The notes: generated from the sequence alone by a model not told the origin. A stretch of DNA of 64,000 bases from Trichoplax adhaerens (GCF_000150275.1 NW_002060944.1:6930245-6994244), one strand, 5' to 3'. Shown: positions 1 through 64,000, numbered from the stretch's first letter. Translations and numbers: made by a program.

Positions 1-97
1 AAAGTATGCTTTTTTGGCCAGCTAACGTTAAGCGAGTGATTATGACTAAGCCGGATAGACCTTTAATTTATGGTGTACAATGTTAATGCAATGATAG

Positions 98-623
98 GTC
101 CGGTTATTGCTTAGGAGTCTCGAAATTACAAAAACAATTAACTTTAAAAAGAAAATACTCTCCAGTACTAAATCCTTACTTGAAGTTGATGGACTTAGAG
201 ATATTGAAACAAATATCGATGCTGAGAAGAAAAGGTATTTAGCAAAGTGGAAATAAATTCAATACGTCAAAATCTGCAATAAGTGCGGATCACTTAATTA
301 ATTTTGCCTTTTGAAGTATTAATTTAATTTTAAATACTTTTATGGTTAATTATAGATTAAAAGAGTTAAAGGATCAACTCCGTCGACAAAGTGAAGTAGT
401 AGCAGAAATAGCTAATTACCTACGATTAGATGAGGAAGATGAAGGCATGATAGAAGAAATGGTTTTGGAGAGTAGAGTAGACAACTTCACACTAAGTCCT
501 AGGATCGATACTATTGATGGTCCGCAAAATGTTGAGGATATAGTTGGCTCTCCACCTCCTGACCAACCTCACAGTGAACCTGATGGTACAGGAGATGTTA
601 GTGAGGAAATTGCTCGTCTGTAG
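98..623 (+). CDS. Last two exons (98-234, 356-623) of an upstream gene, probably a TRPA-family channel paralog (C-terminal coiled coil); gene begins before the window
   Basis: AG/GT-bounded 137-nt exon (VRLLLRSLE...DAEKK), a phase-2 intron splitting Arg, then RLKELKDQLRRQSEVVAEIANYL...RL*. Exon length (137 nt) and phase equal the penultimate exon (17774-17910) of the downstream TRPA gene. The peptide resembles the TRPA1 coiled coil RLKDLTFLLEKQHELIKLI. Confidence 0.65.
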
Positions 624-3600
624 AGATAGTATATATCGCAAGAAGGATTGTCTGAGATTCGTATGTTTTAAAATTGGCCAAATTATCTGTAGAAGTTAAA
701 TCAACGATTTGCATCGTTATATGATTTATTCTCAGCAGCTTGTGCGACTGCTTCTCAATCAATTTATTTTTCTACTTTTACTATCTTGTTACATAAACTA
801 TAATGGAAGTGCTAATATATATTTGAACTTATTATATCCATGACTATTTTTGTCAGTATGCGTAAGTACTCTATATATTTAATACTGTTTATCAGTGCAT
901 ATCTTGAGTAATATTTCTCTTATAGAGTTTTTCGCCTGATCGAACCTAACACTTAACTTTATATGAAAGTTGCGCCGTACACTTATAATTGTTCAGTCGT
1001 ATCAGTTATACTGTACTATATAATATATACTAATGGATTTAGCGTCAATTTTTATAATTAATTTTCATCAGATTATAAGGGATAATTTTAAAACACTCTC
1101 ATTAACCCTTGAAAGTTTATAATTTAAACTGATTGAATCTGGCATAGATTCAATTTGTGTGTTTCATTCTCCATGTACGTATTTTAATGATATAGTAATA
1201 TAATGTTATCATTGATTCTTTATGATGACTTTGTTTGGTTCTAGTTGTTATAAGTTGTAATCTAATTATGTCAATGAATTTGGTATTTAAAGTTAAATGT
1301 TATAAAGACTCATTGAGATTGTTAACTTCGTCGATACCAACTGTAAAAGTAAATAACTAACTTAAAACTTTATAATGCAATGTATACATTTGCTGATTCA
1401 TTTAATTTTAATTAGAGACAGATCTTTAACAAAAATAAATGATTAATGTAGTCCGTCTAATGAGAAGACTCTTAAAAGGAAAACACTAATTAAAAATATG
1501 TAAAAGAGTACTTTTAAGTAATTACTGTATTTTTCGCGACGCGCAAGGAAAGGTTCATCTATCACAGTGCTTGCTCATGTTGTCTTTCCTTTATATTGAT
1601 GCAGAAATTAACGCTTAATGCCGGTGCTCGGACTAAAATTTTGCCAGATCAACTAGCCATCGCCATAATTGAGCTTCATAGATAGATTCATTCAGATAAA
1701 GTCTCATAGCAGCAGCTTTAAATAGCCGTTCCAGAGCATAATAACCTTTGCATAGTTAACCTATTAGACATCAGTTAGCACATGAGTTGTACAAGACTTA
1801 CTGTATATTTAATATTTACCATAATGTACCTCATCAGATTTAAGCCATTTACTAATTAAGAAAGGATTCTTTCAGAAGTTTGGGTATATGTTAATACGTG
1901 TAACAAGGCAATATCCTGTATAACGTAAAAAATACGCTTTGAATGACTAATAATATAATTTAAATGTCATAATTCGCTTAAAATTAAATAATCATATTAA
2001 AAGAGATGTTTACTCTATTAATTAGCTCCATTATATCAGAAATTCATTTATCTCTTGGTGCAACAGCAATGTAAAAAACATCTAAACTGAATATGATAAA
2101 TTGGTACTATCTGCAGTCTATACTTTCGGTGCTGGAAGATCTAGAAATGATTTCAATCCAAATCTTCAATTCGTATTGCCATATATAATAATATTTTACA
2201 TCCATATTTGAAATTTTAGTGTGTCCTTTATCCAATTTTGATACTTTAAAGTAATCTCGTGATTGAATATTACTGTAGTTGCTTACAAATTATTGAAATA
2301 GTTTAAGTTTGTTCAGTTACAGTCATTAAAAGGCTTTAATTTTATCAAGATATTGTTGTTTACTGTCGGAATCTTTGATACCCAACCGCTACTGATTTCT
2401 CATTGAAATAGAATTACACCTTGCATTAATATTCTTCAGATCGTGTTATTATTGATTTAGACATCTACGTAACATTTTATTTCAAGTTACCGCATGGTTA
2501 TAGACCGTGTCTTGAATAGACAATTTACCTCTAAGCTTAATCATAACCCAAAGAGATCCAGTACTGTTTATATCATGAATATCTAAAATAGCGATTAACT
2601 TTACAAGTTTAGATAATATATCTTGTTATTAATGTATTCATCTGAACTTTGATCAGTATGGAAGTTTGCGAGCTGAAATATATGATGATAAATGCTACTA
2701 TTTTTACGAATATTTAATCAACAGTTGAAGGCTATAACGGTTATTTAAAGATTTCATATCCTAACCACCTATACTAGTCGAACGATTAACTATTATAAAT
2801 AGTGATTAATTTTTACGCTCCCATATTTATCATACTTTCCGTTGTTTACATGTTTACCTAAGCTTTGATAAGTTAGTAGTGAAATTTAATAAAAGTTTGT
2901 TCTTGTTGATACTAGGAGACAGTAAATACTGCCATTCAGATTGAACCAACAGCCGAATGCCAGTTTAGCTGATGATTCTACCACTGCACTAACTTCTTGG
3001 CAAAGTCTTTTTTAAAATGCTATGACGTTTTCTTCTACGGTATTTAAAGGTCGATTACTGCATTTCTTTGATGTTGTTATAGGTGCAAGTTGGTAAATAA
3101 TAGCTAATTAGATTATCGTACTGGATTTACAAGTATTACTAGCTTCTATCGAAGTATCGAATGTTCATAAATTTTCAAGACCACTATTTCCAGGATATGT
3201 CTGAGTATATAAAGTGTTCTATCAAAGGATCTCCGCAATACTCATCTAAGACTACTTCAATCCAAGCCTAGTAAGGGCAATACTTACAAGAATACTACCG
3301 AATGATCAACAGTCTTTGGATTACCTTTCAAGTTTGCCTGTTCAATGGAGGTAGGGCTAATATTTGTAATTAGTAATTTTAACATAAAAAGCTTAGGCCA
3401 GTTAAAGACTATTCTGTTTTTTGGGCGTAATAATAACCTGTGCAGATGGGATGGATAGAGAAATGATTTCAACTTTTCAACTTGCTCGATCTTTTAACGT
3501 CCTATTTACTTCTAGAATTAGGCTTACAATGCTATCATCCAATATTTATCATTTTCTAACCGTATACTTACCGTAAATTATTATATTCATACAGAATTAT

Positions 3601-4254
3601 ATCAATTTTTAAGCAGAGATGGCGTTATGCACTGCACATGACAAATTACAATTAATGTATATCGTTGTTGTAATGCTTCATTAAACTCTTAATAATCTTC
3701 AATTTCCTCCATTATTACTATTTTGACTTAATCACTTTAGAAAGTAGTAACTTAAACTGACAGATGATAACGATTCATATTGCAATATAAATTTATTGAT
3801 TAAATTACCATCGTTATCTCTCTAAGCGGATCATCATATAAAATCTTTAAATCCCACTTTTACATTTCTCCTCATTTATGATATCTTAGTAGGTCATTAG
3901 TGGATTACTTGCTGATGATATCAAGACAGCCTAGAGTCTGTTTTGGTTGTAATGTGGTATCCTATTTTATCCTATTCATATCACCATTCTTAATGCTATC
4001 AATTAATCGATTAGGCAATACGCGCATGAAAGATTGGAAATAAATCATAACATGTAGCTAATATTAAAATAAATGATGTCGTCGTTTCCTATTTCTTCAT
4101 CTTATACGTAAATCTCTCCTTCATTCGTACTATCTTAATAAGATATTAACCGACGCCAAGCTATTCATTAGAGATACTAAGACCATATATGCAGAATAAA
4201 ATTGTCTTGTATCTATCCGATCCATACCATCTTAGTTGGTCGATTATTAAGGAG

Positions 4255-5310
4255 TGTAAAAATCGAAAATCAATTACAATATGATAGCTAATAATATCAA
4301 ATTAGATCAGAATCAATTTTAGTTCTCTTCTCTCTACCCGGGTATTAAATCCAATCAGTCGTTGTCAACACTTGTCAGCTCTCTTCATTCTACTGACATC
4401 TACATCATTTTTATAGAATATTAAGAGATGCCAAGATAACTATCATTATTAGCAGTAAGATAACCTACAGTCTATTCTATCCTATCCATTTTCTATTTAT
4501 TACTCAAATGAACAGTATTAAAATCAGAAATCGATCGCAACGTGGTGGCCAATATCCAATTGGAGTCCATTTTAGTTATACCGTCAATGCACTTATCGCC
4601 CTGGACCAATACAACCAGAGGATATTTCACCAATTAGCAATGCTAAGATAGCTCGCCATCTGTTCTGATTAAAAACAAAGTTCCATTCTATTCCCATCCA
4701 TATTCTGCTCATTATATGATTAAGCAATAAGAAAATCAGACATCAATCATAATTTGATGGTCGATATCGAATCGGATTCAAAATTAATTCTTCTCTCCCT
4801 ATGTTTCAATCCAATTCATCTGCATCTATGCGGTTCTTAGATTCACTTCATTTTGCAAGCGCATTTTTTTAACCTACAATACTACTGCAATTAACTGAAA
4901 TCACTACACTCTGCAAAGGTAATTTATAATCAATCTATTTTGAGTATAAACGAAGTTACAGTCTCTGTTATCCTATTGATATTCGTATGATTACTCGACT
5001 GAACAATATGAAGATCAAAAATCAATCATGATTTGGTAGTCAAGATCAAATCGGATTTAATTCTGCTTAATCTCTGTTTGCGTCGGAATCTGATTCATCC
5101 CTACTTGAGCCTTCACCCTTTCTGCATCTACAAGCATACCGTCTCTAATAGAATGATATTCCATTGATCAGCGACATTAAGATAGTTTACGATTAGTCCA
5201 TCTTAGTTATAAATAAAATTATATTCACATTCGATTTATTACTCGATGGATCAGTATAAAGATCAAAGATCACTCCTGATCTGATAGTCATATCGAATTA
5301 GCGTTCCATT
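4255..5310. repeat. Degenerate tandem repeat, about 5 copies, roughly 210-280 bp spacing
   Basis: Related core aaaatc(a/g)aaaatcaatcatgatttgatagtc..atcgaatcggatt recurs near 4258, 4521, 4732, 5013 and 5261. Confidence 0.55.
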
Positions 5311-5570
5311 TTACTTCTTCTCCAACCTTTGATAAAAACATTTACAACCTTAAATCAACTATCTAACGCAACTTGTATATCCCTGATATCAAAGGCGTGG
5401 TCTAATTAGAAAAACAAAAGACAAACATCTTAACAATATGTTTCTATCATTGATGGAAGAAAGAATAGTAACAGTCTTGCTGCACCATTCTTATACAAAC
5501 CCTTGACAAATATTTCAGTCCTAGGTAGATCAACCAATGGATACAATCATCCATTTTCCCTGTATCTAGA

Positions 5571-5594
5571 CCCTAACCCTAACCCTAACCCTAG
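5571..5594. repeat. Short interstitial telomere-like tract (CCCTAA)3CCCTAG
   Basis: Read directly as ccctaaccctaaccctaaccctag, the complement of the metazoan TTAGGG repeat. Confidence 0.7.
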
Positions 5595-7074
5595 ATAGTA
5601 GTCAAATTATATTAACCGCAGTACTATCTATCCATTATTAGGAAAGAGTGAAGAATAGATAAGGTCAAATTTATCTTGTAATTGTGATGATAACATTATT
5701 TCACAAATAGATTACTAACCTATTTAGATATCAGCGCCGCATTTATTCCAACGCTATCGTGATTATCCTTCATCCATTAGAAAGTTTTTTAAATTATAGC
5801 CAGGCAAGTGGCAAGGTAAAGGATAAAAGGTAAAGTCAAATTAACCTGGAAAGTTTCTATCAATCAATGAATTTATTGTGTGTTTCAACCATAACAGAAA
5901 AATCAACACATGATGCCAAGAATCCTTCTTGTTAACGATTGTTTTATTTTTTATTAAATAGTAATTACAATCAATAAATTAGGTTTTAACACGACCCAAT
6001 CATTCGCATTGTATCGATAATTTTTCATCTTTCGTCGGCAAGCAAAGCTTGCTAGTCATTTCTGCGATATATTGGGTAATCCATTTGACAATCTCTATTT
6101 CAAGAAATTCAATCTAAACTAAATCAACTTCTATTGTTATAAATAGTTTTTAAAAGCGATGCGCTCCCTGTCTTTGCAGACTTGTAACAATCTTCTATTT
6201 TATTTATTATGTCATCAATCGATAAAATTAATTACACATTGATCAATTTATTTTTATAAAACACCCAAAGGTTATAATCACATCAACCAGATCAATTTCT
6301 ACACCATGAAATAATTAAGCAGTGCTATGAATCGAATAATGTCCTCTAAAGTATACGTATACAGTAAAGGTAGAGTTATGGTCTAGTTCGGGTTAGCATC
6401 AATTTTTAGAGACGTAGTAAGCAATCAATTCTAGTTACCTCGATTATTTCAAATCTATTTAACTAAGAGAGATAGAATATAGTGTTAATAGTGTCGCTTA
6501 ACATTGGATTACGTTGGGGAAATGAACGAAATATTGTGCTCTTAAGCTATAACACTACATGATACAACATACCGTTACTCGATTATTATCATCATTTCTT
6601 TCTATACTACACCGAACAAATCCACTTAGGATATATCTTCCACTCGAAAAATCGATTTTCAATTTACTGTCGTCGCTTATGATTGTAAGTTAATCATATC
6701 AAGAGAGAAAAATTGATAATTGACTACTGCTGATCTGAATATATTAGATAGTTTATTGGCAATTTAAATGAACAGCATCGATAAAATCATCTACCGATGC
6801 TGCAGTAATGGATATCACAACTAATCACAACTAATCACACTGCCACTGATCGTTTCGAATGATTGCAAAATTGGTTTAATTTTATTGCTCATATGGATGA
6901 AACAATGATAAGTCGACTATTAATATACACGTATGCTAAAGGCTATCGAATTGACATTCCTATTTTGACCTGTGATTGGTCTCCTGCTCTGTTTTTATAA
7001 ACATGATCTAACTTTGACATCGATCATCCATGTTAAAATAGTCGGTGCATGGGCATGCGCTTAATTTGAGCAAA

Positions 7075-10000
7075 ATGGCTCGCAAGTCTACTCGTAAGGT
7101 TAATAAATTAATCCATCTTGGTTGGGAAAATTTTATTTAGAATTGATGGATCAAGATCTAGCTCGTATATTAGCAAAATCTGTTCTTAATTTACCTTGCC
7201 ATATTTGATTCTATCGAATACTTGGAGCTGTCATGAAATAATACTAATTCTACCATTTCAGTGCTGATTTCGTTGTTATTAATCTTTATTTTATTTAGCC
7301 CAAGATGTCTGGCAGGAAAAGAACCAGCGATATATTAATGGATTCATTGCGAATTGTTTCCTTTAAGGAAGCTCCATCTTTGCCATCCAAGTATCATGGT
7401 GTAAAGTCAACACTAGGATCAGGAGCCAGTAAAACCATCGATTTAGTACTGGTAAGAAAGACAGAACCCTTTGCTTTCCTGATGAAGACGATTATTTTCC
7501 TAGTAAACAGATGATTAATATATACGGGATAGAACAAGTTTTACGTCATCCTAGTATTACTCATTCTAGCATTTTTACACTCAAAATACACCCGATATGG
7601 CAGATCGGTCTATTGAAATAGAATTATTATAAATATCAGTATTGTTACTGGTAGTAATTTTGTTAGGCTACGATAAATGTTAAAGTTCTGTCATTATCGT
7701 GACAAAGCAAGGCGAATAAGAGTAAAAACTATGTATAAGCTGAAATGAATATTTCTAGTAATTCAGCTCGATCATGATTATAGTTAAAAGCTTTACTGAA
7801 TCTCGAGTCTTTCAAAAGCAAAATGATGCACAAGCTGATATACAAATATCCAGAAATTCAGTTAGATCATGGCTACAGTCAAAGCTTTAGTCTATCCCTG
7901 TCCTATAAAAGCAAAACGATGTATAAATCGAAATGGATATTTCTATTAATTCAGTTAGATGGTGATTGTAATTAAAGCTTTAGTAAATCCCTATCATGCA
8001 AAGTAAAACAATCGGCTAATAGTACTATAAATATAGAGTTATGAAAATTGTTTATAAAAATTCAAGACGAAGAATTGGTTAAACTATATATTTCGTATTT
8101 GATAGTAAAAGGAAATGAAAACCTGATTTCTACATGTCATTCCATAGCCTTTCAACTTTTTTAGTCATCTTATGGATAATACCGTAGTATTCTTAGCAAA
8201 GTATAGGCCCAAACTACCTTCAACGATAGCATAGAAAGACATGAACAGAGTCCGATTAAAGTTGACTGCATAACGCATTATACTGTACATACTGTAGTTA
8301 AGATAGTCATCAGTTAGGAGGAATTTGAAATAAATCATAGGTAAAATATATCGTGACTGACGATCTTACAAGCTTGAATTGCTTTATAAAACATGGCATG
8401 ATCACAGTATGATCAGTTGATCACTATTCGTAACTATTATATTTGAGGAATAGCCTATTGAGCTTGTTGACTAAAAAATTGAAACACATCCTATCACTAT
8501 TTGACAACTAGCTCCCGTTCTACTGTGGAAATTAAATTTAATTCTACAAACCGTACATATTTTTATTCATATTTGAAATGTTAGATGCATAGTATGGATA
8601 GTAATGATAGAAAACTGTCGCTCTACTTTCGAGAAATAAAACGTAAATTCAACATTGATCATTACACCATTAGCCGAAACTGTAGCATCGTTATTGCTGT
8701 CCTCAAATTCAAGCAATGCCAATAGAATAACGATCGATTTTTTTGAAGAGGACACATCGTTCAAAATAGACTTCAAAGTCGTTGCCCTTGGTTCAATTAA
8801 TCAATCATCTCGCCTGATTTTATCTAGGCTGCTCGAAACGGAGATTCTCAAGCTATTCAAGTCATTGCACAAGATCTAAATGATCCATTACCTATAATTA
8901 ATGCCTGTGATAAAGATGGTTTCTCTCCTCTTCATTATGCTGCACATTATGGCCACCGAGATGTAATTTCTACCCTAATCCGTTTTGGTGCAGGTATGAT
9001 TTTTACAAATAATATCATATCTTGAATTCAATCCCAGTATTTATGCTTTATAGTATTGGAGAATAGTTTAACATTTATAGGCTGCATTAGATTTATGATG
9101 TATTTAAATGATTTTAGTTGTCATATTAGTATCAGCTTTTCCTATGGTACCATCTTCCTTTATTTCAGTATCGGCGATTGCTTCATAATCTTTTAAAATC
9201 TTTATCAGGGCCTTAAGCAAACATTTTATCACAATGGCCTTAAAGTTATATATTGAGACACCTAAAACTATAAACTATTAGTTAATATTCTCATATCTTT
9301 CAAATGACCTATAAAGCTAGTTAGGAAATGATTAAATGAAGTTTAAAACATTTAATCTCGACCAAAATTGTTCATATTTGCTAGATAGATTTTAAGATCT
9401 TCTTATTTGTTGAGCTACTTTTGACTATACCTCTAAATATGAACTTAACTAGATATTAAAAGAATTATATGTCAGTTCTTTCCCATAAGCAAATTAGAAT
9501 CACATTTTATAATGTAAAGTATTTTTGCATCAGGTTCTAATTTTTATTCATAACTATTATTGACCCTTTTTAAATCATCTATTTTTTCATATTTTTATAA
9601 ATATATCAAGATCCCAACATTAGAGGAAAAGAAGACCAGACACCAATGCATTTGGCAGCAAAGTATAATGCTACTGATGGTTTACTTGAATTAATCGCCA
9701 ATAAAGCAGATGTCAATGCAAAAAACCAATTTGGCCTGACTCCGCTCCATTTTACAAGCCGACGTGATTTTGTGGAAGCTACAAAGGTACAATAAAGTGG
9801 CAACGTTATCGAATATTCGAGGTGTATAAGATGGCTTAATTAGGTTTAATTGAATATGAGCATCTCCTTACTTCTTATGACACAGATATTACTTCTTGAT
9901 GGGAAAGCAAATCCTAATTCTACTGACAACGATTTATCAACACCACTACATGGAGCAGCTGCTGGCGGAAATCAAGCTGTTTGCAAACTCCTAGTAAGTC

Positions 10001-13000
10001 CACCATGAAATAAATAGCACAAAAGTGATTGCTTTTGCTACTTGTTAGTAAAAATTATGAAACTGTCATAATCACTAGTTAATTTTTTTATCTGAACATT
10101 CTAAACACGTAGTTGGAAAATAAAGCAAGTATTCTAATGAAAGCTCGTGATCAATCAACACCACTGCATTCTGCAGCTATTTCTGGAAGCACAAATATTA
10201 TGCGCTTTATCTTCCTTGTAGGTTAGTACATCTTGTGTATAATTCAAAATTAGCTAGCGTAAGTTATTTTGCTTTTTTGGTCAATTATTATTGATATCTG
10301 GTGAAATAATAAAGATCCATAGTACTGATAATTTTTATCTCTTTCTTCGCAGCTGCTAACTTTAATCGGACAACCTTGGAATTAGTCGATGAATTGGATG
10401 CTTTAGAGAATACACCATTGCATTTAGCTGTGCAAAATGGCAACTATGATGTAAGTCATAATTAGTCCTTTACATATAAAAACTTATACAAATGTATCAG
10501 GCCTAGCATGGAAATACATATAGTACTATATTATCGAATAATTCAGACATCAGTATAGCTACAGCTTAAATTAGTTAATAGTTCATGTAATTTGTAGATA
10601 CAGAATTAATAAAGGTTACCAGTCAATTAAATGTTTGATATCATTTATCGCTAAATGATTGTCCTGCTGGTAGGATCGACTGAAAATTTCATAAATATAT
10701 CATTGATTAATATCTCATTGCATTAAATATACATAATGTAGGCCGTCCAGCTATGTCTCAATTATGGAGCTAATCCCAACTCTCAAAGGGTAGGATAGGA
10801 CAAGGAATTGCCACTGTTGTAGGATAAGATAAAGAGTTGTTACTGTTATAGAATAAAATATAATTCATTTTAAGTTACAAATACCTTAATACCCACTCAA
10901 TGCTATTAAATATCATATAATCCTTTTCCATGACATTAGCTAATAATTCTAGCCAGAATAACATTTCTATCCATTAATTAATTATTAATTCTCTCCGATG
11001 CATTTATTGCAGTACAATCAAGCGACACCATTACATTTAGCTGCTCAATTTGGACATCTAGATATTGCAAAATTACTAGTGCAAAAGAAAGCAAGATTAA
11101 ATGTTATCGATCGCGATCGTAGGACACCAATGCATAAGTAATTTCTGTATATTGATGAATAAATTTAAAATGCGGATTACGAAAGTATATAAATGGATTG
11201 TTCTAATCACTTTATTTGATTTAAAAACTTTTATCGATATTGCTAATTTATCCTTCTTCTTTACAATTAATTTAATAGATGCGCTCTAACAAACAAATTG
11301 GATATAATCAAATTCCTAGTTGAAAAGGTAAGAATTGACTCATCATTTTAGGAATAGAACGGTAATAAAATAATTACTACGATAATCCTAGTAATCTATC
11401 GTTGCCATGACTCTTCCTTGTAGAAAGCAAACATTGACATTAAAGATGCAGAACGATTTACACCCTTTATGTGCGCTTGTTGGATGGGAAATTTAGAGAT
11501 TGCTAAGTATTTAGTTGAACAAGATTGTATTATTGACTCAGCAGATAGTTCCAATCGATTATGCATCCATTGGGCTGTTAAGGGACATCATTCGGAATTG
11601 CTTTATTATCTACTAACGGTAATTTTCCCACTATTTTATATTCATGTAAATCAAAATGATATCACTACAACCTACAGAAATCTTTCATAATAGCTACAGC
11701 ACTGTTGCATATCAACTTCGAAGGGCTTGTTGCTGCTGCTATTTCTAGTTTTTTACAATTGTTTAAAATAAGTGGATCAAGATAGGATTATATAGATCTG
11801 ATTTCCACATATTGTCTACAGATTGGATGCTCACAACTCATTGATAGGACCGATTGGAAAAATCAGACGCCATTACATTATTCAGCCAGTAGGGGTGATA
11901 TTGAGGTAGCCAATAAATTGCTGATACAGCTGTTAATGAATCTTGACTTCACTAGAAATCATTCATTTCAAAATCGATCGTGATGTTTAATTATTTTAAA
12001 AAATAATCTCTTGTTACTAGATAGTACAGATTCTCCTCGAATATGAGGCTTCTCTTACCTCTAGAGATGATGAAGAGAAAATGCCACTGCATTTAGCAGT
12101 CGAGTAAGTATATCACATTTCAAGTTAGTCTGATCTGGCTTATATTTTTCATCGTAAAAACAGATATTGTTAATGTATAAGATATTTTATCCTGCATTGT
12201 ACTTAAAGTCTTCAATTGAGTAAAAATTCTTCAAATATGGATTAGTAATTTAAAATTAGATTAGTCAGTATTCGAGTATTTATCCATGACTATGAGGTTA
12301 TATTCTCTCGTAGCGACATTTGGATCAACTACGGTATTACTTCAAGGTATTGATTTAAATACATTATCACACCGATTTAGGAACGGCCATCACCTTGTTG
12401 CTGTTACATTAATTGATGCATTGCCGGGTGTTATTAATTGTCGTGATGAAGGTGGTCGAACACCGTTACATTTAGCAGCAATGCATGGACATTTGTATAC
12501 TGTGAAAGAATTAATTGAAAGAGGAGCTGATATTAATAGCAAGTAAGCTGCCAATAACTAATTAATCAGAGTACGCCATGGAAAAGTATAATTTATCCTG
12601 CTGATAGCGATCATTTCATTTTTCGCTGCTGTATTTTGTACTAGATAAAATTGAGTAAATTATTAATAATTTGCCAATATCATAATAGAGACGATAGAAG
12701 TTGGACTCCACTTGATTACGCTGCGAGTAAAGGATTTGCAGATATGATTGATCTATTACTTCGAAATTACGCTGCTATCCATTCCGTGGATAAAAATAAG
12801 GTCTGTTAATTACTGATAATGGCTTTAAAATTTATATCAGTCTTGATATAAAATGCGATTATGTTTTATTTAGTATTCCTAGTCTATACCAATACAGTAT
12901 ATAGTACTTGTGAAATTATACTATTACTCATTCTATCGATAAGATAACATATCTGGTAAGTAATGACTTCTATAGCAGTGTCAAATCTTGCTACCAATGG

Positions 13001-16000
13001 GGCCTATATCTCTCTGGCATTCTACTAAATTTAAAATAGCTTTCATTGTTTCCTTAAGAATTTACCAGAATCTAGTGATTTGTGAAAGTTCATATTGCTT
13101 GATTCATACGCATTTATAGATATGCCGTGATGCTTAAAAATCATCCTGCTTTTCATCAAATTAATAAAATGTATAAAGTCTGCTAGCTAAAATTTCCTAA
13201 GTGATGTCAATCATGATATAAATTGCGATTCTACTTGTCCGGCATTTTGCAATACTTAAGATAGTTCAACTGATCACGTAACATTCCAAGCTCTAGCAAT
13301 CTACTCATATGCTAATGCAGATGATTTTTTTAATATGTATCTAATCTTAGAATACGCCATTACATTTGGCTGCAACTAATGGCCATTCATCTGCGGTAAA
13401 TCTTTTACTGGATTATGGAGCTGATCCGTCCAGAACCAATCAATTCGATTGCACTCCGTTAGATTTAGCTATTGAGAATATTCAGAAAGATACTGCTTTA
13501 GCATTTGTCAATCATAAAAGGTAAAGAGTTCAGATTATGCTTCATATAGGCATAAAATATACCTCCGGTAAGATATTTCGAAATAACGTAATTTGATACT
13601 TGCTCTTTTTTATTAATTTAAATATAAGGTGGCAGGAAGCATTATCTAGCATTGGAAAAGGTGATAATCCTCCTATGAAAGGCTTAATTGCCACATTACC
13701 TGATGTTGCTAAGGTTATACGCACTACTATGATACATAAATATAATGCAGTTTACCTGAATACTTCAATTTCACATATTATAGAATGTTTAGCTATAGAG
13801 ATTTAGATGGTAATACAAGGTTTTAATTTAATTTGTAAAGCTAATAAAATTCAACTCATAATTCCAATGTATTCACAAAAATTTATTCTTTGCAGGTGGT
13901 TATGAACCGCTGCATTACAACAAGTGCACTATCGGAACAACATCCCGATTTTTCGGTATACTTTCTAAATTCTTAATTATAGTATCATGCAAATAGATTT
14001 TAATTACTTTCATAGGATAGTTTAACTACAACTTTACTCTCTCTATTACAAATCGTTTTATAAAATAACATTGTAAATATATTCACGGCTAGCTTATAAT
14101 ACCGGAATATTGAAATTTTTTTATTTTTAAACGAATGGGAAATAATCCCTTTCCTTTCATTCCTACAAACCTTCAATATGTTCCATAATTTGAACGACAC
14201 AAGATTACTTATAACTACAGCTATTTACTTTCACATCCACGATCCCTGCACAATCGATTTTTTGGCTTAAAGGTATAATTAAACAAGATATTTACCTGAT
14301 ATTTACATATTAGCACGTATACGGTATATAAGTTTAGATATTAATAAAGGGATTATGTACACATAATGAATTGTATGACGTTTTTAATTCAATTTTAGTA
14401 CTATTATCAGATATTTTCTCTTTCATACTGTACTCTTGCTAAAGTACGTAAAATGTAAAGATATTTACTAGATATATCGCATAAAATAATATAAAACTTT
14501 ACACAATACATCATGTGCTTTATCTCGTAAGTAATTCTATTTTAGTAGCTATATTATAGGCATCTCGGAAGTTCAATAATCGTATTTTTTGTTCGTTTTC
14601 AGGATATGATTTCTAATAACCGTGAGACATTATTAAATCACCCGTTAGCAAGACATCTATTAGAATACAAGTGGTAAAATAATTTGATATCAGTAATATC
14701 AACATCAATTCTATAATAGATGATTGAACTTAATTGATCATAGTATTTACTTCTTGTCCAGATAACAGTATCAAAATAGCTTAATTTATTTCGCTTGAAG
14801 AGTATGCTGAGATTAGCTTAGGACTGAATAATTAAATTTAATAATCAAAATTATCATTCCTTGTTTGGACAGTAGTATCAGAATATCTTCATTTGTAATG
14901 CTCGAAAGAAATACAGATATTAGATAGGTTTTCATCTTCAGTGAGTTCTTAAGGTCTTGACCTGAGAATCCATTTAATTTTAAAATTGAAACAATCAGAA
15001 TAATCAATTCTACTGTAATTAATAGCGGCACAATCATACGCTCATTTAGCAGCTTAAAATGACGATAAAATTAGTTGATCGAATTCTGAATGCCCTGTCC
15101 TATATTTTATCTCTGATTGGAAACGAAATACAGGAATTTGTATGGCAGATGGATATATTATCCGGCATTTATTGCTTACGTAATCTACCTAACAACAGTA
15201 ACGATATTCATGATTTATACCACAACATTCCAAAGTTTTAACGAGGTAAACAAAATTAAAATCTACTTTCTAGAAAGACTTATTATATTTATTCTATTAC
15301 GTAATTACTTAAACTTATGTATAATAAATTCTGTAAATAAAAATTCTTATTTATACACGTATACGTACAGCTCATGCCACAATCTTTCATTTCATCCTTT
15401 CTATATTAATACCTAGACAAGAATTGAGACTACAGTTTTACAAGTTGGATTGGTCTTAATGTCTTGCATCGCCTTGATTATTCAGTTATTTCAAATCCTA
15501 CAAAAGGTTAATTATTAACAAAAAGAAACTGTAAATTGATTTCTGATTAAATTATGGAAAATGAGTTGTACTTAATAACTTAACTCAATCATGACATTTA
15601 ATCATTTCTACACTATATCTGCAAATAGAGATTGAAGTACTTCAAAAATTGGACCAAAGTATTAGATTGGTCGGTTGCAATTTCGATTTTACTGTACGTT
15701 GTTCCAGCCGAAAGATCCATTACCTTTTCCGCAAATAATCAAGTTGATATAGTTAATTTCACCTTCGGATTATTTGATGGCTATCGACCTCGAGGTACTC
15801 AAGTTGCTGCTGGAGCTGTTGCTATTCTACTAGCGTGGTGCCATTTTCTGTTATATCTTCAAAGGTATGGATAGAGAGAGTAGCTATAAATGTTCAGATC
15901 GTATAGACTAAGTAGAAATTGCCGTCATAGTATCTGGTGCTAAGGTAATGTTGTGATATAACCAGCAGATTTAAAGGTAGATATTAGATTCGGTTGTTAA

Positions 16001-18199
16001 TAGAGAAGGAACTTGAAGTCTTTGATGCAAATCTTACAGAATGCAAAAGATCGCAATTTTCAACTTTCCTTCAGCTACAAACTTGTTTATAGGCTATTGC
16101 GATAGTTACTTTTACATTTTTGTCTCAATACCTAAGCGTTCTCGTTGCTGTAATCACCTTACCAGTTGTATGAATTCTCATAGAAAACCTATAGTATAGC
16201 AGTTTATTAACTGCCACTTTTGTTATAGATTTGCCCTTGGCACCTACGTTATTATGTTTGTTGCTGTCCTGAAATCGGTCTTGCGGGTAAGATAGCTTCA
16301 AAGGGTAGTTAAATCGATCTACTGTATTACTATGCGCAAATTACTATTTGATATAATTTATGTCTTGCTTTGATTTATAGGTTTTACTACTATTTTCCGT
16401 TTTCATCCTTGGTTTTGGTTTATCATTTTTTCTGCTAACAAATCAACAAATGGTATATTGTATTTTATGAATGTCACACCAATTAAAGGGATGACAAATT
16501 ATTTGGCGTTAAAACGATATTTCTTATCCTCTGTACCTATAGGATAGCTTCAAAACTATTCCGCTCTCGCTCTTACGGGTTTTAATTATGATGTTAGGTG
16601 AAATTCAATTCGAAGAATTTTTACCTCACTTCTTTAATAGAACAGCTAGTTCAACTACTGCTTCTGTTATGGGCGGCACCAACTCCATTCCATTTGACGT
16701 GCCTGCTGAAGTAGGCGCTATTCTGGCTTTTTTTTGCATCCTGATGCCGATTATTTTAATGAATTTACTGGTAAGATTTCTTTATTGGCTAAAATTCATA
16801 GTTATCAATGTAGATGAACAGATATCGAAGAAGAGTTTAATGCTTATTTCTTTTATTACTTCCTAGGTTGGTTTAGCTGTCGGTGATATTGATGGTGTAC
16901 GCCATGTAGCAGGTGTTGCCCGAATTCAAAGCCAGGTTATTAATTTAGTCCTATTCACAGGCAAATTCAGTTAAACTCTATTAATTAATGAATTACTAAA
17001 GACATAGTATGGAAAGTAATTTAATCTTAGGAATGAATTTGTCTAGGTTTATTTCATTGACGAAGTTGATTCTATGATGTGGAAATCATTGCAATGCCGA
17101 TTTCATCTATCTGAAAATGCAATTAGGCCCAATGACCCAAATTCTGCGGTTTGTAGCCGAGCCATTGTGAACTAGCAATAGAATCTCGCAACTTTAGCGC
17201 TTTTTTTCTCGTATTTCTTCACTGCTGAACTTCTAATATAGCTCCTTTATCAAGTATTAACATCCAAGATGTAATCTTCGTAGTTCTATAATTGATTCAA
17301 GGGGAAATTAACGAAATAGAACCTAAATCACTTATCGGCAGCTATAATCTTTTTCGAAATTTTTAATATAGCTCCTTTATCAAGTATTGATATCCAAGTT
17401 GTAATTTTCATAGTTCTACAATTAATTTAGTATCACTTTTCGGCAGTGATAGTCTCTAGTATCTAAAATAATGTTGCACCAGTACAATTTCTCCAGTTAA
17501 TTCATATATCTAGGAGATATTGTGGATCATTCTTAAAGATTGGCTGGTTTTGTAGTTTTAGTAAACGTCTGCCTCGATTTAGAGTATCTCTGTGTCAATA
17601 AAACCTTAACCTATAAAATTTAGTATAGTAACATGATTCAGCTTGATAGGCTTTCATCCTACACTCCATTTTTAAATAGCCAATTTTCACCTATTATGAT
17701 TTATTAGATAGAATGCATAGGGCAATTATTCAAGTAGAGCAGCCGCTTTAATTCATTTGCTTTTTCATTTCAGGTTAATCGCTATCTTAGTCCTTTATTC
17801 ATGCTGACTAAAAAAATTTCAGCTCCATTAGTTGATTATGATAGTCAGGACACGAAATTGGAGAAAACTGTTCGAGAAATGTCAAAAGATTTTGATAAAC
17901 AATATGAAAGGTAGGATAAAAAATGTAAAAAATTGCCTTATATGATACATTAATTGTTTAAAATGACAATGATAACACTTTAATAGATATAATCTTTGGT
18001 TATTTTCTACTCTCATGGCAAAAATTAAAGATTTAATTAACTTTTTGATTTTAGAATCAAAGATATGCAGCGTGAAATGGATACGCAGAGTAAAGAATTA
18101 AGAGCTATAAAAGAACTTTTAGAGCAAGTAGTCACGCAAGATAGACCTGTGAGCGCTACATTGAGTGCTACATTGAAAAGACAAATGTCTTCTGTCTAA
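7075..18199 (+). CDS. TRPA1: TRPA1-like transient receptor potential cation channel (multi-exon; about 16-17 ankyrin repeats, 6 TM segments, coiled coil)
   Basis: Spliced exons encode repeated TPLH-type ankyrin motifs (SPLHYAAHYGH, TPLHLAAMHGH and others), the pre-S1 segment NNRETLLNHPLARHLLEYKWNLYG, FLLYLQRF, the pore MMLGEIQFEE, S6 PIILMNLLVGLAVGDI and a C-terminal coiled coil ending RQMSSV*. The first exon (ATG 7075-7098) joins exon 7299-7451 in phase 0 and is less certain. Confidence 0.93.
7720..8010. repeat. About 94-bp degenerate tandem repeat x3 in TRPA intron 2
   Basis: aattcag(c/t)t(c/a)gat..tg..ta.agt.aaagcttta recurs near 7760, 7855 and 7948. Confidence 0.65.
17233..17425. repeat. 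About 130-bp-spaced direct duplication in a TRPA intron
   Basis: taatatagctcctttatcaagtatt..atccaag.tgtaat.ttc.tagttcta.aatt occurs at about 17234 and about 17364. Confidence 0.75.
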
Positions 18200-19433
18200 A
18201 TTTGACAATTTTTAATCGAGAAATCAATTAATATCAGGGTTATGGATATTTCCTTAGTGTCTAGCACATTTTGTGAAACTAACTACCGTAGCCAACTTTA
18301 AAGTATCATTTTATTATAGGAGTAATTACCGATATATACGTATATTTATCGTTTTTTGAACAGCAGTAGTGCCTATTTACGTATCTTGCTTTTTATCGCG
18401 ATTTTTTCCCCCATCACCAACTATAGGTGCTATTTAATTATGAGCTCGAGATGTGAGCAATTTGGTTAAAATATGAATATTTTTAAGTTACCGATGAAGC
18501 TAATTATGATGTTATTTTATGTTAGCCAAGTGTGTTATGTGTAGCTAAGGAGATTTTGTAGCAAAGGTAAAATGTTCTGTAATATCGTGGATAATAATGT
18601 CCGACTAGCAATAGTTACCTTCCCATTTATATATATGTTAAGTAGTAAATGTTGCTGCTTAGCTTGGGTGATGAATTAAAATCGAGCAATTGAAAGGCAC
18701 TCGATTTTAAAGTAATTGATTGTGTTTTTATCATTACTTTCTAGTAGTGATCAAATGACTTCAAATTTATCACGTAAAGGTATTTAATATTCAATGTCTT
18801 ATTCAACAATTATCTTGCACAGACACAATGGACTGTGTGTTGATTAAATTATCGTCATTTATTGGCTGCTATATTACAAACTTTCCTTACTCGTTAATTA
18901 TAGATAATGACATTTTTTACCCGATATAATATTTTTCAAGTGTTATATTTTCTGCGATTGGAAAAGATTGCAGTAAAATATATTAGCACGATATGTTACA
19001 ATAATCCTTTTGTAGGTACTCAATCATTATTAATCGATGTAAGTATGATAAATTTATCTTGCTGAGATTTTATATCACCGAAATAGAGGACTATTTAAAT
19101 AAAATTGTTTAGTTAAACTGTAATAAGAATTTTATTTGCAATGAACGCTTGTTGCAAGTAAAACTATAATCACAAAATTTCCAATTTCTATATACAATGC
19201 ATAAAAGTGATTATCTTGTAGTTTTTAGTATACCGAAACTGCATGTAGAATATTCTACATAAGGATATAGTGCAGAGTTTCAATGGTTAAAAGATTAATA
19301 TAATATACAGTATTTCCCGCGTGTTTTAACCAATTGTAGCAAAAATTAGCTAATATACAGTACATCATTGGACGATCGAATATAATACTAAGTCTATATC
19401 ATGATATAACAACCGGTAAATAATCCATTACTG

Positions 19434-20184
19434 TTAATCACAAGAACCGTCTTTCCATCCATCACGCCATCGTTCGTTGACTTTTGAACAATCGAATAAT
19501 TTTTTACCTAGCCTGCCGTTCACTTCGTTATGGGCATAACACATCCATTTGGAAAAGCGATCTTGATTTTCAGCCTGAGGTGGATTATCTTTCATCCTAA
19601 TTGCATCAATATCAACGTCTTTTTAATAGGAAAGAGTTTACAATTATAATTGAACATTATATATGCATATCAAGGCTACGATCTTACGTATTGGAAAGTA
19701 TACAATTATAGTTGCTCATTACATCTGTATGTTATTATGCACTATTCTCTATATTTAAGTTTTCTTCTAGACTATAGGCTATATTTGTATAATGTCTAAA
19801 GTATGCTGGATAATAACCATTTAAAATAAGGGCTTGTTTCCAAGTTCAGACACTTTTTATGACTTACCAACTTCTTAAATGAGTAGCACAATCATCACAT
19901 GGAAAAAATTTTGAAAATAGGTGCATAAATTTATGAATGTCTTCCTTTTGTGATGGGCTTGGATTGTCAGGGTAGTAAGCGGCCATGGTATGTAGAAATC
20001 CCCAGGTCGAACGCCCTAATTCGCCGAGAAATAATGGACATTCTTTCTTTTCAGTCGACTTGTTATCTTGAGCTACGGGAGGATCAGGTTTAGTAGTATG
20101 TTTTTGATTGGTTGCTTGGGTCTCCTGCAGACCGGCCCATGATTTAAAGTCAGAACAAGCACGACATTTGCGAGTTGCATCCAT
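19434..20184 (-). CDS. GFER: FAD-linked sulfhydryl oxidase ERV1/ALR (exons 20184-19868, 19596-19434)
   Basis: CRAC shuttle motif, [19 protein letters not shown], redox motif [25 protein letters not shown] and C-terminal [13 protein letters not shown] probable 5' UTR intron lies at about 20218-20566. Confidence 0.95.
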
Positions 20185-20815
20185 TTGTCTTTGGTTGTAA
20201 GAAATAGGCAAAGTACCTATTGATGGTATTAAGTACGCAAAGTGATATGATCTCTAATCCATATGCATATAGGCTTGGTACAGTAAGATATTTGTAAAGT
20301 ATCTTCTAGGTAAACCGATCTACTTCACCATATGCATGTTAATCAATGAATCAATAGAATGAATCAGCAGTAGAAAGCGAGTATACTGATATACGAGTAT
20401 GTAATAACTAGTAGAGAGCTGGTCTAATGTGAGTTGCTTATCCTAGGTTCAGTCTAGAGCCTACTTTGTTCCTTGCATTTACCATCCCATCGCACTGCTA
20501 TCTATCTACTGACAAAATTAATCGCTATCAGATAGCCGGTAAGAGAGTGGTGACTTGTGAGCTTACCTTTGGACTATCCACTTCAATTCTGCAAAAATGT
20601 GCGTAATGGGTTGGAAATGATTTAAAATCCTACACAAGAATCCTTAGTTTATCGTAGTACCACTGCAATTGGAAAGGATTGATTACTTGATGACATTGGC
20701 CGTTGATAGCTAATAATTTCCAATTTGGTCGATTGATTGAACACGATCAATCAATATCAATGGCCAAATGATGACGTGATATTGCATCGGTTTTCTACCC
20801 TTTGGATCATTTGAG

Positions 20816-20903
20816 CTACAGTACTGTACTGTAGTACTGTACTGTAGGGATCATTTAAACTACTGTACAGTCTCTGTACTGTACTGTACTGTACTATACT
20901 GTA
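20816..20903. repeat. (TACTG/CAGTA)n pentamer-rich tract in the GFER/EIF3B divergent spacer
   Basis: Runs such as gtactgtactgtagtactgtactgta and tgtactgtactgtactgtactatactgta, followed by CACGTG at about 20909. Confidence 0.75.
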
Positions 20904-21894
20904 GAAATCACGTGGCGATTGAAGTGATTAAGTGAAATTCATACTGATACAGTACAGTAGAGTAGAAACTCCTAGGAGTTTCTAGTAGTAGGCTACAAGT
21001 GGTCAAATGGCTTTTTTTTCCTTTGCCTAGATGCATAATGGTGGCTTTCGAGGAAACGCTCACCAGGTTATGGCATGGACTACAGAAGGTGCTGCCAATA
21101 TGGTAGTTTTACTATTTATAGTATTACACTACTGTACAGTAGACCATACGAGAATAGCAAAAGTGGTTTGAATCAATGCTTACCCCCCCCCCCTCTCATC
21201 TGTACAGGTAGGTATTGACTCAATGACTCGGTAGCCACTGACTCTCCTTTGAATCCCCAATTCATCTCAGGTGCGTCTAGTTGTCCATCCATGCTTATGG
21301 ATATTGGATAAGCCTCACGGTAATAATAGTATTTACAGTAAAGCAGCGCTGACAGTGATTATTGCTTATACTGTACAGTATATTGAAGTTCTTTCTCTTA
21401 CAAGTCCCTACATGCACCTCGCTGAGGTACAGTAGTGAAAAGTCTCTTTTATTACTTTGACTGATCTTTTATAACCTCTATTCAGGGAGTTTTAAAAAAA
21501 AATGGCCAGGATTTTCTCTTTCAAAGTCTCTGCTCTAACATGAGAAGCCCTTCACCGCTATACAGCTACAGTGTACAGTCTACACTTCACAGTACTATTC
21601 ACCACAGACACAGTATACGGTACTGTAGTTTCGCTCCATTAGCACCGCAGGGGCCACGTGTACTTGGGTAATGTGCTTTGAACTGGCGCACTGTCTATAG
21701 TATTCACTACGCTCAGTATGGTAGGGCTTCCAACGCTATTTGATATGATTTCAGTCCGACCAGACGTAACTCCTACAGTGATTAGACTGAAGTTCTCCAT
21801 TCAGTACAGGCGTTATACCCAAGATTGGCGTATTTCAGTATCTCGGTAAGACTGGATTCGCCATTCGCTGGAGGCCATCTTATCATTCAACGCC

Positions 21895-24800
21895 ATGGCT
21901 ATGGAGAAAGATACCACGGACAAATCAAATCAAGAAGAGAACGACGAAGATTTAATTGATGAGAGCGAAATAGATGATGCTCAATTTGAAGATCCACCGG
22001 ACTTTGTCGACAATTTAACTGATAGAGGTATGACTGGCATAGATTTTACAGCAACTCAAGTTGGAAATAGCAAGGGCTGTACTCAGTGGTCGTTGTTTGA
22101 TGGCTAGCGAGTTCATGCTTTGAAAAATTTTATCTGCCAAGCAGATAGTCCTACACTAATTGATTCTACCTTTATACAGAGGATAACTATTCAGTCTAAC
22201 TCTAAGTAGAAACTCGATTGATAACTTGATTGAAATTTTGTAAAATCATAAATAGAATGAGTGAGTGCAAAAAGTTCTTCAATAGTACGTGCAATACTCC
22301 TCTCTATTCAACTCATACAGGAGTGATACGGTTACAGCGATGGTTGTGAACAAAATAAGAAGTTAAAAAAAAAAGTACTGTTTTGTCCATATAGCTTGTC
22401 TTCAATTGAGTTCCACTAAATATTGTAATTTTTACTGACTGTATTCCATGCTGCCAGGGATAACAAATGACCCTGTAGTCATAATACTCTGAAGTAGGGT
22501 CGGTCATTCTTGCACCCACGCGTAGTAGTCGATATTACTATAAAACGGATAATTCTAATATCCTTATGAGTGAAACAACATTAGAGGCTTTGCAGTAAAG
22601 TAGATTTCTTACGATTGTGTTTCTCTAACCTGTATGGTACAGTTAACTATAAGATAGATATGTCGATAGCCAATGACCTGCAGTCATAAAATTCACAAGT
22701 AGGATTATTCTTGTACCCACTATTAGTATCGATGACATTATATACTATAAAACGGACATTCCCAATATCCTTATGAATGAAACAACATGACATGGTACAG
22801 CTATAGGATACACTCTTACATGTCGTAATAGCATAAAAGAATTCGTAGCAATAGGTGAAAGTAAATGGATTAAACTTTTTATCTTTCTCTAATCTGTCAT
22901 ACCATGTAGACGTCGCAGCAGAAGGCGGTTTTATCTGCCCAATTGCCAATGATGACCTCAGCAGTTTACTGGTGGTTGACAATGTACCCGAAGTTGGTCA
23001 GGAGAAATTAGAAAAACTAAAAAATGTCATCACACGAATTTTCGGTCGATTTGGAAATGTAACCTCCAATTACTTTCCTCAAGGTAGCAATGGCAAAACT
23101 AAAGGGTAAGTTAGCATACTGTTACTAACTTTAGTGCATGCATACATACGATATTGAATCGTATCCAACTGATTAGCCATACGAAAATGGATGGAATAAC
23201 GGTAGTTTATTGACATGTTGGCACTCTTGCTACGATAATGTATGCATAGATACATCTACTGTATATTGGAAGGCTGTAATGACTACTTCCTGTATTCTTC
23301 AACTAATAACACGAGTATATCTTATTTGAATGAAACTATAGTCATTTATAAATACTTCACCTTTATTACTAGCTTCAGTGCTGTGTACGCAATTGCAGTA
23401 CCCATTTTTATCTATACTGCATACATATGAATAGTATAGGTCTTCTTACGATCTAACCAATAAGCTCGTACTTATATCATATTTTGTCAAATAATTGCAG
23501 TGCTGTTATAAACATTTATTCTCAGTTGAAATAGACGTAACTTTAGCGAAATCATAAGATACCAACTAGCATATTGGAATGATATGCTGTCTACTCTGCA
23601 ATTCCTCTCAGTACGTGTACGAATGATAACACTAAAATTTAAATCTAGATATATTTTCCTGGAATTCGCTACCAAAGAAGAAGCTGTCAGCGCTTGCAGA
23701 GCAACCAATGGTTATGCACTTGATAAGCAGCACATTTTTGCTGTCAATCTATTTAATGATTTTGAAAAGTAAGCGAATCTATCCTTATTATGCTTGTTTA
23801 AGTTCGTGTTGATAGTATTTGAATAAAAATATTTTGTTACGTTATTGATCTAAACTTTTAAACACAATCAACTACCCTTTCAATGATCGATTGTCAGAGA
23901 TATCGCTTAGAGTCTATTGATATTTTACATTGATCAATTTTATAGTAAATGGTTAATATTCCGAATGATGCACTCAGAAACTTTCTATTCTTATTACTAG
24001 GTATCGTTCTCCTCCTTCACAGGAAAAAATCGAGCCTAATCCATTTGTTGAAGAGGTAGAAACGATATTCATTATCTAATAGCAATAAATGACTGTAATT
24101 TAAACTTTGATTTTACTAATACACTACTCTCGGTAATACGTATAAGTTTAATTATTATCATTTAATCTTTTTAACTTATCTTTCGTTCTTGACAACTTGA
24201 CTTAACTAGGAGAATTTACGTTGGTGGTTACAAGATCCTGACTGTGCTGACCAGTATGCTATGCAGTTTGGCCACTACACTGGCATTTACTGGAATAGTA
24301 CTCGCAGTCCTACGCTAATAATTGAACGAGAGGTAAGCCTATATTCTGTAGACATTACTACTGGCTGTACCAATACCGTTATCTACCAAGTACAATCTTC
24401 ATAGTTTTATTTCCACTCTATGTTAGCACTGGACTGAATCTGCTGCAGTTAAATGGACTCCAAAAGGTACTTACCTTGCAACATGTCACGATAAGGGGAT
24501 CATTTTATGGGGTGGTAAAGGATTCGACAGAAAAATGAGATTTACCCATCGAAATGTCAAGCATATCGATTTCTCACCATGCGAAAGGTAGAGTATGTAA
24601 TTAAATACTTTATTAACTGTAATAGAATGTTCGAGATAAGTAAAAAACATGTAAAGGAATAATCCATTGCTGAACAGATTCAAATTTTTATCGTTATCAT
24701 AGATATCTTGTTTCATTCAGTCCAGAATTTTTGGAGCAAAAGGAAGGCGATGATCAAACGGTATCTATAATTAGTACAGTTAGATATTAGGATTGTTGCT

Positions 24801-27115
24801 AATATAGTGTTCTAAACTGCCTTACGATAATTTCAACTTTTACCGTAGGAGCCAATCATTATTTGGGATGTTCGCACTGGAAAAAAGAAACGTGGATTTT
24901 ATTGTGAACCTGATGCAATCCGATGGCCTGTCTTAAAGTAAGTACTATAATCTCTAATAGCTTTAATATTATTGCTTAGTCAAGCATAATAATATTCTGG
25001 TATTTATATCGAGATCTGATCATAATTATCATCGTATAGGTGGAGTCATGATGGAAAGTATTTTGCTCGAATAACAAAAGCTGGGCAAGAAGATGCTTGT
25101 ATTAGTGTCTATGATACAGAGGTATATTCATTAACTACCAACGGTAGTCCTGTAATATTGTTAAATTAAGGCTTATTTTTATTTTAGACGTGTGGACTGC
25201 TAGATAAGAAGAGTATCAAGATACCATGTGTAAAGTGAGTAATTACATTATATTAATAAAATTCTATTGGGCTAAGGCATTCATATTTCTATAATTGGGT
25301 ACTATTTTTACGCTAGGGACTTTTCCTGGTCTCCTGGTGATCATGTCTTGGCTTTCTGGGTTCCAGAAGTTAAAGATATCCCTGCTCGAGTAACGTTAAT
25401 GCAAATTCCAACGCGAAATGAAATTCGATCGAAAAATCTCTTTAGTGTCGCTGACGTTAGTATTTATTCAGATAAATTTGAATAAATGTAGTTGTTTATC
25501 GGTAGTGTTGTCAGTTTCTTTTGAGTAAATATTTATATTTGTTTACGTACAGTGTAAAATGTTTTGGCAAAGTAAAGGGGATTACCTTTGTGTTCAAGTG
25601 AGCAGAATGAATAAAAACAAGAAGGTAACATATAACCTAAATTATTTTATAATATTTTCAAGGTGATCCACCGTAGCAATATTTCTCTATAATTATAAAT
25701 CCCACTTTGATGCTTGTACAGATTTCATTCTGCAACTTTGAAATCTTTCATGTCAGACAAAAGCTAATCCCGGTAGATAATATTGAATTGCGAGGTAAGG
25801 CATTCAAATTATATTGATTTTCTTTTTTAACTGGCTACAATACTCAAACTAAATCTCACAACCTCAATCCTTATCTGTTACTTAGATACCGTTGTCGATT
25901 GTGGAATCGAACCTGGTGGCTCAAAATTAGTTGTTATTCATGGAGAGGGTGTACGCAGCTCTGCATCATTTTACGAATTGCATGATGCTAAAGGACAACT
26001 ATCTTGTCTAAGTAATTTAATTGAGATACTTTTGCATTTGAGTCGCTGCAAGTGCAGTATTTAACGTAGCGTTTATGCTTTATTGTTAGAAACCATAGAA
26101 AAAGTACAAGTAAATACTGTGTCTTGGTCACCTAATGGCAGATTTGTGGTTTTGGCCCAATTACGAACGTATGTTTAACTGATGCAGTCATTACATTCTT
26201 ATCTAAAAATATTGCATTAAATATTAAATTTTATGTAAACTTGCATTTCAGATCTTCCGATGGTGTGCTAGAATTTTATGATAGTACCGATATAACGCTT
26301 ATGGGTACCGGTGAACACTTTAAAGTCACTGATATCAATTGGGATCCTACAGGAAGATATATTATTACTGGAGTGAGTAGCTGGGCTGTTAAGGTCAGTA
26401 ATAGAGTAACAGACAACTTAAAAAACATTTATTTGTAACATTTTTATATATTCAGTCTACCTTATATACTTACGTATCGATAATTTTTTCATTGTATTAA
26501 GATGGATGCAGGTTATACTGCGTGGTCATTCCAAGGAAAATGTTTGCGCCAAGAACAAATAGATAACTTTGGAATCATTTCATGGCGTCCTCGACCTCCA
26601 ACTCTTCTCAGCGCCGAGGAAATTTCACGTATTAAAAAGGATTTGAAAAAATATCAACGTACCTTCGATGCCAAAGATCGTATGAGTCAAAGTAAAGCGT
26701 CAAAGGTAAAACAACAAATTGTATTTTTAATCCGTTAGCACTTGGGCATGATTCTAACTTAGCATATTGTATATCAGTTTCTAAATTGGTCTCATACTAT
26801 TTTACATAGGAACTCGTTGATAAGAGGCGAAAGCTTGTACAAGATTACACAACTTATCGTGAACAAAAGACGAAGGTATACGAAAGGGAAGCTGTACAAC
26901 GAAGGTCCCTTCGTTATGGTAAGCACATTATAAAACCTTGAAGGGATTTTTTACATTCTGATATAAAAAAGATTTGCAGATTGACTGTTATTATTGTTTG
27001 CACGGTCTTGATTTTATGCTACATTACAGAAGAAGAAGAAAAGAATACTGAAGATGATTATGTCGAGGAAGTCATAGAGGTCTTAGTCAAAGAAGAGCTC
27101 TTCCCGATAGAATAA
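21895..27115 (+). CDS. EIF3B: Eukaryotic translation initiation factor 3 subunit B (multi-exon)
   Basis: [12 protein letters not shown] ([52 protein letters not shown]), [43 protein letters not shown] and [10 protein letters not shown], ending FPIE*. Confidence 0.97.
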
Positions 27116-27749
27116 TTTGTTTTACAAATAAATAAAATATCAGTCCACTCTGGGTGCCAATTATATCGTGACAAGAGTTTCGGCTATTTTATCGATTGCT
27201 TTTTCTGAGGTTGAATCTCTGTAACATTTGCATTCGGAATAAAATTTAAATCGATTAAAATCTATGTAATTAATTTATAATTATTTTATAATGTTCTCGT
27301 TGTGATTGATTGTTTATCCAGCATGATTTATTCAGTGATGAAATACGATATTTTTATTTATAACACAGATTTCAGCTGACACTTAAACTCGTCTACACGT
27401 GGTATAAATATTACTTCTGTGGTAAAACTGATATGAATTGCTTGGGCAAATTGCTTTAGCTTTGTACAATTAATGTTAAAAGTCTACTTTCTGTACTCAA
27501 CGTACGAGTTCTGAAATTGCACTATAACATAATATGGGGTGGGGGGCATCTCACAGCAATTGCTACTTCGGCGATGAATAGTGCATAACGTTGTGTTAAT
27601 TTTTAAATTTTTACGAGGTTGAATAGTATATCGAAACAAAATTATCGTATTTTACAAACGTTAACAACCCTAAAATGTGTACTAAGCGTACAAATATGCT
27701 TACAATGGCTAAAAATAAATTATAGTTTCTGCCGTTTTGGTAATGACAT

Positions 27750-29043
27750 TACTGTACAACAAAGATATCGAGAGAATTTGTTTCTCTAATACCCTGATCT
27801 TAACATCAAATCTAAACGGATGGGAGTATCTCATCCATAAACCATGGCTTAAAGCATTCGCAAAATTAAAAACGGTGTCCATTTATAATAATTGCATACG
27901 TATATATATATATATTTTTATATAATTATAAGTAACATTTTGGTAAATAAAAATATTTCGTGAAATAGTCGTTCTTCACAGCCAACTTTGGCCAATATCA
28001 AATAGATCTTACTCTTCTTTGATCCAGCCAACTATCGATATCAAATAATTCCATGTTTGCCATTTCTAATTAAAAAGAGTAATATTGTATGTCAGTGATT
28101 CCATATTCTTTCGATATCTTTAACAAATTAATTGAAAAATTAAATAAACGTTTATCAGGATACCTTGTTGCTCTCGATTATTCTGAGGTTTTTGAACATA
28201 AATCTCCAATTTCGTATCGTGTTTTCCTATTTTAAGGAAAATCACATCACATTATCAAAGTTAAATCTTTAATGGGCTCCATGGTCTACATCTAAGTTTG
28301 AAATAATTCACTGCTCATGACAGTGTAGCTATCTTGTAGGTATAGATATCATCAAAATTTAGCATAACCAACGTAAATCAGAAACATTAAAAAGTTAATC
28401 TTATTATAGCATAACGAAGTATCAAGTTTTTATAAGAAATCAATTATAAAATCATTTATACCGTATGATTATTATTTTTATTACTGTAAAGTACGCAGTA
28501 AGAATTATAATTATTACAATGCGAAGTTAACAGTTTATAGGTGAGTACCTGAATCCATTTTATTAACCATTTCCTCAATCTCTTGCCAATCTGTATGAAT
28601 AAGGCGCGTAGCACAATGAGTGTTTATTTAAAAATTTTATTGACATTGAGGTAGCATAATTTCTTATTATACACAATTTAGAATAGAAAAATACATAATA
28701 GATGAGTCCATACTCTTCCTTAAATATGCGGCATTCGCTTGTTGATCACTTTTCATTTCTTGGCTTAATCCTGAAGATGATGTTACGTGAGATTGTGTTC
28801 GGCTGCTTGTCATTCTGTAACATTGAGATTGGATTTCATTGCTTAAGATATTCAAAGTATGATGCAATTCAATTACTATCAATCTACAGTATTAACATGT
28901 AGCAGGGAAATACGATATCATTACCGTGGAAATACAGTGAAATTGAAGTATACGTAATGATTTGATATGTTTCACCAGATATCAAACTATTGCGTTTGGG
29001 TAACTTACTTGTGAGTAGTGTTAGTTATTCCTCCATTTTCACC
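27750..29043 (-). CDS. 3' exons of an unidentified spliced protein-coding gene (5' end unresolved, probably toward about 31600)
   Basis: Phase-compatible AG/GT-bounded exons at about 29043-29008, 28883-28714, 28590-28549 and 28227-28164, plus one starting at 28065. They give GENGGITNTTHKLIVIELHHTLNIL...AYLRKNWQEIEEMVNKMDSGKHDTKLEIYVQKPQNNREQQEMANMELFDIDSWLDQRR. The last exon is ambiguous and no family was recognised. Confidence 0.5.
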
Positions 29044-30484
29044 TACTGTTAAAGAATAAAAATTACGTATACATGATAAGTATTAATCACAAGATAAATC
29101 ATTGATAGTAGATCTATGTGAGAACTCCTTGTGAGAGACTATTGTATATCGATTTGAAAGTTGTTAAATAGTTTATCGTTGCAATATCCCTAAAATTATT
29201 AGTTATTAATGAATGCAATAATAGCAAGAGTAAGAACTTCAGTCTTTTAAGTGAAATTGATTTGGTAGCCTTTACACATTCCATATCGTAAATATTATTC
29301 TAAATTTATACTTTACTCGAAATTAGTATTTTTTAACTAAAGCCTTCCTATCAATTTGTAAATAATAAATAATCCAAAGACAATACGTGCAGTAATAAAA
29401 GACGAACTTACATTAGTACGGTATACTGTACTTAATCATTATATTTCTCAGGTCAATATATCACATAGCAATGCACAATTATACTAAATGCGAATTCAGT
29501 AAGTCAACATCGTTATTCCGTCTTATACCAGTCCTGGCTGCATATTAAATAAAATCTTTATATTGAAATATTGCGTAAATTAATAAAGATAACTGCCTTG
29601 GACAATTTTAGGCAGTTTGAATAGGATTAAAAAAATTGATGATGAAATCCATCATTATGGTTACTATTACTTCCGGTAAAGCAAACACGGATATTGGTCG
29701 TAACTCGTGACTGGTATTGTGTAGACAAATTATGCAGTCTGCAGTTTTTACTCGGAAAAAATATTGCATTATTTTCTCTGACGGTGTAATTATATCCGTT
29801 TATAATGATCACATTTGATTTCAATAAACGTTAGAAAATGGTAGATTATATACTGTAGGCTGTACATTATTATGTAATCTATGAGCGAAAGATTGATTAA
29901 AAGCGATCTGATGTTGCTTTAAACGTAAATACCCGTGCATATAGATACTAAGATCAGTATCCGTGTTCCAATGTATGTTGGTATATAGGTAGAAATCTCA
30001 AGTGAACAACTTATCAGTATACTAACAGTCAATATACATATACAGTACTGTAGAAAGTGCTGGGACGATAAGTAGCTTTGGCAGTCTACATAGCTTAGCC
30101 TAGAACTATCTGTGTATACTTCATCATAGTATACTGCAAGGATAATTCAGCGATTGTAATTGTATGTTCAAATCAATGAATAGAAGCTATTTTAATCGAT
30201 AATATCAGAGAGTAGTGAGGAATCAAGTAGTATACTGCTATTCTATTCAATGACGCTCCTTTCTTGTACCGCATTATGCCTCCATACTAAATCCACGATC
30301 GGTCAACCCATCTTCTAGTCTCTCCATTTGTGAAGAAAAATACAGTACGAGTAGTACATTGAATAGTATGATTTTTCGACCATCGATAGCCACGTTTAAG
30401 TTCGTTATAAAATTCAGCATAAACCGCGGATGAAAGATCTGGATGTGTAAACTCATTACGCTTCGATCCAACATTGTCCTAATA

Positions 30485-30895
30485 ATCCATTCAACCATCT
30501 TCCAGTCCATTGACTTTCTCTTTGTGAAGCAAACTACAGTACTACAAGCGTTGCATTGATTCTTTTTTAGTCTTTGATAGCCATATCAAGTCATTATTAG
30601 ACTTAAAGCACTGTTGTAATAATATAATCCATTCACGCATCTTTCAGTCCACTGACCCTCTTATTTATGGTGAAAAATAATACAACGAGCATTGCATTGA
30701 TTAATTATTTTAAGTCTTCGATAGCCATATTGAAGTGGTTGTTAGAGTAAAAGCACCGCCGCAATAATCTATTCAGTCATCTTTGAGTTCATTGACCCTC
30801 TAGTTAATAGTCAAGAAAAATACAGTACTACGAGCATTGCATTGATTATTTTTAGTCTTCGATAGCCCCTATCAAAGTGATTCTTAGAGTCCAAG
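30485..30895. repeat. About 140-bp degenerate tandem repeat x3
   Basis: gc(g/a)ttgcattgatt..ttttagtctt(t/c)gatagcc recurs near 30548, 30689 and 30833. Confidence 0.8.
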
Positions 30896-31593
30896 TTTAT
30901 ACTCCTATAGAGGATGAATGATCCCTAGGCTACGCAGCAATCATAGGTCGTCGAACACTGTCATTATGACGCTAACATCAATTAGACTCCATTTTGAAAC
31001 TTTCCTAATGTAATCCATTGAATCACTGAGCGAAATTCTTTGGTCAAGTTTATTCAATTATTTCTTATGCTGTCAACAACTACTTTCGTCATTTGAGTAC
31101 GGTCTAGACGATCTACTGTAGGAATTTTGTAGATGCTATTATAGGCCAATTTGGCAAATAGACGCGAATTAATTTATTTTTATGACTCCATTTTCTCCGC
31201 TGCTATGGCAAGCAAAACTGCCTTAGACTGACACTGTCTATCTATGAATTCGAGTAGTGTCTGTATCAATAGGAGTATCATCCCTGGTCGTTTGACTGTT
31301 GAAATCCTTGGCTAGCCTTTTCTCACAGGCAAAATAAACACTATAATTTGACGACACTAAACCTACTGTAGCCTAAATTGTATCCTGCATAGCAATGCGA
31401 AGACGTTATTTATAACTTTATCATTAAGTTCATTTCTTCATCTTATTCAACATTACCTTTACTGTTACCTTTATTATTTCGGGTGGACGAAGATGAACGA
31501 GACATGTTGGATTTCTTCTTTCATTAAAACGAAGTGACCGTCATAAACGAAGTTGACCGTTTAAGGAGAACGACTTACCGATACTGTCCTATA

Positions 31594-31611
31594 AGCCAAT
31601 CAAATGGCGTC
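31594..31611. promoter_or_regulatory. Adjacent CCAAT box and YY1-like motif (aagccaatcaaatggcgt)
   Basis: Motif match only. It lies in the divergent spacer upstream of GPS1 and beside a minus-strand donor-like site (cttacc, about 31574). Confidence 0.3.
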
Positions 31612-31824
31612 CAGATAGGTAGTGACTTGCAAGTACTCTGTCGCATCCAAGCATTCGACTACATGTAGACTCAGTCTGCAGCCAATTTCAATACTGTGCT
31701 TGTATCACTTTTGGATCATTTTAGCAGTGAAAATATGTATCACAGACGGACAGAATCGGTCGGCGTACGAGGCCCACGTATCATACGAGGTACGGTACAA
31801 TGACCAGTATGCAGTTCTGTACTA

Positions 31825-32210
31825 TACTGTATGGCACGGTACAGTACGGTACGGTACGGTACGATTTCCACGACTACAGTACAACTCAGTACTGTACAGT
31901 AATGTACTGTACAGTCTGTATGTTTGTACACATTCAATACTTGTTGTGCAATATTAAACTTGCTACAAATCGATAAAGACACACAAAACGCTGAGACAAT
32001 GTACAATACTAAATACTGTGAGGCACGGTTCAGTACGGTACGATACGGTACGATTTCCACGACTACAGTACAACTCAGTACTGTACTGTAATGTACTGTA
32101 CAGTCTGTATGTTTGTACACATTCAACACTTGTTGTGCAATACTAAACTTGCTACAAATCGACAAAAGACGCACAAAGACCAGAGACAATGTACAATACT
32201 AAGTACTGTA
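31825..32210. repeat. About 190-bp direct duplication rich in GTACG/ACAGT pentamers, immediately upstream of GPS1
   Basis: ggcacggt.cagtacggtac...cgatttccacgactacagtacaactcagtactgtac...aaacttgctacaaatcga...gagacaatgtacaatactaa occurs at about 31833 and about 32022. Confidence 0.9.
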
Positions 32211-32275
32211 CTCTCTCAAGTGCAGTTCAGTCACTGCGACACTGCTGATTCAACACCATTACTAAACAACTCATC

Positions 32276-35200
32276 ATGGAGGTAAGGCAAAACTTACCAA
32301 GGAGAATCTTCTATTTATTAGCCATTAAACTCTTATTTTTACTGCATTTGGATATCGACATGATTCAAGGAGAAATAGCATTAGGAAGTGAAGAGAAAAA
32401 AATGTTCATGATGGAGTAGTGTAGAGGACAGTAGTTGCCAATGTATTGATCATATTGGAATATGGATACTGTACTTTTATATTAATTATATGCAGTCGTC
32501 GAAGGCTGCGTTGTTAGATTAGCCAAGGACTATGTGAACAAGTCCTTGGATTAGCCTACTATATTTCTAGCTAGCAGTTGCTAAATCATGCCTACCATCG
32601 TCACAGATGCCTAGGCTTGTATTCAGCCATTCAGTTGTAGTGATTATTCGACAAATAATGGAGTGCATAACAGATAGAGTCATGATAAGGGAGAGATGAT
32701 TGATGTTGTTCATTGGTTGAGCGGGATCGATCAAAATGTTTACCCTTTTACCTACGTACTGGATAAACTATGTAAAATGTGCTATCTTGAGACTACTTAT
32801 ATTGCTCTTTTCCAATTGTTTTATATTATTTCTACTATTTTTCTTCATCGATTAGGATCCTTACGAGCCTATGCAAGTAGATATACAAGACAATGTAGAC
32901 GGTGAAAATGAAAAAGAAGCGATCATCTCGGATATTACGGAAATGGTAAACGATTACTTACGATATACTGCTAGCTACTGTAGTTCACCATAGTAATACT
33001 GACATGCAGTACAGTAATGTTGTATATAGAATGCGATATTAAATCATAAATTTCGGACTGTTTGTTGCATTGAAGTCGAGTACTAGTTACCAGCTCGGAT
33101 ACTGATAATACAGTAATGGTACAAAATTGTTGACGTTACACTTCAAGTTGATTTAGAAACTAATGCTGCCATGGAGTAATATCATACGCGCTTGCACACT
33201 GCATAGTATATTGATCAGTGCACCTAAATTGCCGAAATATCGTACCCGAATTATATAAGACTGTCTGTTGCATTGAGATCTAGAAGTAGTTACCATCTCG
33301 GATATTACAATAATGGTACAAAGTGGTTTTGAATGCACAGTCAGTTAGTTAAGAAATGGATGCTACCATGTAGTAATATCATGTACAATATTAAATAATT
33401 ATAATTCCACTGTCAGTTCCACTTGAATGTAGAAGTAGTTACCATCGCGGATATGACAGCAATGCATAAGATTGTTTAGGATGGACTGCTAATTAGTTTA
33501 GTATACAATGCTGCCATATTGTAATGTTGTGCACAGAATAGCAAGTTGAATTACGATTCTTGAGATTATCTATTCCAATGACATTTAAAAGTTGCCATCT
33601 CGGATAGAACAGTACTAGTGCAAGATTGCTTAATATATACTAGCTTGATTTAGTAAGCTAATGCTGCTGTAAATTAATGTCATGCATAGTACTTCTTGGC
33701 AAGTTATAATTCTTTAAACTGTCTATTAATTCGTTGCATTGAAATTCATTATAGGAATTTGATGCGTTAATTGCCAACTATGAAGGTTCCGCTAAGATAT
33801 CAAGACTTATTTATGTAGCTGATCATTGTCCACCGTTTAAGTTAGAGGCACTCAGGTTCTTAACTGCAAGGCAATTTAAAACTGTTTCATTAAAGCAACT
33901 ACTGTAACTAATCGAAATTCTATATATACGTATGTAATGACTTAGACTTGCTATAAATTGCGTAATGGAGACTTCTAATATTAACCTCTACGTTTCATTG
34001 GTTGAAAAATTCAATTCATATTGGTATGTTCAAGCTGCAATAAATTGCTAGTTGTTGTTAGCTGTAGTAGTTATACAGTATAAAACTACCGATATGATAC
34101 CTCAATCTCAATCATCTCTATACCACCTATAAATGTTATACACTTCATCTTTATTGCTCACTTTGATATAATGTTGCCTAATAAATCTTGATTTTAGTGC
34201 ATCAACTAATGCTTCAAAACCAATTGAAATTAATAAAAAATGGCTAGACACAACCAAAAGATCTGCAGCGATTAAGGTTTGCAACCTTCTTATTTCAATA
34301 ATAAAATAAACTTTAGTATAATTATGCATAATAGTATGCAAACTGATCACAATTATAATTTCCACATAAACCAATATCGTTCTTCTGCATACTCCTTGTT
34401 AATAGACTGAAACGTTGGAGAACGATTTGAAAAGCTTTAAAAGTAACTCTATCAAAGAGAGTATACGGTAAAATAATATTCTCCCGCATCTAACCTCACC
34501 TATTATTTGACACTAATGCCGACTCAGTTAAATTTTAATTAAACTGCATTATTTAATTTAATTTATTTACATTTGATCAGGAGAGGTTATAATGATCTAG
34601 GAGACCATCAACTTTCTTGTGGCGAAATTAGGTGATGAGAGAATGATTTAGCTATTATATTTTAGATATTACTAATAACTTTAGTACTAACATGCGTACA
34701 GTAAAGTCTTAGGGCTGTGCAATCTACTTTTCTTGAATGTTTACGTTTATTCATATAATAAAACTTTCATTTTTATATCCAATTTAATGATATTCTGTAA
34801 ATCTTGTAGTCTATCCCTGCAAAGTTTTATTAGGGCAAGAGACTACTGTACCTCACCAAGGCATATCATAAATATGTGCATTAGCGTTATTAAGGTAAGA
34901 AATTTTGAAGTTTTACTGCCATAATTATTTCATAATATTGCTAAAATAGAACAACGTTGAAATCAATTTAAGAGAATATATTCTAATAAGAAGCTAATGA
35001 TTTTTATATTTAATAAAGAACATTTAAAGTGATCAATCGTAATAATCAATTATTTGTAGACGAGTATACAGCAAAAAAGTTGGACTAACGTATTAAGTTA
35101 TGCTAGTAAAGCTGAATCCATACCCGAACTAGAAGACGTAAGTAGCTTAGTTTATTATACGGACTAGCAGATTTTGTAGCCCACAGGCATCAATGTTAAT

Positions 35201-36865
35201 ATCTGCAAGTGTAATATGAAATTTAATCTCGAATCCTTATTATCACAGATTTGTAAAACTGATCAGTACAAAAATGTTAAAACATTCCTAAACTGTACAT
35301 CAGGTAAGCTATAGAAAATACAGGTGATAAACATTTCATGCATTTAAAATTTGTATTATTCTATATGCACGTATTTACAGGATTGGCTCAGCTTGCGCAA
35401 AAACGATATCAAGTAGCTGCACGCCGTTTTCTAGAAGCAAACTATGAAGACTGTAGTTTTAATGAGGTTAATTGTGAAAAATTTTGTAATATGGTTATTA
35501 GGAATACGATACAGTTTCAGTCAATTTAGTAATCGTAATTGTTTGCTCTGTATACTTCTAATAGATACTTACCGCTAACAATATAGCCATATATGGAGGT
35601 ATTTGCTCATTAGTCTCTTTCGATAGAAAAGAGCTACATTCGAAGGTCATTTGTAGCAGGTAAAACGAATGTATTGAATGTATAATCAAAATAAATTGTA
35701 ACGGCTACATGATTTAGGTGGTATACATAGTACTTAGTACATTATCGTCATTTTATGTATACTATCATACTGTTTATTAATTGGTTAATAGCTATTTCCT
35801 ATGTGTTCAATTTACTGTTTCTACGTTCGTGTACAGCTCCTTTAAGTTATTTCTGCAAGCAGAACCTGTGCTTCGTGATATTATTTCCCAGTTTTACGAA
35901 GCTAAATACGCGGCTTGTTTATCCTCTCTAGAGAAATTGAAGGTTAGCACTCTGTACCTATTTCACAACTTCAGCTTCAGTTTTTTATTAAAATTTTTAA
36001 AAATTATCTATTCTAGAATGGCCTCTTGTTGGATATCTACTTATCGTCGCACATTAACACATTATATACCATGATTAGAAATAAAGCTCTTAAACAGGTT
36101 TCTAAACTATTAATAAGGGACTTTTATTTTTATACTCATTCCAGTTTATCGTTCACGTTAACTAAAGTACATGAGATCAATAAATACTCGTATTTCTATG
36201 TCAGTATTGTAGTCCATATGTGCTGGCCGACTTACGTCGTATGGCTGTCGCTTTTAATACCACTGTTCCAGATTTAGAGAACGAATTGACAGCGCTCATT
36301 TTAGATGGATTTATAGATGCTCGGATCGATTCTCATAATAAAGTCTGTTAAATAATTTTCGAATTCAATTTCTATTACACAATTCTTTCGGATATATTAA
36401 TTTATTTTACGATCCTTTAAGGTTTTACATGCTCGCGATATCGATCATAGGACATCAGCTTTCGAAAAAGCTTTATCGGTAGGAAAGGATTATCAAAGAA
36501 GAATGAAGGTAAAATACAGTATTGTAATATAAATTCACGATTTCTATAGGACATTGCAAGTCCATTGTTATTATTAGATTATGGGTCATATAGCTTCTCT
36601 ATCGTAGTTTTAATAATAACGCTTAAATTAAAATCTCTGTTACACGGAGTTATATAATTCACTTACTGCCTTGTTAACATATTGACGAGTATATATCTTT
36701 TTTACTAACATTTTAGGCCCTCATGTTGCGATCTATCGTACTTAAAAATAAAATCGTCGTCAAGGTAATAATCCATATGTCATAAATAGAATTCGAGTAC
36801 GTATTTCTTATACAACTCATACTTTTTTATAGACATCCTCTGCAGAGAACGAAAATAATAATTAA
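32276..36865 (+). CDS. GPS1: COP9 signalosome subunit 1 (multi-exon)
   Basis: [75 protein letters not shown] and PCI-domain [18 protein letters not shown]. The 6-nt first coding exon (ATGGAG|gtaagg) is less certain. Confidence 0.95.
32920..33700. repeat. About 150-200-bp degenerate tandem repeat x5, beginning in GPS1 exon 2 and filling intron 2
   Basis: catctcggatattac...atggta occurs at about 32924 (exon end and donor) and, with variants, at about 33090, 33294, 33443 and 33596. Confidence 0.7.
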
Positions 36866-37816
36866 TACATCCCTAGGGCATTCCCATCGATCTAAAACAA
36901 CAGTTCAACCTTTGTTAATACAAATATTGGTTATATTCACTTCTACTTTAGGTTTAAGTTGCATAATAAATAATTTTACAACAGAGCGTGTCTAACCTTC
37001 GCTGGATATATAAAATATTTTATAATAATAGCGTTATCAACTGAGCTGATTTGTTGTAACGTCGAGTATATTACCTGTACAGCGTAATGATCATGATCGG
37101 AAAAATAGTGTTCGAGTAAAGTGAGAATCAGTTTTGATTATGTGAATAACGATTTAATTGTTGTGAAAATACAAATAAACTGTAACGTTGTGATCAGAGA
37201 TTCTTGTAGTATTTGCATTGCTTTCAATCGTTGTTGAACCGCGTAACTTGCTGAAGTTATATGAGTTTTCGACTTGCGATAACTAATGGAAATGTTGACC
37301 AGAAACGGCCAATTTATTTAAGTACTTACGACAGAGTAAAGGTAAAAATTATAATTAAACTTTCCAGTTAATATAAATTTCTTTATTTTTACTGACATAC
37401 CATACCTGCATCTGATAAAATTTGAAAATTTATAAATAAATTACATATTTTCAAGAATATTTCAATCAATCAATTGTTTTAAACCACTGGCTACATACTG
37501 TATACTGTGCACTCTCATCACCCATTGACTAGCTATGTAGCGGCCATACTACATAATCTAGCTCGTTACTCCTGATTCTAGCCGGAACACGTAGAGTAAA
37601 TATCAATCGTATATATAATACAAAAATGAGGTCTTGTGCTAATAACATAACACTTAAAACTTTTCAAAATAATATGACTGTATAATCGAATAATTCTAAG
37701 AGAAAATAAAAAATGTTCTGATATCTAGGCTCCTATTTCAGATTTTAGAAAGAGTATCAGAGAATATCTACTACTACATTTGAAGTTGATATTTATCTAT
37801 CGTCTTTTAACTCAAG

Positions 37817-40800
37817 CTAACTTATTACTTGAGTGTAATGTGCTGCATAATTATTTTCAGTCAATTTTTTCTCTTCTTTTAGCTGCTTAAAAGACGGTAA
37901 TTTCCCTTCCTTGATAAGTTGTCTGGTTTTAAATATAAAGTCATGACCTAAGGAATGAAATAAAATATACAATCAGATGTTGATCTTTCTAACAAAGCAA
38001 TTGCATAATGAAAGTTAACTATAGTAGAATATCACTATACCTTTACAATCGACTACTTCATTGTATGTCTTGCTCTTGCAACATTTCCTACACATGCCAT
38101 ATTCACAACGTGTACCACTTGGATTGCTGCTGCAGTTGGCACATGGCTTGTATTTAAATTCTAAGCATACAAGTATAACAATGACATCCATGTCAGAAAA
38201 TTTTCAAAGGTGTAACGAAGCTGGAAAATTAATTGGATCCATTAAAGATAATACAAGCAAGGGTGAATGCATAATGCGGATGTTTGGTAAAATGAAATTG
38301 TGTACTATGATACCAGTTCGTTCCCTCTTGCAACCATTGCTTTTAATTTTATTTCCTTTACGTTTGATTCTGGCTTTTCGCGATGCCTCTATATTTTTTC
38401 GAATAACTTCCTCATCTCTTTCCTGCCTTTCGGATGATTTTTTGGATGAATGACTGAATTATAGTATGAGGCAGAGAATAATTATTAAGGTATAAACTTG
38501 ATAAGTAATCACATTTTTCTATCATTAAAGACATTTTCTAACCGAGCGCAATAAAGAAATCCTCTAATACCTTGGTCTTATGTATGGTTGACAAATCCAA
38601 TAAGGTAATTTACCTTGGTTAGCAACTGCTGTTTGCTCTTCAGCCTATAAAATTAAAGAGTGCAGTACTTAACATGGAGCATAAAACTGTTAGCTTTCAA
38701 TCAGTAAATACTAGATAGCAAGGAATTACTGTAGTCTACGTCAAAAAAGATATGAACTTTCACATAGGCAACAAATTTGTAAGTTAGTCAAGGCGTCAGA
38801 GTCTTAGCCGAGAACTACCATCTATACAGTACGTACAATTGTACGTTGCTTAAATTCTGTATTGACTGCTACAAGTGCTTCCAAAGACTTTCCAGTTGCA
38901 AGTTTATTTCGGAGATCAAGATGGCGCTGAGTACTGTAAACAAAGTACTTGTATGTTAAAGTTATGAATACATATATTATTACCAAAAATGACTGCGGCT
39001 CTTTTTTGACTAGCGAATTTGCAACGTACGGGTATGTAATTTCAATATGCTAACCCGTGTATCCAAATTTTAAACAAATGTCCTCTCACACTTGATAAAG
39101 TACAGGGAAATTGATGTACTATTTGGAGATACTCTTCAGCAACTTGCCAGCAGGAAACTTGTTTACCGGAAAATAAGGCTGGATTGGTTAGTATACCCTC
39201 TGTAGTGGATACAATAAGAAGCGTTACAATATCTTGTAGGCCGAATATTGCAATCGTATTGATTTTTAAAATACCAGCAGACATAATGCCATCAACACCG
39301 GTAGCGGTAAAACATCGCTCCAAATCTTCAAAATACTGGATATTCCCGTTAGCAAATACCGGAATGGATAAGCTATCTCTGCAATAAATAAGATAGCGTT
39401 CAAGATTAATTAGTACAGTGACATGAAAAGTGATATGCAAATGTTGCAAAAATACGTTTTTTGATGTTAATATCTAGGTGTATTTTTAAGCTTGCGTAGC
39501 ATTTCATTTACTTTATAACTTTAATAAAGTTCCAATCAGCTAATCCAGTTAATTCCTTTTTCTGTTCTCTAGTTCTTCCATGGACAGTGAGTAACTAGAC
39601 GAACGTTGACATAAACAATCACGAATCAAACTAGTATTTTTACCATAAAATTTTAAAGAGATATTATTCGTTCATCTCAACTTGAAAAAGTCCCATTTTG
39701 TAACGTTTGTCCTACTAAAAAACATTTACCAAGTTTCTATCCTAGTATAATTACCTGACACCCGGCTTTTTCTAGCAATTGAGCGTATTTGACTGTCTTG
39801 TCCAAGTCATTAAAAATCCGAATTTTACATGTCACAGGAATTTTCAAATTCTGATGAAGATGAGATACTAAAATAACAAAGGTAACAGATAGATGATATT
39901 ATTAACATAGTCTACATGTATAAACTGACACGATGTTTCACAGCTCGGTTAGTTATTCACTTTCTCGAAAATTGTTTAGTATTCGTCATTACAGCGATTC
40001 TTACCAATTTTTTCCAACAATTTCCAATCATCCTGTAAGAAGGCACCATAATGACCTACCCGTATACGATATGGTCGAAAAGAGTTATCTGCTGATAGGT
40101 TATTGCTAATTGCAAGAATTTATTTTATATTATTATACCTCGCTTTGCAATAGCTTGCGGGCATCCAAGATTTAAATCGACTGCGTCACAATGTGGCTCT
40201 ACAATTTTAGCCGCTTTTAGTAAGGTATCTGGATCGTTACCGCAAAACTGCAATGAAAGATATTATTCTAAGTGTTTGATTTTAGATATGGTAGGTCTTT
40301 ATTGATAGCGCACTCTACCGTCCGTTGTATTATGCAAGTGATCTACATACACCACAGTAAGAATGGCTAGTAAAATACAACATTACAGTTTCTAGCTTAT
40401 TAAACGTAAGTAAGTTACACACGTATGGCATGTAGGTAGCACAGTAGTACGTTAAAATTGATGATTATCACGGTCATTTAACTTCTACTATCCTATTTAA
40501 CGGTATCGTCTATCGTCGTTTACGTATTGGATATATCATCAACCTGTACAATTAATGGTCGATCTTCCGGACAAGTCTTAAAGTTTTCTCTCCTATAGGT
40601 CGCATCACGAATAAACACTGCAGAGTGTAGCATTGGAGTATAGCATAATTGCGCTCCATAACGACGACACAATAAGCGCCAGGCCTAATTCATCACAACA
40701 TGTCACTTAGTTAAAACTCTGCAATAAAGTTATTGATCATGCCTATTTTATCATGGTTATACATGCAATTCAGTGGACAACAATATAATCAGCACAAACG

Positions 40801-40956
40801 AATAATGCATGTTTGACAGCTTGTTCAGCACACACTATCAGTCATCTATCTTACCAATTCCGATTGATCCACCATAGGTGCCACTACATATTTAGCTTGC
40901 TGTAGAGCTTCTCTCCAAAATTTCATTCCACTCGATTGACTTTGGCTAAGCGACAT
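37817..40956 (-). CDS. DUS1L: tRNA-dihydrouridine(16/17) synthase 1-like (multi-exon)
   Basis: [104 protein letters not shown] and a C-terminal Cys-rich module (CANC...CRKCC...CKGH). Confidence 0.96.
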
Positions 40957-42595
40957 TTTTATCCAATATTTTCTATGCTAAGGATTCAATATTACAGTAT
41001 CTTCTGGTCACGTTATTCAACTTGAATGCTGATAGAACTGAATACAAACTTGTTATAAATTTTGGCATTAGATAGAAGTTGAATTCGCAGTAATGGCTAA
41101 GTCGATGGATAACCTATGCCATAGTTTCCAATCCTTGATGAGAAGGCAGCAACAGACTGATCTCGATTTTACTGTACGTCTGCAGAACCTTTGAACAGGA
41201 ACAGAATTGAAAGTGACTGCATTGACGTAGAAATTGAATACGCTTTACTATCAACGCGTACGCTTACCTTAGTAGGCCAATAGACTATAAGTACAGTACA
41301 GATTGTCTTTCTGTCTGTTACATCAAAAGTTGAAAGTGGCCGCCATAAACTTGAGCGATCTATATACAGTATAGGGGTTTTTGGAGCTTCTACGATGAAG
41401 TAATACACTTGCTATAGTAGTGCTACTGTGCAGTAAGTAGTGTGCGAGATGCATGTATTCAAAAATATCATATGTACTTCTCTCAAACATAAAAAAAAGC
41501 CCTAGAGGCTAGGGCTGTAGCAGAGACTTTTCACATTTTCGAAGTCGCAGACTGAAGGGACCGCCAGAGACTGTATCCGCAAGCAGAAATTTTGATAAGC
41601 TTTACTATGAAGTGGTGCTCTTGTCCTAGTAGCGTTACTGTACAACGTATGCAGTTCGTTGTGTGCAAAATGAGCTGTCACACAACTGAGTTTCGTTCTT
41701 ATTCGATAGCCAGAAAGAAGGTGACATCATTTTCACTTACCATGGTGTAGATGAACATCTCTCCAAGTTCAAAAAATTACTGCTACAAATAACGACAAAA
41801 TCAGGTCCCATAACCATCAACTTCAGTATATTTAGGTATGTCAGCATGCAGGATTGGAAATGGCTTTCATAGACAGTACAGTAGGTGGAAATTTTGACAC
41901 TATTAACCATGCATTCATACTCGTGTTAACAGTCCTTTCAAGACTACGAGCAGCGTGCAAAATTTATATCATCAAATTTAAACAAAAAGTGTATAAAATC
42001 CCCAAAATAGGGTGACCAATTATTTGCACGGTGGGTATACTACAGACCGTAGGACATACGGATATCAAAATATTGCAATCTCATTAGAATACGCCATTGC
42101 TAATGATGTCTACTGCTTAGGATTAAATTCTGTTAAAGCTCAAGCAATTACTACTGCAAATAATGACAAAAGTCAGTTTCTATAATCATCAACTTTATGT
42201 CATTGCAATACTGTCCATGTTTATGATTTGATTGTGGTGATTTCATTGTAGATTATTGCCCGAAGATGAATACTAATTAACCTCAACGAGCAGCAGTGCA
42301 AGTCTTGGAAGAACAAAGGTATACGCTTATCATGTATAATTAATTATATCAACGACGTAATGTTATGTAATCTTCGCCAAGTTAATCATACCCAGGATTG
42401 AAGTATAACTATTACTGTTTCCTATGCAAGCTATATGCTATCAATAACTTTATTATAGGCTTGATGACTGTATCGATTGAGAATAAATAAAGATTGACTA
42501 CAATATATGGCAAGCAATTGTAGAGATCCTCTTAATTTTGACTGACGTAAAGGTTGATGATTGATTCATTCTAGGTTAAAAATTATTACGCGATA

Positions 42596-45355
42596 ATGTA
42601 CCTTAGAATCGATACCGAAAGCAAAGAAACATTAATATTATCGCGTTATCCAAGCACGAGATCATGGATGGTATCATTCTGTAAGTATAGAATAGTCTAG
42701 AATGGTTCTGCTAATGTGGAAATGCAAAATGGCGATACGTATATAATCAATATGTCTTCCCCTATTCTTCTTCTACAATACAGTACTGTATGTTATTTTT
42801 ACACGTATACTTAGCAATTGTTCTAAGATTGATCGACAGTATAGACTGTATAGTATGCCAGTAAAATAGGATAAATATCATTCTATCTCAAGCTATCATG
42901 TAATTTTATGCTAACAAAAGTCAGCACATCTCCTCTTCTATAGTACCTGTACACTGCAGAATTGATCGTAAATGCTTACCGACATCATGTTACACCAGTA
43001 AGATGGAAAATTTCATTCTCTCTTTTAGCTTTCGTATTTAGTTAATTTTATCATGAATAAACGTTTGCATATTTCCTCTCCGATATTGCTTATCACTTTA
43101 TATTAGAAACTGTCTTAAAGGTCAATCAGTTATATCACATCAGTAAAATGGGAAAACATCATTCTATCTTCTGCCTAACTAATGCAGTTTGCAAATGCTG
43201 TGTAAAAATAGCAACGCACACTTACAGTACACGAAATAGAACGTCAATGACAACATAGGTGGATATTAGAAGAATCAGTTGAAAGTAAAACACACCATAT
43301 ATATTGCTTGCGCCTTGCAATTACAGTCCACCGTAAGGCTTGTCTGCAGTATTGTAGAATGGGCTATATATGATATCAACTACCAGAGTTCCGCAAATAG
43401 GAAAATTTTGATGCTTGTTAGTTCTCGGGCGGGTTGTCAAGTAGCGTGATCCTTTTGTAAAACTCTATCTACTACATAACAGGTTGAATGCCTTACTAAT
43501 TATTCTTAATATTTCACAGTTATCGCACTATTTGGATTATTCATCAGTTACTACAGCTCAGGTTAGTCCATAATAATAGCTCCGTTAGATATTATCAATT
43601 TTTCTGTTTCATTACTAGCATTGGAATCGCTTCTTTATCGATTCCATGTAGCTGTATCATGATTAAATCGTATTATTTAACCTACTGGACTAATTTTCTA
43701 TTTACTCTATCTCAATGCTAGATGGATCATACTTGAAATTAACCTATACGATTACTTTTGTGATAATTGCACTAATGTACTTAGACTATTGGGAGGTAAG
43801 AACAGCATACTTACGCTATAAATAAGTAAAAAGAATAACGAATGTACTCAAGTATGATTTAAAGGGATAGGAGACAAACTCTTTTGAAAATGTAGTACCG
43901 TTATCCTTATCTAACAACTTTTTATTTTCGTAACGTTCGTTGTAATGTCGAAATGTACTTTACACTGTACCAAAATTCTAGTGGATAGCCTGATATTATA
44001 GTGACATAGACTTAGCTTGGCACAAAATCAATTGAGTTAGAAAATTGTATACTGGTCATTACGTATGTACGGTAGATACTACAATAGTATTTGGTTGTGT
44101 TACTTGAGGTTCTTAATAAATCTTGTCAAAACGAATTCAAAATCATGTTTTATATTTGGCCTAATTAAAACTCTTTTTCTTATTTTTATCAATTATGCGC
44201 GTATATTCAATAGCAATGCGTTTTTGATAAACATGGATGTGGAACTATCACGTTAAAGAGCCAAAGCCTAATGCAAAGATTATTTAATTTACCGTATGCT
44301 CGATATAGTAAGTATTGCCTTATATCGGTGTCATAAATTCATATAAAATCTATATGGACTAGATTTATATTCTGAAAATTCCATAATATTGATCTTTTGT
44401 GTGTTTGTCGGTTTTATGAAGGAACATACTTGATAATTCTTATGATGTACATTATCTATGATATAGTCTAATAGATTAGCTAAAATATTTAAGTACACTT
44501 AGAAACAATGTATTAAGTTTAACAAAGTATCTAAGAGTAATCAGCTTTGATACTGTCTACTTAGTAGTTCTTTGTCTTTATATAATACTTCATTTAGATT
44601 ATTAGTCTATATACACTAAAACGTATTAGTACATTCGTAGTACGTTCTTTGGCTATTTGTGAAGTTACTCTTATTATGAGTACTCTTGTTAGGATATAGT
44701 AATTAGTGTTGGATTTGATCGCCATTGCGATGTTGTAATATAAGGAGCCTTAACCGTGGAAATGGTAACGTGTAGATATATAGAAGGCTATATTTAATAT
44801 CAATCTCTTTATGTACATGTATAGTTATTGCAAATATAAGTGAAATTCAAGAAGTTACAGTCGAACACGATAATGTGCGATACTTTGGAATGAGCCATCA
44901 AGTGAGTAATTAATCATTTAAAAAATCTTATTACCGTATATCTTTTATGCTGTTCTGTTATTATGATTCTGCTGTATCTACTAGATCCGATTACTATATT
45001 AGCTTTATATAAATGTGCTCTATATAGATTGAACTAGTTATCAAAATGGCTACGAGACAATACTTTTACCACTATTACAAGAAATTTTATAGTCTTGACT
45101 TTTTGATACAGTTTCCTATATTTTTTTTCAGGTAATGTTACATTTCAGCCCGGGATATAGCTTGCCTTTAACCAATAACAGTACATTTGGAGATTGCAGG
45201 TAATGAAATATTACAGCTTAGTCATGCTATTTAATTACTGATTAATTATAGAATGAATCGATTGAATGATTTTTATTTTGACTTTCTTCTGCAGCAAACA
45301 TTATAAAATCGCTGAGAAAATATCTGAGTTTCTCCAGATAAAGTGCGAACTTTAA
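42596..45355 (+). CDS. CYBC1: Cytochrome b-245 chaperone 1 (EROS / C17orf62) homolog (multi-exon; not recovered by the ORF track)
   Basis: Exons give MYLRIDTESKETLILSRYPSTRSW / IALFGLFISYYSS / LKLTY...LDYWE / QCVFDK...TITLKSQSL / VTVEHDNVRYFG / GYSLPLTNNSTFG / KIAEKISEFL...CEL*. This is colinear with human EROS as recalled (MYLQVETRTSSRLHLKRAPGIRSW...EDWEEAIFDK...VEEEKVRYFG...GFSHPLTQ...AIAKLITSFL). Confidence 0.88.
42855..43175. repeat. About 140-bp degenerate tandem repeat x3 in CYBC1 intron 1
   Basis: cagtaa(a/g)at(a/g)g.aaa..tcattct.tct occurs near 42859, 42996 and 43141. Confidence 0.55.
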
Positions 45356-47258
45356 TTACGTTACCCTTACGATATTCTGTCATCTACTATATTTGAATTT
45401 CTTCCGTCGTCGGTCTAAATCTAACAACGGCTAAAGTAGTTACGCTTATTTATTAGTCCTACTGTAGCTTACATACTAATATGATGTGCGTACTGTACTG
45501 TAAGCCGAATATTATTTATTTCTATCGTAGCGACATGGCGACACTAATATTTAAAATTGGAGAAGCTTAATTGTATTTATGTATTTATAGATTAGACGTA
45601 TGGCTTTGAGTGTTGTCTAGCAACGTCTGAATGATAGTGTCTCTCGTTAGCATCCCGAACATATCTATGAATATAATTTACGTAAATGCTCTCGTATGGA
45701 GGGAAAGATGCCTTACTTTTATCGGTACACTTTTAAGTTGACTATACTTTATTCAATGTTACTGAGAAATAGATCGACCAGACATTTGCTCCTTATATCA
45801 TTGCTAAAGTTATAAATAAGTTTGCCGATATCAGAAAATGTCAATGTAAATTAACCCTGCTCGAAACAAGAAATTTTTTGATCGGTATTATTTACATAAG
45901 TGCATATTTTTATTAACTAAAGGCTAAGAGTCATTAATTCGAAATAGGCTTTAGAAGGCATATACCTACGATGTACATTTGTACAATGGTACCGTAATCA
46001 AAATGAATGATATACTTGCATCTTGTATCAAATATAATGTGATAGTTATTAACTGTACTGATCATATTGTTTCAAATTTTTTGACTGTAGATCAATGTAC
46101 TGTACTGTCTTCTTAACGTACAGTATATACGAGTATATATATATGTATTATAGTGTGATTCATTATCTGTGCTTACTTCCTGAAATTAATAAAGAATGTA
46201 GCTGTATTTCTAGCCATACGATGAAACGAGTACTTTAGCAAAATTTTTGAAAGACATTTTGCCACCAATGTATCCCATAATTATCATAATTTCAAAGAAT
46301 ATAATTTAGATTCTGACAAAATGAAATCATTTGCTAGCATCACAATATTGACAATACTGACTTAAATAAGTTCTTAAGGTGCTTTTGATTGCAGTATGTT
46401 TCATATACACTGTACTATATACATACAGTACACTACCGTTGCCATTCGTACGCAAAGAAAAATCATAAACAATAACGTCAGACTATTACATCAAGCTCTA
46501 ATGATTGAAATTCTTTATTACAATGAAGATGTTATATACATTGATAAGAATACAGTACAAATAATCTAATATCACACGCTGAAAAGTAATTACTGTATTT
46601 AACAAGGGTAAAACAAGGCAGTTGCATGTTATAGACCACAAAACATGAATTTGGTATTGATGTCTAGCTAAACCTTAATAAGAAATGAAGTAAATAATAC
46701 TGCACTGACAAAACAGTGAAGCGCTATATAGCACTTAAAAGTACTATATGATTGATTTATACGTAAAAGTATTTGATCAAAAGTCTATAGTTAAGAGGAA
46801 AATCTTACATATATAAATAAAACGTCAATCTGATTTATAAACTACAGTAAGCTGAGATGGATACGATACAAAAGATCATCATTTTTAGTTATTGAATGGA
46901 TTAGGGTCACAATACATTTTATAATAATGATGATTCTGCCCATAGTTATAAGTGCCAATTATTAATATTTAGGTGTTTCTTTGAATGATTATACAGCTGG
47001 GCTCACTGTGCATAATGATTAATTACTTAAACTCAAATTTTCGATAAAATCCACAGGGATCAAATTGTACATGATTTTTATATACATCCACTTCATAACG
47101 ACTGCAATTTACTCTCAATGATGCTAAAGCTACAAATGTTCCTTGGGAATTGTAGTTAAATTCAAAAATTAGCGATTGGTACTATATAAGATTGCTCCAT
47201 GATCGCGTCATAATACATGTCCAGAAAAAATCCAAATTGGTGGCTGTGTAAGACTGTA

Positions 47259-50200
47259 TTAATAGGGTGCATAGCGGTAACCCGAAGATGAATTATTATT
47301 CCTGTAATTAGCACCCTAAAAATTAAGCTGATTGTAAGTCTCCAAGCAACTACAATTTAGGAATTGAAATCAATTATTGATAAAAATCTTACATGATGGT
47401 ATGATGATGGATTATAATGATCTCCATAATTTTCATAATAATGTTGATCAGAGGCCCCGGGCCTATGTCCTCTAAAATCTCCGTAATCATTAACATCCCG
47501 ACCATATCTAAATTAGAAATTTAGGGATAAAATAAAAATATTTGTAAATCAAATTGGAGCAAGTGCAATAACTGTAAAAAATTTTACGATTCCTGCGATC
47601 TAAATATTTACAATGTAGCAACTGCACTGTGACCAGACATCTACTTACCCGTAAGACTGATAATGGGGATTATATTCGTACATATGAGATGGGTATGGTT
47701 GTTCATAAGGTGGCATCATCTACAGCAACAATTCATACGATTTATGAATATAATTAAGAAAAAGTTTAAAATAATATTTGCATTCACTTGTCTCACATTT
47801 GAATTGTATGAGGGTGGCGCACGACCATGCTGCTCTCTGTAGGAATCGTAGCCACCGCGTCCTCCTGTCCAACGTCTACCACCACCTCTGCCTGTAAATG
47901 GCAAAATTAAAGCGTTCATTTTAGTAACGCACAATCTTTGATAATTCAGGGTGTAATTTAGAAATTATCTCATTCATAGAAGTCATGTAGCATAAATAAA
48001 ATATATTTAAAACTTGACTACCTCCACGTCCACGCGGTGCATTGAAAGCTTTAGGAGTCGCATAATTTACCTGTAAATGTATTCAATTTCATAACTAAGT
48101 AAAGCGTAACCAACAAGCTAATATTATGATATCGCCATTACAGTATATATCTAAAGTATCTTACAAGTTAGTATACTACTTTTCTTTTTATGATAAATTA
48201 ACTGAGGTATCCCCATTTACGTCACTTCAAGCCTTTACCTCCAATATTCTGCCGTCCACGGATTTACCGTGTATATCCTCTTTAGCACCTTTAGCATCTT
48301 CCGGGTTGATAAATGTTACAAAACCAAATCCCTATACGGGAACAAGCAAAGTCAATAAATCACTTTGCTAATTAATACATTCAGTCATTACTTATAATGC
48401 TAACAACCATTATCGCTGGAGGCTACCTCAAGCTAGCTTTGAGTAAATCAATAATTAAGTTCTAACAAAGAATTATGATACGGTTAAGCAGCTACATGGG
48501 TATGAACGATTTGGAGGTAGATTTTCACATTTTAAATGAATAGTTATACTGTTCTATACACCGGACTACGCTCAAACTACAATTCTATCAAATGTCGCTC
48601 CCTTAAATCTAGAATAGCAAAATAGTGCACTAAAGTTCCATAAAATACTATCCGTGAAGATAACATCCTATCCATTCATTGTGCCTTTACTCACTTTCGA
48701 TCCTCTTTCATTAAAAATAATTTCTACGTCTTCAATGTTACCAAATCGCTGAAAGTGTAAATGCATCAATAATTACCATTACAGTATAGTCTGATTATCT
48801 TTAAAAATTATTCCATGAGCCATCAGTTTCTTTTAACTAGATATTGCATTAATTTTGTATCAATTGCTAATTAGATGATAACATGACTCCTGTATTATCA
48901 TTACGTCAGTTCTAGACTTTTGTGACCACTGCTAATTTAAAAGACTAAGGTGACTCCTGCACTATCACTTTGTAAATAATTTAGTTTAGATTAAATCGAT
49001 CAGTAGTTGCAAGATTAAACTCAATTCATGTTATCATTGCGTCAATTCTAGAGGAACTAGTTTAGACGCAAAATTGTGTAGTTCTGCTAAATTATCGCTA
49101 ATGCACTGAGATAATAGTTAATGCTTGCTACACTACGAAAATATCCAACTAACCTCAAACATATTTCGTAAATCTCCATCACGATATCGAAATGGAATAT
49201 TGCTAACATGTAACCTTCTGTGATTCGAGGCATCATCATCCTTTGCTGGCCATTTTCCTTGTTTGGGTGCTTGTGATTGATAAGAATCATGGGGCTTATC
49301 CCATTGCTGCTCTTGATACGTGTATCCAGCCTGATCATTGTGAGGTTCTTGATGGCTGTGATTCCAGTTTGTCTCTGTTGGTGATTTCTATTCATGAATT
49401 GGTATAATTGTACGAAGAAATCAAATAAGACATTACTGTAAGAATTGCGGATTACAATCAAAAATTAATCGAAATTAGAACAGAAAAAAATCTTGTTATG
49501 ATACTGTTGTTATAATATCTTATTAATTATGACTTTCGTATTGACATAAAAGTTAACTAGCATGTAGCAGTAAGTGCCATAATTCTAACTTTGTGATGTT
49601 GAAATAATTGAATGGAAATAAACATAGTAATTCAATATCCTTTACAGGCACCATCGTGTCCATAGGCACAGTGAAACGTAGCCATCACTTCCAATTAAAG
49701 ACAACTTGATCTATTTTTTAGTTAGATGTACCCGTATGCCATGAAAATTTTGATCCCTTTATTCGTTACGAAGGGAAATTGATAAAAACTGTGTTTCATT
49801 GCAGTACATCGTGTTATGAAATCCATTAGTTACACCATCTACATATTTTGCCGGTCGTTACATTGTACAGTGTGTATTCGTATCTATCTAACCCTCTATC
49901 GCCTCAAAGCTTACTTTATCATCATATTTTCGACAGAAATATGATAAAACAAGTATTATTCCATTTAAGGAAGACATTATAAACCCAATTACAGTTTTGT
50001 TGATTTTACCTATAACACCACGGCTAATTGATAAAGGATTCGATGATCTGTTACATTGTCACTTTATGTTATATCACACTGCAGTATCTGCAAGTGTTCA
50101 GTTAAAAGGATGGATATTTTGGCGTTGATTACAGTCAAAGATGAGCATTTCACCAAGGAAAACCTCTCTTCTCTTTATTACCAGGTACTATAGTTTGTTC

Positions 50201-52417
50201 GAAATTTACGATGATCTATACTTTCAATCAAAACTGTATTCTATCTAGTAGAAGTATCGCTAACTATAAATTACACCCCAGTTTAAGGCGTTATCAGAGT
50301 ATTAGTATAAAGAATATCGCAATTTTATCGGCAGCTTATATTCAATGAGGGTATAAATCCTCTACACATACAGAAAATGGGATTGAACAGACTATACATC
50401 TTGCTAATTATTGTAAAACTGACTACTCTATAAATCTCCCGTCCCAATGCAATTCTACATTGACCAGTCAGTATTATCTACCACGATAACGCTGTGTCAT
50501 TTTGGGGGAGTATTCTTATTCCGGTAGTAGTCTACCACTACATCATATCTCGCGTCTTCTAGTAAGTAGCAATAAGAAGTATACGTGTATGTAGATGTAA
50601 TCGAATAGATTGAATAAGTACAAGTAGTTCAAATTTCAATTTCAGATATGGCATTATTCCATGCATCTAAAAATGAGATTGACTTTCTGGAAAGATAGAT
50701 GTACTTGATGTCTCATAAACTGATCATGAAACTACATGAGAGATTCAAGAAATGTTGTAGAATTATTATATTTAAACTAGTAGTCTAGAAAAGCAAGAAT
50801 GTCAAGTTTCAAGGGTTAATGTTATCCACTAGAACTCTTGTTCTAACTGCAGGTCGATCAAGTCGTATGTTGTGTAGGAGTAAAATGCTCATCAACTGAG
50901 TTATAAAGACTTTAAGCTCATTATGGAAGTGGTGGACAAAATTTCTTCCATAACGTTATTATCATAAAAGTATAAGGTAAGAGGGTTGATCTCCTTGTCT
51001 CGCTGGATCTACATATTCTTCAATTAGTGTAATGTCATACTAAAATCATCTCAATATGGCTATACTATATAGAATTGGTTGATCCCTGCCTTACTAGTCG
51101 ACGTTGTCATTGAATAAATGTGATCGGAATGACGTTTACTTAAGTAAAATGTGCTAGGTTAGAGGGTTTATGTCTCTCTTTTCTCCTATCCTATCCAAAT
51201 CATCTGATGATCGCATAGACTCATTGATCTCGATTCTACTACGTGCATGCATTCCGTATTTTCATAGAGTAGATGGGAAGATGTACCTCGTCTTGATTTT
51301 AATGAAAACATACAAAGTTAAAGGATATCGTTATGGGTTACTCTTGATCTCCTCTTTGAACGATGTGTCTTTTTTTTTTTTACCATCTGAGTCAATGTGA
51401 TCCAGCGCTAACGTCTATCAAATCGATTACAGCAGGGAAATTATCTCAAGGTGATTACGACACGTTGATCGTTTTTGTGCTACCGGATATGTGATGCAAG
51501 ATCGATTGGTGAATAGACAGTACTGTGATGGGTATAATATTGATTTTAGCCTTGCAAAGAGGACAATATAGTCCATGATACGATTGATCATGGTGGGGTA
51601 TTTTCTATTTAGCTGTACTGAAAAGAATAAAATGATGATGATGGTAGCATCCAATGTTGAACATGGTTTTACTAGGGATAATGTGATTGAATGATTTTGC
51701 CATCGTGTTGATGGGATCTTGAAGTGGTAGCATCATCAACCAATGGAGAAGGAGAATGATGTTGAAATGTTAAGTAAAGATTACTTGTCTCCATCATGAC
51801 AATGATGGAGATTTAGCATTGAAATCAAGTTGATTAGCCTACCATGATATTGATTAATTAATAATTGTACTGTTGGAATAGAGAGACATGTCAATGATGT
51901 TATTGTGCAGTGATGACGATGATACTTGAAGTTGATTCTGATGTTGAACTGTAGAGTAAAGATTACTTGTCTCCATCATGGTGATGATGAAGATTTAGCA
52001 TGGAAATAAAGTTGATTAACCTACCATGATATGATTGATTAATGAATAATTGTAGCGTTGGATAAAGATAGAGGTCAATGATGTTATTGAGCAATGATGA
52101 CGATGATGCTTGAACTTTATTCTACTGATTGGTGTAGCTTTAGGCTAGATTGTCAACTATTCCATCAAACACAATAGTGATGGAGTGTTGGCGTTGCTTA
52201 CCGCATTGTCCGATTGTGCCCCCATTTGAGATGATTCTTCTTGATTGATTTGATCTACGTTATCGCTCCCTTCTTCAAGATTAGAAGAGGAATTGATGAC
52301 AGATACAATCTTTTTAGTCGTTAACGAATCGGGAAGGGATGCTCGTTCACTGGGTAAGTCTCCATCGAGCCCAGGGATAACTGAAATTCTGCTCTCAGCT
52401 GTTGGAACTGACGACAT
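47259..52417 (-). CDS. RBFOX: RNA-binding protein Fox-1 homolog (multi-exon)
   Basis: RRM RLHVSNIPFRYRDGDLRNMFE/RFGNIEDVEIIFNERGSK/GFGFVTF...VDGRILE/VNYAT, an RG/Y-rich tail and C-terminal RYAPY*. The proposed first exon 52417-52202 (216 nt, GCG|gtaagc) is phase-0 compatible with the exon starting about 49387; the first exon is less certain. Confidence 0.93.
51770..52125. repeat. About 180-bp direct duplication in RBFOX intron 1
   Basis: gtaaagattacttgtctccatcatg...gatttagcat.gaaat.aagttgatta.cctaccatgatat...gtcaatgatgttattg occurs at about 51774 and about 51956. Confidence 0.85.
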
Positions 52418-52789
52418 GTTGATCAGCGGATTCGTCGCGATGGATGTTGGATGTATCACGTGAAGGCGAGTTGGACAGCTCCTTTGTACAGTGGATGGAT
52501 GGATCACGTGGCCTTTCTACAGTGCCCAAGCATTCACGCGGTCTACAGTACTTTTCATTGTCTCCTTTTCTTTCCTGGCTACAGTACTGTTCTGGACACA
52601 GGTACAGTACCACTGTCCAGGAGTACTGTCGGTCCGAAGATTACAAACAGTAAAATCAGCAGACTAGATACAGTAAGTAGACATACAATATAGAATACTG
52701 TATGAAATAATGACGAATCTGAATGAAACGATGGACGGAGAGGCGACTGTAAATTCATACTACTGTACTGTCATTCCTTTCCTTTCATG

Positions 52790-54535
52790 AATACAGTTGT
52801 ATTCCCCTACTATCAACTCATTTTTTGGACCTCGATGGTGTCCGTCTGTACGTACACTATCGTCTTTCAACAATGTCATGATGGGATAACCTGTCCCATG
52901 TGTCCATTGTCCGTCCATCCATGTGCCAATCCAACTCGGAGTTTCCTTCGAGTTGTTCTGGACGCCGATTAGCTGTAGTCAGGTCTAGCTGTAGTCCTTG
53001 AGTGTACAATACAGTACGCTGTACAGTGTGTAGAATTGCTTTCAGATGAATCACTGCATATTTTGATGGCTTACTGTACAGTATTTTATTGGAAAACCCG
53101 TCAAAAACTGTGTACTGTATAGGTTATCCAGTTTTGCCTCGATTGCATCCATCTGTCCGTATACTGTCGTGTTCAATCAATGTCATGATGGGACAACCTG
53201 TCTTAGTATGTGTCCATTGTCCATCAATGTCGCAATCTAACTCGCGGTTTCCTTTGAGTTGTTCTGGACGCCCTGAGTATACAGTACACTGTACAGTGTG
53301 TAGAATTGCTTTCAGATGAATCACTGCATATTTTGATGGCTTACTGTACAGCATTTTATTGGAAAACCCGTCAAAAACTGTGTACTGTATAGGTTATCCA
53401 GTTTTGCCTCGATTGCATCCATCTGTCCGTATACTGTCGTGTTCAATCAATGTCATGATGGGACAACCTGTCTTAGTATGTGTCCATTGTCCATCAATGT
53501 CGCAATCTAACTCGCGGTTTCCTTTGAGTTGTTCTGGACGCCCTGAGTATACAGTACACTGTACAGTGTGTAGAATTGCTTTCAGATGAATCACTGCATA
53601 TTTTGATGGCTTACTGTACAGTATTTTATTGGAAAACCCGTCAAAAACTGTGTACTGTATAGGTTATCCAGTTTTGCCTCGATTGCATCCATCTGTCCGT
53701 ATACTGTCGTGTTCAATCAATGTCATGATGGGACAACCTGTCTTAGTATGTGTCCATTGTCCATCAATGTCGCAATCTAACTCGCGGTTTCCTTTGAGTT
53801 GTTCTGGACGCCCTGAGTATACAGTACACTGTACAGTGTGTAGAATTGCTTTCAGATGAATCACTGCATATTTTGATGGCTTACTGTACAGCATTTTATT
53901 GGAAAACCCGTCAAAAACTGTGTACTGTATAGGTTATCCAGTTTTGCCTCGATTGCATCCATCTGTCCGTATACTGTCGTGTTCAATCAATGTCATGATG
54001 GGACAACCTGTCTTAGTATGTGTCCATTGTCCATCAATGTCGCAATCTAACTCGCGGTTTCCTTTGAGTTGTTCTGGACGCCCTGAGTATACAGTACACT
54101 GTACAGTGTGTAGAATTTCTTTCTGATGAATCACTGCATATTTTGATGGCTTACTGTACAGTATTTCATTGGAAAACCCGTCAAAAACTGTATACTGTAC
54201 ACCATGTGTTATCCAGTTTTGCCTCGATTGCATCCATCTGTCCGTCTACTGTCGTGTTTCAAATCACTTTCAATCAATGTCATGATGGCACAACCTGTCC
54301 CATATGTCCAACTGTCCATTGTCCATCAATGGAGCAATCCAACTCGCGCTTTCCTTTGAGTTGTTCTGGACGCCGATTGGCTGTAGTCCCTGAGTGTACA
54401 GTACTGTACAGTCTACAGTCTACAGTGTGTAGAATTTCTTTCACACAGTACTGTCAATCAGTGCATATTCTTATGGCTTACTCTTGAGAAAACGCGTAAA
54501 ATAAAATTAAAATTTTATAGGTGTTATCCAGTTTA
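52790..54535. repeat. 270-bp tandem array: about 4 near-identical central units plus diverged terminal units (about 6 copies)
   Basis: Identical 76-aa pseudo-ORFs at 53089, 53359 and 53629, and a near-identical one at 53899, give an exact 270-bp period. Diverged copies lie at about 52800-53030 and about 54180-54480. Confidence 0.97.
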
Positions 54536-55069
54536 GATCGTATGATTTGTTTTTTAAAATCTGCATTAAAAATTTCTATACCCTGTACTGTACTAGACAG
54601 TACTATAAAGTACGACGTGATCCCATACTGTACATTCGATTTGACAATTTTTGCTGCAATTTGTACAAAGGGATTGCCAATGCACAGTTTGAATATGTAC
54701 GGATTGCTCTTGACTTAGCAGGTAACCTTCTATAATGACAATCAGAGACCTACCTATTGATCTTTTTGAAGCGTTTTACTATTCAAACATATCCAAGAAA
54801 ACGCATTACATACTAGTAGTACAGTACTCTACTCTACTATATTACTCTTTGAATAATCGCATGAAATTTAAGGTGCAGACTCCTAGAATAATGTATCATC
54901 GTTTAAGCTATTTACGCTGAGTATCTGAGGAATCGGGGTTATTATGGCTGGGCCTACTGTACAGTCTTGCTACAGTACAGTACTGTACTGTACTGTACTG
55001 TCACCACCTCGCCACTTTCCCTACAGTAGGCCTCGACTGCACTGGCACTCCATCAGGTGCAACATCAAC

Positions 55070-55501
55070 ATGGAAGTTGTTGCTATCAAAGAACCTCAAG
55101 ATATCATCAAATGCTTTGATGCTTATAAAGAACTTCGACCACACTTAGTAGATGCAGAATCATTTGTTAATCAAGTTATCCAACAACAGAAAGAAGGCTA
55201 TACCATAGGTGCCATTTTCGATCAAGACGATCCCAATGCAGCCGCTGCGGTCATTGGTTATCGTGATATGACCACTCTTGCATGGGGAAAATGTATTTAT
55301 ATTGATGATTTATCAACGCGTTCTGTTCATCGTCAGAAAGGCTATGGCAGTACACTACTTCAACATGTAAACAAATTAGCCAAACACCAAGGCTATGCCA
55401 TGCTTCACCTCGATACTGGATACACACGCCATGACGCTCATCGTGTCTATTTACGCAACGGCTTCCAATTTTCTTATCATCATCTTAGCTTGCAATATTA
55501 A
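55070..55501 (+). CDS. GNAT-family N-acetyltransferase of bacterial type, no intron in the CDS (143 aa from ATG 55070)
   Basis: Uninterrupted ORF with ELRPHL, LAWGKCIYIDDLST, the acetyl-CoA motif HRQKGYGSTLL and LHLDTGYTRHDAHRVYLRNGF. The ORF-track extension from 54944 runs through a pentamer repeat and is probably non-coding. ATTAAA lies at about 55586. Confidence 0.9.
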   Translation: MEVVAIKEPQDIIKCFDAYKELRPHLVDAESFVNQVIQQQKEGYTIGAIFDQDDPNAAAAVIGYRDMTTLAWGKCIYIDDLSTRSVHRQKGYGSTLLQHVNKLAKHQGYAMLHLDTGYTRHDAHRVYLRNGFQFSYHHLSLQY

Positions 55502-56657
55502 CAGTGACAATTCCGCCTCACTAGCTCCATCCATTTCAATAGGATGACAGTAATGCTATACTGAATAATGACAGTCTAGCATACCATTAAAAGAAAATAC
55601 AATTATGGTAATAGCAATATTCATCCACTATTTATCACCATCATAAGATATTGTAAATCTTAATCTTAATAGTAATCGTCGAAAACTTTCAAAATTGTAC
55701 ACTCTTTCATGAAAAATGACGGATTGACTAGAATTATAGTAAGAATGCGCATGCACGAACTCAAGTTCGATAGGGCCCTTGCTGTCAGAGCAACAAGTAG
55801 AGCTCTCTATTGCTGAGACTGCTGCCAATGATGGATGCACAGTATAATCAGTTCAATTAAAGTAATCTTATTAATTAATCCTCATCGACTGTACGCACGT
55901 ATTACAAATTTCATCGATATGCTATACTTACTGTACCATCCATCTACGTTAGCAGTGAAATCATTGCTATAATGCATACTGAGCACGAAAATAGGTAGAG
56001 AGTATGCAATAATAAAAATATGTTCTAAACGCATCTTCTGATTCAACTTCAACTCTACCTATTTAATCACGCTGGATATTTCGACATAGTGGTATCAGTG
56101 AAAGTTTATTGAACTGTAATGAAATATAGTATCCAGATCTGTTTTAATAAAGGCTTTATACAATATTGCAATCTGTGGTGATTACCATATTAAATTATTA
56201 TTCTTCAAAATATCTATAATGCATCAGCACAGAGGAAAAAGCACCTGTTTTTCTCTTTTACCTCTACGTGCGTGAGTTTGGGTTATCTATCTTTCTGTTT
56301 ATCTAGAGAGTATCATTACCCTACTGTATAGACATGATTAATTAAACAACATTTTATACATACCATAGCTTTATCCACTTAACATCATATTAAGTATTCA
56401 TTCTACAAATTAGCAATATACAAGCAGTGACACAATTCCATATAGCAAAGATGTAAAAGTTAAAGTAGCTTTAAAAGAATAAAAAGTACAGTACAATAAT
56501 AGCATTATTGCAGTTTCAGAGCTCAAAATTAGAATACCATTTTTTATAAAATTTGCAAAAATCAATTAGACAAATAGATGAAATATAAATAAATTTATAG
56601 TGATCTTTTAGAGACATTTAAATAGCATATGATCAAAATCGATTATAATTATGCCCT

Positions 56658-59600
56658 TTATAATTCTCGTTTTGCTGCAGAACGTATTTGATACTCAGCG
56701 ATGAAGAATGTTATAACACCGACGACACCTACAGCAGCCTAGAATATTTTTTAATATCAGTTATAAGTAATCACATCAAGAAAGGCAAACTGGATCCAAT
56801 AAGTAATAGAATATAGCTTGAAAATATGTATAGTAATTAAAAACAGAGATTAAGATACTTACAATAATTATCGTCAGAAGATGTAAAGTTGTTGATAGGC
56901 TCAATAAAAAGAATCCAGCTATTGATAACGATTGTATGAAGGTAAAGACTTCAAACACTAGTGGGCTATTCGATTCAAAAATTTCTCCAAGAATGGAATA
57001 GATCTAAATGCAATAGCAGTAGTAAAAATCTTAAGTAGAACTTCATAGAAGGGTATATCAGGCAAAGAGATTAGATATGCGTGTATACTGGCATACAGTA
57101 TATGTAAACTAATATACGGAATTAATCACAAATCGAAAATCTTGCACTGTATCGGCAATGTAGTACGAGTATTTTACCATCGTACTTTACCTGAGAATAA
57201 AAACAGCTATCACCTAATCCCAAAAAGAAGGCACAGGTAGCAGCCATTAAAAAACTACGCAATTTAGTCAAAGGAAAAGAAAAATAGACAGATGTCAGGG
57301 TTAATAAATACCGTATTTAATGAGATCAAGATTACAGGACTTAAAAAAGTGTATAGCAAAAGAAGTAAAGATTAACTAACGATAATTATAATTCAAGTAT
57401 ACCTAGGTTTTCCCCAGAATGCATTTTCATAAGTTTCCATGAACGGTGATTTAAAGGGCACATTAAAGTATATAAATGCATATGAAAAAAGATGAAAAAG
57501 GAGACCAATGCATATTATGGAGATGCGCCCACATAGCTTCTTCTCTCCAGCGATACCAAACAGACTCCCACCTGTGAATAACATATAAATATATATTCTC
57601 AATACAATGATCACAGTGTGACTAAGGTATTCCATTACGTTTAGAAAAACCATCAACCAGTATTTCTACTCTTATAATTACATTGCCTAAATATGCATAA
57701 GTTATAACAGGGATAATTGTACACACGTATAATAAGTATCTTGCATACACACGTTAACAGTATAAAGAAAAACACTAGGTATGAAAAGCTACAAATCACA
57801 CGAGCAATTTCTCTTACCAATAATTTCTCCTATCCCTAAAATGATACCCGCTATGCCAATAAATTCATCTGGGTTCGCAAACAGCTTGGTATTACCTAGA
57901 GGGTAAGGGTTTTCATATTTTATTAATCTTGTGAAGTATATTAATCACAGTTAGCTGTTCCATATTGAGTAAATATTCAGTTCAAATATAATTTTTATTC
58001 ATTCTATAATACCAACCAATGCACGTCATGTATGTAGTACTGTAGAAACCAAATGCAAAGCCTAAATTAAAAAATAAAGAAATGAATTGAAACAAATGCT
58101 ATTACGTAATTCAGTACTTTGATTCCTTGTCCAATGACAAAATTTAAAATCTTACTAATTATAATAATTCTTATTTAATGATTATTAGAAATTACATGAT
58201 TGTAAATAATCCCACACATAATTAATAGATTTGATTAACATGGATAACTCTAAAAGACTTCTATTGTAGACTAGTTCGTTGAAATAAAGCCAATATTCAA
58301 TTGTTTCATATTACATGCCCACTTGCTCATCAACACTAACCTGTATAAACAAATATAAAAACCAACCAAACAGCGTTCGAGTTGAAGAAAGTCTTCATAC
58401 TTAGGTCTACGCAGATTTGACAAGAAGATAACAATAAAGATCTCATTTACTATTTTGAATTATTTATCTGCTTCTTAGTTGATTATGTAAATGAAAATAA
58501 AAAATCATTTCTATACTGTATTAAAGTAAATATAAACATTCTTACGGAATAATTTAAAGGGATTAAGAATTTTATCCGATAGTGTTTCGGTCCTATAATT
58601 ATAATCATTAAGGATATGATAAATTTATAGTTAGCTTACATAACATTCTATGCATTAACATATAATATTGTGCAGTTAAGTACGTATGCTACGACTTTGG
58701 ACAATACAAAATTGAAAAATAAAATTACTCATCGTCTCCCTTAAGTTGTGCTCTCTGTGTTGTCCGACATAAGAAAAAAGAAGAAAATTATATTGAAGGT
58801 TATCCCAGTATTAATTTAATTTAAAACGAAGCTTATCTTCATAGTAAGCTTAAATTACAAGTGAACCTAATATGTGACTAATTTACCTCATCACCCTTTG
58901 ATTTCTCTATAAATTTAGTCGGGAAAATAAATAGAAGTAAAACTGAACCGACGCCACATGCCACTGCTAAGACAATATACAGTAATATTCGTTGATTTTG
59001 ACCTAGATAATAATGATAAGTCCTCAATAAATTTTTTACAAATAAGTTAATACAGTGTCTATATTAGCATGAAGTATAACTTTAATCGAATGCAAAAAGT
59101 TAAAAAAGAACCAGACCTATTGCCTTGGTACCACTTAGTATCCACACCAAGAATACGTTACCCAATAAACGACTGAAATAGATGGAATATAAAATTAAGA
59201 TTAAACGGTAACAAAGAAATTAAACTTTACATCTCTATTCTTACTTGTTTTTTACACAGAGGAAGATTTATTAGTGTCTAACAGTAATTATTTTTTTTAT
59301 GATTGAAATATTTGTAATGTACCTAAATTGCATACAACCCCAAAAGATACGACCATCCCTTTTCGAATGCTTGGTATCAGTACTGGATATCACAATATTA
59401 GCTTGAGCTGTCCAAAGTACTACAAAATAGAAAAGATCCAAGGTGGTTTACACAATGACAGATTTATTCCTTTCACTAAGTATTGATGAAGGTACTCTCA
59501 GTAGTAAAATGATGTTTACCATAATGCATAGTCAAAAACTCATAAATTACAGTACACCAAATCTTAACAAATGCTAATAAATATGCTTGTATAGTTTATA

Positions 59601-60564
59601 TTGTGTACGTTGTATTCCATCAGGAAAAAGATGTTATTGTCTTACGTAAATAATTTATTAGAAAGAATAATTCATAAGATTTACAATAATAAAATCATCA
59701 AACGTGTTCGTCAAATTAAGGTAAACTATAGTCATTGAAAATCAAATCTGTTTGTAAATATATTGAGATAAAAGATGCACGTGAACCCTACCTCCACCGG
59801 CAAGTCCAGTGAGTGCGGCTGCAATATAGATAGTTTCAATGAACGGGTAGATAAACGAGACCATGTAAAAACTAACACGCGAATATAAATATACAAACAA
59901 GAAATATAATAAACTCGATAGAACACTTTAATCTATTAATGTTAATCACTCATTAGTGACTCATATTCGATGTTGTTTTCATCTATGTCAGAATTATTAA
60001 GTTGCCACTACACTGAAAAATTTTTAGATAGAGTAATATTTTATTTCATTTCATACTAAACTAGTAGTTATGAGATATAAAGCACTTTACAGCATTATTT
60101 TGCTTATGAAATCATATCAAATTACTGTATATACTGTACGGTAGACAAGAGAAGAAAGTACTACTGGACTTTCATGCGAACTTTACACTGCTTATTAAAG
60201 AAAATATAAGTGATACTGGATGAGAATTATTTTATGTTTTTCAATATCTGTATGTGAATAGTAGTACTTAAAGTGTAGCTAGTTCGAATTCTGATCAATG
60301 ACTACCTCTACCTCTACACAATAACCTTGTCGATATCACTATTTACACTTCGATTTAACAACTAACAAGCTCTCTTAGAATTATCGTTTTATATGTATAT
60401 CAAATTTTACGTTATGCAAGATATTGAATTCGATAGCCTTGGCTCTTAACTCACCAATAGCAAGCTCCAGCAATTAGACAACTTAATTTAATACCAAGAA
60501 AATCCGTAATAATTGGTCCAAACCACTTGGATATTGCGAATATTCCGTATAAAATTGCTAAACT
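56658..60564 (-). CDS. MFSD11: UNC93-like major facilitator protein MFSD11 (multi-exon; 5'-most exons unresolved, upstream toward the assembly gap)
   Basis: SLAILYGIFAISKWFGP, VLWTAQAN...GRIFWG, YMTCIG, FIGIAGIILGIGEIIGGSLFG, CAFFLGLGDSCFYSQ and FTFIQSL, ending AAKREL*. Confidence 0.88.
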
Positions 60565-61377
60565 GTAATGGCGCAGGAGAAAAAAAACGATTTACATTTT
60601 TATCTCAAATGTACTGGCTTAGTGTATCATATTATCTTTCTTGCTAATGAAAATAACTATATAATACTAATCTACAATCATTAAATGACATTAAATCATC
60701 GCATAAATGTCAGACTAATGTTGTAATGAGATAGTAATGCTTTACAATATTTTTTATAAAAGTATTCTATAACATAAGTAAATAGTATAAGAACTGATGG
60801 ATAGGCTATCGGTAACTTGTCGGTAGTGTTTTATACTGATCCGTATAAGGAAAATTTTGAAGTTTTAATTCTAACTTTGTAGTAATGCCGTAGTAACGTT
60901 TAATTAAAAACTGCGTTTACCTACAATAACTATATGATATCATCAAAAGAAGAAGTAGAAGGCTATTGAATATAATATAGTTGAAATGAATGGATAATTA
61001 AATAATCTTAATTTATTGCTAGTAAATATAAAATAATAATCGCTCTTGGTCTATAGTGATTAACGTTAATGTTAATAAATCGTTCGATAAAATCCTCGAT
61101 ATAAGAACAGCTACCTTAACTTATCTTCTAAAATAATTACTATCATGCATGTATCAGAAAGCTCTGGATTGGGGCGGCCAATTAGTAGTTAGCTTACAAA
61201 TAAATCAGATCATATCAGTAATTCTTACATCGGATAGAATTACTCGTGCATTTATTAAAGTATAACTTCAGCTGTTTAATAGTACGGTGGTAATTATTCT
61301 TTGAATGTTATTTTGAATGAGAAAATTAAAATTCGTAGTAATGGGCAAAGTACTATAAAAGAAAAATTTAGCCATAT

Positions 61378-61427
61378 NNNNNNNNNNNNNNNNNNNNNNN
61401 NNNNNNNNNNNNNNNNNNNNNNNNNNN
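61378..61427. other. Assembly gap (50 N)
   Basis: Run of n characters. Confidence 0.99.
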
Positions 61428-61695
61428 ATTGTGCTTAAGTTATAGAAGGCATAATTCATATATGTTTATTACGTAGTCTTGCTTTCTTCTCCCCTTCTAC
61501 CTGTTTTATGGTCATTGCAATCCAAAACCATGACCTTCTTGGACTATTTTAACCCATAGCTCCAAACAATGATAGTGTTGATTGTGCTTGAGTTATAGAA
61601 TTTATATGTATTTTTTATGTAGTCATGCTTCTTCTCCGCTTCTACCTACTTACCTCGTTCTACCTGTTTTATATTCATTGCAATCCAAAACGGCT
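61428..61695. repeat. About 150-bp degenerate duplication abutting the gap
   Basis: attgtgctt(a/g)agttatagaa...ctacctgttttat..tcattgcaatccaaaac occurs at 61428 and about 61581. Confidence 0.75.
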
Positions 61696-62080
61696 AGCAC
61701 CATTTTAAGCCAGTGCTCCCTCCATCCATGATATTATTGATGATTATGCTTCACTTTTCCACCCCACTATTAAATTTTTTTCGTCTTTGCCCTTTTAAAA
61801 TCGCACTGTTACTTACATGGTTGCTTTTAGAATGGATTAATCCATCCTATCGATGTTGTATGCATGGACTAATGGAAGAAAAGAGGCAAAAGATTTTCTT
61901 CCATAAGTCCATGATGTTGATTCTCCATATTGGAAAGTTTCAGTACTGAAAATAGGCAAGAGTATAGTGTATGTATAATGACTTGTAGTATAGTCTCTAT
62001 GACCAGTCAAGTGTGAGCAAGCACATTTTTGGCTGTGAACGCGCCTTCAATACGACTACTCAAACAGTACTCTTACAATA

Positions 62081-62099
62081 CGATTGGCTAGATGGCGCT
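62081..62099. promoter_or_regulatory. Reverse CCAAT box plus YY1-like motif (cgattggctagatggcgct) upstream of KCTD
   Basis: Motif match only, about 250 bp upstream of the ATG. Confidence 0.3.
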
Positions 62100-62339
62100 C
62101 GGTCATGATCCCGGTTACTATGTTCTACTATAGGCAAGTTGAAAAATAAATCGATAACCCAACACCAACTACCCTAACCCATCTACCACTCAACAACAAG
62201 TAGAATTCGTATGAGAACGAAAGGAACAACAAACAAGGCGATGGAGGCAGCGCCTTCTTGATCAAATCCAGACATTGAATGAAGGCCTCAGTAGGCAACA
62301 AGACTGCCAGCATCCGCCAACTTTTTCAACTTGTTGTTG

Positions 62340-62510
62340 ATGATGGCATCGAGAAATAGCCATGATGGCAATCGACGAGATCTATCCAGTTGGGTCAAAT
62401 TGAATGTAGGTGGGCAATATTTCCTCACCACCAGGATGACACTGTGTAAAGATGAAAATTCTTTCTTATGCCGTTTATGTAATAACGATCCTGATCTTCC
62501 ATCGGATAAA
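62340..62510 (+). CDS. KCTD5: First coding exon of a KCTD2/5/17-family BTB/POZ protein (continues beyond the window)
   Basis: [40 protein letters not shown] followed by a gtaagt donor. Likely a single pro-ortholog of KCTD2/5/17. Confidence 0.92.
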
Positions 62511-62694
62511 GTAAGTCCAACACCATTTAGTTCATCCACTGCATGCAGTGTGTAAATTGATGGAGGGGCAATGGATGCCATGTATAGGATAGATGTTAGC
62601 CAATTGGATCATTTTATGTTCTTGTTATGCTTACCCTTTATCAACCCCTTCATTGGATGATGTTTCCATTCAGCTTTACAAGTCATTTATAGGG

Positions 62695-62722
62695 TAGAGA
62701 GAGAGAGAGAGAGAGAGAGAGA
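62695..62722. repeat. (GA)n microsatellite
   Basis: About 13 AG units read directly; a shorter run lies at about 62806-62820. Confidence 0.95.
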
Positions 62723-64000
62723 ATCAACATCTGTCCCATGGGTTGAGTCGACGACAAGCGATGGAAATGCTGCAAAAGCCAAATTACTGTAGATACTGTA
62801 CGAGAGGAGAGAGAGAGAGATCAATTAAAATTGTTGTTGTACGACAGGCAAAATCCCATCGATTTGATGGTAGCATTGCTTACTTTCTCTGCCTTTCATC
62901 CAATAGTCATCATCATTCAATAGAGACAAGATATTCGTTTGTAAAATTGACTTTCTTGCAACGACCGTAAAACCCTCTTGCCTATGTTGTCATGGCTAGA
63001 ACATGGCTACAACTGGACTTGTCTTGCTTCTTTTAGCCAGTGATTGAAGGCGAAAAATAATGTAAAATGATGTCCATGATACAAAATGGAGGATGATGCA
63101 TTCAATAGTCGACTCTTATCCATTACATTCGATCTCTTCTTCATCTTTTTTTATGATGTATTATTTTGCTTGTGCTACTCATAGAAATAGAGACAAGCGA
63201 TCGTTGACAACATGGAGTTAGAAGAGTAGAAGAAAATTCCACTTTATCCATCATATGATCATCATGTCAAGAAATGATTGCACTTTTTTTTCCAACTCCT
63301 TGTTATCCATCGTGTATCCAAGCACAGGACAATAAAAGGAATACAATTTAATCATTCCTAGATACAGTAGGTCCATAACTTGATTGCCACCATGTCTATC
63401 CAATGTTCCTAAAAGCAGACCTGAAGAAATAACCGATGCTCAACTTAAAACGATATCTGTGGCACTGGAGAAGAAATAGACAATAAATGACCATTCGACA
63501 CAATTTCTACATCATATTTAGAATTGGCTAGAAAAAGATAAAATACGTGGACCTAAAATAGTCGTCAATAATCCTAGTGAGCCACACTATGATGATCGTC
63601 AATCATTCTAGGACTGCAATAGGTAGCATTCAAAGTATTCAACTCCTTCTTCTATCTTTTCCGATCATCTAATGTAAATAGATTAGGGGAAAAAATAAAA
63701 GTCATCATTTAATAATATTATTATTATCATCATCATCAATATACTGTTATCCATCTTCAATTGCTACTGGTGATGAAAGCCCAAATTTCCATCCATTCTA
63801 GGGAGAAAACCATGACCTCCTCTATCCCCATCTTCCCTAGTGCTAAACAGACACGACGAACCGCTAGCGATATTCGAAAGTATTGAAACTGCCTATCCAT
63901 CCATCTTGAGAAGATGAATCAACCAATAGATACTAATTTACAATGGAATATTTTCGTATTCCAAGTCCATTAATTTACGTGCTGACTGTTCTTTCATTTA

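Follow-up and report, generated by a model that had tools for sequence, protein, structure and literature searches.

To our knowledge, functional and well-supported gene transfers from bacteria to animals are uncommon, and they are often disputed as contamination. In Trichoplax adhaerens, gene models were previously screened for bacterial-like coding sequences (CDS) by Driscoll et al. (2013, Genome Biol Evol 5:621, PMC3641634), who reported 12 such CDS on large eukaryote-dominated scaffolds and called them 'clearly bacterial in origin'. Two of the 12, GNAT_1 and GNAT_2, were described in that account as intronless, as not rickettsial and as having phylogenies with much LGT among bacteria, and intronless candidates were considered there to be likely recent transfers. 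The bacterial origin of two T. adhaerens GNATs is therefore already in print (PMC3641634), and in this respect the finding reported below is essentially known. GNAT_1 and GNAT_2 are most probably the paralogues that we term a and b, because exactly two members of the subfamily exist in the genome, both are annotated and both lie on multi-megabase scaffolds. Their description and ours have in common the species, the number of GNATs, the lack of introns, the large scaffolds and the bacterial affinity; however, where the 2013 account favoured recent transfer, our results place both the transfer and the duplication before a deep placozoan split and point to purifying selection since. We found no later paper that names these two GNAT genes.

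The closest relatives by sequence are small bacterial GNATs marked by ELRPHL and RHDAHRxYL, which resemble the placozoan copies in length (139-160 aa), in identity (40-61%) and in their invariant residues. Unlike these bacterial genes, the placozoan copies lie on a eukaryotic chromosome between host-type flanks and form a long-stemmed clade of their own. The bacterial members are annotated as 'GNAT family N-acetyltransferase' alone, and the copies of Trichoplax sp. H2 as 'putative N-acetyltransferase YhdJ'; no characterised member of the subfamily was found, so it offers no substrate.

Several characterised GNATs that act on small molecules, namely the 1,3-diaminopropane enzyme DpA (8a9n/8a9o), PA4026 (2eui), AAC(3)-I, the streptothricin acetyltransferases, PhnO and yeast Hpa2, share the minimal fold (TM 0.65-0.78) and the CoA loop, but their local sequence matches to the placozoan protein are weak and fall over motifs A and B. 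Structural alignment gives 13-21% identity, and the protein encoded in our window stands outside all of these families. Given this low identity and the family scores below cut-off, the substrates of the characterised enzymes are not transferable. Animal GNATs (SSAT, AANAT-like enzymes, NAA50/NatC catalytic subunits and thialysine acetyltransferase) likewise belong to the superfamily and share its fold, but their sequences do not match significantly, and the best eukaryotic PDB entry is marginal at an E of about 0.006. The AANAT family is a separate, broadly eukaryotic GNAT family. In Trichoplax it has four paralogues, for which a role in amine detoxification has been proposed (PMC2897805).

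Results

An intact single-exon GNAT gene

The window, i.e. the whole stretch of DNA analysed here, comprises 64 kb of a T. adhaerens assembly of 105.6 Mb in 1414 contigs (C1413:6930245-6994244); its features are collected in Table 1. An earlier note on this stretch had described an intact, intron-less CDS encoding a GNAT, and translation of the single-exon ORF indeed gave 143 aa with no internal stop. It is one of five open frames of at least 130 codons in the six frames of the window, where GC is 33% and long open frames are scarce. The identical protein is recorded in NCBI, UniRef and EukProt, on a scaffold of 9.74 Mb.

Table 1. Positions, in window coordinates, of the GNAT gene, its motifs and the features around it.
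Feature	Position	Strand	Basis
Multi-exon RRM (RBFOX-like) host gene upstream of GNAT, in divergent orientation	47264..52427	-	Projected from H2 gene call with RRM_1
Tandem array (~270/540 bp) between RBFOX-like gene and GNAT	52790-54535		
ACAGT/ACTGT microsatellite-like tract, candidate host promoter-region element	~54955-55002		70-115 nt before ATG
Single-exon CDS, 143-aa GNAT N-acetyltransferase, placozoan paralogue a	55070..55501, stop included	+	ORF (ATG 55070, TAA 55499-55501), PF00583, AF2 model, H2 orthologue
R88-Q-K-G91-Y-G93, GNAT motif A loop R/Q-x-x-G-x-G/A	55331..55348	+	G91 invariant, R88 at least 90% conserved (26-sequence alignment)
R120-H-D-A-H-R-V-Y127, family signature, helix 4, GNAT motif B	55427..55450	+	R120, H121, A123, H124, R125 and Y127 invariant
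ATTAAA, candidate polyadenylation signal	55586-55591	+	85 nt 3' of stop; same offset in H2
Multi-exon UNC-93/MFS (MFSD11-like) host gene downstream of GNAT, in convergent orientation	56659..63234	-	Projected from H2 gene call
N run (assembly gap) within MFSD11-like gene	about 61300-61400		X in translated frames 61271-61465

The assignment to the GNAT superfamily, also made in the earlier note, was borne out by Pfam, in which residues 40-132 matched PF00583 (Acetyltransf_1) with 48.9 bits (cut-off 20.7, E 9.6e-13); PF13508 (Acetyltransf_7) reached 34.5 bits (cut-off 27). An AF2 model built on the family alignment (pLDDT 94.2, pTM 0.88) has the mixed alpha/beta GNAT fold, and a Foldseek search of the PDB with this model returned at least 500 matches, of which the top 50 listed are GNATs (probability 1.0, TM up to 0.78). 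In GNATs, the motif A loop R/Q-x-x-G-x-G/A binds the pyrophosphate of CoA, and such a loop is present here. Together, the Pfam scores, the loop and the modelled fold predict that the protein is an acetyltransferase of the GNAT superfamily.

The conservation of individual residues was assessed in an alignment of 26 family sequences. Twenty residues are invariant in this alignment (L22, R23, H25, G73, Y77, D79, D80, G91, L96, L97, L114 and D115, followed by R120, H121, A123, H124, R125, Y127, L128 and H138), and the window protein keeps all of them. The subfamily signature (E21 L22 R23 P24 H25; Y77 D79 D80; L114 D115; R120 H121 A123 H124 R125 Y127) is complete as well, and the strings that the earlier note had quoted as a signature (ELRPHL, AWGK.IYIDDL, HLDTGY and RHDAHR.YL) are all present and correspond to invariant or near-invariant columns of the family. 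The GNAT gene is host-like in its GC (0.40) and GC3 (0.29); since its closest bacterial homologues are likewise low in GC, base composition is uninformative as a signal of transfer.

The gene lies on a host chromosome

The GNAT gene is located 6.9 Mb into a 9.7-Mb scaffold and is flanked on both sides by AT-rich, non-coding DNA of the host that carries host repeats. Its orthologue in Trichoplax sp. H2 (RDD37496.1, 99% identity) is found in an independent assembly (NOWV01000238.1) in the gene order Cybc1 / RRM (-) / GNAT (+) / MFS-UNC93 (-), and window positions 44318-61375 are colinear with H2 at 98-99%, with a sole break in the array at ~53.0-54.4 kb. A location between RBFOX and MFSD11, as given in the earlier note, agrees with the H2 gene calls, which carry RRM_1 on the upstream side and MFS_1 plus UNC-93 on the downstream side, and with the exons of the window itself. 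When the flanking exons were scanned against Pfam one by one and unspliced, the minus-strand frames 60454-60591, 57396-57665 and 56779-57003 matched UNC-93 (PF05978) at positions 12-48, 241-293 and 321-372, respectively. On the upstream side, the minus-strand frame 49136-49387 contains what we take to be the start of an RBFOX-like RRM (RLHVSNIPFRYRDGDLRNMF); Pfam gave no score on this RRM-like fragment.

The tandem array upstream of GNAT differs in copy number between the window genome and Trichoplax sp. H2, in which a 566-bp stretch (L003 8735-9300) matches three successive array positions of the window at 88-91%. Megablast colinearity with H2 stops at 61375, at the N run in the MFSD11-like gene.

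A third source of the locus is contig L092 from a marine-biofilm metagenome (SAMN08714533; Zhang et al. 2019, PMC6355793), which carries a GNAT orthologue with 77% nucleotide identity. This orthologue lies between matches to an RBFOX-side exon (window 52195-52433, 76%) and to an MFSD11 exon (window 56849-57013, 80%), and a value of 77% against 76-80% means that GNAT has diverged at the same pace as its host neighbours. The RBFOX-side exon, GNAT and the MFSD11 exon accordingly appear in one order in three sources, i.e., the window genome (H1), the H2 contig and the wild L092 contig, and the look at the syntenic site in related species that the earlier note had proposed found GNAT in place in both Trichoplax sp. 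H2 and L092.

These results bear on the explanation that contamination or a chimeric join brought the ORF of a symbiont or food bacterium into the scaffold. Trichoplax assemblies contain symbiont and contaminant DNA, as reported in PMC3641634, and an ORF that has no intron and whose closest outside relatives are bacterial would fit such an origin. However, occupation of one site in two independent assemblies as well as in a divergent wild placozoan, the position deep within a large scaffold, the non-coding host flanks with their repeats and a divergence that matches that of the neighbouring genes leave contamination effectively refuted, at a probability that we consider negligible. The GNAT locus is genuine host chromosome.

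Two placozoan paralogues, their age and selection

When the whole T. adhaerens genome was searched in six frames, exactly two copies of this GNAT were found. The second, paralogue b, is TRIADDRAFT_52547 (C1414:10505431-10505853), with 67% identity to a. Both copies have an open frame without CDS introns in a genome that is otherwise intron-rich, and both are annotated; their scaffolds measure 9.7 and 13.3 Mb.

Public data held five additional placozoan-type sequences (P0002, P0003, P0087, P0004 and P0006), of which P0006 adjoins a eukaryotic MBTP1_N exon and comes from the same metagenome sample as L092; copies of both a and b are present in this sample. Two contigs from it, L088 and L092 (ENA ERZ23499115, SAMN08714533), are true placozoan nuclear contigs within a bacterial-biofilm metagenome. 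Both GNAT paralogues are found on them, as are exons of the RBFOX and MFSD11 sides and the MBTP1_N exon, and the placozoan lineage behind them is ~20-25% divergent from Trichoplax.

In a careful maximum-likelihood tree (IQ-TREE, 68 rows, LG+C20+F+G4 PMSF, unrooted), nine placozoan GNATs form one clade (100/100). This clade divides into sub-clade a (95/90), with the window gene, its H2 orthologue, P0002, P0003 and P0087, and sub-clade b (99/96), with TRIADDRAFT_52547, the H2 copy of b, P0004 and P0006. A quick tree of 163 rows gave a matching picture. Because each sub-clade holds Trichoplax together with divergent placozoans, the tree points to one acquisition, followed by duplication before these lineages split.

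The dN/dS ratios (Nei-Gojobori) were 0.075-0.087 for a and 0.069 for b, in comparisons whose dS of 1.6-1.9 is near saturation, and they indicate strong purifying selection on both copies. H1 and H2 differ in their GNAT genes at one non-synonymous site and at no other, and the ORFs are unbroken in every placozoan source. It is thus extremely improbable that a gene truly transferred from bacteria has since become a neutral, unexpressed and non-functional relic, since both paralogues show ratios of 0.07-0.09 at saturated synonymous divergence, with intact ORFs throughout and with every invariant family residue retained.

Bacterial relatives and the question of the donor

A search with the pattern RH[DA]AHR[LVA]YL, checked by tblastn, found 278 loci in species-representative bacterial genomes of more than 10 phyla, including Pseudomonadota, Bacteroidota, Chlamydiota, Actinomycetota, Chloroflexota, Verrucomicrobiota, Acidobacteriota, Bdellovibrionota, Thermodesulfobacteriota and Omnitrophota. 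The best of these loci were from Alphaproteobacteria MAGs (53-54%) and a Gammaproteobacteria MAG (52%). The closest bacterial-type relatives of the placozoan GNAT show 52-61% identity, and the relatives in the subfamily as a whole are full-length and colinear (coverage 91-100%, 37-61% identity). A profile search with a threshold of E<=1e-10 returned at least 5764 proteins; in the top 120 of them, most of which carry no label, the only eukaryote labels were those of Trichoplax, and no other eukaryote-labelled protein was present among 84 hits with sparse taxon labels. Atlas neighbour clusters of the GNAT were 93-100% Bacteria, and two near relatives (P0008 and P0091) were located in compact bacterial gene arrays. 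Judged from these matches, every relative outside Placozoa that could be placed appears to be bacterial.

Furthermore, a homologue with 54% identity (P0012) was located on a bacterial ICE (L085 1-12447, Logan SRR10256730) beside genes for an integrase, a MobA/TraI relaxase, TraD, SSB, Fic, TIR and three other GNATs; the same element has aminoglycoside-phosphotransferase-like (APH) and EcKL kinase-like genes. Members were also found in 70 plasmid records, 25 of them Leptospira plasmids (47% identity), such as Laicp of Leptospira interrogans (L099, NC_025151.1), where the gene lies at 2992-3438 in a toxin-antitoxin-rich region. The presence of members on an ICE and on 70 plasmids shows that the subfamily is mobile in prokaryotes.

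In the unrooted 68-row tree, the placozoan clade falls within a group of 41 rows that includes MAG proteins of alpha- and gammaproteobacteria (93/86), and bacterial groups outside it are supported at 92/82 and 90/77. The nodes that nest placozoans among bacteria thus reach 93/86 and lower, which is good but not maximal. The earlier note had suggested a maximum-likelihood tree as a check, and this tree, which places the placozoan sequences amid bacterial ones, agrees with its reading. Transfer from bacteria to a placozoan ancestor is by far the simplest reading of this pattern, and the opposite direction, from animal to bacteria, is disfavoured because the family spans more than 10 bacterial phyla.

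The alternative without any transfer is vertical inheritance, in which an ancient GNAT subfamily of bacteria and early eukaryotes was kept in placozoans and was lost, or has gone unsampled, elsewhere. The sparse taxon labels in our searches and the long placozoan stem branch (0.65) leave some room for it, as does P0007, a 146-aa subfamily member with 55% identity (L084 625-1065; GCA_040384225.1, JAWVHC010139552.1). The contig of P0007 is possibly eukaryote-like: it is 1.6 kb long, bears no dense array of bacterial ORFs and terminates in a 36-bp tandem repeat, in an assembly of more than 139,000 contigs. P0007 falls among bacterial sequences, and its union with the placozoans was not rejected by an AU test (p=0.395). 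Either a second acquisition by a eukaryote or contamination could account for it. Against vertical inheritance, the placozoan clade is several nodes deep among bacterial sequences, its identity of 52-61% is to particular proteobacterial MAG and metagenome proteins, eukaryote labels other than Trichoplax are missing from the 84 hits as well as from the top 120 of at least 5764 proteins, and eukaryotic solved structures match marginally at best. In addition, both copies are without CDS introns in an intron-rich genome, and massive parallel loss would be needed. We therefore regard vertical inheritance as very unlikely.

With regard to the donor, the immediate sister node of the placozoan clade has a support of 55/0 and is a polytomy, so no donor is named. 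A donor among the intracellular symbionts of placozoans (rickettsial or Margulisbacteria-like), with a gene that now serves symbiont maintenance, would be in line with the Alphaproteobacteria MAGs among the nearest named relatives, with the subfamily members of Chlamydiae, which are also intracellular, and with the symbiont-maintenance role on which PMC3641634 speculated. Nevertheless, the same paper states that GNAT_1 and GNAT_2 are not rickettsial, no Rickettsiales or Margulisbacteria titles occur among the best 80 of the 278 loci, and in an old transfer the present symbionts need not be the donors. With the sister relation a polytomy, we consider a symbiont donor unlikely, if somewhat less so than vertical inheritance.

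Sequence elements around the open reading frame

The in-frame ATG at 54944, which would give a 185-aa ORF, was rejected as the start codon because a 5-bp microsatellite indel separates H1 and H2 between 54944 and 55070 and because the N-termini of bacterial homologues align at M1, i.e. at 55070. This indel corresponds to one 5-bp unit of the ACAGT tract that precedes GNAT. The earlier note had called the tract host-style, a fair label in view of the 14 exact occurrences of ACAGTACAGT in the window, spread over several sites, where 0.12 are expected; CTACAGTA is present 25 times against 2 expected. The ACAGT/ACTGT tracts form a handful of clusters, some of them within higher-GC 1-kb bins, at 20816-20958, 32063-32089, 41873-41882, 45460-45501, 46099-46108, 52543-52771 and 54955-55028. 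Related motifs are also found within 400 bp 5' of the GNAT paralogue and of divergent placozoan copies. The tracts may mark placozoan promoter regions.

Downstream of the ORF, the ATTAAA that the earlier note had pointed out is in place (Table 1). This element and the ACAGT tract on the other side are the sole candidate signals for expression of the gene. An exact look-up of the window protein for transcripts in public assemblies gave no match, and the Logan contigs L090, L091 and L093 are uninformative on splicing and poly(A) because they either run colinear with genomic DNA or derive from a library of unknown type.

Enzyme class and candidate substrates

The protein reached the NCBIfam cut-off of none of the named GNAT families AAC(3)-I, AAC(6'), STAT/Sat, PhnO, RimI and WecD. 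Scores were 17-31 bits against cut-offs of 86-420, the best being those for PhnO (31.3 vs 142), STAT (30.5 vs 420) and AAC(3)-I (23.3 vs 200), and PDB sequence matches had E values of 1e-4 or weaker. Together with the marginal match to the best eukaryotic structure, these low scores agree with the description in the earlier note of a protein of bacterial type rather than of the animal NAT or SSAT families.

Three routes to a substrate were tried, and none allowed an assignment. The fold neighbours, which include PA4026, the diaminopropane acetyltransferase DpA, AAC(3)-I, glyphosate acetyltransferase and Hpa2, are generic Foldseek matches at 13-21% identity. Sequence gave NCBIfam scores below threshold and PDB matches at E of at least 1e-4. 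Finally, the bacterial gene contexts disagree, with proB and a glyoxalase at one place, an ICE with APH at another and a toxin-antitoxin-rich Leptospira plasmid at a third.

We also considered a toxin of the TacT/AtaT type and rejected it, as no antitoxin neighbour recurs at 20 loci and the TacT fold match ranks 41st. Across 40 flanking ORFs of these 20 diverse bacterial loci, Pfam found no shared neighbour family, other GNATs recurring twice, and this lack of a conserved bacterial neighbour argues against a toxin-antitoxin GNAT. On the Leptospira plasmid Laicp, an annotated 'antitoxin' lies 330 bp upstream amid many toxin-antitoxin genes and forms no clear pair with the GNAT. A modifying or detoxifying enzyme would fit, since the gene is stand-alone, mobile and accessory in bacteria. 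Our guess is that it neutralises an amine-bearing bacterial or algal metabolite met during biofilm grazing.

By analogy with GNAT enzymology, the R-x-x-G-x-G loop would bind acetyl-CoA, and the acetyl group would be passed to a primary amine of a small molecule. Y127 is likely to serve as the general acid in this transfer.

Discussion

The evidence very probably describes a functional nuclear gene of T. adhaerens that derives from a small bacterial GNAT, acquired once by a placozoan ancestor through horizontal transfer and then duplicated. Host integration, age, selection, the GNAT fold and motifs and the bacterial affinity are established here. The earlier note had spoken of a domesticated bacterial gene, and this reading gains from the synteny in three placozoan sources, from the fully supported placozoan clade nested among bacteria and from the low dN/dS ratios. 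The transfer would have taken place a single time, before Trichoplax and one or more deeply divergent placozoan lineages parted. Duplication would then have given copy a, which lies between an RBFOX-like and an MFSD11-like gene, and copy b (TRIADDRAFT_52547), on another scaffold, and both would have remained single-exon genes, held by strong purifying selection.

Relative to the 2013 account, our results add that the transfer is old and not recent, that the duplication is retained in divergent placozoans, that the syntenic site is conserved, that strong purifying selection acts on both copies, and that the prokaryotic subfamily is mobile, on an ICE and on plasmids. The gene offers a clean example of the textbook type because it stands up to tests of physical linkage, phylogeny and selection and predates a deep placozoan split. 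Moreover, biofilm metagenomes are an unexploited source of wild placozoan sequence.

A more far-reaching possibility, which we put forward tentatively and hold to be rather doubtful, is that the two genes form an ancient, phylum-wide detoxification module domesticated from bacteria. A single transfer before the living placozoans radiated would have been followed by duplication and sub-functionalisation, and the enzymes would inactivate amine-bearing bacterial antimetabolites or control symbiont metabolites. If true, such a module would serve a biofilm grazer that has neither a gut nor known adaptive defences.
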